Shown here: positions 1 through 52,649 of the stretch, in pieces | How the letters are laid out: each line of letters starts with the position of its first letter | How positions within the stretch are numbered: position 1 is the stretch's first letter | IMG/VR virus record: IMGVR_UViG_3300035150_000079 | Span: 1-52,649 of that record | Reading direction: 5' to 3' (one strand) | Length of the DNA stretch: 52,649 nucleotides | Source of the DNA: a virus | Taxonomy: Duplodnaviria; Caudoviricetes | The notes under the pieces: generated by a model | Told to the model about the DNA's origin: nothing | What the model saw: the letters and a program-made list of their open reading frames with translations, nothing else | Databases searched by the model: none | Translations under genes and position numbers: made by a program

Positions 1-75
1 TGTAATTGGGATATAGGCGGTTGGAAAGACCCGAGAACGCCTGAAAAATATAGCGAGAATGAAGATGAAGAATGA
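1..75 (+). CDS. 3' end of an upstream gene (partial)
   Basis: Frame 1 is open from base 1 (CNWDIGGWKDPRTPEKYSENEDEE) to TGA at 73-75 and overlaps the next start. Confidence 0.4.
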   Translation, partial: CNWDIGGWKDPRTPEKYSENEDEE

Positions 76-304
76 ATTTGGAAAACATTTGAATGCTATT
101 CGTACGGACAGAAATATCAGTTTTGATGATTTGGCTCGTAAGACCGGAATAGCTTCTTGGGTATTGTGGTCCTACGAAGAGGGGAAAGAAATACCCAAGA
201 AACCCCTTGTTCATTCGATATCAAGAGCGTTGAATTGTAACGCCAAAGATCTTCTACGCTCCCGGTTATATTCATTAGCAGAAAAACGAAAGTATAAAAA
301 ATAA
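59..304 (+). CDS. XRE/Cro-C1-type helix-turn-helix transcriptional regulator
   Basis: FGKHLNAIRTDRNISFDDLARKTGIASWVLWSYEEGKEIP...ISRALNC follows the HTH_3 pattern. Confidence 0.85.
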   Translation: MKMKNEFGKHLNAIRTDRNISFDDLARKTGIASWVLWSYEEGKEIPKKPLVHSISRALNCNAKDLLRSRLYSLAEKRKYKK

Positions 305-319
305 TAGACCCCTGGGTAC

Positions 320-488
320 AACGATTTAAGTATCGTTAAAGGAGGTGATTGTTATGCTTATCGCCGGTAATAGGCGATAGAGGCGATTATTTCGAAAAGT
401 TATTTGTATTAATGGTGGTACAAGTAAATTAAAATGGATCAAGAGATAGATGTTTGGTTTTTGGCTCGACTTCGAAATAATCGTTTTT
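320..488 (+). ncRNA. Candidate structured RNA or attenuator-like leader containing an 8-codon ORF
   Basis: Stems at 320-325/332-337, 359-365/373-379, 384-396/471-483 (13 bp perfect, followed by T5) and 401-411/416-426 (with GU pairs). SD AAAGGAGGTGAT at 338-349; ORF 354-380 encodes MLIAGNRR. Confidence 0.5.
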
Positions 489-520
489 ATAATTATCCTT
501 TTGTTGGAAGGTTGATATAA

Positions 521-1036
521 ATGGGAAATAAGTTTGATATTGGTGTAACTGAAAATTGTAATACATCGCATTTTCGTCTACCCCGTAATACGAATAGACC
601 TACATTCGAACATGTTTATATGAGTTTAGCCAAAATTTTATCACTACGTTCTACTTGTTCCAGAAGAAAAGTGGGGTGTGTAATAACCTCTCACGATTAT
701 AAGAGGGTATTTTCTGTTGGTTATAATGGAAACGCTAGTGGACTTCCTAATGGGTGCGATGAACCAAATAAATCGGGAGAATGCGGTTGTTTACACGCAG
801 AGGAGAATGCTATAATATCTTGTAGCGAACCGCCGTATGTTCCGAAAATAATATTTACAACTGTATATCCGTGTAAAATGTGCGCTAAAAGAATGATACA
901 ATTAGGCGGAGTGGTGCATGTATTTTATTTAGATGATTATCGCAACAGAGATGCTAAATTGTTGTTTGACGAATCGGACATAGTGATAAGCCCCGTAAAT
1001 ATAGACGGTTTATTGAGTTATGAGAAAACGTCCTAG
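521..1036 (+). CDS. dCMP deaminase (ComEB/CMP-dCMP deaminase family)
   Basis: RSTCSRRKVGCVI, GYNG, HAEENAI and PCKMCAK zinc/catalytic motifs. Confidence 0.92.
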   Translation: MGNKFDIGVTENCNTSHFRLPRNTNRPTFEHVYMSLAKILSLRSTCSRRKVGCVITSHDYKRVFSVGYNGNASGLPNGCDEPNKSGECGCLHAEENAIISCSEPPYVPKIIFTTVYPCKMCAKRMIQLGGVVHVFYLDDYRNRDAKLLFDESDIVISPVNIDGLLSYEKTS

Positions 1037-1247
1037 AATCCCGCTAGGGGGAGAAATAATTAATCCATATACATTAGAAAGAGATTCAGGAAATTATTTA
1101 ATAATGTCTTGTGGTGGTTCTGATGAACAATTCGGAAGCGTGCTTTCGGATGAAAGCAAAAATATTCCCCTTAGAAAATGGATAAATACACAACAATTAG
1201 GATTAGGGAAGATGTTGAGAAAGGTTGGAAGCGATGAAGCTTACTAA
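1020..1247 (+). CDS. Hypothetical protein
   Basis: 75-aa ORF overlapping both neighbours, consistent with operon packing. Confidence 0.6.
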   Translation: MRKRPRIPLGGEIINPYTLERDSGNYLIMSCGGSDEQFGSVLSDESKNIPLRKWINTQQLGLGKMLRKVGSDEAY

Positions 1248-1911
1248 AGAACAGATGAAAGAAGCTGTGATGAGAATATACGGCATGCTATGCGATGGGG
1301 ACGACGAAGCCGATATATTAGATGAGATGGGAATTAGCGCCGAACAATATGAAAATATGAAAGATAAATTGTTCGAAACGAAAGCCCAAGAATTTAGAAC
1401 AAAGCCAATAGAATATACTTACGTGCAATACATAATAGACCAAACTCACAATCTAAGTGTATTGGATGATTTCATAAAATCGAATAAAAACGAAAAAGGG
1501 AGAAGTGCGCAAAGTATTGTTGGAGCTATTCGTGCTAGAAGCGAAATAATGGATAAAATAATAGCTAGAGGCCAAGAATTCGGAATTATAAAAAAAGTAG
1601 CAAATCGCAGCGAAGTTGTTGCGGGCGTGTTAATTGCCGAATTATCCAACACACAGCTAAAAAAAGAAATCACCACTTCTTTGGATTCGCTGAATCTTTT
1701 GTTAAAAAAATACGGGGATAAGGATATAATAGATGTTAGTCCTGGAACTATTCGTTCAGGAAAAGAATTGCCTGAGGCTGTTTTGCAAACGGAAGAAGAA
1801 AACAAAGGCGACGGAATAGCGGTTAGAAGCATTAAAAAGAGTTCTAAAAAGAATTCTAAAAGGAGGGATAAGGCGCGTTTGAATCGGCGTGTCGTAAGAA
1901 AGAAGGAGTAA
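1234..1911 (+). CDS. Hypothetical protein, possible terminase small subunit
   Basis: N-terminal HTH-like segment (DEADILDEMGISAEQY), helical core and Lys/Arg-rich tail. No other small-terminase candidate lies near the large terminase. Function is inferred. Confidence 0.4.
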   Translation: MKLTKEQMKEAVMRIYGMLCDGDDEADILDEMGISAEQYENMKDKLFETKAQEFRTKPIEYTYVQYIIDQTHNLSVLDDFIKSNKNEKGRSAQSIVGAIRARSEIMDKIIARGQEFGIIKKVANRSEVVAGVLIAELSNTQLKKEITTSLDSLNLLLKKYGDKDIIDVSPGTIRSGKELPEAVLQTEEENKGDGIAVRSIKKSSKKNSKRRDKARLNRRVVRKKE

Positions 1912-1912
1912 A

Positions 1913-2188
1913 ATGAACGCATTAGCAAAAAAAATAGATTGTTACCACGATTGGACGGAGATATGCCACGTTTATCACCGTCGTACCAATCAAGAAGGCG
2001 TTGCGTTGCGGTGTAAAAAGTGCTCTCAACTAGGCTTCCAGAAGCTTAGCTATCTCAATCCTGTATCGGATATACAAAGACGCCACAAACATCAGGGAGA
2101 AATCATTCTCGTCAGCGGTATGGATGTTTGTCAAACGGAATACGGAATAGACGGCCGACCTACTTATATTTGGGATACACACCTATAA
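1913..2188 (+). CDS. Hypothetical protein with possible Zn-binding motif
   Basis: SD AAGGAG upstream; CYH...CKKC motif. Confidence 0.65.
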   Translation: MNALAKKIDCYHDWTEICHVYHRRTNQEGVALRCKKCSQLGFQKLSYLNPVSDIQRRHKHQGEIILVSGMDVCQTEYGIDGRPTYIWDTHL

Positions 2189-2242
2189 TCTTAATATTTT
2201 AAGATATTTACAAAAAAAATTGTAGTTATTGTATTTTTTTAC

Positions 2243-2271
2243 TTTACTTTCATTATACAACTTCTTATACT
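2243..2271 (+). promoter_or_regulatory. Sigma70-type early promoter
   Basis: TTTACT (2243-2248), 17-nt spacer, TATACT (2266-2271). AT-rich UP-like tract upstream; hairpin cgggat/atcccg (2286-2303) and SD AAGGAG downstream. Confidence 0.65.
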
Positions 2272-2321
2272 CTATATATAGGTTACGGGATAAGGAAATC
2301 CCGAAAAATGAAGGAGAAAAA

Positions 2322-2525
2322 ATGAGAGGGTACGGTCTTCCAAGGTGTGATGATGTAGAAAATCCCGATGTTGTTGACATCAGGACGTATGGTTTGAAAA
2401 CATCAACAGGCGGAAGGCGTTATCAAAAACCTTTCGCCAAGAAAAGTTCCAGGAGGATATGGAAACGGAAAGAACGAGCCGTTGTAAAAAAATATTGTAA
2501 AGAAGCTTTCAAAGAAGAGTATTGA
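2322..2525 (+). CDS. Small basic early protein
   Basis: ATG 2322 follows AAGGAG; MRGYGLPRCDD...KKSSRRIWKRKER. Confidence 0.75.
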   Translation: MRGYGLPRCDDVENPDVVDIRTYGLKTSTGGRRYQKPFAKKSSRRIWKRKERAVVKKYCKEAFKEEY

Positions 2526-2800
2526 TTAAGGAGATAAAAATGTTAAATTTGAATCAAATCAGACCTCTGGACGAAAATGACAAAGTAGAAATCGTTGACG
2601 ATGCATGTCATATCTATATTCACCCTAAATTTAATAAATCTAAGTCTAGCGCAACAGCGCAGTTGAAAATCACAGCGAATGGTGAAGTGCTTTTGCTATC
2701 AACTATAGGTTTACCAACACGTAATTGGGAAGTACACGCGAAATGTTTCAATCGAGCGTTAGCTTATTCCGATATGGCGCGTTTTTTAAATTTTGAATAG
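2522..2800 (+). CDS. Hypothetical early protein (start may be the ATG at 2540)
   Basis: Open ORF; AAGGAG precedes the internal ATG (MLNLNQIRP). Confidence 0.65.
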   Translation: MIKEIKMLNLNQIRPLDENDKVEIVDDACHIYIHPKFNKSKSSATAQLKITANGEVLLLSTIGLPTRNWEVHAKCFNRALAYSDMARFLNFE

Positions 2801-2855
2801 TAGAGGTCGATTAATATTTGACCGAAATGATTTACGACCAGAAAAGGAGAATAAA

Positions 2856-3305
2856 ATGGGAAATCTTATAAATCAGATATTATGGGGAAGGGAACAAAGA
2901 AACCCGACGACGGCCGAAAAAGCCGTCATAGATAGCGTCCTGAGCAATCCTGTCGCATGGCAACGAGCTCTAAGCCAGGATCTATTTCTGAATCCCCTTC
3001 GTAAATACATATTAACTGTCGGGACGGATGATCCCGTCGTATTCACGGAATACGATTTCTTAATAACCCAATTACGTGCTCACAAACTAACAGCCGAATC
3101 ATTTTCGTATCATATCCTAGCTTGGATTACGGGCGACCCCTTGGATCCTCTTTATCACGTTGGGTCCGAGGGTTGGCGCTCTGCGTTTCGTGCGGCTGTA
3201 TTATTGGTCGCATACCGCGAAGAAAGTTGGAGAAGAGAGCGCCCCCAAGAGGGATTGGGGGTTTGTCAGATGTTACTTAGAGCTTCAACCCCGGGAAAGG
3301 AGTAG
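2856..3305 (+). CDS. Hypothetical early protein
   Basis: AAAGGAG SD before ATG 2856 (MGNLINQILW). Confidence 0.7.
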   Translation: MGNLINQILWGREQRNPTTAEKAVIDSVLSNPVAWQRALSQDLFLNPLRKYILTVGTDDPVVFTEYDFLITQLRAHKLTAESFSYHILAWITGDPLDPLYHVGSEGWRSAFRAAVLLVAYREESWRRERPQEGLGVCQMLLRASTPGKE

Positions 3306-3589
3306 GAAGATGAAGATGGAGATCAGAACAGGGACCAAAGCAACGGCTGGGTTTATCATTAAAGTTGAAAATCAGAACATGTTTCGCCCCGATCCAAACG
3401 GGAACGTACTTAGGTTTACAGATACCTCTTGGAATAACCGGGGCGTCAGCGGATATTCTCCAGCAACAGGGGCGAAATTGATAACACGAGGGACGCCCGA
3501 AAGTTTAGCTACATGGGAAGTATCGTGCTTCCCGCTAGATATCGATGCTATGGCGGCCCGATTGGCTGGGAAAGGAGCAGGAAGATGAA
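3293..3589 (+). repeat. 22-bp direct repeat GGGAAAGGAG(T/C)AGGAAGATGAA at 3293-3314 and 3568-3589
   Basis: Two copies with one mismatch; each contains the SD and ATG of a gene. Confidence 0.8.
3310..3588 (+). CDS. Hypothetical early protein
   Basis: AAAGGAG SD before ATG 3310 (MKMEIRTGTK); ATGA overlap with the next gene. Confidence 0.7.
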   Translation: MKMEIRTGTKATAGFIIKVENQNMFRPDPNGNVLRFTDTSWNNRGVSGYSPATGAKLITRGTPESLATWEVSCFPLDIDAMAARLAGKGAGR

Positions 3590-4070
3590 AACTTACAAAA
3601 CAATGCCGTCCCAAACGGAAGAGGATTGGATTAAAGGTCTTTTGTTGTTTGGTTCGGATTATGCGCATACGTATTTAGACGTGTATGTGCATAGAAAAGA
3701 CCGGCTTGATTTTTTCGTTAGTTGGAATGCCATTGATGATGACGAAAAAATCAAGTTGATCGAAGAAAAAATGCCTCCTCCGACTGATGGCGGATGGCAG
3801 AATAAACCATATTTTATAGCTGCCCCTGATATTATGGCGGTGAAAACTGATGCGCTGGGGCGAGTCTGGCGGGCACACGAAGCTTACGAGAGTCGATCTC
3901 GTAATACGACGTTAATTAGGTATTGGGGTGTCAGTAGCGATATATATGGTTATGAGTATGTCGAGCTCATAGTCGGTGAGAAATCATCATTCATAGATTT
4001 ACCAATATGCAAAGAATGGTCCGATGGCAATATATCCTTTGAGGATATTGTGAAATTTTTGAATGAATAA
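3585..4070 (+). CDS. Hypothetical early protein
   Basis: AAAGGAG SD before ATG 3585 (MKTYKTMPS). Confidence 0.7.
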   Translation: MKTYKTMPSQTEEDWIKGLLLFGSDYAHTYLDVYVHRKDRLDFFVSWNAIDDDEKIKLIEEKMPPPTDGGWQNKPYFIAAPDIMAVKTDALGRVWRAHEAYESRSRNTTLIRYWGVSSDIYGYEYVELIVGEKSSFIDLPICKEWSDGNISFEDIVKFLNE

Positions 4071-4141
4071 ACGCCAATCGCCCTGCCCGTCAGCCATAGC
4101 AGGCGGGAGGAAAGCCGATTCGGCCAAAAAAGGAGTAGAAA

Positions 4142-4510
4142 ATGCATTATTGTGTCAATAGATACGGGTGTCCCGTTCACCATCACGGGAGAGATGACCG
4201 GCGATGCTCGTGTCGACCCTATTGGGTCGACGAACCAGGCTGTCGAGAGTTGCTCGATGGCGTTGAGTCCTCTAAAGCATGGAGGGAGGACCACGATCCA
4301 GTTGAGTGCGCGATTCATGGGGGCGATTGCGTGGGAGTCGCCTCGTCTATAGCCGACCATGAGGCGACTGAATTGTGTTTTTGGCGGGGAGCAGTCAGAG
4401 ACGCAAAGAAATACGGATGGATTGGAAAGGACACTCCTTATTGGAAGTCTGAATGGGAAACGGAGAATAAATATTGTCGCGCCGTGCTTGAGGAACTGGT
4501 GGCACGGTAA
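4142..4510 (+). CDS. Cys/His-rich hypothetical protein
   Basis: AAAGGAG SD; multiple Cys/His clusters (CPVHHH, CSC, CAIH). Confidence 0.65.
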   Translation: MHYCVNRYGCPVHHHGRDDRRCSCRPYWVDEPGCRELLDGVESSKAWREDHDPVECAIHGGDCVGVASSIADHEATELCFWRGAVRDAKKYGWIGKDTPYWKSEWETENKYCRAVLEELVAR

Positions 4511-4551
4511 TTGGCAGCTAATTTTTGTTGCGTAAAAAAAGGAGAAAGAAA

Positions 4552-4959
4552 ATGAAGAAAATACAATACGGTTTTTCAGCTCGCTATGTCGATATAGACA
4601 TAGCTCGAATTCTAGAAGAAAATCCTAACTCGGATTTTATCCGAGTAGAATGGAAACGGAAAACACGTATCGAGGGTAATAGACGCTTCCCAAGAAATTC
4701 GGCAGTATATCTAATAACCGAAAAAGGCATGAATCGATTAAGATCAGTTCGTATGGGTATAGGTTACGACATTCATATCAAGCACAACAAACGTCTATCG
4801 ATAGATTCAGACGGCAGTCTTACCACGTTCAACATCAGTAATACTGATTCCAATTTCCATTTCTTGGAAATAGAGAAAGAAGAATTCGAGAAACTCTATT
4901 CCAAGTTAAGAGAACGGGAAGAGAGGAAATGGCCGGTTACTGTTACCGCAATCTACTGA
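4552..4959 (+). CDS. Hypothetical early protein
   Basis: AAAGGAG SD before ATG 4552 (MKKIQYGFS). Confidence 0.7.
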   Translation: MKKIQYGFSARYVDIDIARILEENPNSDFIRVEWKRKTRIEGNRRFPRNSAVYLITEKGMNRLRSVRMGIGYDIHIKHNKRLSIDSDGSLTTFNISNTDSNFHFLEIEKEEFEKLYSKLREREERKWPVTVTAIY

Positions 4960-5034
4960 CAGGGAGGGAATGGAGAGAAGAAAATTTTGATGGAGTCAAT
5001 AACATCGCTGTATGGCTCCGATAAGGAGGAATAA

Positions 5035-5292
5035 ATGCGGATTGATCGGGTAAATACAGAACAAGGCAAGACCGAAGATGGTCGCACATTCGGATATTGC
5101 GGTATAAGCGGACGGGGCGGACAGTTTTTCGTCTGGATGGATACGCTCCAGGAAACCCTCGATGCTATCGAGGACGACGATGTTGATCCTCCGGTCAACT
5201 GGCCGGAACGGGCCTACCAAAATGTGCGTGGCATAATACGTCGCGCATGGTCCGAAACGAAAGGAAGAGTAAATGACGCGACGACAAATTAA
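5035..5292 (+). CDS. Hypothetical early protein
   Basis: AAGGAGG SD before ATG 5035. Confidence 0.7.
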   Translation: MRIDRVNTEQGKTEDGRTFGYCGISGRGGQFFVWMDTLQETLDAIEDDDVDPPVNWPERAYQNVRGIIRRAWSETKGRVNDATTN

Positions 5293-5554
5293 CAAAATTA
5301 TCAAAAGTTGGTACAATTCAACCCGCAACACAAATATCCAAGTTATCGTCTATAATGATAACGGGAAAGTGAAAACTATTTTTGAATTCGGCCGCAACAT
5401 GTTTATAGCCGATGGACGACAATCGGCATATTTAAAACAATTATTGCTCCAAATAACCGGAACTTTCGATATCACCGAAGTTCCGGCGGAATTTTCACGA
5501 GATACTTTTAATCCAAGTATAAAAATTTACGGCGAAAAACTGGAAGGGAAATAA
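5273..5554 (+). CDS. Hypothetical early protein
   Basis: 93-aa ORF overlapping the previous gene. Confidence 0.6.
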   Translation: MTRRQINKIIKSWYNSTRNTNIQVIVYNDNGKVKTIFEFGRNMFIADGRQSAYLKQLLLQITGTFDITEVPAEFSRDTFNPSIKIYGEKLEGK

Positions 5555-5556
5555 AA

Positions 5557-5907
5557 TTGGAAAGCAAAGATCTCAATCTGTTAGTTATTGATGACGAACC
5601 GTCAATAAGAACGATGTTGAAAAGGTTGTTGAAAAATCATTTTAAATCTGTAAAAGTTGTAGAATCTTCCACGACAGGCATACGTGAAGCGCAAAAGGGC
5701 GAATTTGACATAATATTAACGGATTGGGAATGTCCGGAACCCGACGGAGCAATCAAAGTAATGGATAGCGTAAATATTCCGGTTGTTATAATGACCGGGA
5801 ATATCGCTCGTAAACATCCTACCAATAAGGTAATTTATAAACCATTTGATATTGAGTACGTTGTAAGTTCTCTTGTTGAGGCTTACAACAACACCAACAA
5901 TAAATAG
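5557..5907 (+). CDS. Stand-alone response-regulator receiver (CheY-like) protein
   Basis: LLVIDDEPSIR (acidic pocket), FDIILTDWECP (phospho-acceptor Asp), IPVVIMTG (switch Thr), YKPFD (conserved Lys). No output domain. Confidence 0.88.
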   Translation: MESKDLNLLVIDDEPSIRTMLKRLLKNHFKSVKVVESSTTGIREAQKGEFDIILTDWECPEPDGAIKVMDSVNIPVVIMTGNIARKHPTNKVIYKPFDIEYVVSSLVEAYNNTNNK

Positions 5908-5928
5908 GCTAAATAAAGGAGAACGGAA

Positions 5929-6222
5929 ATGTCATTTATACACAGGAGAAGAAGAAGAGATTCGAAGAAAAGGTATGATGTGTTGGCAGATATTATAAAC
6001 AACTTGGAAGGATATTCTAGGTTGCAAAAAATTGAAGCTCTTGTGTCGGTAGGAATACCAATAAGTCGAAAATGCGATAAAAATCGCGTTGATAAGAAGG
6101 TGAAAGATTCGTATGAAAAAGCGACTCAAGAATATTTGAGTATTTACGAAGAACGGATTGAAGCAAATCGTAAAAGAAGAATACGTAAACAACGTAATCT
6201 TCAAAATATACAAGGAAGATAA
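5929..6222 (+). CDS. Basic hypothetical protein
   Basis: AAGGAG SD; Arg/Lys-rich termini. Confidence 0.65.
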   Translation: MSFIHRRRRRDSKKRYDVLADIINNLEGYSRLQKIEALVSVGIPISRKCDKNRVDKKVKDSYEKATQEYLSIYEERIEANRKRRIRKQRNLQNIQGR

Positions 6223-6223
6223 A

Positions 6224-7132
6224 ATGTTTAACAGACCGATGAAGGCAGCAGAGTTGAAAAACATCGAAGAATTAAGGTTCCCAGTTATAGCAACACCTAA
6301 AGTTGATGGAATACGATGTTTAAAACCGGATAACAGAGTGTTAGCAGCTTCGTTTAAACCAATACCTAATGATTATATACGTAATATCTTAGAAAGATAT
6401 CTTCCTAAAGGGGCCGATGGGGAAATATGTACTTCTTCTGAATTTAGCCAGGTTTCATCGGATGTAATGTCTAAGGGCGGTAAACCGGATTTTATTTTCT
6501 GGATGTTTGATTACGTAAAATACGGCGAATTAAGCATTCCCTATTCGACACGATTGTCGAATATGTTAGAATGGTTTTACATGAAAGGAAATCAACACAT
6601 CAACCGACATATAAAAGCTTTGCCTTTCAAATTTATAAGTTGTGTTGATGAATTAAGGGATTACGAAAAAGGCGTGTTGGCACAAGGTTACGAAGGGGTT
6701 GTTGTAAGAGATCCTGAAGGGCCTTACAAATGCGGTTATTCCACTTGGAAAGAACAATGGATGGTCAAGTGGAAAAGATTTGTTGATTCCGAAGCCGTAA
6801 TACTTGGTTTTCAAGAACAACTTAGTAATCAAAACAAACTTGAGAAAAATGAGTTAGGAATGGCCAAACGTTCCGGTAAAAAATCGGGTAAGGTTCCTAC
6901 CGGGAGATTAGGGAAATTTTTAGCCAGAGATATTCATAACGGATTGGAATTTAAGTGCGGCACGGGAAAAGGACTTACCCTTAAATTAAGGGAAGAGATC
7001 TGGAATAATCAACCCGAATATATCGGGAAGATATTTAAATATAAGTACCAACCCCATGGAGTTAAAAAACTCCCAAGAATACCAATATGGTTGGGATTTA
7101 GAGATCCAATAGATATCACTAGCAAGGAGTGA
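6224..7132 (+). CDS. ATP-dependent DNA ligase (minimal NTase + OB form)
   Basis: Motif I PKVDGIR, DGEI, FDYV, YEGVVVRDP, VKWKRF.D.EA, CGTG and PRIP..LGFR. Confidence 0.93.
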   Translation: MFNRPMKAAELKNIEELRFPVIATPKVDGIRCLKPDNRVLAASFKPIPNDYIRNILERYLPKGADGEICTSSEFSQVSSDVMSKGGKPDFIFWMFDYVKYGELSIPYSTRLSNMLEWFYMKGNQHINRHIKALPFKFISCVDELRDYEKGVLAQGYEGVVVRDPEGPYKCGYSTWKEQWMVKWKRFVDSEAVILGFQEQLSNQNKLEKNELGMAKRSGKKSGKVPTGRLGKFLARDIHNGLEFKCGTGKGLTLKLREEIWNNQPEYIGKIFKYKYQPHGVKKLPRIPIWLGFRDPIDITSKE

Positions 7133-7135
7133 ATA

Positions 7136-7351
7136 ATGAAAGACTATGTACCGGGAACTGAAATACCAAAGCCATCGGTTAAATTAACGGGAAGCGACGG
7201 AAATGCTTATTCAATAATGGGCAAGGTTGGAAGGGCTTTACAAAAGGCGGGCGCGCCTGCGGATGTGTTAGATGAATATTACAACGAATCCACTAAGGGA
7301 GATTACGATAATTTGTTACGCGTTGCCATTAAATATGTAAAGGTAATATGA
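7136..7351 (+). CDS. Conserved phage hypothetical protein (DGNA[FY] type)
   Basis: KLTGSDGNAYSIMGKV...GDYDNLL resembles a widespread small phage protein family; AAGGAG SD. Confidence 0.7.
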   Translation: MKDYVPGTEIPKPSVKLTGSDGNAYSIMGKVGRALQKAGAPADVLDEYYNESTKGDYDNLLRVAIKYVKVI

Positions 7352-7567
7352 ATGAAGCGTTCAATAATTTGTCCTGCTTGTAAGAATAGTATGACGCCCT
7401 TGAATATTCTTAAACCAGAGTCTTTAGATTCGGCCTATTGGTGTCGGTTTTGCGGTACTTTCAAGTGTATAAAAGACGAAACGTGTATGATAACTGAAAC
7501 CGGAAAATATTGGAAGAAAATATTAGAAGATTGCGAGTTAATGGGCGATGACGACGATAAAATATAA
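7352..7567 (+). CDS. Zinc-ribbon hypothetical protein
   Basis: CPAC...CRFCG. Confidence 0.6.
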   Translation: MKRSIICPACKNSMTPLNILKPESLDSAYWCRFCGTFKCIKDETCMITETGKYWKKILEDCELMGDDDDKI

Positions 7568-7790
7568 AGACGAAGAAATATATGAATACGAAATAGGTCC
7601 CGACAAGGGAGAAGAAGGGAGGTGCGAACACAACGAGTGTGTATCGTTACACCAGAGCATATCGATAGGCGGGTTTAATATAGGAAGATGTAAAAACAAA
7701 GCCTTGCCCGGTTGTCGTTTTTGCCATATACACATTTCGAGAGGAACCGTACCTATGTTGGTGGATATGTTGTTGAGAAGAACAAGATAA
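7548..7790 (+). CDS. Cys/His-rich hypothetical protein
   Basis: RCEHNEC...RCKNKA...CRFCHIH. Confidence 0.6.
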   Translation: MTTIKYKDEEIYEYEIGPDKGEEGRCEHNECVSLHQSISIGGFNIGRCKNKALPGCRFCHIHISRGTVPMLVDMLLRRTR

Positions 7791-7921
7791 TTAATTCGTT
7801 TTAATTGTTTGGATCAAAATTCAATTAACGTCCTGCCTATATTCCATTCTTGTAAAAACAAAGTGATTGATAAAAATTAGCCGAAAATACGGATTGCTAT
7901 TATCCTTTAATACGAATATGG

Positions 7922-7952
7922 TTTAGCATTCGCGAAAATAACGAATGCTAAA
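7922..7952 (+). promoter_or_regulatory. 11-bp perfect inverted repeat upstream of the late/structural operon
   Basis: tttagcattcg (7922-7932) pairs with cgaatgctaaa (7942-7952); no clear U-tract follows. Confidence 0.6.
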
Positions 7953-7983
7953 GATTGTTAACATTTAAGCATGGAGGTATAAA

Positions 7984-8286
7984 ATGGGTAGCGGCGGAAC
8001 AAGAGTAAGATGTGGTTCTTTTACCGGGACTGGTGCGGCTATAAGTATTACATCAGTAGGATTTCAACCCAGCAAAGTTAAACTTTATAATCTTACTACA
8101 GTTTTTACTTTAGAGTGGAATGAAGCAATGGGCGAAGACGGCGCCGGAGCACTTACTACAGGAAGTACAGGAGTAGTGACGGCTGAAACAACGGCCGGAA
8201 TTAAACCGACAGATACCGGATTTGATTTAGGAACTTCTGCTGTAAATGTTGATGGCGAAGTTATTTACTACGAAGCCCACGAATAA
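7984..8286 (+). CDS. Putative small virion (decoration-type) protein
   Basis: GGAGGT SD; GSFTGTG..ISITSVGFQP beta-rich motif typical of phage structural domains. Confidence 0.55.
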   Translation: MGSGGTRVRCGSFTGTGAAISITSVGFQPSKVKLYNLTTVFTLEWNEAMGEDGAGALTTGSTGVVTAETTAGIKPTDTGFDLGTSAVNVDGEVIYYEAHE

Positions 8287-8301
8287 AAGCGGGGTAGTCC
8301 T

Positions 8302-8676
8302 ATGTCAATAAAATCTTCTCCGAATACGGCACCGTCTTATGCTTTACATAGAGAAGGCGTAACAGCAGCAGATAGCGATATAACCGTATTCACAAAAAAA
8401 GATGGTTGTAATGCGACTATGTATAAATATGCGCATATACAAATTGTTCCTTCTGATGATGCGAATCCGAATGTTGCAGTTTGGTGGTGGAGTGATCAAG
8501 CCGATAGGTTTATCCAGGAGCAAACGCCAATTGCTAAAACTGGAGTAGGAGCAAACACGTCCTATGAGTTCTCGATAGAGCCTATGGGGCGTATTTTCTT
8601 CGTACAAGTAGCTACACTTGCTGAAGGCAGCGTTGATATATTAGTATCGGGATTCGAGTCAATACAACTATCCTAA
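8302..8676 (+). CDS. Putative virion structural protein
   Basis: Beta-rich 124-aa ORF in the late operon. Confidence 0.5.
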   Translation: MSIKSSPNTAPSYALHREGVTAADSDITVFTKKDGCNATMYKYAHIQIVPSDDANPNVAVWWWSDQADRFIQEQTPIAKTGVGANTSYEFSIEPMGRIFFVQVATLAEGSVDILVSGFESIQLS

Positions 8677-8688
8677 TAGGAGGTTGGT

Positions 8689-8952
8689 TTGCCTTATCCA
8701 AATGAACACGCTGCTAGGCAATTAGACCCTAAACAATTTAGACGTTTTGCGCGTACTTCAAGGAATTTCCCTAAAGGCGTATCGGCAATAATAGGTTGGC
8801 TTCCTAATGGTAAAAGCAAAATACAATCGCTACGATTTAACATTAGATATTGGTCGGCCGACCAAGCTAGACGTTGGTTAAGGAAACACGGCTATAAATC
8901 TAATATAGAAGAAGCAACATCTAAACATATTAGTTGGGGGAACATACTATAA
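8689..8952 (+). CDS. Putative head-associated small basic protein
   Basis: AGGAGG SD with TTG start; PYPNEHAAR...QSLRF..W...A..WL..H; C-terminus SWGNIL resembles the scaffold tail. Confidence 0.65.
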   Translation: MPYPNEHAARQLDPKQFRRFARTSRNFPKGVSAIIGWLPNGKSKIQSLRFNIRYWSADQARRWLRKHGYKSNIEEATSKHISWGNIL

Positions 8953-10403
8953 TGGTTGTTTCGCTAAGAGATATTGAAAACGCGGAAAGAAGCGAATTAA
9001 TAGACGGATTAAGTCGTTATCGAGACATACACAACGAGTGGATTAAAAGACAAGTAATAAAGAATAATAGAATTGATATATTGGCTACTGAAGTTCTTGG
9101 ATACCAAGTCCAACCGTTTCATTTGGATATGATGAAATATCAATTCTTACACAGAGATAGCCTACAATTAGCTTTCCGAGGCGCCGGAAAAACTACTGTA
9201 TGTACAATATCTAAGGCAATACATTATTTAGTTAAAAATCCTAATTTACGATTGTTGATTGTTTCTCGAACATCCGGACACGCCGAATCTATATTAAAAG
9301 AAATAAAAGTTCACTTCGAAGACAATGAATTGTTGGCTGAAATATTCGGACGGTATTATGATCCGCGTTTGGTAAGAAAATGGGATAACGGAGAAATAGA
9401 AGTTGCGCCAAGAACTCTTAAAGCGAAAGAATCTAGTATAACAACATTAGGGGTGGGATCGCAGGTCGTTGGTAAGCATTATGATATAATACTTAGCGAT
9501 GATATAGTTGACGAAGATAATTCTCGAACAGAACACCAAAGAGAAAAAGTAAAAACATGGTATTACCAAACATTAGATCCTACGTTAGAACCTCCTGATG
9601 GTTTGATAGAACATAGAGGAGAACACCATAGATTAGGGACGAGATATCATTACGAAGATTTGTATGGTCATTTAATAAAAAATGAATTAAAAGAAGATCA
9701 CAATGTAATACCAGCGTTAGACGACAAAGGAAGAAGCCCTTGGCCGGATAAATTCCCTTCGTCTTGGTTTTTAAAAAAGAAGAGACAATCTGGAATAATA
9801 ATTTTTAACGCTCAATATCAATGCGATACAGAGGCGATGAAAGGAGAAATATTCCAGTACGATTGGTGCCAACTAATAGAACCGGATAATATACCTAATA
9901 AATTAAGAATATATATGGGGATAGATTTAGCTATTACAGAAAAAGAAAGCGGAGATAAATTTGCTATATGTATAATCGGGATGGATAAAGGCGGCAATAG
10001 ATACGTATTGGACTTTTTAGACGAACATCTTAGATTCGGCGAGCAAACAAGAGCCATAATTAAATATTATGAAAAATGGAAACCTATAAGAGGTTGTATA
10101 GAAGTTAATGCTTACCAACAAGCCCAACTCCAACACCTAAAGGATGAATACGATATAGACATAAGAATAAGGCCTGTTAACCAAATTAAAGACAAAGTAA
10201 CAAGAGCTTGGAAATTAGAACCTATTTTCGAAGATAAAAGAATGTTTTTTAAAAAAGAAGGGAATATACATCTTATGATAGAGCAATTAGTTCTATTTCC
10301 TAATCACAGATATAAAGATTTATTTGATGCTTTGGATTTGGCGGTAAGAGCTAGCAAAATAAAAAAAAGAGGTAGCAGAAAAAAGGAACCTGGATTATTT
10401 TAA
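8952..10403 (+). CDS. terL: Terminase large subunit
   Basis: Walker A AFRGAGKTT, Walker B DIILSDDIVD, GTRYH..DLY, nuclease motifs GIDLA and DLFDAL; directly precedes portal. Confidence 0.95.
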   Translation: MVVSLRDIENAERSELIDGLSRYRDIHNEWIKRQVIKNNRIDILATEVLGYQVQPFHLDMMKYQFLHRDSLQLAFRGAGKTTVCTISKAIHYLVKNPNLRLLIVSRTSGHAESILKEIKVHFEDNELLAEIFGRYYDPRLVRKWDNGEIEVAPRTLKAKESSITTLGVGSQVVGKHYDIILSDDIVDEDNSRTEHQREKVKTWYYQTLDPTLEPPDGLIEHRGEHHRLGTRYHYEDLYGHLIKNELKEDHNVIPALDDKGRSPWPDKFPSSWFLKKKRQSGIIIFNAQYQCDTEAMKGEIFQYDWCQLIEPDNIPNKLRIYMGIDLAITEKESGDKFAICIIGMDKGGNRYVLDFLDEHLRFGEQTRAIIKYYEKWKPIRGCIEVNAYQQAQLQHLKDEYDIDIRIRPVNQIKDKVTRAWKLEPIFEDKRMFFKKEGNIHLMIEQLVLFPNHRYKDLFDALDLAVRASKIKKRGSRKKEPGLF

Positions 10404-10415
10404 AAGGGAATAATT

Positions 10416-12179
10416 ATGTCTATTGATAATAATGAAGTAATAAAAATAGGTAAATCGGAAAATGCAACTAGTTCTAAGGCTAATCAAAGAATTCTTAGAA
10501 AAATGGGAGCAAGAATATTTTCCGTTGAAAAACAATCAAATAGTCCAGGCAAATCACAAAGCGTACCACAAGATCCGTTTCATACATTAGCGGCTACGGG
10601 AGATGTAATAGAACCGCCGTTTGATCTCCTCACGTTATCTATGTTGCCTGAACATTGCGGAGAAATGATACAATGTTTAGACGCCTTATCGGTAAATATA
10701 GATGGTTTTAATCACAGATTCGTTTCCAGAGTGAAAAAGGGAACAGACGGCGAAGAAATACCTGAAGAATTGAAAAAGTTAGTTAATAAAGAAAAGGTGA
10801 AATTAATTAATTTTTTCCAATATTGTACGGAAGAAACTTTCGTTGATTTCAGAAGAAAACTTAGAGTCGACTTAGAAACAACAGGTAATTCTTATTTCGA
10901 AGTCATAAGGAATTTTTCAGGAGAAATACAATCATTCGTTCATCTTCCTAGTTATCAAATGAGAATGGGAAGATTAGACGATAAACACCAATTGGTAGAA
11001 AAAAAGATTTTAAAATTACAAGAAGACGGAAGTGTTGTAGTAGATACTATGAAAGTGTTTAGTCGTTTTCGGAAATATGTACAAAGCAAAATAACACATA
11101 GACGTAATCTTTCTACAATAGGCGGTTATAAAACAAGTTGGTTTAAACAATACGGCGATCCAAGGAATTATAGCGTAGAAACGGGCGAAATTGTAGCGGA
11201 CGATTATCCGAAAGATAAATTAGCAAACGAAGTAGTACACTTTAAAATATATTCTCCTAGAACGCCTTATGGCCTTCCTAGGTATATAGGAAGTCTATTG
11301 TCTATATTCGGAGATAGGGCGGCAGAGGAAATAAATTACACTACATTTAAAAATAACAATATTCCTTCTATGGCGATATTAGTAAGCAACGGACAACTGA
11401 CCGAAGGTTCTTTGGATAGAATACAAGATTTCGTAGAAAGCCAAATACAAGGAAGCGATAATTATAGCAAATTTTTATTATTGGAAGCAGAAGGTATTAT
11501 GGAAGGAGAGGAATCTGGTCAACATATCAAAGTTGAAATGAAACCGCTTACCGAACACCAACACAAAGACGCGCTCTTCCAAAATTATAGCAAAGGAAAT
11601 CAAGACAGAGTAAGAAGGGTTTGGAGATTGCCTCCTATATTCGTAGGAAGGACCGACGAATACACAAGAACTACCGCAGAGTCTTCAAGAGTTTTAGCGG
11701 ACGAACAAATATTCGCTCCGGAGCGTAATTCGTTTGACGAATTCATTAATAGGGTCATTTTTCCTGAAATGGATATTGTTTACCATAAATACTGTAGTAA
11801 CAGCCCTAATACTACAGATAACCAACAATTAGTAAAGATACTTTCCGGTAGTGAGAAAACTGGCGGTATGACTCCGATTATAGCAAGGGAGATATTGGAA
11901 GATATATTGAGTAAGGAACTCCCTCCGTTCCCGAAAGATTTCCCGGCTGATACTCCATTTAGTCTTACTATGGCGGAAGCAGTAAAGAATAAAGCGGATG
12001 CATCCGAACCAGGCCAACAAGTTACAGCTCTGAAAGTAAAATACGAATCGGCCGAACAAATTGCAGATGTTATCAAAAACGTTGCAAGTTGGAGAACTTA
12101 TTTGGAAAGCGAATTCGAGAAAGCTATAGAAGACGAGAGAACGCCGGTAGAATTGACCGAAACTGATATGGATGTATAG
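10416..12179 (+). CDS. Portal protein (PBSX/XkdE-like)
   Basis: DLETTGNSYFEVIRN, ANEVVHFKIYSPRTPYGLP, RLPPIFVG, AESSR...EQIFAPER. Confidence 0.92.
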   Translation: MSIDNNEVIKIGKSENATSSKANQRILRKMGARIFSVEKQSNSPGKSQSVPQDPFHTLAATGDVIEPPFDLLTLSMLPEHCGEMIQCLDALSVNIDGFNHRFVSRVKKGTDGEEIPEELKKLVNKEKVKLINFFQYCTEETFVDFRRKLRVDLETTGNSYFEVIRNFSGEIQSFVHLPSYQMRMGRLDDKHQLVEKKILKLQEDGSVVVDTMKVFSRFRKYVQSKITHRRNLSTIGGYKTSWFKQYGDPRNYSVETGEIVADDYPKDKLANEVVHFKIYSPRTPYGLPRYIGSLLSIFGDRAAEEINYTTFKNNNIPSMAILVSNGQLTEGSLDRIQDFVESQIQGSDNYSKFLLLEAEGIMEGEESGQHIKVEMKPLTEHQHKDALFQNYSKGNQDRVRRVWRLPPIFVGRTDEYTRTTAESSRVLADEQIFAPERNSFDEFINRVIFPEMDIVYHKYCSNSPNTTDNQQLVKILSGSEKTGGMTPIIAREILEDILSKELPPFPKDFPADTPFSLTMAEAVKNKADASEPGQQVTALKVKYESAEQIADVIKNVASWRTYLESEFEKAIEDERTPVELTETDMDV

Positions 12180-12190
12180 GGAGGCTAATC

Positions 12191-13261
12191 GTGTGTAATG
12201 CCTGCGAGGAAACGCCCTATTCGCTTATAGATAAATCATACTTGGATTTGTTGTACGCAGATTTGTGGGTGGAAAAAGCTTTAGGATTGAAAGAAATATC
12301 TAGGATAGCCAAAGCTGAAATAAGACTTCGAAAGTATTTAGAGGGAAAGTGGAATGTTAGGAGGAATGAAGCTATTGAATCGGCTGTTGGTTTGGCTAGA
12401 AATAGGAAATCCTATAAAACAATATCATCAAACATAAACAGGATAATGAATAAATGGTCAAGAGATGTTTTACCCGTTTATAATTCTGAAATACGAGAAG
12501 TATACAAATTGGCTAGAATAGCCGGTTATAAAAAAGCCTCGGGCAAAACATCCGCATCATTACAATTCAATATCCCTAAAACAACCCCTATTAAAAAAGC
12601 AGACTCTAACATTTCTGTTGATTTTGATTTGGTAGATGAAAATACAATGGAAGCTTTAGAAAACAGAAATATATTTTGGGTTGGCGAACATTACGATAAA
12701 AATATATCCGATTCGGTAAGAGATACGGCCAAATCTGTTATGGTAGAAGCTGGCGAATCAACTTCGTTAGCAGGCCAATTAATGGGGAAACGTATCAAAG
12801 AGATTTTAAGTAAATTTTCAACTCCTGGTGGATTTGTTGGAACAGAAAAACAATATTTCGAAGGATTGGTTTCTAATGCTATGACAGTAGGAAGAGTGTA
12901 TGGACAAATGCGCTCTTTTTCACAGATAGGTATAACAAGGTATGAGATTGTAAATCCTGGCGGAAGTAGGATGTGCGAAGTATGTGCTAATCTACAAGGA
13001 AAAACTTTCGACATAAAACAAGGCTTAGAACAAATAACTAAAGAATTTAAATCTTCATCTCCAGAAGATATTAAAAAGATACATCCGTGGTTAGCTAGTT
13101 CTAAAGTAATAGGCAAGAGTTCCGATTCTTTAGCGTCAATGGGTCTTTCTTTGCCTCCATATCATTTTAGATGTAGATGCACCATAGACGTATCAAGCGA
13201 AGTCGAATCGTTTGAGGATTTAACGCCTATTCCGTTCCCTGTTCCTTCTAAAGCAGCATAA
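12191..13261 (+). CDS. Head morphogenesis protein (Mu gpF/SPP1 gp7-like)
   Basis: RMCEVCANLQGK and PPYHFRCRC motifs; located after portal. Confidence 0.88.
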   Translation: MCNACEETPYSLIDKSYLDLLYADLWVEKALGLKEISRIAKAEIRLRKYLEGKWNVRRNEAIESAVGLARNRKSYKTISSNINRIMNKWSRDVLPVYNSEIREVYKLARIAGYKKASGKTSASLQFNIPKTTPIKKADSNISVDFDLVDENTMEALENRNIFWVGEHYDKNISDSVRDTAKSVMVEAGESTSLAGQLMGKRIKEILSKFSTPGGFVGTEKQYFEGLVSNAMTVGRVYGQMRSFSQIGITRYEIVNPGGSRMCEVCANLQGKTFDIKQGLEQITKEFKSSSPEDIKKIHPWLASSKVIGKSSDSLASMGLSLPPYHFRCRCTIDVSSEVESFEDLTPIPFPVPSKAA

Positions 13262-13414
13262 AATACAATTAAACGATAATTGTTCGTAACGTACGTAATA
13301 TCTGCTATCTTATATAACAATTATTTTTATTTGTATTGTCAGTATTATGAATAATTATTGCCATTCTTTTTAATTTTCAGTAAGTCATTTTAATCTATAT
13401 ATGTGAGGTGAATA

Positions 13415-14023
13415 TTGAGCAACTCAATTAAAAGAACGGCAATTCCATCTGAAGAAAAAAATAAAAGGGTTGTAACGGCTAAGGTTATTGGTGAAAACGA
13501 TTTGGCTTCTTCAGGAAAGAAAAATCCTGCTTCTGCGGGAAATAGCGGGATACCTTTAGAAGAAGACGAAGACGAAAAACGTAAAAAGAAAAAAGAGATT
13601 AACGAAAGCGTTAACAAAAGCATATTTGTTCCGATAATAAAATCTAGCAAACAAGAAAGAACTATAACCGGAGTGGTTTTACAACCTGAAGTAGTAGACG
13701 CCCAGGGTGATATTATGGACAAGGATGTAATACGCAAGGCAGCACACCGATTCCTATCTAAGTACAATAAGGCAACCGAATTAGGTCTGATGCATAAATA
13801 TTTTGGTGACACAGGATTCGAATTGTATGAATCATGGGTTGCTCCACAAGATGTTGTGATTAAAGACGCTTTGGTCAAAGAAGGTTCTTGGCTTATGACC
13901 GTATATGTTGGAAAAGATAAAATATGGAAAATGGTAAATGATGGAAAACTCAAAGGATTTTCTATTGGCGGCAAGGCAAAAGCCAAGAGTATAAGTAATG
14001 AAAAAGAGGGACTAGATGGCTAA
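13415..14023 (+). CDS. XkdF-like prohead serine protease (catalytic core)
   Basis: TGVVLQPEVVDAQGD..I.KAAHRFL, LMH, ESWV, GSWLM, IWKMVNDGKLKGFSIGG. Confidence 0.88.
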   Translation: MSNSIKRTAIPSEEKNKRVVTAKVIGENDLASSGKKNPASAGNSGIPLEEDEDEKRKKKKEINESVNKSIFVPIIKSSKQERTITGVVLQPEVVDAQGDIMDKDVIRKAAHRFLSKYNKATELGLMHKYFGDTGFELYESWVAPQDVVIKDALVKEGSWLMTVYVGKDKIWKMVNDGKLKGFSIGGKAKAKSISNEKEGLDG

Positions 14024-14840
14024 TGTTCCAAAAAGAAGATTCGTAGAATTGAGTGTAGACGAGGTTTCAATAGTTGATAGTCCAGCAAATGAAGAACATT
14101 TCATTGTTATTAAAAATTTACAGGATTTACAGGAGGTAAACATGCCCGGAGAAAAGAACGAAGAAACCACCAAGGATGTTGTAAAGAATGACGACACACA
14201 ACAGAACCCGGAAAAGATTCCCGTTGAAGTCGATAAGGCTACCGATGAAGCTGTTGCGAAAGCGATGGAACAGGTTGCTGATTTAATCAACAACATCTCG
14301 AAATCTTTTGATAATGTTGGCGAAAAGGCTGGCGACAAAGACGAACAAGTAAGCAAAAAGAAAGAAGGAGAAGAGGAAAAGAAAGAAGGGGGAGAGGAAA
14401 AGAAAGAAGTACAAACGAATAAGAATGCCGAGAAAATCGACGATAATATTCGAGAAGCGGCATCAGAGGCGGTGTACGAAGCAATAGCAAAAGCCAAGCG
14501 TTTTACGCCAACACGAGAAGCAGCTTTGAAGGCCGCCATAGAAACGCTGAATAAGTTAGCAAAAGAGCTTGGCATGCAAGAGATACCGATCGGTTCTTCT
14601 CCGTCTACAAACACGCCGTCCGGTACTACGTTTGGTTCGAGTTCGATTACCAAATCCATGGAAGACTTTGTAGCAAAGTTATCAGCGGGCATGGAAAAGA
14701 TAGTGGAAACCACCAAGAACCTTGACAGCAGGATGGAGAAAATTGAAAAGATGGCTGCTCCGTCGAAAAGCGTAGAAGGCGACGGAGAAACTGATAACAA
14801 AGTAGAAAAGAATCAAAATTTTTGGAAGGGTGTTATTTAA
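14016..14840 (+). CDS. Capsid scaffolding protein with N-terminal protease-derived segment; internal start at 14142
   Basis: Begins ELSVDEVSIVDSPAN, followed by a charged helical body ending FWKGVI; AGGAGGT SD at 14131 precedes the in-frame ATG 14142. Confidence 0.82.
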   Translation: MANVPKRRFVELSVDEVSIVDSPANEEHFIVIKNLQDLQEVNMPGEKNEETTKDVVKNDDTQQNPEKIPVEVDKATDEAVAKAMEQVADLINNISKSFDNVGEKAGDKDEQVSKKKEGEEEKKEGGEEKKEVQTNKNAEKIDDNIREAASEAVYEAIAKAKRFTPTREAALKAAIETLNKLAKELGMQEIPIGSSPSTNTPSGTTFGSSSITKSMEDFVAKLSAGMEKIVETTKNLDSRMEKIEKMAAPSKSVEGDGETDNKVEKNQNFWKGVI

Positions 14841-14894
14841 TTGTCCGTCGTAAACAAATTTACACGTAACAATAGAAACCGATAGGAGATAAAA

Positions 14895-16079
14895 ATGCCT
14901 GATATTTCAAACGAAGAATTAGTCCAGAAAGCAGTTATTACGGCGGATGCCTTAGCCAGCAGTGGCAAATTAAATACGGCACAGTCGAATCGTTTTATTG
15001 ATTATGTGATCGATGAAACTGCGTTAAAAGATAACGCAAGAATCATTCGGTTCAGAAATGAAGATTTGGATATCGATAAAATCGGCGTTGGCACAAGGTT
15101 GGCTGTTCCGAAATCAGAGGCTAGGGATCCTGGTATCCGTAGAGGCGTTACGACCTCTAAAATCACATTAACTCCTAAAGAGATTATGGTTCCTTTTGAG
15201 ATTGGCGATACGTTCCGAGAGATAAACATCGAAGGGGATAGCATTGAAAATCACATTATCTCTATGATGGCTCGTCAAGCGGCAAATGACATAGAGGAGT
15301 TATACATCAACGGTAACACGCTAGGTCCGGCAGAGATTGAAGGGAATATAGTCCCCGGCGGAAGCGATACTCAATATGTCAAAGATAGCTATTTGGCTTT
15401 ATTTGATGGTTGGTTAAAGCTTCTCGATAGCGCCAATATCGTTGACGCAGAAGGAGCCAACATCGGTCTTAGTGTTCTTGGTAAAACGTTTAGAGCGATG
15501 CCGACTAAATTCCGTCGAATACTGAAAGATATGCGTTATTATATGGCGCCTGATTTGGAGCAAATTTACTACGAGAAACTTTCCACCAGAGCTACTTCGT
15601 TGGGCGATTCGGTGGCAGGCGGAATGGGACATAGACCGTTTGGTATTCCTATAGTCGGCGTACCTTTGCTTGATTTCTTGCCTTCCGTAACAGAACATAA
15701 CGTATTCTCGTCTGGCGAGGCGTATTCGTTAGCAAACGCTCCTGTTCAAAACGTTATTGTTACTCCGGCTACTTTGGATGATACCCCTACTACTCCATAC
15801 GTAGAAGACACTGATTATACATTAGACGAAGCCAACGGCATAGTAACCGATATCGGGGGAGCACTTGGTACCGCTAAAATAACATACGATGCGAATCCTC
15901 AAATTCTTCTTACACACATGAACAACTTTATCGTCGGCATCGGAAGAGACGTTAGAATCGAGAAAGATCGAGACATCTTTAAGGGCGTTAATCAATACGC
16001 TATAACGTTAAAAGTTGCTGTACAAATTGAAGAACTTACCGCAGCTGTAAAAACTCGTAACGTAGGACAAGGCGTCTAA
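14895..16079 (+). CDS. Major capsid protein (HK97 fold, XkdG-like)
   Basis: GKLNTAQSNRFIDYVID, DIDKIGVGTR, NIEG, ANDIEEL.INGN, FDGWLK, ILLTHMNNFIVGI.RDVRIE; follows the scaffold gene. Confidence 0.92.
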   Translation: MPDISNEELVQKAVITADALASSGKLNTAQSNRFIDYVIDETALKDNARIIRFRNEDLDIDKIGVGTRLAVPKSEARDPGIRRGVTTSKITLTPKEIMVPFEIGDTFREINIEGDSIENHIISMMARQAANDIEELYINGNTLGPAEIEGNIVPGGSDTQYVKDSYLALFDGWLKLLDSANIVDAEGANIGLSVLGKTFRAMPTKFRRILKDMRYYMAPDLEQIYYEKLSTRATSLGDSVAGGMGHRPFGIPIVGVPLLDFLPSVTEHNVFSSGEAYSLANAPVQNVIVTPATLDDTPTTPYVEDTDYTLDEANGIVTDIGGALGTAKITYDANPQILLTHMNNFIVGIGRDVRIEKDRDIFKGVNQYAITLKVAVQIEELTAAVKTRNVGQGV

Positions 16080-16082
16080 CCG

Positions 16083-16115
16083 ATTAGGATTGGTATTTAT
16101 TCTCCCAATCCTAAT
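16083..16115 (+). terminator. Hairpin directly after the capsid gene (terminator or mRNA stabiliser)
   Basis: attaggattgg (16083-16093) pairs with ccaatcctaat (16105-16115); weak U-tract. Confidence 0.65.
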
Positions 16116-16145
16116 TCACCAATAAGTCATTGATTGGAGGCAAAA

Positions 16146-16562
16146 ATGACAATTAGAGCAAGAGTGGAATTAATAGGCAGTTTTACTCATAGTAGTAAAT
16201 GGAGGACATTCCGTAAAGGAAATCCTCAAATTCTTACAAATCCCGCAGAGATACAATATTACAAAAACCAGCCTAGTTTTAATGTTGTATTGTTGGATTC
16301 TAAAACAAAAGAAAAAGTTGTAAAAGAGGTAATCAAAAAGGTGAAATTAGAACCGCCTCAAGATGAAGTCGAAGAGGCAGAAGGATACGAAGAAGAGGAA
16401 GAAGAATACGAAGAAGAAGATGATGAGGAATCCGGTTATACAGAAGGGATGCTCAAAGATTTTAAGAAATCACAATTGAGAGCCCTTGCTAATGATTTGG
16501 AATTAGATATCGAAGGAACAAAAAAAGAATTGATAGCTAGGATCATAGAGGCTACCAATTAA
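16146..16562 (+). CDS. Protein with acidic linker and C-terminal SAP/Rho-N-like domain
   Basis: GGAGG SD; poly-Glu tract; LKDFKKSQLRALANDLELDIEGTKKELIARI. Confidence 0.75.
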   Translation: MTIRARVELIGSFTHSSKWRTFRKGNPQILTNPAEIQYYKNQPSFNVVLLDSKTKEKVVKEVIKKVKLEPPQDEVEEAEGYEEEEEEYEEEDDEESGYTEGMLKDFKKSQLRALANDLELDIEGTKKELIARIIEATN

Positions 16563-16596
16563 TCGTAAATGTTCCTCGTGATAGATGGAGGGTAAA

Positions 16597-16932
16597 ATGC
16601 CGTTAATAAAAGTGCAAGTCCGCAAAAATATCCACCCTCGTCAAATTGAATTCGGCAATAACGTAGAACGTTCCAAACCTGGAGCTTTATATTTTGTTCC
16701 GGGCACTGTTAAAACAATAACGTTAGACGAATACAATTGGATAGAGAAATACGACAAGAATTTTTTCAAATTTCTTATTGTATTGCCTTCGGATACTAAA
16801 AAAACTCGTTCGGAACGAAAAAACAAGCCTATTCCTGTTCATAAGTCAAAAACTGTTACTAGTGTTGAAAAAAATAGCTCTAAAACAGATGTTGGTAGCA
16901 AATTCATTCCCGATAAAAAGGGGAACGAGTAA
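16597..16932 (+). CDS. Hypothetical protein
   Basis: GGAGG SD before ATG 16597. Confidence 0.65.
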   Translation: MPLIKVQVRKNIHPRQIEFGNNVERSKPGALYFVPGTVKTITLDEYNWIEKYDKNFFKFLIVLPSDTKKTRSERKNKPIPVHKSKTVTSVEKNSSKTDVGSKFIPDKKGNE

Positions 16933-16983
16933 ACAATTCTAATATATTACGCCTTGTTTGGTTTTAGCCAATAAGGATTTCAA

Positions 16984-17421
16984 GTGATAAGAATAAATAC
17001 AAAATATGGGAATACATACAAATTTGATTTGGATGATAGCGACCAAGCACGCAAGCTTATAGGGTTATTAGAAGACCAAAATTTCCAAAATATAATAACC
17101 GGAATAACTTTGTTGCGTACTTACAAACGTAGGCATAGATGTTCTAACGATAAATGTAAACGTACATCTAAGATGATATGTCCGAAGTGCGGTGAACTTG
17201 ATGATGATTATTTTAGATACACTAGTCATTGTACGTTGATTAGACCGCATCTAGAAGGCGTGGAATTCGGAATAGAAAAGGCGCACAAAATAGATGATGA
17301 AGAGGTAATCATCGGAGAAAAATTACTTTGTAAGGCCCGGGGAATAAATTTATCTGTCACACAATATAAACGCCAACCTGCTTCTAGAATAATTTTGGCC
17401 TCAAATGAAACAGATATATAA
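16984..17421 (+). CDS. Hypothetical protein with zinc ribbon
   Basis: CSNDKC...CPKCG. Confidence 0.6.
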   Translation: MIRINTKYGNTYKFDLDDSDQARKLIGLLEDQNFQNIITGITLLRTYKRRHRCSNDKCKRTSKMICPKCGELDDDYFRYTSHCTLIRPHLEGVEFGIEKAHKIDDEEVIIGEKLLCKARGINLSVTQYKRQPASRIILASNETDI

Positions 17422-17460
17422 TTTCGTAGACGAATATCGTCGAATAATAGGAGTTTAGAT

Positions 17461-19134
17461 ATGGCAATTGGTGATGATTTCTCTATCGATTCAAGTAAAA
17501 ATATTAGATACGAAGGGGCGGCACACGAGGTAGCAGGCGCAGGATATTATACCGTTTTGGAATTCCATAGATGGTTACAAGATTTAGCCGATGACGCTTC
17601 TTCAACAGGAGATGATTTATTAGATATAACTAAGCCTCCGCCATCTGATAAACAATACGACACGATTATAACTCTTGCTAATGGTTATAACATAGACCAA
17701 GAAGCGTCAGAACACCTTTATGGCGGTTCGATAATTCAGAACGATGGAGACGACATATGGGATGGAATAGTGAATTACGGGACCGAAGGAATACACATAG
17801 AAATAATGCAAAACGGTTCTATATTCGCTAATGACTTCTGGAATTCGGTTCCAGACGGAGAGAGCACAAAAGGTTTGAATAGGGATACAGCTTCGGGAAT
17901 ATCTCACCAATTTATGTTACAAGTTAGAGATAGCGGAACTGATATAGACGGAAGACGTCTGATAGGTATGAATCGCGAATTCAACTACACATACGGTGAA
18001 TTCAAAATAAACGGAACGGGAAGAGGGGTTAACGTCTTAGCACTTACACAGACCAGCGATTTAAATAATCAAACTGCGGCAGGAACAGTTTCCGGTTGGA
18101 CCAATATAACCAATACAGAGGGTTATCGCGCTATAGATGTTAACGGAGATAGTACTGACGAATATTACTATTCTGAATGGAATAGAGACACTCAATCCAT
18201 AAATGATTTATACGAACGTATAAAATGGTTAACTAGAAGAGGGACTAGTTCTACTGTGTACGGATTGAATGGCGATTTATTTCGTGGAATAACACATGAA
18301 ATAAACGTGGATACCCCTACAGGGACTTTCAACGCAGTAGAACCTGTGTCTTGGTCTACGGGCACCGGACAAATGCTTGCGATAAACAGCACTACGGCGC
18401 CTACGAAGATGTGGATACAGATACTTACGGGGGTAGCGCCTACCGATGGCGTAACAATTACCGGTACCGACTCGTCAGCTACGTGTGATGTTGATACTAC
18501 GGTAACGGAAAGATCAATATCAATAGCAGGCCCTTCGGGAATACAATCGACAGGAACGGCAATAATAGGACCGTATGGTCTTGGCATAGAAGCGGCCGAT
18601 CTTTCTGCTGATGATAGACTTACTGATTTAACTGATACACAAAGAACGCCTCCTAATAACGTTACATTTTATGTGTTAGGTTTGGTTTCAGGAGAGGATT
18701 ACGTCCTAGTAGGTCCGGAATCAGGTGGCGTAATAGAAGAAGATCAATTATCTGTAAGTGGAACTTATTCAGGAGCAGAAACTACATTTACCGTACAAGA
18801 GTCCATTCCTGGTGACACTCCTACTACAGGAACTTTTAGAGTTTGGAATGGTTCAACTTATTCGAGAGTAACCTATACCGGTTGGTCAGGCTCTTCTTTT
18901 ACTGGTTGTTCGGGAGTTCCGGCTTGTTCTAACGGGGATAACGTATGGATATCTTATATAGATAAATTAGCGGATTCTACATCATTATCGTTTACGGGAG
19001 TTTATCAAAGCGATAGAAGCTTGATTATCAAAGCAAGAGATGGAGGGGGAACGCCAATTAAACCGTTCGAATCTACGGCAACATTAGGAACTTCAGGCGG
19101 TTCAATTACTATCATACGTACTTCGGATGCATAA
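17461..19134 (+). CDS. Large virion structural protein (appendage/fibre-like)
   Basis: 557 aa, rich in Thr/Gly/Ser/Asp and beta-strand character; located in the morphogenesis operon. Confidence 0.7.
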   Translation: MAIGDDFSIDSSKNIRYEGAAHEVAGAGYYTVLEFHRWLQDLADDASSTGDDLLDITKPPPSDKQYDTIITLANGYNIDQEASEHLYGGSIIQNDGDDIWDGIVNYGTEGIHIEIMQNGSIFANDFWNSVPDGESTKGLNRDTASGISHQFMLQVRDSGTDIDGRRLIGMNREFNYTYGEFKINGTGRGVNVLALTQTSDLNNQTAAGTVSGWTNITNTEGYRAIDVNGDSTDEYYYSEWNRDTQSINDLYERIKWLTRRGTSSTVYGLNGDLFRGITHEINVDTPTGTFNAVEPVSWSTGTGQMLAINSTTAPTKMWIQILTGVAPTDGVTITGTDSSATCDVDTTVTERSISIAGPSGIQSTGTAIIGPYGLGIEAADLSADDRLTDLTDTQRTPPNNVTFYVLGLVSGEDYVLVGPESGGVIEEDQLSVSGTYSGAETTFTVQESIPGDTPTTGTFRVWNGSTYSRVTYTGWSGSSFTGCSGVPACSNGDNVWISYIDKLADSTSLSFTGVYQSDRSLIIKARDGGGTPIKPFESTATLGTSGGSITIIRTSDA

Positions 19135-19136
19135 TT

Positions 19137-21791
19137 ATGGCCAATTATATCGCTACAACAGACATGACTTTAGAAGCGGCAATTGCCGCAGGTCCTATGA
19201 ACGATGGCGATAATCTCACCATAAATAACGGAGCGGTCATAACATGTACGCAAACACCAAGTATATTATTGGGAAGAAGGACAATTAATGACGGGAAGTT
19301 GTTTATAGACGGGAAAAATATTTCTAGCGGAAATGTTATAAATTTTTGTTGTGAATACCAAGATGCTTCGTATATTTATTTCAAAGGAACTTTGGAAGTC
19401 GACGGAGATTGGTATTCTATAGGAACTACGAACGGAACGGATAGCCAAACTTTTAATTTAACTTCGTATTGGGGAGGAACGCTCGAAGATTTAATACCTG
19501 CTATATGGGTTGAAACGGGCAGAAGAATTGATTTCGATAATGATACCGGAGAAATCCCCGAGGTAGACGATTGGGTATATAAAACATCAGACGATTTAGT
19601 GATGGGTAGAATTGTAGAAGTTCAATCCACTTATATCGTCGTAAAATTCCTTACCGGAAGTTTAGCAGATAATGACTCAATAGAGGTAAGAAAAGTAGTC
19701 GATAATGAAGGTCCAGATTATCAAATTTCTTGGACAGCCCAAGTAGCTAACGCAAGCGGCGATATAAAAGAAGCAGGAATATATCAAGAATTTGCTAATG
19801 TTATTGCGAATAGTACAAGTTACATCGCTACGTTCAATCATCACTTAGGGGGTTTTGTATTTGAACATACTTTTCAATCCAATACTTTAACGATGGGATC
19901 AAGTACTGGCGGCGGTTTTGTTCCTCCATCAGGGTGTGATGTAAAAGTTCCTAATGTACATTTTTCAACTTCTAATTTAACAAGTTATGCTAGCGGCGAT
20001 ACCTATCAAGACGGCTCCAATTTTGAAAATAATCGCGATGAAATAATTATGTCAGGCGCCGGTAAAGTTGAGTTAAGTATTTGTAATGTCGGTAGCTCTT
20101 TTTTTGGTACTTCTGGTGCTTATTATTTCTATGCTTATTATGTTGGAGCACCAATTTCTTTAGGTTCCGCAGCGTGTTTACAGAAATCCATATACAATAA
20201 TTGTGTTATAATAAATGATCCGTTCGCATTGGCATCAAATTCGAATTCAGCAATTGGCATAGTAGACTGTGGTAATGGTGCTGATATAATAGATTGTTTA
20301 GTTGTACAAGCGTACGCTTATTGGATGTATCTTGGAGCGGATACTTCATCCAACGTATTGGTGAAGAATTGTATTTCTGTATTAGGTGGAAGTACTTATG
20401 GAGCAAATACGTATTTATTTTGTTATTATGCTAGAAGGTGTGAAAATTTTACAATAGATAATTGTGTCGGAATATCCGCCGATATACATTCTAATGCCAA
20501 AGTTTTAGTTCTTAGAGATACGAATGACGCTACGGTAACAGATGTTATTGCAGCGTCTTCCCAAGATTACCAAAATCCTACTTTAACAACCAACGCAATT
20601 GCAATGGAAAATGCTAAAGACGTATATTTGTGTGGTTGGAAAACATTGGGACCAGCAGGGTATAGAGTATTTTATTTCACCGATTGTAATAGAATAAAAT
20701 TTAGGTGTTTAGGAAGAATTGAATCTCCGGATGATGTAAATAACAAGAGTAGAGAATTATTCACTCTTGTAGGAAGTTGTGTTGACATAGATATATCTAG
20801 GATATGGGCGGAAAATTCTACTTATAATTTTTTAGCGCCCCTTCCGACAACAGCAATAGGAACTTTGATTGGTAATTGTAGTTACGATTATGATCAAACA
20901 TTTGATATTGCTGGAGTAGATACTGTTGTAAAAGGTTTGCATGCTGGTTCAGGAAGCATCGGGGCGCCAGGCGGTATAAACGCATCTTATCCGGGCGATA
21001 TTGGCATACAAATTCACGATGGATTTAAATCTGATACATCGGGATTTATTGTTTGCGCATTAATACCTCCTTCCGATAATAATAATTATATCACTATTGT
21101 TAACGGCAGTCCTGAATTTAATGGCGACGGTTCTTTAAATATGTCCAACGGCGACATAATAGAAGTGGAACAAAGTTATTTTTCAAAAGGCCATATTTCG
21201 TTTACCGGAAATATAACATCCATGTTAGGGTCTGGAGCTATCTCTTGGGGAACAGACGAATGGACGGACGTTACAGTAGAATTTCAATACGACACGGGAA
21301 GCGGTTGGAACGGAAGTTGGTTGAATGCAAGAACTGCGGGAAATTGGACTGGTATAAGTAGTATTTCAAGCGGAATAAAATTGAAATATAGATTTACCGC
21401 TACCGATGATGTAACGGATATGTTTATGTTTATTACGGAAACGACCACATCTTTGTCTGCACAGGCAGCAAACTTACATCCTATAGACCAAAGTTATGTA
21501 ACGGTAAAAGTTATAGCAAAAGATTCTAGCGATTACTCGTTGATAGAAAACGCTAGAGTTTATTTGGTTGCTGACGCTGGAGGTCCTTTATCACAAGGAA
21601 CGTTGATATTTAATCAATTAACGAATGCTAGCGGTTACGTTCAAAATACTGAATATCTTTATACGGCCGACCAACCAGTAGTAGGTTGGATAAGAAGAGC
21701 TACGACGCCTACGTTGTATAAGCCCACGGACATAGTAGGAACTATAACGAGTTCAGGTTTGACTATAACAGGTATAATGGTGCCAGATTAA
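19137..21791 (+). CDS. Large virion protein with probable right-handed beta-helix
   Basis: 884 aa; periodic Asn/Cys-stack segments (IYNNCV, IIDCL, VKNCI, IDNCV) typical of parallel beta-helices. Confidence 0.7.
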   Translation: MANYIATTDMTLEAAIAAGPMNDGDNLTINNGAVITCTQTPSILLGRRTINDGKLFIDGKNISSGNVINFCCEYQDASYIYFKGTLEVDGDWYSIGTTNGTDSQTFNLTSYWGGTLEDLIPAIWVETGRRIDFDNDTGEIPEVDDWVYKTSDDLVMGRIVEVQSTYIVVKFLTGSLADNDSIEVRKVVDNEGPDYQISWTAQVANASGDIKEAGIYQEFANVIANSTSYIATFNHHLGGFVFEHTFQSNTLTMGSSTGGGFVPPSGCDVKVPNVHFSTSNLTSYASGDTYQDGSNFENNRDEIIMSGAGKVELSICNVGSSFFGTSGAYYFYAYYVGAPISLGSAACLQKSIYNNCVIINDPFALASNSNSAIGIVDCGNGADIIDCLVVQAYAYWMYLGADTSSNVLVKNCISVLGGSTYGANTYLFCYYARRCENFTIDNCVGISADIHSNAKVLVLRDTNDATVTDVIAASSQDYQNPTLTTNAIAMENAKDVYLCGWKTLGPAGYRVFYFTDCNRIKFRCLGRIESPDDVNNKSRELFTLVGSCVDIDISRIWAENSTYNFLAPLPTTAIGTLIGNCSYDYDQTFDIAGVDTVVKGLHAGSGSIGAPGGINASYPGDIGIQIHDGFKSDTSGFIVCALIPPSDNNNYITIVNGSPEFNGDGSLNMSNGDIIEVEQSYFSKGHISFTGNITSMLGSGAISWGTDEWTDVTVEFQYDTGSGWNGSWLNARTAGNWTGISSISSGIKLKYRFTATDDVTDMFMFITETTTSLSAQAANLHPIDQSYVTVKVIAKDSSDYSLIENARVYLVADAGGPLSQGTLIFNQLTNASGYVQNTEYLYTADQPVVGWIRRATTPTLYKPTDIVGTITSSGLTITGIMVPD

Positions 21792-23584
21792 TGTCTATTA
21801 GTGTAAATTGGTTAACAAAAGTTATAACGATACCTAAAGCCGATTTAACTTTGATACAATCAACTCCTAGTGAGATATACGAACTCAATTTAAATGAATT
21901 TAGATATTGGCTACACGACGAACAAGATAGCGTTGAAGGAATAATAAATCCTGAAATATTTACGCATAATACCGAAGTTGAATTAGGGGGAATAACTTTC
22001 GCAAGGGTAATAAGAATAATAAATGGTTATACAATTACTTTTGAAAATGGTATGTATGCTGTAAATTTAATAGGTGCTAATAGTAATGTTGCTGATGTAA
22101 CGAATGTCAACAACGTTTCCGTAAGGCCCTATAATTCAGCAGGATTAATATCGTCTCCAGACATAGAATATTCCTCATTTAACGAAAGAGTTACTATAGA
22201 TATTATTAATGGTTCTTCTGGAACTTTATATCCTAAAGGGACTATGAGAGAACCTGTCAATAATTTAAGCGACGCAAAAATAATAGCACAATATAGAGGT
22301 TTTGAAACATTATTTGTAATAGGAAATATAACTTTTGTTGATACCGACAATATAGACGGATTCACTATCATAGGCCAGAATCCAGTAAAGAGCACATTTA
22401 ATCTAACTGAAGGTTTGTCTTCGGTAGGATGTGAATTCATAGAAGCTACAATTGACGGAGTTTTAGATGGAAATTCCACAATAGACAATTGTATAGTAGA
22501 CGATCTAACTTACATAGAAGGAATAATAAAAAATAGTATTTTGCGTGGCACGATAGTTTTAGCAGGCAATACAACTACCAACATATTAAATTGTTACGAC
22601 GGAATTGCTGGAGACGATAAACCCATAATAGACATGGGAGGTTCCGGTCAAGGTTTAACTGTTGGAGGTTATAGCGGAGAATTGGAAATAAGGAATAAAG
22701 ACGGAGAAGATAAAATTTCCATAGATTTAGTATCTGGAGAAATAGTTTTAGATTCTACTGTAACCAACGGAGAAATAGACATAAGGGGCGTTGGTAGATT
22801 AATAGATAATAGTTCAAGTGGAGCTATTGTTAAATGGAATGCTCTTATTTCCAATGATAACTATGATGGGGTGGTGATGGTCAACACAGTATCGGGAGTT
22901 CCAGGAACGCAATATCCTCGCGGAACTTCTAAGATGCCTGTTGATAATCTTATTGATGCAAAAGTAATAGCTGATAACCTAGGCATAAAGACTCTGTTGA
23001 TAACCGGCGATGTTGCGTTAGAGGAAAATTTTGAAGAATTTACGTTTTCGGCTTCACAACCAACGCACGCAACACTTGATCTTAACGGAATGGCGCTTAC
23101 AAAATGTGGAATAAATTCTATGACAGTAATAGGAGAATCAATCGGATTTTTTGTTGCTGAGGATTGTTATTTCCCAAACGGCTCGTTAAATATTAATGCT
23201 TCTATGGAAAGTTGCGTGTTAAATGGGGAAATTAGCGTCATCACCGGAGGACAATTAAGATGTATAAAATGTTCCTTCCCCGGAACAGATACGATATTGG
23301 ATTTAAGTGGAGAAGTTACTGTTAGTTTGGCGGATATAGTCGGTAGCATAAAAATAACGAATCTTGATAATCCTTTATCCATAGTTACTATTACAGGAAA
23401 TTTCAGCGCCGATATAGATAGTACTTGCGTTAGCGGAATCGTTAAAGCCGCTGGTATAGGAATTTTAAATGATAGCTCTTTGGGAACTTTAGTCGTTGAT
23501 AAAGTTCTTCCCGGAAGTTTAAGTATATCGCCAACCAACGATAGTGTTGGTTCGCCGTTCGATCCGAATGGAACGTATCCGTAA
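21791..23584 (+). CDS. Virion protein with internal ~228-aa duplication (beta-helix-like)
   Basis: GTLYPKGT..EPVNNLSDAKIIA is repeated as GTQYPRGT..MPVDNLIDAKVIA. Confidence 0.7.
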   Translation: MSISVNWLTKVITIPKADLTLIQSTPSEIYELNLNEFRYWLHDEQDSVEGIINPEIFTHNTEVELGGITFARVIRIINGYTITFENGMYAVNLIGANSNVADVTNVNNVSVRPYNSAGLISSPDIEYSSFNERVTIDIINGSSGTLYPKGTMREPVNNLSDAKIIAQYRGFETLFVIGNITFVDTDNIDGFTIIGQNPVKSTFNLTEGLSSVGCEFIEATIDGVLDGNSTIDNCIVDDLTYIEGIIKNSILRGTIVLAGNTTTNILNCYDGIAGDDKPIIDMGGSGQGLTVGGYSGELEIRNKDGEDKISIDLVSGEIVLDSTVTNGEIDIRGVGRLIDNSSSGAIVKWNALISNDNYDGVVMVNTVSGVPGTQYPRGTSKMPVDNLIDAKVIADNLGIKTLLITGDVALEENFEEFTFSASQPTHATLDLNGMALTKCGINSMTVIGESIGFFVAEDCYFPNGSLNINASMESCVLNGEISVITGGQLRCIKCSFPGTDTILDLSGEVTVSLADIVGSIKITNLDNPLSIVTITGNFSADIDSTCVSGIVKAAGIGILNDSSLGTLVVDKVLPGSLSISPTNDSVGSPFDPNGTYP

Positions 23585-23602
23585 AAATAAAAGGAGAATA
23601 GC

Positions 23603-24067
23603 ATGGAAATGGATATCCTGGTTTATAAACAAAATATTTCAATGGTAAATGGAGAAAGTATTGATGGTTATATTAGAAAATTGAATATAGCGTCCCGCGA
23701 TTATACTATGGGAAAATTAAATATCACAAAAGGTAATGGTGGGGCTTGGACAGTAGAAGTTTATAGCGATAAAGTTGTTATGGGTGTTTATAAAGGCGAA
23801 GAATCCACCAAATATCATATGATAAAATATGGTAGAGATAAAGACGGAACTTTTAATTTTGGCGATATGATAGAAGTTGAACGGGTAACAACATACAAAC
23901 CCAAGACTGATATGCAAATAAACAAAACAGAAGATAGTTTGATATCGTCGCCTAATTCCGAGAAAGGCTGTTCAAGCGGATACAAAACTAGAAAAGCCTT
24001 AGGAGAACCAATAGAATTTAACGGTTGGATAGAAACTGAAAAAAGTTTCTGGACCGGAGTTATTTAG
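23603..24067 (+). CDS. Hypothetical protein ending in scaffold-like FWTGVI (candidate internal head protein)
   Basis: AAGGAG SD; C-terminus EKSFWTGVI versus scaffold EKNQNFWKGVI. Confidence 0.65.
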   Translation: MEMDILVYKQNISMVNGESIDGYIRKLNIASRDYTMGKLNITKGNGGAWTVEVYSDKVVMGVYKGEESTKYHMIKYGRDKDGTFNFGDMIEVERVTTYKPKTDMQINKTEDSLISSPNSEKGCSSGYKTRKALGEPIEFNGWIETEKSFWTGVI

Positions 24068-24079
24068 TAGGAGGGTAAT

Positions 24080-25189
24080 ATGCCAACGTTAGCCAGAGGC
24101 CAAGAAAATACGCCGTCTATTTTAAATTGGTTTATATCTATAAACGGCGTATTGACTGATGCCTATGAAGTTGGTTATCGAATATATGATATAACAGGAG
24201 GGCTTCCAGGTACGCAAATATTTCCTGTAACTCCGGGCGATTGGGAGACGGTAAGTAGTGGAACCGGACATTTTAGCGTTGGTTCTTATTACGCGTATGA
24301 TAATTCTGCCGATAACGGTTATACTCCAACAATTACGGCAAGTTTAGGAACACATAGAATATATTGGCGATGGAAAATAAATTTAGGTTCTTCGTATCAA
24401 TCCGACGCCGAAGATTTTGAAGTAATAGTGGAGTCTTCAGGTTCTTCGGTAGATACATACATAAGCATACAAGATGTAAGAGACGCAGGAGTAACAGACG
24501 AAACAGAATTTCCAGATGCTGTGGTATTATCTAATATAGAATTGTGGCAAGCAGTATTGGAAAGAGCTTGTAGGCAATGGTTTGTTCCAAAAACTATGAT
24601 ATTGAATATAGATGGAACCGATTCGGATACTTTGCATTTCGGCGTCCCTATAATAGAGATAGATTACATCAAAATAAATAATAGCGACGATGAATTGGAT
24701 ACAAATTTATATAAAGTTTATAACGCAACAACATATCCTGACGATAGAAGAAATCCGAGAATTAAATTAGTGAATTCTAGATATTGCGTGGATATTTTTA
24801 CTGCTCCGATGGGTTATGGTAGTTTGTTGTTTAGGAAAGGAAGACAAAACCAAGAAATAAAAGGGACTTTTGGATTTGTTGAAGAGGATATGAGCGTCCC
24901 TAAACCAATACAAAGAGCGCTATTGAAATTAGTTGTAGAAAAAATGACTAAACCTGTATACGTAAGCGATCCGGCTACGACCCCAACGCCTCCTCCGCCA
25001 ATAATAGGAACTCTTTTAGAAGAATGGACGGACGGGCATAGAAAAAAATACGGAACTTCAGGAGCCGCTATATCGAAACGTTCTCCGTATTTAACGGGGA
25101 TAACTGATGATCAAGAAATAATAGAGATAATAAAAATGTATCGCGCTCCAATAGGATGCGCAACGCCTGCTAATCCAACATATAGGTAA
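24080..25189 (+). CDS. Head-tail adaptor with N-terminal extension
   Basis: DTYISIQDVR...LERACRQWF...GFV....VPKPIQRALLKLV pattern; first gene of the neck cluster. Confidence 0.7.
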   Translation: MPTLARGQENTPSILNWFISINGVLTDAYEVGYRIYDITGGLPGTQIFPVTPGDWETVSSGTGHFSVGSYYAYDNSADNGYTPTITASLGTHRIYWRWKINLGSSYQSDAEDFEVIVESSGSSVDTYISIQDVRDAGVTDETEFPDAVVLSNIELWQAVLERACRQWFVPKTMILNIDGTDSDTLHFGVPIIEIDYIKINNSDDELDTNLYKVYNATTYPDDRRNPRIKLVNSRYCVDIFTAPMGYGSLLFRKGRQNQEIKGTFGFVEEDMSVPKPIQRALLKLVVEKMTKPVYVSDPATTPTPPPPIIGTLLEEWTDGHRKKYGTSGAAISKRSPYLTGITDDQEIIEIIKMYRAPIGCATPANPTYR

Positions 25190-25192
25190 AAT

Positions 25193-25591
25193 ATGTCCGT
25201 ACCGAATCTATTACATCCTGTAAAAATAACCCTACAGAGAAGAAACGTTACGGATACATTGTACGATGAAGATATGAGAGAACCAATCGGCCAAACATCT
25301 TATTACGCCGAAGAGACGTTGATGGGGCAAGTATCTTGGGAAAATAAAGATAATGTATACGTTGATGAAAAAGGGACGCAACTAAAAGCTATAGGATACA
25401 TCCTATTTAGATACGTTGATTTAGAATCAAAAGGAATAACGCTGAAATACCAAGACAGAATAAAAAAAATAGGAAGACATGAAGTAGAACTTTACATAAT
25501 AAATACCAAACCTATGGGGCATTATCCGGATCAAGACGGAGCATCATTGATAAGAGCTTATTTTGTAGATAGGATATCTATGGAAGCGTGA
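25193..25591 (+). CDS. Head-tail stopper / head closure protein
   Basis: Size, position and beta-rich GYILFRYVDL...LKYQDRI pattern. Confidence 0.6.
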   Translation: MSVPNLLHPVKITLQRRNVTDTLYDEDMREPIGQTSYYAEETLMGQVSWENKDNVYVDEKGTQLKAIGYILFRYVDLESKGITLKYQDRIKKIGRHEVELYIINTKPMGHYPDQDGASLIRAYFVDRISMEA

Positions 25592-26217
25592 TGGCAGGTC
25601 GGATAAAAATAAAACTGTCTAAAAATTGGAAAAAATTAGACAAAAAATTATTAAATTCTAGGAAAGATTTGAAAAATCATTTGACTAAAGCGACTAGATT
25701 GATAGGAAAAAAAGGCGAAGCTTTAGCGAGAAAAGAAATAACCGAAGGCAAATATGAACCGAATAAACCCCTTACCGTAGCTCTAAAAGGCGGTAGGAAT
25801 GAACCGTTAATAGGGGATAGGCCGGGTGCTCCTTTATTCAAAGCAATAACCTCTAAAGCGGTGGAAGAATTAGCTGTATTCATAGGCATATTACAAACCA
25901 ATAAAGAATATAATATAGCTAGAGCAATTCACGATGGCACATCAATAAAAGTAACCAAAAAAATGAGAAATCTGTTTTACGTTCTATGGTTAAAGGGCCA
26001 AAGACCTTCTATAGAATTAACGGGGCGAGCAGCTGAATTATGGGATAAAATGCCTGGAGGATGGTTGCCGTTGGAAAAATCCACAGAAGCTATCGTTATA
26101 CCTTCCAGGCCTTTCATAGGTAATGTTTGGGATAAAGGGAATATACAAGATTATGCTAAAAGAATATGGGACGAAGCATTAGCTTATATATTCAAGGAAA
26201 TAGCTAATGAGAACTAA
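25588..26217 (+). CDS. Neck / virion morphogenesis protein
   Basis: PNKPLT.ALKG..PLI, IARAIHDG, IPSRPFI motifs. Confidence 0.7.
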   Translation: MMAGRIKIKLSKNWKKLDKKLLNSRKDLKNHLTKATRLIGKKGEALARKEITEGKYEPNKPLTVALKGGRNEPLIGDRPGAPLFKAITSKAVEELAVFIGILQTNKEYNIARAIHDGTSIKVTKKMRNLFYVLWLKGQRPSIELTGRAAELWDKMPGGWLPLEKSTEAIVIPSRPFIGNVWDKGNIQDYAKRIWDEALAYIFKEIANEN

Positions 26218-27454
26218 ACAGATAATAAAATATTTCGATTTCAATAAAAGTAATTATAATTTGTTTACATTAGGCGATAACATTAGAGTAAATGTTGGCA
26301 CCAATTATTTACAATTAAAAGAAGTAAGTAATGGTATATATTCTACTGATAGCGATTTATACGCTTCTACTTGGATAACCAATCCTAATTCAGTAAAACA
26401 ATGGCAAGGATTCGAATGTACGATAGAAAATGCTTTAGACGAAGATTTGAACGAATTAACCGGAGTTAATTTTAGATTAACGGACGGGGTATCGGAATAT
26501 TGGCACAACGGCGTCGATTGGGAAACAAATAATATCGATTGGAATACGGAAGAAGAAGTAGCCAACAATATATCCGATTTCCCTGTAACCGAAAAGAAAA
26601 TAGGTGTAATAGTAAATCCATACACAACAAATTCTAGTTACACGCCCTTAATAAAGGGAATTAAAATACTATATTCTGTTGATATGGAGTTCCAGCAAGA
26701 CTATATCTATAGAACTTTAGTAAGACAATTAAAGGAACAAATTAGACCTATAACCGACTATGCCATAAAGTTAACCAGCGAATCATCAACAATAAATTTG
26801 AATGATTTCGAAATGGAAACGCCGTACGATATAATTAACATAGATTCTGTTTATAACGAAACGAACGACGCTGATCATTTTACAGATTTGTTACAATCAT
26901 ACAATAGTTCTACAAAAATAATAACCTTGACAGATACAATAGATGAAGATGAGATAGCATATATAAAATTAATATATAAACCTGTAGTAGCAGTTACTAC
27001 GGGCCTAGATTATTACGAAGTAACGAAGTTACCAACACTCACTTTAACCAATATAAATCTTATTAACACGACTGAATTATCACATAGCGATAGCGTATTG
27101 AACAAATCTACGGGAATTGGCGTTACCGTAAAGCCTCCTAAAAGAAGTGATATGGATATTAGTTTGAATATAATAACTAATAGCGCAATGGATCAAGTTA
27201 GATTAGCAGACGAAGTAAAAAGATTTTTCGCTAACAACAGTTATTTAACGTCCTGGGGAATGGATGAAAAATTTCGTTTGCAATTATTAGAAGAATACGA
27301 TGGACAAGTAGGGATACAGGAAAGCGGAATTTATGCTGGAAAACTTCGTTTCCTGATAATAGGTACGCTATACTATTTACAAGATGCAACGGTTGCGTAT
27401 TCCGTTGAAAGATTTAGGCTAACAGGCGATGTCGAAGTAGACATTAGTAATTAA
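26207..27454 (+). CDS. Putative tail terminator with extra N-terminal domains
   Basis: Directly upstream of sheath; C-terminal LPTLTL...DISLNIITNSAMDQVRLADEV terminator-like fold. Confidence 0.55.
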   Translation: MRTKQIIKYFDFNKSNYNLFTLGDNIRVNVGTNYLQLKEVSNGIYSTDSDLYASTWITNPNSVKQWQGFECTIENALDEDLNELTGVNFRLTDGVSEYWHNGVDWETNNIDWNTEEEVANNISDFPVTEKKIGVIVNPYTTNSSYTPLIKGIKILYSVDMEFQQDYIYRTLVRQLKEQIRPITDYAIKLTSESSTINLNDFEMETPYDIINIDSVYNETNDADHFTDLLQSYNSSTKIITLTDTIDEDEIAYIKLIYKPVVAVTTGLDYYEVTKLPTLTLTNINLINTTELSHSDSVLNKSTGIGVTVKPPKRSDMDISLNIITNSAMDQVRLADEVKRFFANNSYLTSWGMDEKFRLQLLEEYDGQVGIQESGIYAGKLRFLIIGTLYYLQDATVAYSVERFRLTGDVEVDISN

Positions 27455-27467
27455 GGAGAAATGACCG

Positions 27468-29732
27468 ATGGCACAGAGACGATACGGACCTACAAGAGGC
27501 GCTGGAGTAGCAGTTATTGAATTAGAAGGCGAAAAGGGAATTGAACCCGGAGCTCTTGGTTGGTGCGGGTATGCCGGGATCATGGAAAAAGGGCCTGTTG
27601 GCGAATTAATTATTGCTCCAAATAAAAGCACGTTTGTAAAGAAATGTGGCGGAGTGATCGATGATTCACTTCTTCCGGATGCAGCCCTAGATTATTATAG
27701 TTTGGCTAACGGAGCAGGAGGTTTGGCTCTTGTTCGAGTTACCGATGGTAACGAAGTGCAAGCCGAAATGCCGTTATATGCTAGGTACGGTTCTCTATTG
27801 ACCCGGATGGGGACTTTGAAAGCCAAAAATGGTGGACGATGGGGAGGGAAAGAAAATTATTATACGGGAGCCGCTACGGATGCTACCGAAACAACGGTAA
27901 CTACTGGCGTAACTATGTTGGATGACGAATGGGCGGGAGGTTATTTACAAATAACCGGTTCTTCTAATACGTATGAAATAATAAGCAATACGGCAGCAGG
28001 TGTTATAACAGTTGCGTCTGATTCAACTATAATAACCGATGGCGGAACTACTACCGCTGTTTATTATTTGTATCATGAAAACGCTGGTAAGGCCATAAGT
28101 ATTCTGATTGGCGACGGGGAAGAAAAGCCTGATACGGAATTTAGTATTTCCGTTTACGTTGACGGAGCATTCGTAAAGAAATACGGAAATCTTAGTACGA
28201 ATCCAAGTGATTCTCGTTATTGGGTAAGTTTGATAAATAACGACGATGGTAACGACGAAATAGAAGCGGTTGATTTGTGGACTGGTGCGCATACAGCGGC
28301 GGTAAGGCCTGCTAATAAATACGGCATAATTGATACGGCCGGAATAACCGATACGGTATTGACTTCGGTTATACACGATTTCACCGTAACGGTTGGAGAC
28401 GCTACTCCTACGTTTGCTTTAGGTACTACTACGGATTCACATTTAGCTCAAAAATTAACTATTACTATGACTGCCGCCGATACAGGTAGCGTTGTAAGCG
28501 ATAAATTGGGAGCAGTAGGAACTGTAACGGTAGGAACTGAATTCGATAACACTGATTGCAAATGGGTTCCTCCGTTTACAATCACCGATGGCGGAACAAC
28601 TTTGGAAACTGATGATGTTATGGTTATAAATTACAAGCCGTTTGTTCTTGATTCTCTTATTGGCGGTTATTTGTATCCCGATAAAGTCAACGCTTCATCC
28701 ACAAGATATAGAATAGTTGATAATGATCACAAAACTATAACCGTGGCAGACGGTTCCGATATGACTTCTGTGGCTGAAGCGGCCGATGAATATATGGTTG
28801 TAGCGCCTTTAGAGATGTCAGGCGGAAAAGATGGAAACGCTGGTGTGATTGATTCTAGCTATACACAGCAAGCTTGGGATGTCGATGACAGCCCTTTCAA
28901 TAGGTTGTTTGGTAGGAATATGGGATTAATCAAATACGCTACGCCCGGTGTTACTTCAACGGCGGTACAAAAAGCAGGCGTAGCGTACGCAGAAGCCAAG
29001 AATCACCAATATAGATATGAAATAACATCTGCTACGGTAACAGAGGCGGGCGCTATAACGTATATAAATGATACGTTAGGACGTAGTGATTTCGCGGTCG
29101 TAGCGTTCCCTAGCTACGGCACCGTACCCGACCCCCTAAGCAGCGAAGGAAAGACGAAGACCGTTACCCTTACCGGTATGATTCACGGCAGGGAGGCGCG
29201 AATAGCGGCCGACTATGACGGGTATCATAAAGCAGAGGCCGGTATTGACGCCAAATTACCGAAGTTGCTTGATATCCCGACCTCAGACGCCATACTAAAC
29301 GAAGAGTTACTTAATCCTGCTGGAATAGCTATCATTAAAAAAGTGAAAGGCAATTTCATAATTTGGGGAGACAGAACGGTACATAGCGATCCTACTTGGA
29401 AATGGAAACACCAAAGAGAAACTATGTCGTATTACGAACACGTATTACAAGAAAGTTTCGATTGGATCATATTTATGATAAATGACCGAACCACCGAAAG
29501 TTTGGCTATTTCGGCATTAAATAGCTTCTTCCTCCCGGAATACGCAAAAAGAGCTGTTAGAGGAAATACGTTTCAAGAAGCGGTTATAATTAAATTGGAC
29601 GAAGAATTAAATACCGATGCTACAAGAGCTAACGGAGATATGATTTCCGAAATCAAATTGAGGCTTGCCGATACGGTTGAAAGATTCATCATCAGAATCG
29701 GCAAACAAGGAATTTTCGAATCTGTTGGTTAG
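27468..29732 (+). CDS. Contractile tail sheath protein
   Basis: GVAVIE, EKGPVG, LVRV, AKNGGRWG; C-terminal ELLNPAGI..IWGDRT..IIFMIND..ERFIIRI. Confidence 0.93.
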   Translation: MAQRRYGPTRGAGVAVIELEGEKGIEPGALGWCGYAGIMEKGPVGELIIAPNKSTFVKKCGGVIDDSLLPDAALDYYSLANGAGGLALVRVTDGNEVQAEMPLYARYGSLLTRMGTLKAKNGGRWGGKENYYTGAATDATETTVTTGVTMLDDEWAGGYLQITGSSNTYEIISNTAAGVITVASDSTIITDGGTTTAVYYLYHENAGKAISILIGDGEEKPDTEFSISVYVDGAFVKKYGNLSTNPSDSRYWVSLINNDDGNDEIEAVDLWTGAHTAAVRPANKYGIIDTAGITDTVLTSVIHDFTVTVGDATPTFALGTTTDSHLAQKLTITMTAADTGSVVSDKLGAVGTVTVGTEFDNTDCKWVPPFTITDGGTTLETDDVMVINYKPFVLDSLIGGYLYPDKVNASSTRYRIVDNDHKTITVADGSDMTSVAEAADEYMVVAPLEMSGGKDGNAGVIDSSYTQQAWDVDDSPFNRLFGRNMGLIKYATPGVTSTAVQKAGVAYAEAKNHQYRYEITSATVTEAGAITYINDTLGRSDFAVVAFPSYGTVPDPLSSEGKTKTVTLTGMIHGREARIAADYDGYHKAEAGIDAKLPKLLDIPTSDAILNEELLNPAGIAIIKKVKGNFIIWGDRTVHSDPTWKWKHQRETMSYYEHVLQESFDWIIFMINDRTTESLAISALNSFFLPEYAKRAVRGNTFQEAVIIKLDEELNTDATRANGDMISEIKLRLADTVERFIIRIGKQGIFESVG

Positions 29733-29767
29733 ATTTGAAAATATAACATTTTAAAACGGAGGACAAT

Positions 29768-30361
29768 ATGGCTGACATAAGTGTTTTTACTGATGATGAA
29801 TTATCGGGAACCGGCATAGGACCGGAACACGGTGTTGCTAAGGCTCGTCTTAACGAGTTGATAGCTAAAGTAAACGGAATGGATACTCCTGTTGAAATCG
29901 CGTATACGCCTACTACTAGCGCCGATTGGCCTGGTACTGATCCTACTACTGTACAAGGCGCATTGGATAATTTAGCTAATTTCCAATCAGCAGACGTTGT
30001 GGCTGTATGTGCTGGCCTAGATTTGATGCAGGATGCAGGCGAAAAGGTATCGGCTGCTTTGAATGGAAACTCTGCTAAAAGCTTTATTCCTACCGAAGTT
30101 TTAATTTTGGCAACAGCATTAACAGGAACTGAACCGGACGGCGGAGCTTTGAAAATAGGTACAGCAGAGGGGGGAGATCAAATATTAAGCGCTACTGCCG
30201 TACATTCAATAGCTGCTGAAGGAGGTTCGTTAAGAATACCTATTAGCACAGTAATGCCAGCAATAGCAGGCAATGCTACTATGTATTTAGAAAGCACAAC
30301 AAAAGAAACCACTTCTACTACGTTTACCGTAACTGCCTATATCATAGGCAAGCAATTTTAA
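29768..30361 (+). CDS. Putative virion decoration protein between sheath and tube
   Basis: GGAGG SD; TTVQGALDNL fibre-like motif followed by a beta-sandwich-like domain (LKIGTAEGG). Confidence 0.5.
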   Translation: MADISVFTDDELSGTGIGPEHGVAKARLNELIAKVNGMDTPVEIAYTPTTSADWPGTDPTTVQGALDNLANFQSADVVAVCAGLDLMQDAGEKVSAALNGNSAKSFIPTEVLILATALTGTEPDGGALKIGTAEGGDQILSATAVHSIAAEGGSLRIPISTVMPAIAGNATMYLESTTKETTSTTFTVTAYIIGKQF

Positions 30362-30398
30362 TTGATATTGTAATGATCGAGTTCCAAAGGAGTTGAAT

Positions 30399-30836
30399 AT
30401 GAAAGGCGATATAAAAAGTGATCATATCCCGGTCAGCAAATATAAATTGTTGGTCCTAGGATTTCCGTCTTTGACAATTGTAGAACTTAGCGGTTTAGAA
30501 GACGAAATAGTTACAACCGAGTTGCCTGATAGGACGGTAGTTTCGGGCGGACAACATACGGCGTCCGAATTCACTATTATGATGCCAGACCACCATTTGG
30601 AAGAACAAGCCATTATGGAAACTTGGTTCATAGAATCTACAGATCCCGTTTCTCCAAGTTACAAAAAAGTAGCAACTTTGGTAGCTGAATCTGTAAGCGG
30701 CAATATCATTAGATCTAGATCGCTTATCGGCGTATTCCCTAAGAAAAGAAAACTTTGGGATGGCGAAATGGCGAACGAAGGCGAAATGGCGCTAGTAGAA
30801 TGGACACTTAGCGTGGATGAAATATTGCCTATTTAG
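30399..30836 (+). CDS. Tail tube protein (T4 gp19-like)
   Basis: ELSGLE, W.....YKKVATL, LIGVFPKK, LVEWTLSVD; size and position fit. Confidence 0.85.
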   Translation: MKGDIKSDHIPVSKYKLLVLGFPSLTIVELSGLEDEIVTTELPDRTVVSGGQHTASEFTIMMPDHHLEEQAIMETWFIESTDPVSPSYKKVATLVAESVSGNIIRSRSLIGVFPKKRKLWDGEMANEGEMALVEWTLSVDEILPI

Positions 30837-30894
30837 AGCGTAATTCAATAACACGGTTGGGCTTAACAAAAGCACAGCTAATTGGAGGTGAACC

Positions 30895-31743
30895 GTGAAT
30901 AAAGAAAATGAAACAAATAAAACCAACATCAAGCGCGTAACTCTAAAGGAACTCGACCAATTAATGCCGTTAGGCATAGCTAACAACGACGGTAGCTATA
31001 CCAAATCATTCGAAGTTAAAAGATGGAGGATGAAAGAAGAAAGGGAGATCGGAGAACAAAAGGAATCCCATAGGGATGCTAGTGTCGGACAGTATGTAGG
31101 AATCGTATTGTCTACTATGTGTAAAAGCATCGGAAACATTAATTTCGAAGCCTTAAAAAAGGCTGAAAAAAACGTACATATTTCACAAATGTTCGTTGGA
31201 GATGTATTTTATATTTATGTTTGGTTAAGAAAGAATTCAATTGGAAGCGAATTACAACTTTCGGTAAAGTGTCCAAATTGTTCTAATAAATTTAAAGTTG
31301 ACGCTAATTTGGATACAGTGGAAGTAGATGTATGTGATAAATTAGAAGATGCTTGTTGGAATTATAAATTAGAAGAACCATTCGAAATACGCGGAAGATT
31401 GGTTACTGAATTATTGATGGGCCCTCCAAGGTGGTTGTCTTTGGAAAATCTAAAAGGAATAGGGACCAACACAGGCGCGGCAAAAGCGGGATTAATACTA
31501 GGTTCCATATCGGGTATAGCCGATTGGCTTGGCGAAGATGGTAAACCAAAACAAGTTGCTTTGACCGTAAACGAATTAGATGAAATGGGGAAAAAAGACA
31601 TAGAAAAAATAACCAACCTGATGGATAAAAATGCCATCGGACCCAATATGTCGGTAGAAGGCGATTGTCCCAGATGTAGATCCGATTATAAAATGCCAAT
31701 AGATTGGAGTTATGATAATTTTTTCGACATTTCTGGCCGGTAA
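30895..31743 (+). CDS. Tail assembly chaperone with Zn ribbons
   Basis: MPLG, D..YI..WLR..SIG, CPNC, CPRC, ends NFF; located between tube and tape measure. Confidence 0.8.
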   Translation: MNKENETNKTNIKRVTLKELDQLMPLGIANNDGSYTKSFEVKRWRMKEEREIGEQKESHRDASVGQYVGIVLSTMCKSIGNINFEALKKAEKNVHISQMFVGDVFYIYVWLRKNSIGSELQLSVKCPNCSNKFKVDANLDTVEVDVCDKLEDACWNYKLEEPFEIRGRLVTELLMGPPRWLSLENLKGIGTNTGAAKAGLILGSISGIADWLGEDGKPKQVALTVNELDEMGKKDIEKITNLMDKNAIGPNMSVEGDCPRCRSDYKMPIDWSYDNFFDISGR

Positions 31744-31907
31744 CGCCAGCAGAAACATTAAGAGAAGAAATTTTTGTTCTTACGTATTGTATGAAAGGGA
31801 TAACATACGATAACATAGAATCTATGACTTCAAGCGATAGAAGTTGGTATTTAAATAGATTATATAAACAATTAAAAAAAGAAGCAGATGAAGTGAAAAA
31901 GAAATAA
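31719..31907 (+). CDS. -1 frameshift extension of the tail chaperone (gpGT-like)
   Basis: Slippery T TTT TTC at 31719-31725; the -1 frame is open to TAA 31905-31907 (RHFWPVTPAETLREEIFVLTYCMKGITYDNIESMTSSDRSWYLNRLYKQLKKE). Confidence 0.8.
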   Translation, partial: FFRHFWPVTPAETLREEIFVLTYCMKGITYDNIESMTSSDRSWYLNRLYKQLKKEADEVKKK

Positions 31908-31951
31908 CCGCGCTAAAATAGACCGTAGGGTTTGCAAAAGGAGATAATAAA

Positions 31952-34900
31952 TTGGCTTTAGAAAGATACGGTTTAGGCGCGATTATTACGGCGGATGAAA
32001 AACCGTTTGTAGCCTCCACGGATAGAGCCAGAGATTCTCTAGGACGATTTATATCAACAGCAAGTAGGGCGCCGATAGCGGTTTCATCTATGAATGCCGC
32101 TATGCGTCGTGCTGCTTTAACTATGCAACAAGGCGCAGCCCAAATATCAAGAGGGACTGCGCAATTAGCGGCAGGTCTACGTAGTGCAGCATTAGGAGCT
32201 TTGCCGCTTACATTGGCCGTCGGGGCAGGAATATCTCAGGCGGCAAAGTTCGAAAGACAAATTTCCGCTGTAGCTTCCATAACAAGAGCAAGCGAAAGGG
32301 AGATGGCTGCTCTTACTAAAGAAGCTAAACGTATGGGAATTATATCCGTATTTAGTGCTACCCAAGCCGGCGAAGCTATGGAATATCTAGCTAGAGCGGG
32401 TGCTAATACGGACCAAGTAATAGCAGCCTTATCCGGAACTATGAATGCCGCAGCCGCCGATAGCATAGAATTATCTACTGCGGCAAACATTGTAGCCCAG
32501 GTCGTTAGATCTATGGATTTAGCTTGGGAGGACGCTAGTCACGTAGCGGATGTTTTGGCATTAGCTTCAGCAAGTGCTAACACTAATATAACTTTGTTAG
32601 GAGAATCATTTAGATATGGTGCGTCGATAGCCAAAGGTTTGGATATTTCTCTTGAACAAACTACCTCTATAATGTCCAAATTAGGAGATGCTGGTTTAAA
32701 GGGTTCTATTGCTGGTACGTCATTCGTAAATATGATGAACAAACTTATGAAGCCAAGCGAAAAAGCATCCAAATATTTAAGTAAATGGAAAATAGTTATG
32801 GAAGATGCTAACAAGGAATTATTACCTATATCTTCCATAGTAGAACAAATATCATCCAACATGAATAAAATTCCAAGCGCTACGGAAAGAGCTTCGTTGG
32901 CGATTGAATTATTCGGTTTAAGAGGCGTTAAAGCATATAACGCTTTAAGAATAGCAGGCAAAGAAGCCACGGATGATTTAGAAGATAAGTTAATAGCGGC
33001 TAGTTTTGGAATTGGCGCTGCCGCCGAAATGGCAGAGAAAAGATTGGATAATTTCTTAGGTCGATTGAAATTATTCGGAGCTTCCGTAGAATCATTAAGT
33101 ATTGGATTATTCGATCCGTTACTGAAGTCATTCACTCCGACTGTTGAGGAAATGACTAAAGGATTAAACAGCATATTATTTAGTTTGGACGCTCTTAGCG
33201 ATATCCGTAAAGAAGAGGGAAGACAAAACTCTGAAAGCGCGATTCTTTTATCAAAAGAAGTTAGTCAGAGACTTCAAGCAACGGGCGCTACTGAGAATTA
33301 CGCTAATGCTACGAAGAGTGCTATCCAAGTTTTAAGCCGTATGCAGATGTCAGAGGAGAATCTATCCCGGGCACAGGTCGAAGCACGTAAAAGAGGCGTT
33401 TTAGCATCCATAGAGGCGGAATCCAGACGTAGGGCCGATATGATAAAGTCTGCTCACATAGCGGCCGCAGGAGTTAAGAACGAAAAAGAACTCGGCGAAC
33501 TTCGTTACAAGATGATGTCTGATCAAATAAAATCGATGACGGACGTTAGACGAAAGGAAGCCAACGAACAAATAGAATTGGCTTTTAGCGGAGCAAAAGG
33601 TGCAGCAGAAGCTCAAAGAAAATTAAGACAACGTATATTAGCAGAAGCCTTATCCGGCAATGAAAAACTTAATGATTTAGAAAGAGCGGCCGCTGTATCA
33701 CAAATAGATACTTACTTGATGTTGGAAGCAGAAAGATTAAAACGTGGAGATGCTGTTCGTTCGGAAATATTCAGCATAGAAAAATTACACGAAATAAATG
33801 AAAAGTATGGTTCCAGCGCCGTACAAATAGCATTAGGAATGCAAGATGCCATAGATGGCTTACGGGACGCTTGGGATAGTTTAACAAGACGGATAAAAAT
33901 ATTCGGAAAAACTATAGAACAGAAATTCGGTAAAGAAGGATTACGGAATCTTAGTAAGTATGCTACGTATTTTGTAATAATAGCGGCAGCCGTAGTACCG
34001 TTGGCGTTATCTATAACTGTTTTAAGTTTTGTACTTGGTGGTTTAGTTAAAGCGTTCATAGGTCTTAAATTAATTGCTGTTGGCGTAATAACGGTGATAA
34101 AAGGCGCGATTATCGCTTTAGGAGCCGTATTTTGGCCTGTGGTAGCAGTTGTAGGAGCATTAGCCATAGCATTCGCTTTTTATCGTAAAGAAGGCGAATC
34201 TTTCGGGCAAACTATGATTAGGCTATGGAATGATGTAAAACTTGCTGCTTTAAGATTTTATGAAATTTCCAAACAAATAATAGAGGGGTTTGTTGATAGA
34301 TGGAACGAGGTTGTTGGCGGAATAAAAGATTCTTGGAAGAATCTTTGGGATAGCATAGTAGTAAGAATAGAAGATACTGTAAATAAAATTAAAAATAAAT
34401 TTAATGATATCTTTGGACATTGGTTCCAAGGAATAGAGGAGATGGAAATAAATTGGAGATCCGTAGGAGCGGGAATAGCAAATGCTATTGTATGGGTTTC
34501 TGATATCGTAATAAGTGTAATAGATAATGTAGTTGGAGTTATTACTACATTAGCAGATATAATGATAATCGTAATGGACGGACCTTTACGATTTATTGCT
34601 GCTATGGTAGACACAATAAGAGCTAATTCCGATTCCATTGTATCGATATTCTCAGAAGCTTGGGAATCAATTAGAGGAACTTTCGGTTCTGTATTTTCGG
34701 AAATCAGAAACGCTATAAATGAAATTACAACAGAATTCTTCGGTTCCAGCCAACAATCTAGTGAGTCATGGGTAACAGCAGGAAGAACTATAGGAAGCGC
34801 AATATTAGCAGTACTACATACAGTCGCTTGGACTATCAAATGGATTGTAAAGGGAATTGGATTAGCGATAAAATCTACTGTTTATATAATAAAAACTATG

Positions 34901-35563
34901 TTGATAAATCTAAAAAGAATATTTGGGGACGCATTTACGGGAATTCAACAAATATTAGAAGGGGATTTTTTAAACGGGATAAAAAGAATTGGAGCAGCAA
35001 TATTTAATGCTTTAACAATGCCTATACGCGTTGCTCTCGGTAGCTTGATGAAATTGATAAGAAATATTCCTCAAGTTGAAGAAGGCTTAAGTTACTTAGG
35101 CGTTGATGTAAATAAAATACAAAAATGGCTCGACGAAGGAATAACATTTAACGAAGCGGATAAAAAGAAAGTAAGAACAGTTACGGCTGTCAAACAAGCG
35201 TCCCAAAGTATGGAGGACGCTAATAAAGAATCAGTTAAAGCGGATACACAATTTGATAAAAGCGTTAAAGACGCTACAAAATTATCAAATAAGAATGCTC
35301 TATTGGATGCTATAAATGATTTGAAAACACAACAATTAAAGAAAGCGTCCCAACCTCCTAAGACTGATGTTAATGTTAATTTAGAGGATAAAAGAGTATT
35401 AGACATTAATAATAAGATGTGCGTAGAAGGCGAAGCTATGGACGTAGCGACGGCTAGACATCGCCAAGAAATACACGATAGGGCTGGTTACAAATCTACG
35501 CCTTGGCAAAGAAGAGTTATGTTAGAACACGGTTCTGCTCCGGTAAAAAGGTCGGCATCATGA
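31952..35563 (+). CDS. Tail tape measure protein (TP901-like core)
   Basis: FSATQAGEAMEYLARAG, ADVLA..SASANTNI..LGESFRY, GLKGSIAGT; hydrophobic segments and Trp-periodic repeats. Confidence 0.93.
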   Translation: MALERYGLGAIITADEKPFVASTDRARDSLGRFISTASRAPIAVSSMNAAMRRAALTMQQGAAQISRGTAQLAAGLRSAALGALPLTLAVGAGISQAAKFERQISAVASITRASEREMAALTKEAKRMGIISVFSATQAGEAMEYLARAGANTDQVIAALSGTMNAAAADSIELSTAANIVAQVVRSMDLAWEDASHVADVLALASASANTNITLLGESFRYGASIAKGLDISLEQTTSIMSKLGDAGLKGSIAGTSFVNMMNKLMKPSEKASKYLSKWKIVMEDANKELLPISSIVEQISSNMNKIPSATERASLAIELFGLRGVKAYNALRIAGKEATDDLEDKLIAASFGIGAAAEMAEKRLDNFLGRLKLFGASVESLSIGLFDPLLKSFTPTVEEMTKGLNSILFSLDALSDIRKEEGRQNSESAILLSKEVSQRLQATGATENYANATKSAIQVLSRMQMSEENLSRAQVEARKRGVLASIEAESRRRADMIKSAHIAAAGVKNEKELGELRYKMMSDQIKSMTDVRRKEANEQIELAFSGAKGAAEAQRKLRQRILAEALSGNEKLNDLERAAAVSQIDTYLMLEAERLKRGDAVRSEIFSIEKLHEINEKYGSSAVQIALGMQDAIDGLRDAWDSLTRRIKIFGKTIEQKFGKEGLRNLSKYATYFVIIAAAVVPLALSITVLSFVLGGLVKAFIGLKLIAVGVITVIKGAIIALGAVFWPVVAVVGALAIAFAFYRKEGESFGQTMIRLWNDVKLAALRFYEISKQIIEGFVDRWNEVVGGIKDSWKNLWDSIVVRIEDTVNKIKNKFNDIFGHWFQGIEEMEINWRSVGAGIANAIVWVSDIVISVIDNVVGVITTLADIMIIVMDGPLRFIAAMVDTIRANSDSIVSIFSEAWESIRGTFGSVFSEIRNAINEITTEFFGSSQQSSESWVTAGRTIGSAILAVLHTVAWTIKWIVKGIGLAIKSTVYIIKTMLINLKRIFGDAFTGIQQILEGDFLNGIKRIGAAIFNALTMPIRVALGSLMKLIRNIPQVEEGLSYLGVDVNKIQKWLDEGITFNEADKKKVRTVTAVKQASQSMEDANKESVKADTQFDKSVKDATKLSNKNALLDAINDLKTQQLKKASQPPKTDVNVNLEDKRVLDINNKMCVEGEAMDVATARHRQEIHDRAGYKSTPWQRRVMLEHGSAPVKRSAS

Positions 35564-36327
35564 GTATATTCCCTATGTTAAAATCTTGGTTTTTACAAAA
35601 CCAAACTACACAACAAATAATACGAGGGGAATTCCATCCTATTGATTTAACTAAAGAAGTTAAACCTAATTACGTTACACATGTAGCATTGAGTAGAACC
35701 AAAGAAATATTGCAATTTCTAAATCAAGATGCTGATACTTTATCGTTCAGAGCTGTAATGAACAACAGAGACGGATTTAGTTCGTTTGTAGAAAAAGATT
35801 ATCAATTATTAGAATCTTGGGCAAGACCTGATCCTATTTACGGCAATAAACCTCCTATATTAACATTTTGGGTCGGTCAAGGTTGGGAATTGATGGAATG
35901 CGTAATTACCGGTCTTACCAATATAAAATTCGAAGAGCCTTTTGCTAATGGACGAATAAGAAGAATAAGTCTCGTAATAAATTTAAGGAAATATGAAAAA
36001 TTTTCCTTAGAAGGAGCTGGGAATTATGAAACTCGATATCACAGAGCAGCGGTAAGGGATTATTACGAATTATTGGCATATCGAGAATACAACAATCCTA
36101 TGTTGGGTGTTATAATTAGAAATAGACATCCGGATAAACCTAACATACAAATAGGCGATGCAATAAAACTGCCTAGTGTAGAAGCAATAAGAAAAGAAAG
36201 AGCGCAACCAACAAGCATAGCACTTAGAACTATTACGGGGAAAAAAATAACTCCGCAAAAAATTCTTATTAAACAAATGTTTGACAATCGCAATATAGTG
36301 AAAGTTAGTCACACTCTGATAAGTTGA
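35560..36327 (+). CDS. Tail tube initiator / baseplate protein with LysM-like domain
   Basis: ILQF, PPILTFW.G, C.IT.L; LAYREYNNP..G.II..RHP....QIG..IKLP. Confidence 0.72.
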   Translation: MSIFPMLKSWFLQNQTTQQIIRGEFHPIDLTKEVKPNYVTHVALSRTKEILQFLNQDADTLSFRAVMNNRDGFSSFVEKDYQLLESWARPDPIYGNKPPILTFWVGQGWELMECVITGLTNIKFEEPFANGRIRRISLVINLRKYEKFSLEGAGNYETRYHRAAVRDYYELLAYREYNNPMLGVIIRNRHPDKPNIQIGDAIKLPSVEAIRKERAQPTSIALRTITGKKITPQKILIKQMFDNRNIVKVSHTLIS

Positions 36328-36334
36328 GATAATT

Positions 36335-37549
36335 GTGGTAGAAATTAATAAAGAAACTGATTTTATGGCTCCTACTTTTGATATATTAGTAGAAGGGCAA
36401 GAAATTAATTCTAATGTATTAGAGTGTATAGAGTCAATAGAATATGAAAGCGCAGACGGATTAGCCGATATCATACGTATCAGAGCTATAAATCCTGATT
36501 TCATTTTAAGCGAAGCTAAAGTATTCCAACCTGGCAACGAAATAGCTATATGGATGGGTTACGGTTCGGAACAAGAATTCATAGGAAGAGGGCTTATAAG
36601 ATCTCAACAACCGAATTTTCCTCAAAATGGAATGCCTACGATACGAGTTGCAGCGTTTACACGCGATGTTCAAATGATGGATAACGAACCAGAAAGACCC
36701 AAGAAAGTTCCAGGCAAAAGAAGGAAAAAAGGCGGAAGGGTTTTCAAAGATTCTAAGCATTCTGATGCGGTAGAAGCCAAAGCTACATATTATGGTTTTA
36801 CTCCTGATATAGATATAACAGAAGGCGAACCAAGCAATTTTATACAAAGACCTGGTCAATCTGATTATGAATTTGTTAATGGGTTAGCGAATATAAACGG
36901 ATATGTATTTTGGGTAGATGGCGATGAAAATAAAGAATGGACTTTACACTTTAAAAAACCGGATTCGTTGCCAGGTTTACAAGAAAAACAATATACATTT
37001 AGATACAATCAACAGAACGATAGCACGTTATTATCTTTTCAAACTCAATTTTTAATAAACAAATCTATAACCGAAATGGATGTTGTAGTAAAAGATAGAC
37101 GAACCGGAAAAGTATTGGAAGCCACGGTAAAAGAAGAAAGCGAAGCTTCTCCGGATTTAAGTGCACTTGGCGATCCTACAGGAGAAGTAGTAACCCCTAG
37201 TCCAATAGAAATATTAAGAGCGGGAACTCTAGAAGGGTTGACTTCTGCTAGTGATGTTAAATTATTTTTTAACGATTATAGTTTTACAGTTAACACCAAT
37301 AGAAGATTTAAAACTCAAGCTGAATTGGAAGCGTGGGCAAAACAATGGTTTAGAAGAATGCGAGAAAATTTCGTATTAAGCCAAGGCAGAGTCATAGGCG
37401 TTGGAAATTTAAGAGCAAGGCAAGTACACAAATTATATGGTGTTGGTAATTTATATAACGGCGAATATTATTTTACAAACGTGAAACATGTTTGTTCTAA
37501 AAACCACGGTTATATTGTAGATTTCAAGGCAAGGAAAATGGTCCCATAA
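36335..37549 (+). CDS. Baseplate hub (P2 gpD / Mu gp44-like)
   Basis: IAIWMGY, QSDYEFVNGLA..NGY.FWV, G...LRARQ...L.GVG...NGEYY.T.V.H. Confidence 0.85.
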   Translation: MVEINKETDFMAPTFDILVEGQEINSNVLECIESIEYESADGLADIIRIRAINPDFILSEAKVFQPGNEIAIWMGYGSEQEFIGRGLIRSQQPNFPQNGMPTIRVAAFTRDVQMMDNEPERPKKVPGKRRKKGGRVFKDSKHSDAVEAKATYYGFTPDIDITEGEPSNFIQRPGQSDYEFVNGLANINGYVFWVDGDENKEWTLHFKKPDSLPGLQEKQYTFRYNQQNDSTLLSFQTQFLINKSITEMDVVVKDRRTGKVLEATVKEESEASPDLSALGDPTGEVVTPSPIEILRAGTLEGLTSASDVKLFFNDYSFTVNTNRRFKTQAELEAWAKQWFRRMRENFVLSQGRVIGVGNLRARQVHKLYGVGNLYNGEYYFTNVKHVCSKNHGYIVDFKARKMVP

Positions 37550-38376
37550 TGAGTATTGTTTGGGAAAAATACGACGCAACCGTAACGGTTAACGAAGACG
37601 ATGAAAACAGAGGAAGAATAAGGGTTGCTTGTGCTGGTTTATTAGGAGACGAAGAAATAGAATTACCTATGTGGGTAGAACCTGTATTAGAATGGGGTTT
37701 CTTTTTAGTACCTAATGTAGGTGAAATCGTAGAAATAGAAGCGGCCGCCGGTTCCGATGAAGACGAAATAAATGGACAATTTTCTATAGACAATTTAGAT
37801 ATTAGGTGGAGAGGAAAACGCTCTTATACAATAGATGAACCTGAAAATGAAAATATAGAGCCAACACCTATTCACCCAGATTTTTTAAGCAATTACGGTA
37901 AAAGAAGGGGTTTTTCCACCCCGCACGGTCACATCATAATGTTTGATGATGATTCGAATAACCCTACTCTTCAAATAACATTTCAAAAAACTGCTATGGA
38001 GGTTGGAACTCCGCCGGAAGCTTCTGATTATAGTCGATTGGAATTCGAAAAGGACGGAAGTTTAAAGGTTGCGTTATTAGAAACCACTACATTGCATTTA
38101 CAAACCGAAGGCAAAAAATTAAAAATAGAAATAGATGGAGGAGAATCACTAGAAATCGCCGGGAAAGATTCTGATACGGTAGCAACAATAGGCGACGGAG
38201 CTGTATCGGGAACTATAGCTGAAAATTTAAAAAATTATATTGATAATTCTGTAAAAATACACGTTGATGGACACATCCATCCGACAGCCATGGGCAATAG
38301 TGGTGCGCCTATAACACAAATGCCTGCTTATGACGATTCAATAACTTCCAGCCATTTAAAATTTCCGAACGGTTAA
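37549..38376 (+). CDS. Baseplate central spike (gpV/gp5 OB-fold)
   Basis: VTVNEDDENRGRIRV, FFLVPNVGEIV.IE, TPHGH.I.FDD; C-terminal HIH metal-binding apex motif. Confidence 0.85.
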   Translation: MSIVWEKYDATVTVNEDDENRGRIRVACAGLLGDEEIELPMWVEPVLEWGFFLVPNVGEIVEIEAAAGSDEDEINGQFSIDNLDIRWRGKRSYTIDEPENENIEPTPIHPDFLSNYGKRRGFSTPHGHIIMFDDDSNNPTLQITFQKTAMEVGTPPEASDYSRLEFEKDGSLKVALLETTTLHLQTEGKKLKIEIDGGESLEIAGKDSDTVATIGDGAVSGTIAENLKNYIDNSVKIHVDGHIHPTAMGNSGAPITQMPAYDDSITSSHLKFPNG

Positions 38377-38378
38377 TT

Positions 38379-38867
38379 ATGGTAATGGTATCTACAACAT
38401 TAGCAAGCGAACTAGAGAATATGACTCCTGAGTCGGATGAAAACGTTGTCATAGATAGATTTGCTTCTGCTTGGGAGACCTATTTTTACGACGCTTCAGT
38501 AGGCGGAATACCAGCGAACGGCGGAACTTTAGCCGGCGCAACATCCGCAATGAAATCGGCTATGATCGGGATTACTCAACCAAATGCCGGTTCTATTTCT
38601 ATACAAAACGGAATTATCGCATTCTGGGGCGTAGTAGCCTCATCCGCTGCTTCTATTTGGACCACCGTTCCTCCTTGTACGGGCGCTACGCCTCCTCCAA
38701 ATCTAGCAACAATCTCGTCAACTCTAGACGGCGTATTTGCTTCTAATGTAGCATCGGAATTAAGTTTAGCGGACGCTTGTAACGCTATTGCGGGAGCATT
38801 ACACGCTTTAAATTTAGGTGGTATATGTATAATACCAACACCAGGCGCTCCAACGCCAATATTATGA
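38379..38867 (+). CDS. Baseplate/spike-associated hypothetical protein
   Basis: Ala-rich 162-aa ORF directly after the spike gene. Confidence 0.6.
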   Translation: MVMVSTTLASELENMTPESDENVVIDRFASAWETYFYDASVGGIPANGGTLAGATSAMKSAMIGITQPNAGSISIQNGIIAFWGVVASSAASIWTTVPPCTGATPPPNLATISSTLDGVFASNVASELSLADACNAIAGALHALNLGGICIIPTPGAPTPIL

Positions 38868-38874
38868 GGATGAT

Positions 38875-39252
38875 ATGAGAGGTTTAAGATTACCGGTCGG
38901 GGTTGGACCAAATGGCGGCGCATCTTTGATAGAAGGCGATGAAAATGATTATAAAATAATAGCAATTGCTTTGGGAAGTACAGAAAGTGAAAATGCTTTC
39001 CAACAAGATATTACGTTGGGCGAAAGAATGATATTTGATTTAAACGATTATACCATAAGAGCTAGTATCCTGAAGAAATTGTATAAAATTTTTGAAAATT
39101 TCAGATTAAAAAAGAGATTTGAATTAAAAAAGGAAACCATAAGTTGGATAGAAGATTCTCGAAATCAAATATTGACTTTGGAGTTTAGGTACGTGAATTT
39201 AGAAAGCGACGAAGATATATTTTTTAGAAAAGCATTCACTAGTGCCGATTGA
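38875..39252 (+). CDS. Baseplate wedge / sheath initiator (gp25-like)
   Basis: Size, position and IAL.S.ESEN.F...G..MIF pattern. Confidence 0.7.
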   Translation: MRGLRLPVGVGPNGGASLIEGDENDYKIIAIALGSTESENAFQQDITLGERMIFDLNDYTIRASILKKLYKIFENFRLKKRFELKKETISWIEDSRNQILTLEFRYVNLESDEDIFFRKAFTSAD

Positions 39253-39260
39253 GAGGAAGC

Positions 39261-41420
39261 ATGGCTACGAATATAACAACCCCTGATTTTAATTTTTCGG
39301 CATTTTATTACGCGGACATCTTAGAATCGCTTATGCGATACAAAAGAATATATGTTCCGGAATTAACCGAAGAGTTAGACGAAGAACCTTTTATACAATT
39401 TTTAAGAGCGGTAGCCCTAGTAGGACATTTAAATAACACTCTTTTAGATTTGGTAGCCAACGAATCGACTTTAGGGACTGCTAAATTAGCTGATACCGTT
39501 CGAGAAATGTTCAAATTGATAGACTATGATTTAAGCCCTGCTACGCCTTCGCAAGTTGATGTGGTGTATGAACTCAGCAAAGTATTCGTTAGTAATTACG
39601 TATTAATACCTGAAAATTCGCAATCTTCTACAAAAAGAGATGGCGATAATCCGATAATAACATTTGAATCATTAGAAGAACTTGAAATAGAAAGAACCGA
39701 TAGATTTAGTTATGTTTATTCTTTAGAAGACACTACATATACCAATTACACTAGTGAAGCGAATACAACCCCAGGAAGTACATGGGAACCCTGGACAACT
39801 CCTAGTTCTAAAGATTGTATATATTGGGGACACAAACAAGTGATGTGGAATAAATTGTCCGCATATTTAGACACCCCTTCTTCTAACATAAATGGTGTTT
39901 TTGAATTCTATGATGGAGAATGGAGAAAAACAAATCCAACATCAGTAACGGTAACAGGAGGAGGAAGTTCGTTATATTTCGATTTAACAAGTTATTTAGG
40001 AACGCAAAATAGACAAGGAACCCTTGTAAGAATACAACTTAACGAATCATCAACTTATGAAGATGTTTATGTAACTTGGACGGGAAGTGAAAATGTCGTA
40101 TCTACCGGACTATTAGGACAATCTGATCCTTCAACGGAAATAGAGGATTATTCTGTAGGTTCGGATTGGACTATATTAGACGATGTAGAAGATGGAACTT
40201 TAGATTTTACGCAAGACGGAGATGTAGATTATACTCTGCCGCATACATCAACTAAAAATTGGGTAAAAACGACTATCAACGGATTAGAAGCGTTTTGGTT
40301 GAGATATAGGATAATAACGGCTTCTACTCCAACTTCGCCTATTTTTATTAATACCCGTATGGACGAGGGGAAACAATACGTAATAAGATTGGTAACACAA
40401 GGTCTAACCCATACGGACGAACCAATTGGCAGTAGTACGGGACTTCCGAATCAACGTTTTTCTATATCTAAAGAAAATTTCATAATAAATAGCGAAACAG
40501 TTTACGTTGATGATGAGGAATGGACTAGAGTAGATAATTTTCTAGGAAGCAAACCTAATGATAAGCATTACACAATAGAACTTACCACTAATGATAGAGC
40601 AATAATAGTATTTGGTGATGCTGTTACTGGTAAAATACCTTCACTAGGCGTTGGAAATATTGATGTTACTTTTAGATACGGCGTACAAAATAATGGTAAT
40701 GTTGGAAATAATACCGTAACGATAGATAAATCAGGATTAACATTCGTAAATAAATTGTGGAATCCTAGACAAGCTACGGGTTGGAGCGAAGCACAAGGAG
40801 CGTCGGAAAGTAGTTTAGAAAAAGCAAAAATAGAAGGCCCGGCTACTTTACGAATAAAAGACGTTGCAATAAGCGCGAGCGACGTAGAAACTTTGTCGTT
40901 ATTATATGCCGATAGCGATGGAGCCAAACCGTTTAGCAGAGCGTTTGCTTTTGAAGAAGGATACGGACCAAAAACTATAGAATTAGTTGTAGTAGCCAAA
41001 GGCGGCGGAACGGCAAGTTCTACGCAATTAGAAAATTTACAAACTTATTTCAACGGAGATAAATATTCTTATCCGCCAATAGAATCACACATAGTAGCAA
41101 ACCAACAAGTAATAACAACTAATTATATACAGAAAATAATAGATTTAGATTTAACAATATACGGTAGTGACATTTCAGAAACAGTTGTTTTAAATTCATT
41201 ACAAAGCGTAATACAGCCTGAAGCCTTAAAAGAAGATGGAGTAACTTGGGAATGGAATTTCGGCGTATCCATAACTGTATCTAGAATAATACACGAAGTC
41301 TTTAGTACCAATAATTCAATAACTAAGGTTGTTGTTAATGACCCGTCTTCGGACGTAACGTTGCAGACCAGAGAACTCCCCGTTTTAGGCGAAGTTACCA
41401 TTACTATAATAGAATCCTAA
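39261..41420 (+). CDS. Baseplate J-like wedge protein (T4 gp6-like)
   Basis: ANESTLGTA, IGSSTGLPNQRF, WTRVDNF, IVFGD...GKIP, GNVG, ES..AK...P...R...AIS.SD.E. Confidence 0.88.
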   Translation: MATNITTPDFNFSAFYYADILESLMRYKRIYVPELTEELDEEPFIQFLRAVALVGHLNNTLLDLVANESTLGTAKLADTVREMFKLIDYDLSPATPSQVDVVYELSKVFVSNYVLIPENSQSSTKRDGDNPIITFESLEELEIERTDRFSYVYSLEDTTYTNYTSEANTTPGSTWEPWTTPSSKDCIYWGHKQVMWNKLSAYLDTPSSNINGVFEFYDGEWRKTNPTSVTVTGGGSSLYFDLTSYLGTQNRQGTLVRIQLNESSTYEDVYVTWTGSENVVSTGLLGQSDPSTEIEDYSVGSDWTILDDVEDGTLDFTQDGDVDYTLPHTSTKNWVKTTINGLEAFWLRYRIITASTPTSPIFINTRMDEGKQYVIRLVTQGLTHTDEPIGSSTGLPNQRFSISKENFIINSETVYVDDEEWTRVDNFLGSKPNDKHYTIELTTNDRAIIVFGDAVTGKIPSLGVGNIDVTFRYGVQNNGNVGNNTVTIDKSGLTFVNKLWNPRQATGWSEAQGASESSLEKAKIEGPATLRIKDVAISASDVETLSLLYADSDGAKPFSRAFAFEEGYGPKTIELVVVAKGGGTASSTQLENLQTYFNGDKYSYPPIESHIVANQQVITTNYIQKIIDLDLTIYGSDISETVVLNSLQSVIQPEALKEDGVTWEWNFGVSITVSRIIHEVFSTNNSITKVVVNDPSSDVTLQTRELPVLGEVTITIIES

Positions 41421-41432
41421 TAGGAGGTTATT

Positions 41433-41843
41433 TTGACGTTTAGTAACAGTTTTGAAAATGTTGTATTGGATTCTATTTTAGGCGCTGGAGCTACCTTATT
41501 AGGTTCCACGTTAGAAATTGCTTTATCGTCCACTAATCCTACAGAAGACGGTTCGGGAATTACGGAGCCAGTAGGCAACGGATATTCTAGGAAATCAATT
41601 TCTAACGATGCTACATATTGGGGAGCAGCAGTAGACGGAGAAAAAACAAATGTTTTAACGATAATTTTTGCAGAAGCGACCGGCGCATGGGGAACAATGA
41701 CGCATTGGGCGATATACGATACAGGAGTTTTTAAAATTTACGGCGAAATAACAGATGTTTCAGGCAATTCTTCGCCACAATTCGTTGATGACGGAGACGT
41801 AGTAAGATTTTTACCTGGCGCTTTAAAAATAACGTTGGATTAA
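41433..41843 (+). CDS. Tail-associated structural protein
   Basis: GYSR, FAEATGAWGTMTHWAIYD, GD..RF..GAL.ITLD match a widespread phage tail family; AGGAGG SD with TTG start. Confidence 0.75.
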   Translation: MTFSNSFENVVLDSILGAGATLLGSTLEIALSSTNPTEDGSGITEPVGNGYSRKSISNDATYWGAAVDGEKTNVLTIIFAEATGAWGTMTHWAIYDTGVFKIYGEITDVSGNSSPQFVDDGDVVRFLPGALKITLD

Positions 41844-41844
41844 T

Positions 41845-42453
41845 ATGGCTATATTAAGCATATACGGTTTAAGTGAAACAATTTGCACCGCAACAGGCCA
41901 ACTTGTTACTCTTGTAAAAATAACAAATGCGGAAGTAATTTCTTCGAATAAATTAAGAGTGTATTTCGACAGAAATATGAAAAATGATGACAATTTAGTT
42001 AATAGATTGTTTTACACAATAATTCCTGTAACATCAGGCGCTGTTAATTGCTACATTAACGAAGTAAAAGCCCCTTACGTTGCACATCCAGAATATGTTG
42101 ATCTAATAACCTCTGAAATGACCGATAGTTCTTCATACACGGTTTATGTTGATACGGACGGTCCGACTGATTTAGAAAATACTCCTGTGGATCCTGATAA
42201 CAACGAACAAAATTTTGTAGCAGAAGGAATTATACCAACAATAGATAAGATAATCGCTATAAGTGAAAACCAAATAGACGTTGTATTTAGTGAAAATATG
42301 AAAATAAATAGCGCAATTAAAAATATTAGCAAATATTCATTTGATAATGGTTTAAGTGTTTTAAGCGTTATAAGCGTAATAGGAGATACAGTTAGTTTAG
42401 CAACGTCGGAACAGACTCCGGGAATAATTTATACTTTGACGGTCAATCCGTAG
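41845..42453 (+). CDS. Tandem Ig-like domain virion protein
   Basis: Two repeats: (SNKL/ENQI)..V.F..NM....Y.....V.L.TSE.T....YT. Confidence 0.7.
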   Translation: MAILSIYGLSETICTATGQLVTLVKITNAEVISSNKLRVYFDRNMKNDDNLVNRLFYTIIPVTSGAVNCYINEVKAPYVAHPEYVDLITSEMTDSSSYTVYVDTDGPTDLENTPVDPDNNEQNFVAEGIIPTIDKIIAISENQIDVVFSENMKINSAIKNISKYSFDNGLSVLSVISVIGDTVSLATSEQTPGIIYTLTVNP

Positions 42454-42463
42454 CGGATGTAAA

Positions 42464-44608
42464 ATGGCGAATGTTATACAAGATTTAGCTAACAACTCTA
42501 TAGCGGCGGATACTACGGGCCAATTCATAGGCTATGTTGAATCAGAAGAAACGTCCGAAACATTATCTTTGAAAATGTATAATTTTTTATTATACACAAT
42601 AAGACAATCTGATTCGACTATGGAGGGGAAATATTTCGTTAAAAGATTATTTCAAGGCCCTCAGAACGTATGGCAAACCATACAAAATAAAATATTTTCC
42701 ATTAAAGATTTATGGTCTGTTACAAGATGTCCTGATGAAGCTTTAAAATATCTTAAAAACATAGTAGGTTGGACAAAGGAACTTGATTACATAACGGACG
42801 AATTAGATTGCGATACATTAAGAAGGCTTATAGCTTCATCCGTTCCTCTTTGGAGTAAAAGAGGAAAAGAAGAAACTATAATAGATATCATATCTTTGTT
42901 GCTAAATACAAGATGTGTTATATGGAATTGGTTTGATTATCGTTGGATTGTTGATGAAACAGAATTTGCTGAACAACACGCAGGATATGATTCGTGGATA
43001 ATAGACCACGGAGAAGAAGGCTTAGGGGAATATTCAAGCAACATCAGAATTGTTGACGATGGAACTCTTAACAAAGATTTAGTTAAAAATGTATTAAAAC
43101 TAATAAGAGCTTGCGGAGAAAGAATAGAAATATCGTATATAAATTTTTTGGATAGATTTTTAGTGGATGACGATACGTCGCAATGGGATAATGTTGAAGG
43201 AACAATAATGTCGGTGTCTGATTCAATAGCCGAATTAGATGTTTCAGGAGAGTATCAGTTATCGGTAGCAAACGTAGAAAGCGCATACGAATGGTCTAGG
43301 TACGTTGCTTATTTTAGAATACAAGGTGAAGGAAATACAGGCTTCGGAGTAGTATTTTATTATCAAGATTCCGATAATTACTATGGATTGGAATTATTAA
43401 TATCGCCGTACGAAAGCTATAAATTGTTTAAGGTTGTTTCCGGAGAATATGAAGCAGTAAAAATCGGAAAACTTAATTATGACTTATCAGAAAATATTTG
43501 GTACGGAATTAGAATACATATAGATATAGACGATAACGGTTTAGATGTAATAAAAATTTACTTGGATACTGAGTTAATTGTTGATTCATCAGACGTTTAT
43601 GATAATATAGCCTTAGCAGGCACTTTAGGCAACGGTTATATATTGCGTACCGTCGATTATGGATTGAATTGGGAAGTCATTACCAATACTGATGAAAGTC
43701 GAATAACCTACATCAGTTCTTTTAATAACGGAACGGTATTAGTTGGTACTTATAGCGATGGAAAAATATTACGTTCTATCGATAACGGAGAAGCATGGAT
43801 AGAAATGGAGGATACATCTCAAACCTCTATAAATGGCATAGCATCATTTAACAACGGAATAGCGATTGCAACATCTAATAACGGAAAAATATTCCGAAGT
43901 ATTGATTACGGAATAAATTGGTCAGAAGTAGAAGATACCGTAGAAAGTTGGATGAGTTGCGTAGCAACATTCAGTAACGGAGTAGCAATTGTTGGATCAG
44001 GGGATAATGGTAAAATATTTCGATCTACCGATTACGGGGGAAATTGGTCGGAAACAGAAGATACAACGGAAGAAGAGATTAGGTGTATTGCTACATTTAG
44101 CAACGGCGTTGCGTTAGCAGGAACTTCAAATGGAGGGAAAATATTTCGATCTACTGATTACGGGGAGAATTGGTCAGAAGTATTAGATACAGCAGAGACT
44201 ATGATAGCAGTTTTATTGACTATTGATAACGGAATAGCATTGTTCGGTACATCTCCTCACGGTAAAATATTTAGAACTGTTGATTATGGATTGAATTGGT
44301 CGGAAGTAGAAGATACATTAACAACCATTATCAGGTCGATGGCTCATTTTGGTAATGGTGTTATTATAGCTGGAGGCGGTAGCGGAAAAATATTTAGATC
44401 CGCAGACTATGGTTTGACTTGGGTAGAAATAGAAGATATAGACGAAAGTCAAATTTATAGCATGGATAATATTAAATATAGCACTTTAAGTGATTTAAAT
44501 AAAGGAACAATAGGGGTTTTTGCGAATGATGGTTCGACTTTAAAATTAAGCGAATGCGAGTTATTTCAATTGCCCGCATCAACAGAAATACTGGACGTAA
44601 ATTCGTAA
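42464..44608 (+). CDS. Baseplate wedge (gpI-like) fused to a lectin-like domain and Asp-box beta-propeller
   Basis: CPDEALKYLKNIVGW, LRRLI....PLW..RG, LKLIRACGE; seven R(S/T).D.G..W repeats. Confidence 0.8.
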   Translation: MANVIQDLANNSIAADTTGQFIGYVESEETSETLSLKMYNFLLYTIRQSDSTMEGKYFVKRLFQGPQNVWQTIQNKIFSIKDLWSVTRCPDEALKYLKNIVGWTKELDYITDELDCDTLRRLIASSVPLWSKRGKEETIIDIISLLLNTRCVIWNWFDYRWIVDETEFAEQHAGYDSWIIDHGEEGLGEYSSNIRIVDDGTLNKDLVKNVLKLIRACGERIEISYINFLDRFLVDDDTSQWDNVEGTIMSVSDSIAELDVSGEYQLSVANVESAYEWSRYVAYFRIQGEGNTGFGVVFYYQDSDNYYGLELLISPYESYKLFKVVSGEYEAVKIGKLNYDLSENIWYGIRIHIDIDDNGLDVIKIYLDTELIVDSSDVYDNIALAGTLGNGYILRTVDYGLNWEVITNTDESRITYISSFNNGTVLVGTYSDGKILRSIDNGEAWIEMEDTSQTSINGIASFNNGIAIATSNNGKIFRSIDYGINWSEVEDTVESWMSCVATFSNGVAIVGSGDNGKIFRSTDYGGNWSETEDTTEEEIRCIATFSNGVALAGTSNGGKIFRSTDYGENWSEVLDTAETMIAVLLTIDNGIALFGTSPHGKIFRTVDYGLNWSEVEDTLTTIIRSMAHFGNGVIIAGGGSGKIFRSADYGLTWVEIEDIDESQIYSMDNIKYSTLSDLNKGTIGVFANDGSTLKLSECELFQLPASTEILDVNS
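43595..44480 (+). repeat. Seven ~126-bp tandem coding repeats (BNR/Asp-box blades)
   Basis: RTVDYGLNW, RSIDNGEAW, RSIDYGINW, RSTDYGGNW, RSTDYGENW, RTVDYGLNW, RSADYGLTW; similarity is visible at DNA level. Confidence 0.9.
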
Positions 44609-44618
44609 GGGAATTAAA

Positions 44619-46697
44619 ATGTCAACAAGTAGCGAATACGTAAATATTACGCAAAAAAAATTATTAGGTTATCGCGATTTAAACGATAGATTTTTCTCAT
44701 ATTTGATGGATTCTTTAAAAGAGAAATTTAGTCACGTTTGGGATGAAGATATTGTTTTAGGAGATCAATTAACGTTGGAGGCAGACGGAGCGGACGCTTT
44801 TAAAATAACCGGCGATTCTATCGCTACTGATGGAATTGGTAATTTATTGAAGATAAGTGATTCTTTAGTCCACGATGATATTTCATTTGAAAATACAAAT
44901 TCGGTAAATTATTACGTAGCATTAAAATACACCGAAATACCTAATGAAATCGATATTAATCCTAGCACGGGATATCCCGAATATAGAGGGTGGATAGAAG
45001 AGATTGGTGAAAAGGCAATTCCTAATTATGTTACAGATAACGGCGATGATACGATAACTTTAAGAGTGGATAACGTAACAGAAAGCGGCGTTGATAACTC
45101 CGGAAGACAAGTTTTGGTTTATAAAGAAATAGCGGCTAAAGATGCAACAACGTCTAGCATAGCCATAGAAATATGTACAGTAAGTTGGACCGGAACTTAT
45201 AATGAAATAACAACAACATATTCATTAGGACAATCGACTATATCTACTATAACAAATGATTATAAAGTAGTGTTGTTGGGGCCAACCGTAAAAAGATATG
45301 TTGATTTAAGAGAAGAAAGCGGATATGTATTCATAGGAATAATAGAAGGCAACGGAGGAACTCCAACATCTTTTGATATGACGGAACAAAATATAACGTC
45401 CATAACTGTAAACGATTTCGCCGATTTAGAAAAAGAAATGCGATTGCTTGCGTATATGGGACCAAGAATATCATCTCCGGATATAGATTCTTATTATAAC
45501 GCCGTACATCGTAATTCTTGGTACCCTCCTTACAATTACGGTCTTGATACTAATAGATTTCAATTAGGAAGCGGATTGAGTATATGCGGCGGGTGTTCTG
45601 CTATAATAGACGGAAGATTGAAAAATATATATTGTGCTAGATCTATAACGCATATTTATATTGTTGACGATGAAACGTTGTCAGTAGAATACGTTAACTT
45701 GTCTGCTTATTTCCCTGCTACCAATTCCGATTGGAACGTTATTTCTATGTGTAGAGATGAAAATAGATTATTTGTAGTAGGCATCGGACTTACAACGTTC
45801 GCTACGGTTTTGCATTGTTTTGATATTGAAACATGGGAACCGTATACAGGGTGGACTACGGGAACGGTAATAGGTTCTGCAAGTAATACCAACGTAACTG
45901 GAATATCTGTTATAAATGCCGATGATGATTACGTTGCCGTTTCTAATCCAGAAGTAACAGTCAGCAGCGGTTCTTCGAGTGCTGTTAGCATATTTAGCAA
46001 AAGCGATGGAACTCTTTTAGGTTCAGGAGCCGGAGATTGCCCTAGTGTTACCAGCGGGTCTGTAAAATGGATAACATCTAATGGGACATATGTATTCTTC
46101 GTGATAGAAGAAACAGCTACGGCATACGTTTGTAGCATGTCAATAACTTCACCCGGAGCTAACGGATGCGGAGAAAGCGGATGGCCTCATCAAGATTTCA
46201 ATAAAGAAGAATACGTTGATATAATAGCTTTCGGGGATACGGTATTCGTATCAATTAACGATGAATCGATTCTTGGATACATATATAACGTTTATTTATC
46301 CACTACTGTACGTTTGGATGTGGATAATGCTTCGTCTCCTTATTGTAAAACTTTCGGAAGGCTTGCTTGTGACGGTAGTCATATATGGGCATTAGGATCT
46401 GAAAACAACGGAGCATATGATCGTTCAAAATTATTCAAAATAGATATAAGACAACTAACATTAGTCGATAGTCTTGGCGCTGCCGACGGAGTTTCGCCGC
46501 TAGTTACTCCTTATGAATTTGAATTTAAAACATCAAATCATTTTCAATCATCGCCTGATGTAGCCGTGAAACCAAGAACTCCGTTGTTTTTTAATGGCAA
46601 AGATATATGGGTGGTAGGCAACGATTTTACACAAGGCGCAAGTAACGGAAAATTACAAGGGTATCTTTACCGAGTTCCTAGGATATTCAATTTATAG
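44619..46697 (+). CDS. Tail fibre / receptor-binding protein with probable C-terminal beta-propeller
   Basis: Last structural gene; short coiled coil (FADLEKEMRL) followed by blade-like repeats (SNGTYVF, CDGSHIW, FNGKDIW). Confidence 0.65.
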   Translation: MSTSSEYVNITQKKLLGYRDLNDRFFSYLMDSLKEKFSHVWDEDIVLGDQLTLEADGADAFKITGDSIATDGIGNLLKISDSLVHDDISFENTNSVNYYVALKYTEIPNEIDINPSTGYPEYRGWIEEIGEKAIPNYVTDNGDDTITLRVDNVTESGVDNSGRQVLVYKEIAAKDATTSSIAIEICTVSWTGTYNEITTTYSLGQSTISTITNDYKVVLLGPTVKRYVDLREESGYVFIGIIEGNGGTPTSFDMTEQNITSITVNDFADLEKEMRLLAYMGPRISSPDIDSYYNAVHRNSWYPPYNYGLDTNRFQLGSGLSICGGCSAIIDGRLKNIYCARSITHIYIVDDETLSVEYVNLSAYFPATNSDWNVISMCRDENRLFVVGIGLTTFATVLHCFDIETWEPYTGWTTGTVIGSASNTNVTGISVINADDDYVAVSNPEVTVSSGSSSAVSIFSKSDGTLLGSGAGDCPSVTSGSVKWITSNGTYVFFVIEETATAYVCSMSITSPGANGCGESGWPHQDFNKEEYVDIIAFGDTVFVSINDESILGYIYNVYLSTTVRLDVDNASSPYCKTFGRLACDGSHIWALGSENNGAYDRSKLFKIDIRQLTLVDSLGAADGVSPLVTPYEFEFKTSNHFQSSPDVAVKPRTPLFFNGKDIWVVGNDFTQGASNGKLQGYLYRVPRIFNL

Positions 46698-46711
46698 GGA
46701 AATTACAATAA

Positions 46712-46846
46712 ATGAAGAAAAAATATAAAATAATCATATTGTTTGTTATAGCTATTGTTTTGCTGTTACTACCTATAACATTAAATACTATCGATAAGTT
46801 TGAACAAAAAGATGTTGGTATGGCTAAAGTTGTAAAAAAACGATGA
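46712..46846 (+). CDS. Small membrane or secreted peptide (44 aa, not in the ORF track)
   Basis: MKKKYKIIILFVIAIVLLLLPITLN...: basic N-terminus plus hydrophobic helix. Confidence 0.5.
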   Translation: MKKKYKIIILFVIAIVLLLLPITLNTIDKFEQKDVGMAKVVKKR

Positions 46847-46883
46847 TCATCTTTTCTATTTCCTCATTCGGAAGCGAGCGTAG

Positions 46884-47393
46884 ATGCGTTGTAAAGTCGA
46901 AAACTGTTATCTTGAAAAAGAAATTCACATAATAAGTGAAAACGCTAGAGAATTTCAAAAAAGCGCGATAGATAATATAAATAACTTCAAAGTAGAAGTT
47001 CGTGATTCGTTAAAAAATATCGACGATAGATACAATAGGATGTACGAACAATTAGAAAAAGAATTACGAACAGAAATGATACAGAGACAAGATGCGTTGA
47101 GCGCAAAGGTTGATTCTCATATTATAAACCAAAATAATCGCTCTCTAACCATCATAAATGATTTAGGTGATATAAAGCTTGCCTTAGGACTTAAAGCAGA
47201 TAGAAACGAAACTAGTCAGTTGCAATCATCAATAATGAAAAAGTTCGAAGACGAATCCGAAAAGGCCGCTAAAGAGCGAATGGAAATGGAACGACAAGCG
47301 AATAAAATTGGATACAAATTGTTATTCTTTTTGATAGGAACGATATCTAGCGCTTTCATTTCTCTTCTTATACAATATTTATCAAATAATTAA
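46884..47393 (+). CDS. Coiled-coil protein with C-terminal transmembrane helix (possibly lysis-related)
   Basis: Heptad-rich body; LLFFLIGTISSAFISLLIQYL at the C-terminus; located after tail genes. Confidence 0.6.
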   Translation: MRCKVENCYLEKEIHIISENAREFQKSAIDNINNFKVEVRDSLKNIDDRYNRMYEQLEKELRTEMIQRQDALSAKVDSHIINQNNRSLTIINDLGDIKLALGLKADRNETSQLQSSIMKKFEDESEKAAKERMEMERQANKIGYKLLFFLIGTISSAFISLLIQYLSNN

Positions 47394-47428
47394 TCACTTT
47401 CTAACATAATATAGGATATAATATACTT

Positions 47429-48895
47429 ATGTTATATATAACGATAAACAATAAATATGCATATTTACGCGGCATGACTCCTAGATTAATCAAGCGATTA
47501 GAAAAAATAACAAGTTATCTTGTTTCCGGTTTCATGTTTTCTCCTAAATTCAAAGCACATCGTTGGGATGGCAGAGAACATTTGATGTCATTTGTCCCGC
47601 GAAAGGGATACCGTATACCTAGCGGATTAGTATCCGACGTAGTGAAAGAATTAAAAGAATCTGATATAAAATATAAAATAAAGTGCGAATACAAAAGAAA
47701 TGGTCCTAAAATACAATACAATTGGAATCCTAAAGTTGTTTTGAGAGATTACCAGAACGAAGCGGTTGATGCTATATGTAGAGGTAAAAAATGGGAGAGG
47801 GGGAGCGGATTATTAAAAATGCCTATTAGATCAGGCAAGACAAAAACAACAGCAGGTATAATACATCGAATGAAAAGAAGAACGTTGTTTATAGTTCCGT
47901 CCCAAATGTTACTGTATCAAACTAAAGAATCTTTAGAAGAATCGCTATCCATGAAAATAGGAGTAATAGGTGATGGTAATTGGGATATAAAAGATTGTAC
48001 TGTAGCTACCGTACAAACATTAGGTAAACATTCAGGAGGTTTTAAAAAAATAGGCCCCTACAAAAAGAAAGTACAAATACCTCCTGATGAAAAATTCAAA
48101 AGCATATCTAATTTTTTCGATTTGGTAATTTTTGACGAATCCCACCATTTAGCCGGAGATGTATGGCACGCCATAGTTATGGGCTTTGATTGCAGATACA
48201 AGTTGGGGTTAAGCGCCTCTATACATTTAGAAGATGTAAGAGAATGGGGAAGAGGAGTGATATGGTTAAAAGCTTGTTGCGGAAACATACGCTACGAAGT
48301 AGAATCTAAAGTATTAGTCGAACAAGGTTATTTATTAAAACAAAATATAGAATTAGTAATGCAGTATGAACCAGAAGGCAAAGAAAAGTGGAAGTGGGGG
48401 AAAGAATTGTTGAACACGTTGATATACGAAAATGAATTTCGCAACAAGAAAATCGTAGACAAAGCGATAGAAAAAACAGAAGATGGATTAAAAGTGCTTG
48501 TAGTTTCTAATAGACTTAATCAATTATCTCAACTACACGAAATAATGAAAGATAGAAACGCTAAACATGAAATAGTAACGGGCAGAGATAAAACATCCTC
48601 TCGCAAAGATAAAGTGAAATCATTTTTAAATGGAGACGTAAATATACTTATGGGAACAGTATTTGGAGAAGGCATAGACATACCTGAAGTAGAGTGCGTT
48701 ATAAATGCCGAAGGAGGTAGAGACGTTAAAGCTACAATACAAAGGATGAGGAATATGACTCCGGCTCCAGGTAAAACAAAAGCCGTGTTTATTGATTTTA
48801 TGGATGTAACCAATAAGCATTTCGCCAAACATAGTCGTGAAAGATTGAGAATATATAAGGAAGAACCGGCATTCGACATAAAGATAATAGAATGA
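47429..48895 (+). CDS. Superfamily 2 DExH helicase (UvsW/ResIII-like)
   Basis: LRDYQNEAV, SGKT, TLFIVP, TVQT, DESHH, LSAS, GEGIDIP. Confidence 0.9.
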   Translation: MLYITINNKYAYLRGMTPRLIKRLEKITSYLVSGFMFSPKFKAHRWDGREHLMSFVPRKGYRIPSGLVSDVVKELKESDIKYKIKCEYKRNGPKIQYNWNPKVVLRDYQNEAVDAICRGKKWERGSGLLKMPIRSGKTKTTAGIIHRMKRRTLFIVPSQMLLYQTKESLEESLSMKIGVIGDGNWDIKDCTVATVQTLGKHSGGFKKIGPYKKKVQIPPDEKFKSISNFFDLVIFDESHHLAGDVWHAIVMGFDCRYKLGLSASIHLEDVREWGRGVIWLKACCGNIRYEVESKVLVEQGYLLKQNIELVMQYEPEGKEKWKWGKELLNTLIYENEFRNKKIVDKAIEKTEDGLKVLVVSNRLNQLSQLHEIMKDRNAKHEIVTGRDKTSSRKDKVKSFLNGDVNILMGTVFGEGIDIPEVECVINAEGGRDVKATIQRMRNMTPAPGKTKAVFIDFMDVTNKHFAKHSRERLRIYKEEPAFDIKIIE

Positions 48896-48968
48896 TTAAA
48901 AATTCTGTTCTAATGTAGTTTGTATTATTGTATTACATTTATTAAGAAATCGCTAATAACATAAAGAA

Positions 48969-49337
48969 ATGGAGAGTAGAACTTTGCCTAAGTTATACGA
49001 AGAAACCGATTGTCCTACAATAGAACAAGCATACGATGAATTAACCAAGGAAGCTTTTTCAGTTTGGATAAGACTGATGGTAGTGTCTTCCGATGATTTA
49101 CGAAATGGAAAAAAGGCTTTAAGTAAAATATGTAATTATTCTTTGAATAGGTTTTACTCTATAATGAAAGAATTATACAATAAAGGATACGTATCTTACA
49201 TAAAACCAAGCAGATTAGGTTATAAACATACGATACTGTTAAAAAAGAGAGCGTTAATATCTGGGAGAAATCACTTTATTAAATTATCATCTACAACCCC
49301 TAAATCTAGGGTATTAAAGAATGATAAGCGTAAGTAA
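48969..49337 (+). CDS. Winged-helix DNA-binding protein (possibly replication-related)
   Basis: KKALSKICNYSLNRFYSIMKELYNKGYV helix-turn-helix-wing pattern. Confidence 0.6.
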   Translation: MESRTLPKLYEETDCPTIEQAYDELTKEAFSVWIRLMVVSSDDLRNGKKALSKICNYSLNRFYSIMKELYNKGYVSYIKPSRLGYKHTILLKKRALISGRNHFIKLSSTTPKSRVLKNDKRK

Positions 49338-49446
49338 TATGAACTATTTTGTAATGATATTATGTAATTGCAATTATAAATCATTTGCAAAAATACGTAG
49401 GTCTAAAATAGGGTATGAGAAATGCACTCGCTAATGGTATTAAATA

Positions 49447-50574
49447 ATGTTGAAAAAAACAATAAACGGAAGTCTCAATAAAAAAAATTTGAAAAATGAA
49501 ATCCCTTCTTTCCTTCCCCTTGGATCCCTATCCTATTATCCCTATAAATATATTAATAGGGGTATATTAACTCCGATTTACAATAATCGCTTCGCGATTA
49601 TAGATAAATCGGACTCACATTCTTTGAAATGTGAGAAACAACCAAAAAAAATAAAATTAAAAAATAAATCTCCGGAAGCTTTGAAAAAGAGGCGAACCGA
49701 AAAGAAAAAAGTTGGCGAAGAGAAAATCAAAAAAAGACCTAGCGAGTTATCAAGAAAGTTGGAAAAGAAAAAAGAGAAGATAATTGCAGATAGAAAACGC
49801 AAAAGGGAGGAAAATAAAAAACTCAAATATAAAATTAATTATAGCAAGTTAGATTCTAATGGCGATCCGTCCGTATCCTTTGTTGTAAAATCCAAAAGAA
49901 GAGCCGAACTTATGGCGATATTGAACGCTAAGATAAAAGGAAAGGGCGCGAAAAAAGAAAATAGAATAGTAAGAACAAGAACGGTTAGAAAACTAGGGAA
50001 AGAATTTGCTAGGATTTACATAAGATACCGTAATATGCTACTAAAAAGCAAAGGTTCAAATAACAGATTTAGCCTTTCGCCCGGTAGCGAAGAATTATGT
50101 CAAAAAGCAGCATTACAATGTATATACCATAATATAACTCCTAGGCAATTATTGGAATATTGGGATGTTCATATTTCAGAATTTGCAAACGGTACTTTTG
50201 TAAAACCATATCCTCCTTTGAGCTTCCTTACTAGTGTTTACGCTTCTGAACAAGTAGAAATGGCTTTGTTTGAAAAAACATCGGGAGGTTCCAAGAAATG
50301 GTCCAGCGGAGATTTTGATAAGCGACCAAGCGATAAAAATTATAAAAATAATTCACATTCGTTTTTTGATGTAGAACAATTGGACAAAAGACTTAGACAC
50401 GGATTAATAGACGCTGGATTTGATTTAGGAGACAAATACGACAATAGATATTTATTGTCGGTACAAAAAACAGCGTTGGCTATAGTTCACGGAAAAAAAA
50501 TATTTGTTGCCGGAAAACTCAAAGAGATGGTGGATTGGGCGATAGATAACTTATACGGCGGTGAAGATGAGTAA
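49447..50574 (+). CDS. Lys-rich hypothetical protein, possible replication initiator
   Basis: 375-aa ORF upstream of the DnaC-like ATPase; very basic N-terminal half. Start uncertain. Confidence 0.5.
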   Translation: MLKKTINGSLNKKNLKNEIPSFLPLGSLSYYPYKYINRGILTPIYNNRFAIIDKSDSHSLKCEKQPKKIKLKNKSPEALKKRRTEKKKVGEEKIKKRPSELSRKLEKKKEKIIADRKRKREENKKLKYKINYSKLDSNGDPSVSFVVKSKRRAELMAILNAKIKGKGAKKENRIVRTRTVRKLGKEFARIYIRYRNMLLKSKGSNNRFSLSPGSEELCQKAALQCIYHNITPRQLLEYWDVHISEFANGTFVKPYPPLSFLTSVYASEQVEMALFEKTSGGSKKWSSGDFDKRPSDKNYKNNSHSFFDVEQLDKRLRHGLIDAGFDLGDKYDNRYLLSVQKTALAIVHGKKIFVAGKLKEMVDWAIDNLYGGEDE

Positions 50575-50884
50575 AGATGTGTTTACAAAACGAGAAGAAT
50601 TGGTTTGTGGTAAATTGGATGAGCTGTCAGAAATATTGATAACATTCGATAGCGTAAGGGGAATAGAATTGTTGAATTCTATTCGAAAAGACTGCGAACG
50701 AATGGAAAACAAATTGTTAAATATAAAGCGCCAGGCGGAAGAATACGAAGCGTTATTACAGCGGATATTAGATTTGCCGATTGATATCGATAAAGGTGGA
50801 CAATCGCTTATAAAAGAATTTAATGATTTGTTAGATAAAGTGGCGCAAATTGATTTGAAAACTTTAAATGCTATTATTCGGTGA
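50561..50884 (+). CDS. Hypothetical coiled-coil protein
   Basis: 107-aa helical ORF overlapping its neighbours. Confidence 0.6.
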   Translation: MKMSKDVFTKREELVCGKLDELSEILITFDSVRGIELLNSIRKDCERMENKLLNIKRQAEEYEALLQRILDLPIDIDKGGQSLIKEFNDLLDKVAQIDLKTLNAIIR

Positions 50885-50888
50885 AAAC

Positions 50889-51605
50889 ATGAGAACTAAA
50901 GAAGAAGTTGAGAATTTTACTTTTTTACATAAAATGAAGTTCGTTTACGGATGTAAGATTTGCAAAGGTAGAAATCCTAATTGTAAATGTTCTATTAGAC
51001 ATAAAATAGCCGTTGCAGCGTATGAGAGTTGTATACCTCAAGATTTTTGGTGGATAAACGCCGATGACATAGATAACAACAAAGATATATTTGAAAATAC
51101 AGTAAAAGTTTATGTAAAAAATATGAACAAAGCTCTTAATGGTGGATACGGATTATTATTCATAGGCGATAATGGCGTGGGGAAAACTTATTTTATAAGT
51201 TATGTATTGATGGAAGCAATAAAAAAAGGAAGATCAACCTATTTTACAACTATGCCGGATTTGGATTACAATATCAAACGGGGATTTAAAGACCAAGAAA
51301 TAGAAAGAAGATTGCGTTCGATGTTAACATCCGATTTTTTAGCGATAGATGAATTAGGGAAGGAAAGATCTAAAAGCAACAACAATTATATGGATTCTCA
51401 AATAGAGCGAATAATAAAGGGTCGTTTAGACGATAATCAACCAATGTTATTGGCTACGAATATGGATTTAGAGACTTTGGAAAAGGCTTATGGTCCAACG
51501 ATTTCTTCTATATTATTGGGAAAGTTCCGGGTTGTAATGATGGAACCCGGAGATTATAGGGTTAGATTGAGGGAGCGTATGGTAAGGAATATGGGTTATG
51601 AATGA
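50889..51605 (+). CDS. DnaC/IstB-like AAA+ ATPase (helicase loader)
   Basis: CKIC...CKC Zn site, GLLFIGDNGVGKT, FLAIDELGKE, R.....P.LLATN, G.DYR. Confidence 0.9.
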   Translation: MRTKEEVENFTFLHKMKFVYGCKICKGRNPNCKCSIRHKIAVAAYESCIPQDFWWINADDIDNNKDIFENTVKVYVKNMNKALNGGYGLLFIGDNGVGKTYFISYVLMEAIKKGRSTYFTTMPDLDYNIKRGFKDQEIERRLRSMLTSDFLAIDELGKERSKSNNNYMDSQIERIIKGRLDDNQPMLLATNMDLETLEKAYGPTISSILLGKFRVVMMEPGDYRVRLRERMVRNMGYE

Positions 51606-51870
51606 AATAAAAACGTTGAATTGTTGTATAGTTGAAATTCTTAGTGGCGAATTGTACGAAGGTTTTGCGCCTCTTTGTATGGAAACAGAAAATATTAGAT
51701 GTAAGCACAAACCTAATGGATTCGGTATGTGTTTATATTGTAAGTGCGATGATAACGGAGATATATGTACTTCTGTGGGCGCTATACGCGAATCTATTTC
51801 GATGGTAAAAAAATTTGTTGGTGAAATAGATGATAAGATTAGTAAAAATATGAAAATTATTGCAATTTGA
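51598..51870 (+). CDS. Cys-rich hypothetical protein
   Basis: C.H.....CLYC.C......C pattern; overlaps the previous gene. Confidence 0.55.
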   Translation: MNEIKTLNCCIVEILSGELYEGFAPLCMETENIRCKHKPNGFGMCLYCKCDDNGDICTSVGAIRESISMVKKFVGEIDDKISKNMKIIAI

Positions 51871-51886
51871 AATTATTAAAATAAAG

Positions 51887-52318
51887 ATGATTGATACAAA
51901 TAAAGACGATAAGCGTTTTATGGCGAAGGTAAGCATTAGAAAAAACGGATGTTGGATTTGGAAAGCATCTCGTAGGGGAAAATATGGGTGTTTTTCGTAT
52001 AAGAGTAAAGCTATTGACGCGCATAGATGGTCTTATTTAAGATGGAATGGACATATTCCGGAAGGAATGTTTGTATGCCATAAGTGCGATAACCCGTTGT
52101 GTGTAAATCCTGAACATTTGTTTTTAGGAACGCACGAAGAGAATATGAAAGACGCTTCCAGAAAAGGCAGACTCAATCAAAGGAAACTTACTGAAAGACA
52201 AGTTTTTAATATAAGAATGTCGAATTTGAGTAATCAACAATTGGCCAGAAAATACGGTGTTTGGGATTCTACAATAAGAAGAATCCGTAAATATGAAACT
52301 TGGAATAAGAAAGGATGA
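51887..52318 (+). CDS. HNH homing endonuclease with C-terminal HTH
   Basis: CWIW, AHRWSY, VCHKCDNPLCVNPEHLFLGT..ENMKD; KLTE..V..IR...LARKYGV. Confidence 0.92.
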   Translation: MIDTNKDDKRFMAKVSIRKNGCWIWKASRRGKYGCFSYKSKAIDAHRWSYLRWNGHIPEGMFVCHKCDNPLCVNPEHLFLGTHEENMKDASRKGRLNQRKLTERQVFNIRMSNLSNQQLARKYGVWDSTIRRIRKYETWNKKG

Positions 52319-52322
52319 TGTT

Positions 52323-52649
52323 GTGTGTTTTAAACAATATATCAAAAAAGCAAAAGAAACAGAGTCTGTTGATTTTAACGCTATTAGAAGACAGTTGAGG
52401 GACAAACAACTATTAAGGTTGTTGCATGCCGGAATGGGTATGGTCACGGAGACTAGCGAACTTTTTGTTGCTATAGAAAATATGGATTTATTGAATATAC
52501 AAGAAGAATTAGGAGATATGTTCTGGTATATTGCGATAGCGTATGATTCTTTGAATTGTATTTTAGAGGAAGAGGAAGATTATTTGTATTCTCCGTTTGT
52601 TCCGCTTAGCAAATGGTGGAATGGGTGCGATAATTATAAAATGGAACAT
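52323..52649 (+). CDS. MazG-like nucleotide pyrophosphohydrolase (partial, runs off the window end)
   Basis: GTG start; RLLHAGMGMVTETSEL...NIQEELGDMFWYIA. Confidence 0.82.
   Translation, partial: MCFKQYIKKAKETESVDFNAIRRQLRDKQLLRLLHAGMGMVTETSELFVAIENMDLLNIQEELGDMFWYIAIAYDSLNCILEEEEDYLYSPFVPLSKWWNGCDNYKMEH

Follow-up and report, generated by a model that had tools for sequence, protein, structure and literature searches.

The locus described here raises the question of whether a prohead protease can be divided between two genes, and how such an enzyme would reach the procapsid. How tailed phages and herpesviruses deliver this protease in the right number during assembly, and restrain it beforehand, is an old question. 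The window (the whole stretch of viral DNA analysed, 52,649 nucleotides) contains two neighbouring genes, ORF1 and ORF2 (Table 1), over which the initial annotation had proposed that the protease is split. It placed the LMH and GFSIGG motifs in ORF1, and ORF2 in another frame with an 8-nt overlap and its own GAGGG; this is all confirmed from the sequence. The tail that follows GFSIGG is 16 residues long, one fewer than it had stated.

Table 1. Features of the protease, scaffold and capsid genes in the window.
Feature	Position	Strand	Description
Shine-Dalgarno-like GAGGTG	13404..13409	+	Read from the sequence; TTG start of the protease-core gene 5 nt further on
Protease-core gene (ORF1)	13415..14023	+	202 aa, TTG start; XkdF-type prohead serine protease without the hairpin module
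N-terminal extension of ORF1	13415..13612	+	Residues 1-66; predicted disorder, mostly low pLDDT (41-65)
Folded core of ORF1	13616..13972	+	Residues 68-186; AF2 pLDDT ~90 over most
ORF1 tail 3' of GFSIGG	13973..14020	+	16 residues; predicted disorder, pLDDT ~41
Junction	14006..14023	+	GAGGG 14006-14010, scaffold ATG 14016, protease TAA 14021-14023; read from the sequence
Long scaffold form (ORF2)	14016..14840	+	ATG start, 274 aa; hairpin module, acidic linker, four long helices, FWxGV(I/L)
Hairpin module	14034..14114	+	ORF2 residues 7-33, RRFVELSVDEVSIVDSPANEEHFIVIK; protease-fold part missing from the core gene
Internal Shine-Dalgarno AGGAGGT and in-frame ATG	14131..14144	+	Shine-Dalgarno 14131-14137; ATG 14142 = Met43
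Predicted short scaffold form	14142..14840	+	232 aa, no hairpin module; expected from the conserved start at 14142
Major capsid protein gene	14895..16079	+	phrog_1623, 4.1e-75

ORF1 matches the Pfam family Peptidase_S78_2 (PF14550) well above the curated cut-off (100.1 bits against a cut-off of 24, E-value 1.1e-28). The match covers residues 74-190 and positions 5-124 of the 126 in the profile. ORF1 also matches phrog_3017, a head maturation protease family (1.3e-32), and its core aligns with classical XkdF proteins in hhalign with an E-value of 5.7e-29. Two residues, His127 (in LMH, 13793-13795) and Ser183 (TCT, 13961-13963, within GFSIGG at residues 181-186, 13955-13972), are invariant across 19 aligned sequences and are presumed by analogy to be the catalytic pair. 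The block QPEVVDAQGD, also located in ORF1, is likewise invariant in the core alignment. The hairpin module is missing from ORF1, though classical members of PF14550 have the module and the core in one chain; the 126-position PF14550 model ends just after the serine motif, and the module lies outside it.

The best structural match of the core model is T4 gp21 (5jbl_A; 109 residues aligned, rmsd 3.4), with a Z-score of 7.7, which is within the structural tool's range for typical best matches and below 8, where a match can reflect a common arrangement. Model residues 66-186 align with residues 5-143 of the chain, in which 165 residues are modelled, and the aligned range stops at the serine. The Varicella-zoster virus protease is also among the structural matches (Z 4.0). 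Foldseek found nothing in the PDB at E-values up to 0.001 with the core model, and searching the PDB by sequence and by profile, with ORF1 and two alignments (A1 and A2), gave chance-level rows only. A scan of genome contigs with the core alignment returned 68 pattern matches and no relative, and so no clue to the host.

ORF2 is flanked by the genes for the protease and the major capsid protein. Its N-terminus reads MANVPKRRFVELSVDEVSIVDSPANEEHFIVIK and its C-terminal end, FWxGV(I/L), is conserved. AF2 predicts helices at residues 77-100, 138-161, 165-184 and 208-246, and none of 29 ORF2 homologues (253-338 aa) contains a Pfam domain. The initial annotation held that the segment missing from the protease is the N-terminus of ORF2, and this stood up. 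The only match to Peptidase_S78 (PF04586) in the window is at 14019-14108, ORF2 residues 2-31, which align with profile positions 124-153 of 165; the E-value is 0.002 and the score of 13.4 bits is under the cut-off of 21. ORF1 has no PF04586 match at E-values up to 1, and neither protein matches the whole domain above the cut-off. Of the two families suggested for profile comparison, Peptidase_S78_2 is matched by ORF1, and Peptidase_S78 by the ORF2 N-terminus alone and below the cut-off.

The module is the best-conserved stretch of ORF2, and its polar residues E16, S18, D21, N25 and E26 are nearly invariant. Folded alone by AF2 it has a pLDDT of 42-48 and no secondary structure. Top conservation within ORF2, yet no predicted structure alone, suggests that the module needs a partner. 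From sequence comparison, the module is a homologue of a segment inside the protease chain in canonical and permuted relatives. The hhalign comparison with the classical XkdF N-terminus gives an E-value of 1.1e-3 and a probability of only 20%; that of the ORF2 family profile with residues 447-481 of the metagenomic protein P0188 gives a probability of 90%.

Proteins in which both parts occur in one chain, with the module C-terminal of the core, include P0188, two other metagenomic proteins (P0194 and P0040) and gpB of Natrialba phage PhiCh1. These XkdF-type chains are colinear with ORF1 followed by ORF2, being composed of the core, a linker of 20-60 residues, the module and a scaffold-like tail, which P0040 lacks. 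The linker in the single chains has no stop codon, whereas the protease gene of the window ends there. In P0194 the order follows that of the two window genes; ORF1 residues 86-194 align with its residues 345-455 (8e-14) and ORF2 residues 8-39 with its residues 495-526 (BLASTP, 2e-9, 56% identity). P0040 has a weak PF04586 stretch running from the serine motif through the module (profile 95-147; E-value 0.066, 13.8 bits, below the cut-off). P0188 and P0194 are metagenome gene calls, in which the fusion is seen at the protein level only. Such chains are rare, being found in 2 of 16 relatives of P0040 and in one of the 150 best cluster representatives.

The split into two genes is real and widely conserved. 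We collected 27 related viral loci from the protease-core side, at 40-100% identity. The samples are not independent, and four loci (L001-L004) are 99-100% identical to the window; one (L012) ends inside GFSIG and was left out. The two genes are kept in all 26 evaluable loci, the check on relatives that had been proposed. In each, the first gene stops 7-16 residues past the serine motif and the next ORF begins about 16 residues ahead of an EVSxVDxPAN-type motif. More widely, a recognisable serine motif is present in 148 of the best 150 cluster representatives, and 147 of these end no more than 25 residues after it (median 8); the remaining two of the 150 end 7-11 residues past a variant motif. 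Counted as sequence clusters at 50% identity, the clade has no fewer than 147 members, and 552 when E-values up to 1e-30 are admitted. The split form is thus a large, stable clade and not a rare transitional state, and the proposal that it is an intermediate between the canonical and permuted forms finds no support.

Half of the 14 named viruses examined have the split: RcZahn, RHph_TM16, Curvibacter phage P26059A, Boevelstad, vB_PseuGesM_254, Limnohabitans phage DC31 and MSTV1. Besides an archaeal virus, the clade includes cultured phages that infect Rhodobacter, Rhizobium, Pseudomonas and Limnohabitans. In the named phages the second gene is annotated as a hypothetical protein, a decoration protein or RNase E/G-like. 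The accessible portions of the literature returned by our searches hold no published description of a two-gene protease/scaffold layout, and those of a T4 head review, an ICP1/PLE paper and the MSTV1 paper do not mention a split protease.

ORF2 has a Shine-Dalgarno AGGAGGT and an in-frame ATG at Met43, an internal start signal with its own ribosome-binding site of the lambda C/Nu3 type. Met43 is nearly invariant among ORF2 relatives. Of 21 distinct relatives, 19 have an ATG with a Shine-Dalgarno core here, compared with 45 of 827 (5.4%) other internal in-frame ATGs, and one locus (L026) retains GGAGG there despite encoding different residues. This signal predicts a second scaffold form without the module. 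Contigs from an RNA library cover 14125-14336 and 14391-14900 and are informative on neither starts nor proteins. The conserved internal start at 14142 had been overlooked in the initial annotation.

The protease extension and the major capsid protein share a short tag. The sequence DLASSGKK (13499-13522) in the extension has a counterpart, ALASSGKL (14949-14972), at the N-terminus of the capsid protein, and the motif [DA]L..[SQ]GK[LK] occurs just twice in the six frames of the window. The tag in the extension is conserved in relatives, and could load the protease into the head without the module.

Taking these observations jointly, we lean towards a conserved gene fission within the XkdF/HK97-type protease fold, in which a module borne by the scaffold docks in trans and carries the protease, and consider this somewhat probable. 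The first gene would supply the catalytic core (His127 and Ser183) behind a disordered extension with the tag shared with the capsid protein. The second would supply the scaffold, whose first ~33 residues are the two-strand module found in-chain in related proteases, where it lies after the serine (HK97-type and some XkdF-type proteins) or before the core (classical XkdF). In trans, the module may add beta-strands to the core, and the protease would then ride non-covalently on a scaffold molecule into the procapsid, where it would digest the scaffold. Initiation at the internal ribosome-binding site and ATG 14142 would give an additional shorter scaffold without the module; the protease would be carried by the long form only, which would set the ratio of enzyme to scaffold. 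Docking in trans is the best reading that we infer from homology and gene layout, and the two-gene layout probably hooks the enzyme onto the scaffold. We likewise infer binding and use of the internal start; docking may in addition complete or switch on the active site. Against this reading stand the modest statistics of so short a module, a gp21 Z-score in the ordinary range for best matches and the non-independence of the related loci.

Whether the enzyme needs the module is where the main alternatives divide. The core alone is modelled confidently (pLDDT ~90, residues 68-186) and may need no module to be complete, and the first gene contains all the residues with a known or likely catalytic role (His127, Ser183 and the acidic block QPEVVDAQGD), which would count against a dependence on the module. 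Both points weaken the earlier suggestion that assembly in trans ties activation of the protease to procapsid assembly. They favour a core that is complete and self-sufficient, with the protease entering the head through its own N-terminal tag, as does the conservation of this tag in relatives and its presence at the capsid protein N-terminus; the module would then serve some other purpose, for instance in contacts between scaffold molecules, in restraining the enzyme, or as a site that is used for docking or resembles a substrate. We consider this account rather unlikely, as the module is homologous to an in-chain protease segment in both canonical and permuted relatives, accompanies the core gene in every evaluable locus, and combines nearly invariant polar residues with no predicted structure alone. 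At the other extreme, the core may be a two-gene zymogen, lacking stability or activity before the module supplies the final strands of the barrel; we regard this as unlikely. Since the module would be required, proteolysis would start only where the long scaffold is concentrated, inside a procapsid under assembly. Cleavage behind the module would come first and free a completed, diffusing enzyme with the module as a permanent subunit, and the same hook would load large cargo enzymes (up to ~2,000 residues) fused ahead of such cores.

Two further explanations were considered. In the first, a programmed frameshift, or read-through of the stop, within 14016-14023 would give one classical protease-scaffold chain, and the +1 frame of ORF2 relative to ORF1, the 8-nt overlap (ATGGCTAA) and the Shine-Dalgarno-like GAGGG just upstream are compatible with this, as are the two ORFs of one locus (L014), which are in the same frame and separated by a single TAA. 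The ATG of ORF2 is 5 nt after GAGGG, and in its own frame it is directly preceded by TAG, so that any shift would have to occur within 8 nt. The junctions in relatives vary: some gene pairs overlap, by 8 or 1 nt, others are 1-61 nt apart, all three frame relations occur, and no slippery site is common to them. Each ORF2 starts independently, about 16 residues ahead of the motif, and in Curvibacter phage P26059A a whole endonuclease gene stands between the core and scaffold genes. We therefore rejected a frameshift or read-through fusion, on the in-frame TAG, the varied junctions and the separate ORF2 starts, and give it very little chance. Least probable of all, to the point of being negligible, is an indel from assembly or sequencing, or a gene in decay, for which the only argument is the caution in the initial annotation about an indel at 14000-14025. 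Contigs from three other DNA runs (X2, X3 and X4, depth 6-271) span 13400-14900 with substitutions only, zero inserted or deleted letters, and not even a substitution within 14000-14025, and an assembly error was rejected on these grounds. The same layout is found in loci down to 40% identity, and both ORFs are conserved at the protein level.

If the scaffold-borne module does dock onto the core in trans, the locus would represent a non-covalent version of a protease-scaffold fusion, and would provide a natural split-protein pair with a ready-made loading hook for cargo. To our knowledge, the delivery question has so far been answered in two ways, by fusing protease and scaffold covalently or by a targeting tail; in a large clade, part of the fold of the enzyme itself appears instead to have stayed with the scaffold. 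Annotation is also affected, as the second genes of named phages carry other labels.

Classical XkdF proteins (PF14550, PHROG 3017) have a core homologous to that of ORF1 and the same VSxVDxxAN...F...K module as ORF2, and their gene occupies the same position, between the portal/MuF and capsid protein genes. They are single chains of 349-419 aa in the order module, core and scaffold, whereas in the window the core has a separate gene and the module heads the downstream scaffold gene. The N-terminal placement of the module in classical XkdF, which the initial annotation had given for PBSX XkdF, is correct for the five proteins checked: it lies at residues ~12-30, ahead of the core, in Lactococcus phage 28201 gp33 and Bacillus phage 0105phi7-2 gp05, and likewise in Dulem virus 37, Clostridium phage CPAS-15 and PBP180 ORF10.

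The HK97 gp4-type proteases (PF04586) share with the window genes the order of a His, a Ser and EVSxVxxPA-type strands, but are single chains. Loading of the HK97 enzyme is reportedly by way of its C-terminal tail. The core may share the fold of T4 gp21 and herpesvirus assemblin, with sequence similarity undetectable; T4 gp21 is one chain which continues past the serine, whereas ORF1 ends shortly after it.

The lambda C/Nu3, Mu I/Z and herpesvirus UL26/UL26.5 pairs each produce two scaffold forms from one frame, of which only the longer is linked to the protease. In these nested pairs the long and short forms set the stoichiometry, and an intact protease domain is linked covalently. The window would differ in having a non-covalent link, made through a piece of the protease fold that has been left on the scaffold.

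The protease core gene (ORF1) stops soon after its serine motif, and the following scaffold gene (ORF2, N-terminal sequence MANVPKRRFVELSVDEVSIVDSPANEEHFIVIK) opens with the module, a two-strand hairpin segment carrying an EVSxVDxPAN-type motif. On re-reading the sequence, the layout described in the initial annotation holds: LMH (His127) and GFSIGG (Ser183) are in ORF1, and the segment is at the start of ORF2, in another frame, with an 8-nt overlap and its own Shine-Dalgarno sequence, GAGGG, 5 nt 5' of the ATG. A TAG lies immediately 5' of this ATG in the frame of ORF2. The early stop is also confirmed, the tail after GFSIGG being 16 residues rather than the 17 first counted.

All large ORFs of the window (52,649 bases, from a virus record estimated to be ~52% complete) are on the + strand, in the order DNA ligase, large terminase, portal, MuF-like head protein, ORF1, ORF2, major capsid protein, tail sheath, tape measure, baseplate protein and helicase. 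Residues 271–336 of the capsid protein also match an Ig-like domain family (phrog_807, 9.6e-07), which suggests an inserted surface domain. The product of the next gene has 142 residues; its central part is very acidic and its C-terminal part holds a SAP domain (Pfam SAP, 5.2e-07). DNA-binding motifs of this kind are unusual within a head module. The DNA runs containing the window sequence are wetland and marsh metagenomes. Contigs of a wetland metatranscriptome library cover 13729–13923, 14125–14336 and 14391–14900, parts of ORF1 and ORF2; this is contig coverage, not proof of transcription.

Coordinates of the head genes and of short sites within them
Feature	Position	Strand	Remarks
Large terminase	8934–10403	+	
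Portal	10416–12179	+	
MuF-like head protein	12191–13261	+	
Protease core, ORF1	13415–14023	+	TTG start behind GAGGTG; 202 residues
Tag DLASSGKK	13499–13522		protease extension
Scaffold, ORF2	14016–14840	+	ATG start, +1 frame relative to ORF1
AGGAGGT	14131–14137		precedes Met43 codon
Met43 codon of ORF2	14142		ATG
Major capsid protein	14895–16079	+	phrog_1623, 4.1e-75
Tag ALASSGKL	14949–14972		near capsid protein N-terminus
SAP-domain gene	16134–16562		3' of capsid gene

ORF1 residues 74–190 match Peptidase_S78_2 (PF14550) over nearly its full length (profile 5–124 of 126, 100.1 bits, cut-off 24). Modelled alone, the core has a pLDDT near 90 over residues 68–186, and residues 1–66 and 187–202 are predicted to be disordered. 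Of 48,161 solved chains, T4 gp21 (5jbl_A; Z 7.7, modest by the tool's own note, rmsd 3.4) matches it best, with 109 residues aligned, model 66–186 against chain 5–143 (165 residues modelled); Varicella-zoster virus protease is also matched, at Z 4.0. Foldseek finds 53 matches (E up to 0.001) among predicted structures of viral proteins, those named being mostly XkdF-domain proteins.

The module belongs to the same family. In a six-frame scan of the whole window, the canonical HK97-type family (Peptidase_S78, PF04586) has a sole match, ORF2 residues 2–31 against profile 124–153 of 165, at 13.4 bits (E 0.002 for the record), under the cut-off of 21. The profile comparison suggested in the initial annotation clears the cut-off for ORF1 with S78_2, and for ORF2 with S78 gives a position at a score below the cut-off. 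P0040, a metagenomic protein of 592 aa, has a single weak PF04586 stretch, also under the cut-off, running from the serine motif through the module (profile 95–147), which places the module directly after the serine strand in the canonical family. In this one chain a core is followed by the module, an insertion and another core, which stops just after its serine; such a tandem could be the source of the permuted order, module before core. In P0194 (673 aa) core and then module lie in a single chain, colinear with the two genes of the window (ORF1 86–194 with 345–455, 8e-14; ORF2 8–39 with 495–526, 2e-9, 56% identity). The ORF2 family profile also matches P0188 at 447–481 (probability 90%). The core aligns to classical XkdF proteins at E 5.7e-29, and the module to their N-terminal residues 3–30 at E 1.1e-3, with a probability of just 20% because the module is short. 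The permuted XkdF described in the initial annotation is therefore correct: core and module are homologous, with the module first in one chain there and on the next gene here. By these alignments the family has three arrangements, with the module after the core, before it or on the next gene.

The split is conserved. Scanning viral contigs with ORF1 yielded 75 pattern matches, 27 of which encode relatives (40–100% identity); in one, L012, the contig edge falls inside GFSIG, leaving 26 evaluable loci. In all 26 the protease ORF ends 7–16 residues past the serine motif and the next ORF begins ~16 residues ahead of the module motif, as the initial annotation had proposed to look for in relatives. 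L001–L004, at 99–100% identity to the window, contribute little; the loci have 21 distinct scaffold N-termini. A profile of 19 aligned cores (A2), searched against 1.84 billion cluster representatives, finds 9,567 proteins with an E of 0.001 or less, 552 of them with an E no higher than 1e-30. Among the best 150 of these, 148 have the serine motif by pattern and 147 of the 148 end at most 25 residues past it (median 8), P0040 being the one that runs on; P0152 and P0175 have variant serine motifs and end 7–11 residues later. No module motif was found near the core among these 150. They are 136 to 2,016 residues long, with 52 above 600, so many cores form the C-terminus of large fusions. Large module-less core proteins (up to 2,016 aa) include P0057, P0065, P0159, P0182 and P0186–P0189, among others, and some large core proteins are fused with Dam-type methyltransferase (PF02086), DNA ligase (PF01068) or PF18823 domains, which suggests that the enzymes are cargo brought into the head on the protease.

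Among 14 named viruses from a phage collection, seven have the split: Rhodobacter phage RcZahn (gp17/gp18), Rhizobium phage RHph_TM16, Curvibacter phage P26059A, Pseudomonas phages Boevelstad and vB_PseuGesM_254, Limnohabitans phage DC31 and the archaeal virus MSTV1. The module precedes the core in a single chain in six (Lactococcus 28201, Bacillus 0105phi7-2, Dulem virus 37, Clostridium CPAS-15, PBP180 and, by pattern only, HHTV-2), and in PhiCh1 gpB a module-like motif follows the core, again by pattern only. The second gene of the split-type phages is annotated as hypothetical, decoration or RNase E/G-like. The core genes of RcZahn (L034 2441–3085) and RHph_TM16 (L035 2489–3121) have an extra His-rich tail of ~85 residues before the stop, with several H-x-H pairs, which may be a metal-binding insert. 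In P26059A a GIY-YIG endonuclease gene (L033 2886–3491) is annotated between the two genes; the halves tolerate separation by a whole gene. The XkdF/HK97 protease family and the idea of protease-scaffold coupling are already known; in the full-text literature that our search reached we found no description of a conserved split inside the protease fold.

An assembly artefact is ruled out by contigs of three other DNA runs (depths 6, 12 and 271), each spanning 13400–14900 in one piece, together with the conserved two-gene layout. These contigs have ten substitution sites in total, none within 14000–14025, where the initial annotation had considered an indel, and no insertions or deletions over the whole span. 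Among relatives, the two ORFs overlap by 8 nt or by 1 nt, or lie 1 to 61 nt apart, and all three frame relations occur; such variety excludes recoding at a shared frameshift site. In L014 (812–814) the two ORFs are in one frame with a single TAA between them, and stop read-through would yield a fused chain; this is not so in the window.

ORF2 modelled alone has four long helices (77–100, 138–161, 165–184 and 208–246) with disordered linkers, a model consistent with a scaffold. Its residues 1–45 are the most conserved portion yet have a pLDDT of 42–48 and no secondary structure, a pattern that fits a segment folding only upon a partner and does not itself identify that partner. Met43 of ORF2 is nearly invariant. 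Of the 21 distinct relatives, 19 have an ATG 23–29 residues past the motif start that is preceded by a Shine-Dalgarno core (−15 to −4); the count is 18 if a 5-mer core is required, and L022 and L025 lack the signal. For the remaining internal in-frame ATGs of this DNA the counts are 45 of 827 and, with the 5-mer, 24 of 827. The purine run is retained even where the encoded residues differ (L026 reads Arg-Gly-Gly), which points to constraint at the nucleotide level. We infer a second, short scaffold, nested in frame and lacking the module.

We lean towards a protease in which the core binds the module of the long-form scaffold in trans. Gene fission would have occurred in the linker that joins the serine strand to the module, the core would ride the long form into the procapsid, and the short form would be the bulk scaffold. 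That the scaffold-borne module activates the enzyme, as the initial annotation proposed, has no residue-level support, since ORF1 itself encodes all of His127, Ser183 and the invariant QPEVVDAQGD block. The same residues, and the confident model of the core alone, favour a self-sufficient core, which we consider less likely. The tag DLASSGKK in its extension could on its own load such an enzyme into the head. In a six-frame search of the window the tag pattern ([DA]L..[SQ]GK[LK]) occurs just twice, once in the protease and once in the capsid protein. Relatives keep it in both proteins, and 36 of the best 150 of the 9,567 core representatives have a looser form. The tag may serve as a targeting signal common to the two proteins or as a cleavage site.

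In-frame nested scaffold forms are found in lambda (C/Nu3), Mu (I/Z) and herpesviruses (UL26/UL26.5), and the short scaffold predicted here parallels them.

Follow-up and report, generated by a model that had tools for sequence, protein, structure and literature searches.

The scaffolding protein of this uncultured phage and two small proteins encoded by separate, unrelated genes end in the same short peptide, and we consider it fairly probable that this free C-terminal peptide is a docking signal, common to the scaffold, that co-assembles both small proteins into the procapsid. The window, that is, the whole stretch of DNA analysed, was the full 52,649-nt record. In it, the scaffold ORF (14016-14840) ends in ...VEKNQNFWKGVI, with FWKGVI and its stop codon at 14820-14840; the ORF at 23603-24067, encoding a 154-aa protein, ends in ...TEKSFWTGVI, with FWTGVI and stop at 24047-24067; and the ORF at 8689-8952, encoding an 87-aa protein (P87), ends in ...TSKHISWGNIL. 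The features on which the argument rests are as follows.

8689..8952, + strand: 87-aa tagged protein, BRX-like domain "B" at residues 1-75 and disordered tail at ~77-87 (AF2 mean pLDDT 88)
8923..8949, + strand: C-terminal tag of the 87-aa protein, K-H-I-S-W-G-N-I-L, then stop codon 8950-8952
13415..14023, + strand: prohead protease core, XkdF type, without tag (PF14550, E 1.1e-28)
14016..14840, + strand: scaffolding protein, 274 aa, acidic, pI 4.8, assigned from its location after the XkdF-type protease gene and directly upstream of the major capsid protein (MCP) gene
14055..14114, + strand: scaffold N-terminal motif V-x-E-x-S-x-V-D-x-x-A-N...F-x-V-x-K, residues 14-33 (conserved alignment columns)
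14808..14837, + strand: scaffold C-terminal tag K-N-Q-N-F-W-K-G-V-I, then stop codon 14838-14840
14895..16079, + strand: MCP, XkdG / phrog_1623 type (phrog_1623, E 4e-75)
23603..24067, + strand: 154-aa tagged protein, domain "A" at ~1-105, linker at 108-139 and tail with the tag (AF2 model)
24041..24064, + strand: C-terminal tag of the 154-aa protein, K-S-F-W-T-G-V-I, then stop codon 24065-24067

Three open reading frames with a common C-terminus

The first-pass annotation had pointed out these three C-termini and a Lys lying 3-5 residues before the Trp. Both observations held when the ORFs were re-read, the Lys preceding the Trp by 5 residues in the scaffold, 3 in the 154-aa protein and 4 in the 87-aa protein. 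The genome-wide pattern scan that it proposed, carried out in six frames over the whole window on ORFs of at least 30 aa, found W-x-[GN]-[VIL]-[ILF] at the C-terminus of the scaffold, the 154-aa protein and the 87-aa protein only. By chance, 0.005 such ends would be expected among the 62 non-overlapping + strand ORFs, and the probability of at least three is 2e-8; for the looser W-x-x-[VILM]-[ILVFM], the corresponding values are 0.06 and 3.5e-5. On shuffling residues, three tagged ORFs were reached once in 20,000 trials.

The scaffold and the 154-aa protein were the only gene pair with at least 4 of the last 6 residues in common (5/6). Their tag codons differ synonymously (TTT/TTC, GGT/GGA, TAA/TAG), indicating that the tag is not a recent DNA copy. 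When the two families were compared by hhalign, only the last 11 columns aligned (E 5.9e-5, probability 65%), and the tag is the sole element that they have in common. The P87 tag had been rated a weaker match, and by profile comparison alone it is indeed weak, with hhalign E values of 0.07 and 0.02 when compared with the scaffold profile and the 154-aa family, respectively.

Tagged proteins and their relatives

The window holds the gene set of a DNA-packaging head, including terminase, portal, a MuF-like protein, protease, sheath and tape measure. The PF14550 match at 13415-14023 scored 100.1 bits against a cut-off of 24 and covered profile positions 5-124 of 126, and this protease gene ends, with its stop, 8 nt into the scaffold gene, which is read in a different frame. 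Among the papers listed in a literature search, no published specificity for XkdF-type proteases was found. The tblastn matches of the MCP fell on annotated major capsid proteins, described as "similar to PBSX protein/capsid protein" in Vibrio phage 1, as "PBSX protein xkdG" in CP3 and as gene xkdG in Drs3; sequence search found no relative of solved structure.

Neither the scaffold nor the 154-aa protein matched a Pfam, PHROG or NCBIfam family. We compared them across 30 related loci (MCP identity 51-100%), which come from IMG/VR-type records only. A scaffold with a W-x-x-[VILM]-[ILVFM] end was found in 28 of the 30. The L028 scaffold ends in KSLFTGVV, an F variant of the tag, and that of L030, which lies just outside the locus on its contig, ends in SALWSGIL. 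Among the distinct strict-tag scaffolds, the W was present in 24/24 and the G in 22/24, and the consensus of 20 aligned homologues holds "KS.W". Among cultured phages that share the capsid type but are only distantly related, the tail motif was no more than loosely recognisable and non-terminal (CP3 ...KSVFNGLFGGNQE; Genie2 ...KWGGHFLSVSDISR). The scaffold's N-terminal motif belongs, in fused XkdF proteins, to the protease polypeptide: it lies ~30 residues after GFSIGG in Genie2 gp51 and precedes the protease core in Clostridium phage CP3, and the same protease/motif split was found in Vibrio phage 1 and PA_L9.

In both small proteins, AF2 placed the tag on a low-confidence tail behind a confidently folded domain. 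The 154-aa protein was modelled as an alpha+beta domain, with pLDDT of 84-96 in 10-residue blocks over residues 11-90 and below 50 at residues 108-139 and 151-154. Its cystatin/NTF2/VirB8-like arrangement reached background level only (best VIA Z 7.6; Foldseek PDB E at least 0.29). The domain-A family comprises 344 representative clusters at E <= 1e-3. Tails of 150 representatives included 91 strict tags, 30 near-variants and 29 that were neither; K147 was present in at least 90% of 82 sequences, and the Lys 3-5 residues before the Trp was nearly invariant. Over the window and loci L001-L030, 10 of 15 domain-A ORFs had the strict tag and 5 had variants (DFAGVL, SIFKGLI and, in three near-identical contigs, KKTLWG). 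In the window, L008, L017 and L020, the domain-A gene directly precedes the homologue of the 369-aa gene at 24080-25189.

The P87 gene lies directly upstream of the large terminase gene and overlaps it. Its product is very basic (pI 11.3; family median 10.3, n=19), with pLDDT below 50 at residues 80-82 and 84-87. Compared with 48,161 solved chains, it matched best the RLD2 BRX domain 6l0v_A, with a Z of 5.6, under the tool's caution line of Z 8 (rmsd 2.5, 51/61 residues, 20% identity); the next match had a Z of 4.0. The Pfam BRX profile PF08381 gave 19.9 bits for P87, under its cut-off of 24.5, and 28.5 bits for the L028 homologue, and precomputed annotation placed it on 3/19 P87 homologues. 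Sixteen of 20 homologues end in W-x-x-[IVL]-[LI], one has an extra residue and three are without the tag. Domain B was also found inside protease-MCP polyproteins, namely Synechococcus phage S-CBS3 gp04 and Roseobacter phage CRP-821 gp39, and in BFVD proteins, of which one bears the name "Prohead protease" (E 1.3e-7, TM 0.86). Domain B thus reaches the procapsid interior of other phages covalently.

The tag thus is kept in homologues of all three proteins, so the lack of conservation that the first-pass annotation had named as grounds for refutation was not what we found, and that test does not refute the tag. Domain order varied among relatives, with A+B+tag in L018, B+A+tag in L017 and L026/27/29 and, with a third domain C, A+C+tag in L028, P0005 and P0006 and C+A+tag in L022; in every order seen, the tag came last. 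Whole-contig scans of five relatives (45-116 kb) yielded nine distinct ORFs of at least 40 aa with a tag-like end: four scaffolds, three A-type proteins, one P87-type protein and one other, which is probably due to chance. Each genome carries only 2-3 tagged proteins, conserved and syntenic. Within a genome, the tags of the scaffold and its partners did not clearly co-vary: in L028 the scaffold has F and the partners W, and in L025 and L017 the reverse was seen.

Candidate roles of the tag

According to the docking proposal, the last ~8-11 residues, K-x(2-4)-[FLIM]-W-x-[GDN]-[VI]-[LI]-COOH, would be the scaffold's shell-docking peptide; the proteins with domain A (cystatin/NTF2-like) and with the basic, BRX-like domain B have this peptide too, at the free C-terminal end of a flexible tail. 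During procapsid assembly, the small proteins would settle at the scaffold's own sites on the inward-facing side of the XkdG-type capsid protein, and would therefore be incorporated into the head in sub-stoichiometric amounts. The XkdF protease may then free them by a cut at the conserved Lys, after which they may leave the head, remain with the DNA or be injected. We infer that the receptor is the MCP because of the analogy with the 80alpha, P22 and herpesvirus scaffolds. Several results speak against the proposal: the weak profile match of the P87 tag, the homologues that lack the tag (3/20 for P87) or both tag and near-variant (29/150 for domain A), the absence of clear co-variation, and the loose, non-terminal motif of the distant cultured phages. 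The procapsid entry put forward by the first-pass annotation gains partial support from a conserved tag far above chance, a disordered tail, domain shuffling with the tag last and the presence of domain B in polyproteins. Its term "cargo" needs qualifying: the tagged proteins are conserved, syntenic and only 2-3 per genome, and resemble internal proteins or core components of the head rather than a variable cargo set.

Indeed, with so few conserved and syntenic tagged proteins per genome, assembly factors fit as well as cargo does. The tag would then still dock to the shell, but the small proteins would be auxiliary scaffolding or assembly factors, which might for instance regulate the protease or nucleation, and they would share the scaffold's fate of degradation and expulsion ahead of DNA packaging. 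The small number of tagged proteins and the conserved synteny, with the domain-A gene before the 369-aa gene homologue and P87 before the terminase, are in line with such a role, as are the acidic, scaffold-like linkers of some homologues and the cystatin-like arrangement of domain A, itself at background Z only. However, the pI of 11.3 for P87 and the median of 8.7 for the domain-A family (n=149), against 4.8 for the scaffold, are nearer to those of DNA-associated internal proteins, and domain B is a passenger in the polyproteins of other phages. We regard this alternative as rather unlikely, though one to be reckoned with.

Less probable still is that the tail is a docking or recognition signal, or a cleavage site, for the XkdF-type prohead protease, marking three substrates. 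The nearly invariant Lys would suit a cleavage site, the scaffold has to be degraded and the untagged protease needs some way into the head. Yet trimming 6-8 terminal residues leaves unexplained why the C-terminus is free in all domain orders, scaffold C-termini bind coat protein in solved systems, and the scaffold's separate N-terminal motif, being part of the protease fold, is a better candidate for binding the protease.

It is very improbable that the tail binds some different partner (the portal, P87 through its BRX-like domain, or a host factor, for example as a C-terminal degradation signal) and that its presence on the scaffold has nothing to do with coat binding. Hydrophobic C-termini can serve as degrons, and the best structural match of P87, entry 6l0v, is by its title a BRX domain in complex with a peptide motif from a second protein, so that domain B might itself receive peptides. 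However, no domain B was found in the L008, L020 and L022 loci, which reach up to 10 kb either side of the capsid gene and have tagged scaffolds and A-type proteins, and the whole-contig scan of L022 found the tag on the scaffold and the C+A protein only. B therefore cannot be the general receptor, and we found no support for any other partner.

Precedents in other capsids

The closest precedents for the docking proposal are the cases of scaffold-tail sharing in 80alpha/SaPI1 and in herpesviruses. As outlined in PMC5644958, the scaffold of Staphylococcus phage 80alpha and SaPI1 CpmB both end in a RIIK helix-and-hook, through which they bind the N-arm of the capsid protein. There, as here, a second and otherwise different small protein bears the extreme C-terminal motif of the scaffold (gp46). 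CpmB, as described, binds the scaffold's site on the capsid protein; it is encoded by a satellite, which hijacks the phage and alters capsid size. Here, in contrast, the tagged proteins are the phage's own and conserved in its relatives, and the motif is K..FW.GV[IL] instead of RIIK. The herpesvirus scaffold (UL26.5) is described as binding the MCP via a C-terminus that the protease precursor (UL26) also has and that is cut off at the M site (PMC12474303). One C-terminal tail is thus carried by more than one internal protein, and the cut just upstream of it, which frees the protein, corresponds exactly to the logic of docking and then clipping advanced by the first-pass annotation. The herpesvirus sharing, however, is reported for nested in-frame genes, and here the genes are separate and unrelated.

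The P22 SP tag, a helical domain, is tens of residues long, and the tag here, at ~8-11 residues, is shorter. In the account of PMC6387247, the scaffold C-terminus of P22 loads enzymes as an "SP tag", so that a scaffold end on an unrelated protein brings it into the procapsid; that arrangement is man-made, and the one here is apparently natural. Short peptides of T4 internal proteins and of P1 DarB direct these non-structural proteins into the head, and the T4 capsid targeting sequences are removed by the prohead protease, as summarised in PMC9024508 and PMC12991175. These signals are N-terminal and are not described there as copies of a scaffold's coat-binding end, whereas the tag here is C-terminal. 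A T4-type targeting sequence, that is, an N-terminal leader of ~10 residues, was rejected, as the shared peptide is C-terminal and the three N-termini are unrelated.

Encapsulin cargo consists of a folded protein, a flexible linker and, at the C-terminus, a short peptide by which it attaches to the inner surface of an HK97-fold shell; the AF2 models of the small proteins have the same layout. The earlier label "encapsulin-like" holds for the architecture only, the shell here being a DNA-packaging phage head; an encapsulin shell proper, which is non-viral and has neither portal nor DNA packaging, was rejected given the terminase, portal, protease and scaffold genes present. In HK97, the C-terminal part of the maturation protease reportedly directs it into the prohead (Duda, Oh and Hendrix, 2013), which resembles the putative head-entry signal here in being the C-terminal part of a non-shell protein. 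In HK97, though, the signal is on the protease, and the capsid protein's own delta domain serves as scaffold, whereas here the protease is without the tag and the scaffold and two small proteins have it.

Docking or loading through a C-terminal end is already known from 80alpha SP/CpmB, the herpesvirus protease/scaffold, the engineered P22 SP tag and encapsulin peptides. A broader reading, which we put forward only tentatively, is that W-x-x-[IV]-[LI] may be a portable docking peptide that fits the inside of XkdG-type capsids, sufficient alone to load any protein whose flexible end is free. If so, a large clade of uncultured phages, with 344 clusters for the domain-A family alone, would pack small basic proteins that may be clipped at the Lys and injected with the DNA.

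The shared C-terminus and its genomic setting

The gene content of the head and tail module showed that the phage is myovirus-like with a PBSX-type head. All genes of the 52,649-base window lie on the + strand, and no tRNA was found. The features of the module are as follows.

8934-10403, + strand: large terminase
10416-12179, + strand: portal
12191-13261, + strand: SPP1 gp7/MuF-like minor head protein
13415-14023, + strand: XkdF-type prohead protease core (PF14550, E 1e-28)
14016-14840, + strand: acidic 274-aa protein in scaffold position
14895-16079, + strand: major capsid protein (MCP), XkdG/phrog_1623 type
Downstream of the MCP, + strand: neck, sheath, baseplate hub and tape measure

The closest cultured capsid proteins, those of Streptomyces, Vibrio, Clostridium, Pseudomonas and archaeal viruses, were ~30% identical, and a sequence search found no solved structure among the relatives of the MCP or the XkdF protease.

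The first-pass annotation had described a similar C-terminal peptide on the scaffold, on a 154-aa protein (23603-24067) and, less clearly, on an 87-aa protein (8689-8952, hereafter P87). All three C-termini proved to be as described, and among ORFs of at least 30 aa in the six frames of the whole window they were the only ones to end W-x-[GN]-[VIL]-[ILF]. Chance could be rejected from expected counts and from shuffling: among 62 non-overlapping genes, 0.005 such ends were expected with the pattern of the first-pass annotation and 0.06 with a looser one, giving P(≥3) of 2e-8 and 3.5e-5, respectively, and three tagged ends were reached in only 1 of 20,000 shuffles. A recent DNA copy between the scaffold and 154-aa genes was rejected as well, since their synonymous codons differ within the tag, which indicated that the likeness is kept at the protein level. 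No terminal repeat was found in the window (1-52649) and a member of the P87 cluster is present on a 65,498-base contig; the record may therefore cover only part of the genome, and additional tagged genes could sit beyond it.

Several other features of the region were recorded. Residues ~270-336 of the MCP (15702-15902) form an Ig-like insertion matching tail-protein Ig domains (phrog_807, E 1e-6; NF052337, E 1.6e-5, below the NF052337 cut-off). Directly after the capsid gene, a small protein (16134-16562) combines a long acidic run with a C-terminal SAP domain (PF02037, E 5e-7). Between the capsid and 154-aa genes, three large ORFs of 557, 884 and 597 aa without family match occupy 17461-23584; in a related locus, L017, the counterpart of the 154-aa gene lies only ~1.2 kb downstream of the capsid gene, so the three ORFs resemble an insert in the head module. 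Lastly, the 100-aa protein encoded at 7984-8286, upstream of the terminase region, ends ...Y-Y-E-A-H-E, and its positional counterparts in five related loci (L004, L008, L010, L018 and L022) have ...W-E-A-[HY]-E or a similar sequence at the end. The region thus holds a second conserved C-terminus, with no relation to the tag.

Conservation and portability of the tag in relatives

A search with the capsid protein gave 30 related viral loci (51-100% identity over the best segment), and in 28 of these the scaffold ended W-x-x-[VILM]-[ILVFM]. The scaffold of locus L028 ended KSLFTGVV, and that of the L030 contig, which lay outside the locus, ended SALWSGIL. Alignment of 24 distinct scaffolds revealed four conserved islands: one motif near the N-terminus, another in mid-sequence, a helix with I-E-K at its end, and the terminal W-x-G-V-[LI], whose Trp was present in 24/24. 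The tail was likewise found in all nine close database relatives of the 154-aa protein. A profile search of 1.84 billion representatives extended this family to 344 clusters, with the consensus tail G-W-x-x-T-x-K-S-[FL]-W-x-G-V-L; among the best 150 of the 344, 91 carried the strict tag, 30 a near-variant (F for W, A for a hydrophobic residue, or 1-4 extra residues) and 29 neither. Relatives of P87 ended W-x-x-[IVL]-[LI] in 16 of 20 cases, one had one extra residue and three were without the tag.

Profile-profile alignments were confined to the tail columns. The scaffold and 154-aa families aligned over their last 11 columns only (E 5.9e-5, probability 65%), and the P87 family aligned with each of them over its last 5-10 columns only, at non-significant values (E 0.07 against the scaffold family and 0.02 against the 154-aa family). 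The first-pass annotation was thus right to call the proteins otherwise unrelated and P87 a weaker match.

How many proteins bear the tag was then estimated from whole-contig scans of five relatives (45-116 kb), with a DNA pattern that is blind to Leu at the second-last position. Nine distinct ORFs of at least 40 aa had tagged ends: four scaffolds, three of the 154-aa type, one of the P87 type and one other, the last probably by chance. This indicated a small tag system, in which each genome has two or three such proteins. A search for further loci with the folded part of the 154-aa protein (domain A) returned six, one of them new. Co-variation between scaffold and partner tags was dropped as a line of evidence, because the tags vary little and W/F swaps are not matched within genomes.

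The strongest comparative argument is modularity. In relatives, domain A is combined with the BRX-like part of P87 (domain B) or with a third domain, C, in different orders: A then B in L018; B then A, followed by a tag variant, in L017 and L026/27/29; A then C in L028 and in two database proteins, P0005 and P0006; and C then A in L022. In every order found, the tag occupies the last position. Domain C, of ~90 aa, bears the motif ...F-I-N-N-L-P-D-A-A-F-A...L-P-H-H...H-L-R-N-A-L-A-R... and has no Pfam or PHROG family. It occurs between A and the tag, or before A, as follows.

L028, 12631-13317: domain C between A and tag
L022, 20331-21044: domain C before A
Proteins P0005 and P0006: domain C between A and tag

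Clostridium phage CP3 and phage Genie2 are distant cultured phages sharing the capsid type. Their fused protease-scaffold proteins show only a loose, non-terminal likeness to the tag near the end (...KSVFNGLFGGNQE in CP3 and ...KWGGHFLSVSDISR in Genie2), and tblastn found no relative of domain A in 50,697 phage records. As far as seen in these sequences, the clean terminal tag thus appears to be a trait of the uncultured clade.

The domains that carry the tag

AlphaFold2 predicted for the 154-aa protein a confident domain of one helix and four strands (residues 11 to 90, pLDDT 84-96 in 10-residue blocks), with low confidence at residues 108-139 and at the end. For P87, a confident domain extended to about residue 75 and was followed by a low-confidence tail. 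In these models, each protein resembles a folded body that bears the tag on a flexible tether.

Domain A matched no family in Pfam, PHROGs or NCBIfam and no named family in the ESM Atlas, and Foldseek found nothing in the PDB better than E 0.29. Its likeness to cystatin, NTF2 and VirB8 folds was at background level only (VIA Z ≤ 7.6). In BFVD, one uncharacterised 518-aa protein matched at E 1.8e-4, and two "Prohead protease" entries (E ~1e-2) were too weak for use. No longer fused form was found in the range searched, 453-2000 aa. The median pI of the family is 8.7.

For domain B, the best solved match was the BRX domain of plant RLD2 (6l0v_A, Z 5.6; next match, 4.0), in agreement with Pfam BRX (PF08381) scores of 19.9 bits for P87, below the 24.5 cut-off, and 28.5 bits, above threshold, for its L028 homologue. 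BRX is named after plant BREVIS RADIX. The phage BRX-like domain has an invariant N-terminal stretch, P-Y-P-N-E-H-A-A-R. With a pI of 11.3, P87 is very basic (median of its family, 10.3), and the scaffold (4.8) and capsid protein (4.75) are acidic.

With P87 as query, all tblastn matches were to genes annotated "major head protein" or "major capsid protein"; they belong to Synechococcus phages S-CBS1 and S-CBS3 and to Roseobacter phages CRP-821, -822 and -831. The S-CBS3 and CRP-821 genes encode polyproteins of 836 and 974 aa, in which domain B is followed by an S78 protease domain and an HK97-type capsid domain. The BRX-like domain was located as follows.

8689-8952 of the window: free-standing (P87)
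L031, 3629-6139: inside the S-CBS3 protease-capsid polyprotein
L032, 3335-6259: inside the CRP-821 protease-capsid polyprotein

In BFVD, the P87 model also matched a segment of a 414-aa "Prohead protease" (E 1.3e-7, TM 0.86, 36% identity) and segments of two further ~470-aa proteins. Embedded in this way, domain B of those phages enters the procapsid interior through covalent attachment. In the window phage it is free-standing and has the scaffold's tail in place of that attachment. Such embedding hints, independently of the tag, that the small domains have their place in the procapsid interior. The position of the P87 gene suggested a small terminase, a reading we do not favour, given that domain B is found within protease-capsid polyproteins and joined to domain A.

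A putative docking peptide and its implications

Several characterized scaffolds suggest what the tag might do. The last 16-21 residues of the 80alpha scaffold are described as binding the N-arm of the capsid protein, and SaPI1 CpmB as copying that tail (PMC5644958). Herpesvirus scaffolds are reported to bind the MCP via C-termini common to the protease precursor, with release by M-site cleavage (PMC12474303), and the P22 scaffold C-terminus to suffice for loading fused enzymes (PMC6387247). By analogy, the extreme scaffold C-terminus would be the coat-binding element, K-x(2-4)-[FLIM]-W-x-[GDN]-[VI]-[LI]-COOH a putative docking peptide for the XkdG-type shell, and the 154-aa protein and P87 its candidate passengers.

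The first-pass annotation had also proposed release by cleavage at the Lys of the tag. This putative step is plausible, as the Lys is nearly invariant and the HK97 capsid protein is cut after a Lys; the conserved Lys could equally be a binding contact. The annotation had regarded the tagged proteins as cargo; that they are conserved and syntenic suits core head components no less than variable "cargo".

The protease itself is untagged, and its gene stops soon after GFSIGG. The scaffold begins with a conserved motif, V-x-E-x-S-x-V-D-x-x-A-N...F-x-V-x-K (14055-14114), which in the single polypeptide Genie2 gp51 lies ~30 residues after GFSIGG and in CP3 stands before the protease core. Vibrio phage 1 (VHS1051/1052) and Pseudomonas phage PA_L9 (gp45/46) show the same division into two genes. 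Hence, the XkdF protease appears to be split between its own ORF and the scaffold start, and the N-terminus of the scaffold may bind the protease or complete it, thereby bringing it into the head. The two ORFs overlap by 8 nt, and we considered a frameshift fusion supplying the tag to the protease; it was set aside because the arrangement is not conserved in relatives, where the spacing ranges between a 20-nt overlap and a gap of >100 nt.

Capsid-addressing peptides, and a scaffold tail shared with a second protein, follow a logic already known. What differs here is that the phage's own unrelated small proteins carry a copy, 8-11 residues long, of the free C-terminus of the scaffold; this copy, judged from the relatives, is conserved across hundreds of clusters and portable between domain arrangements. 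In a literature search whose coverage excluded most subscription journals, no phage-encoded non-scaffold protein with the scaffold's C-terminal peptide was found described besides SaPI1 CpmB.

Should the tag dock to the capsid protein, it would be a minimal natural address label, of ~8-11 residues, for phage-head loading; the engineered P22 scaffold tag is much longer. Scaffold recruitment in XkdF/XkdG-type heads would become directly testable. Two unannotated families, the cystatin/NTF2-like domain A (344 clusters) and the phage BRX-like domain, would be recognized as head-internal proteins, and the latter would tie the passenger domains of polyproteins to free-standing tagged genes, as two routes to the same place.
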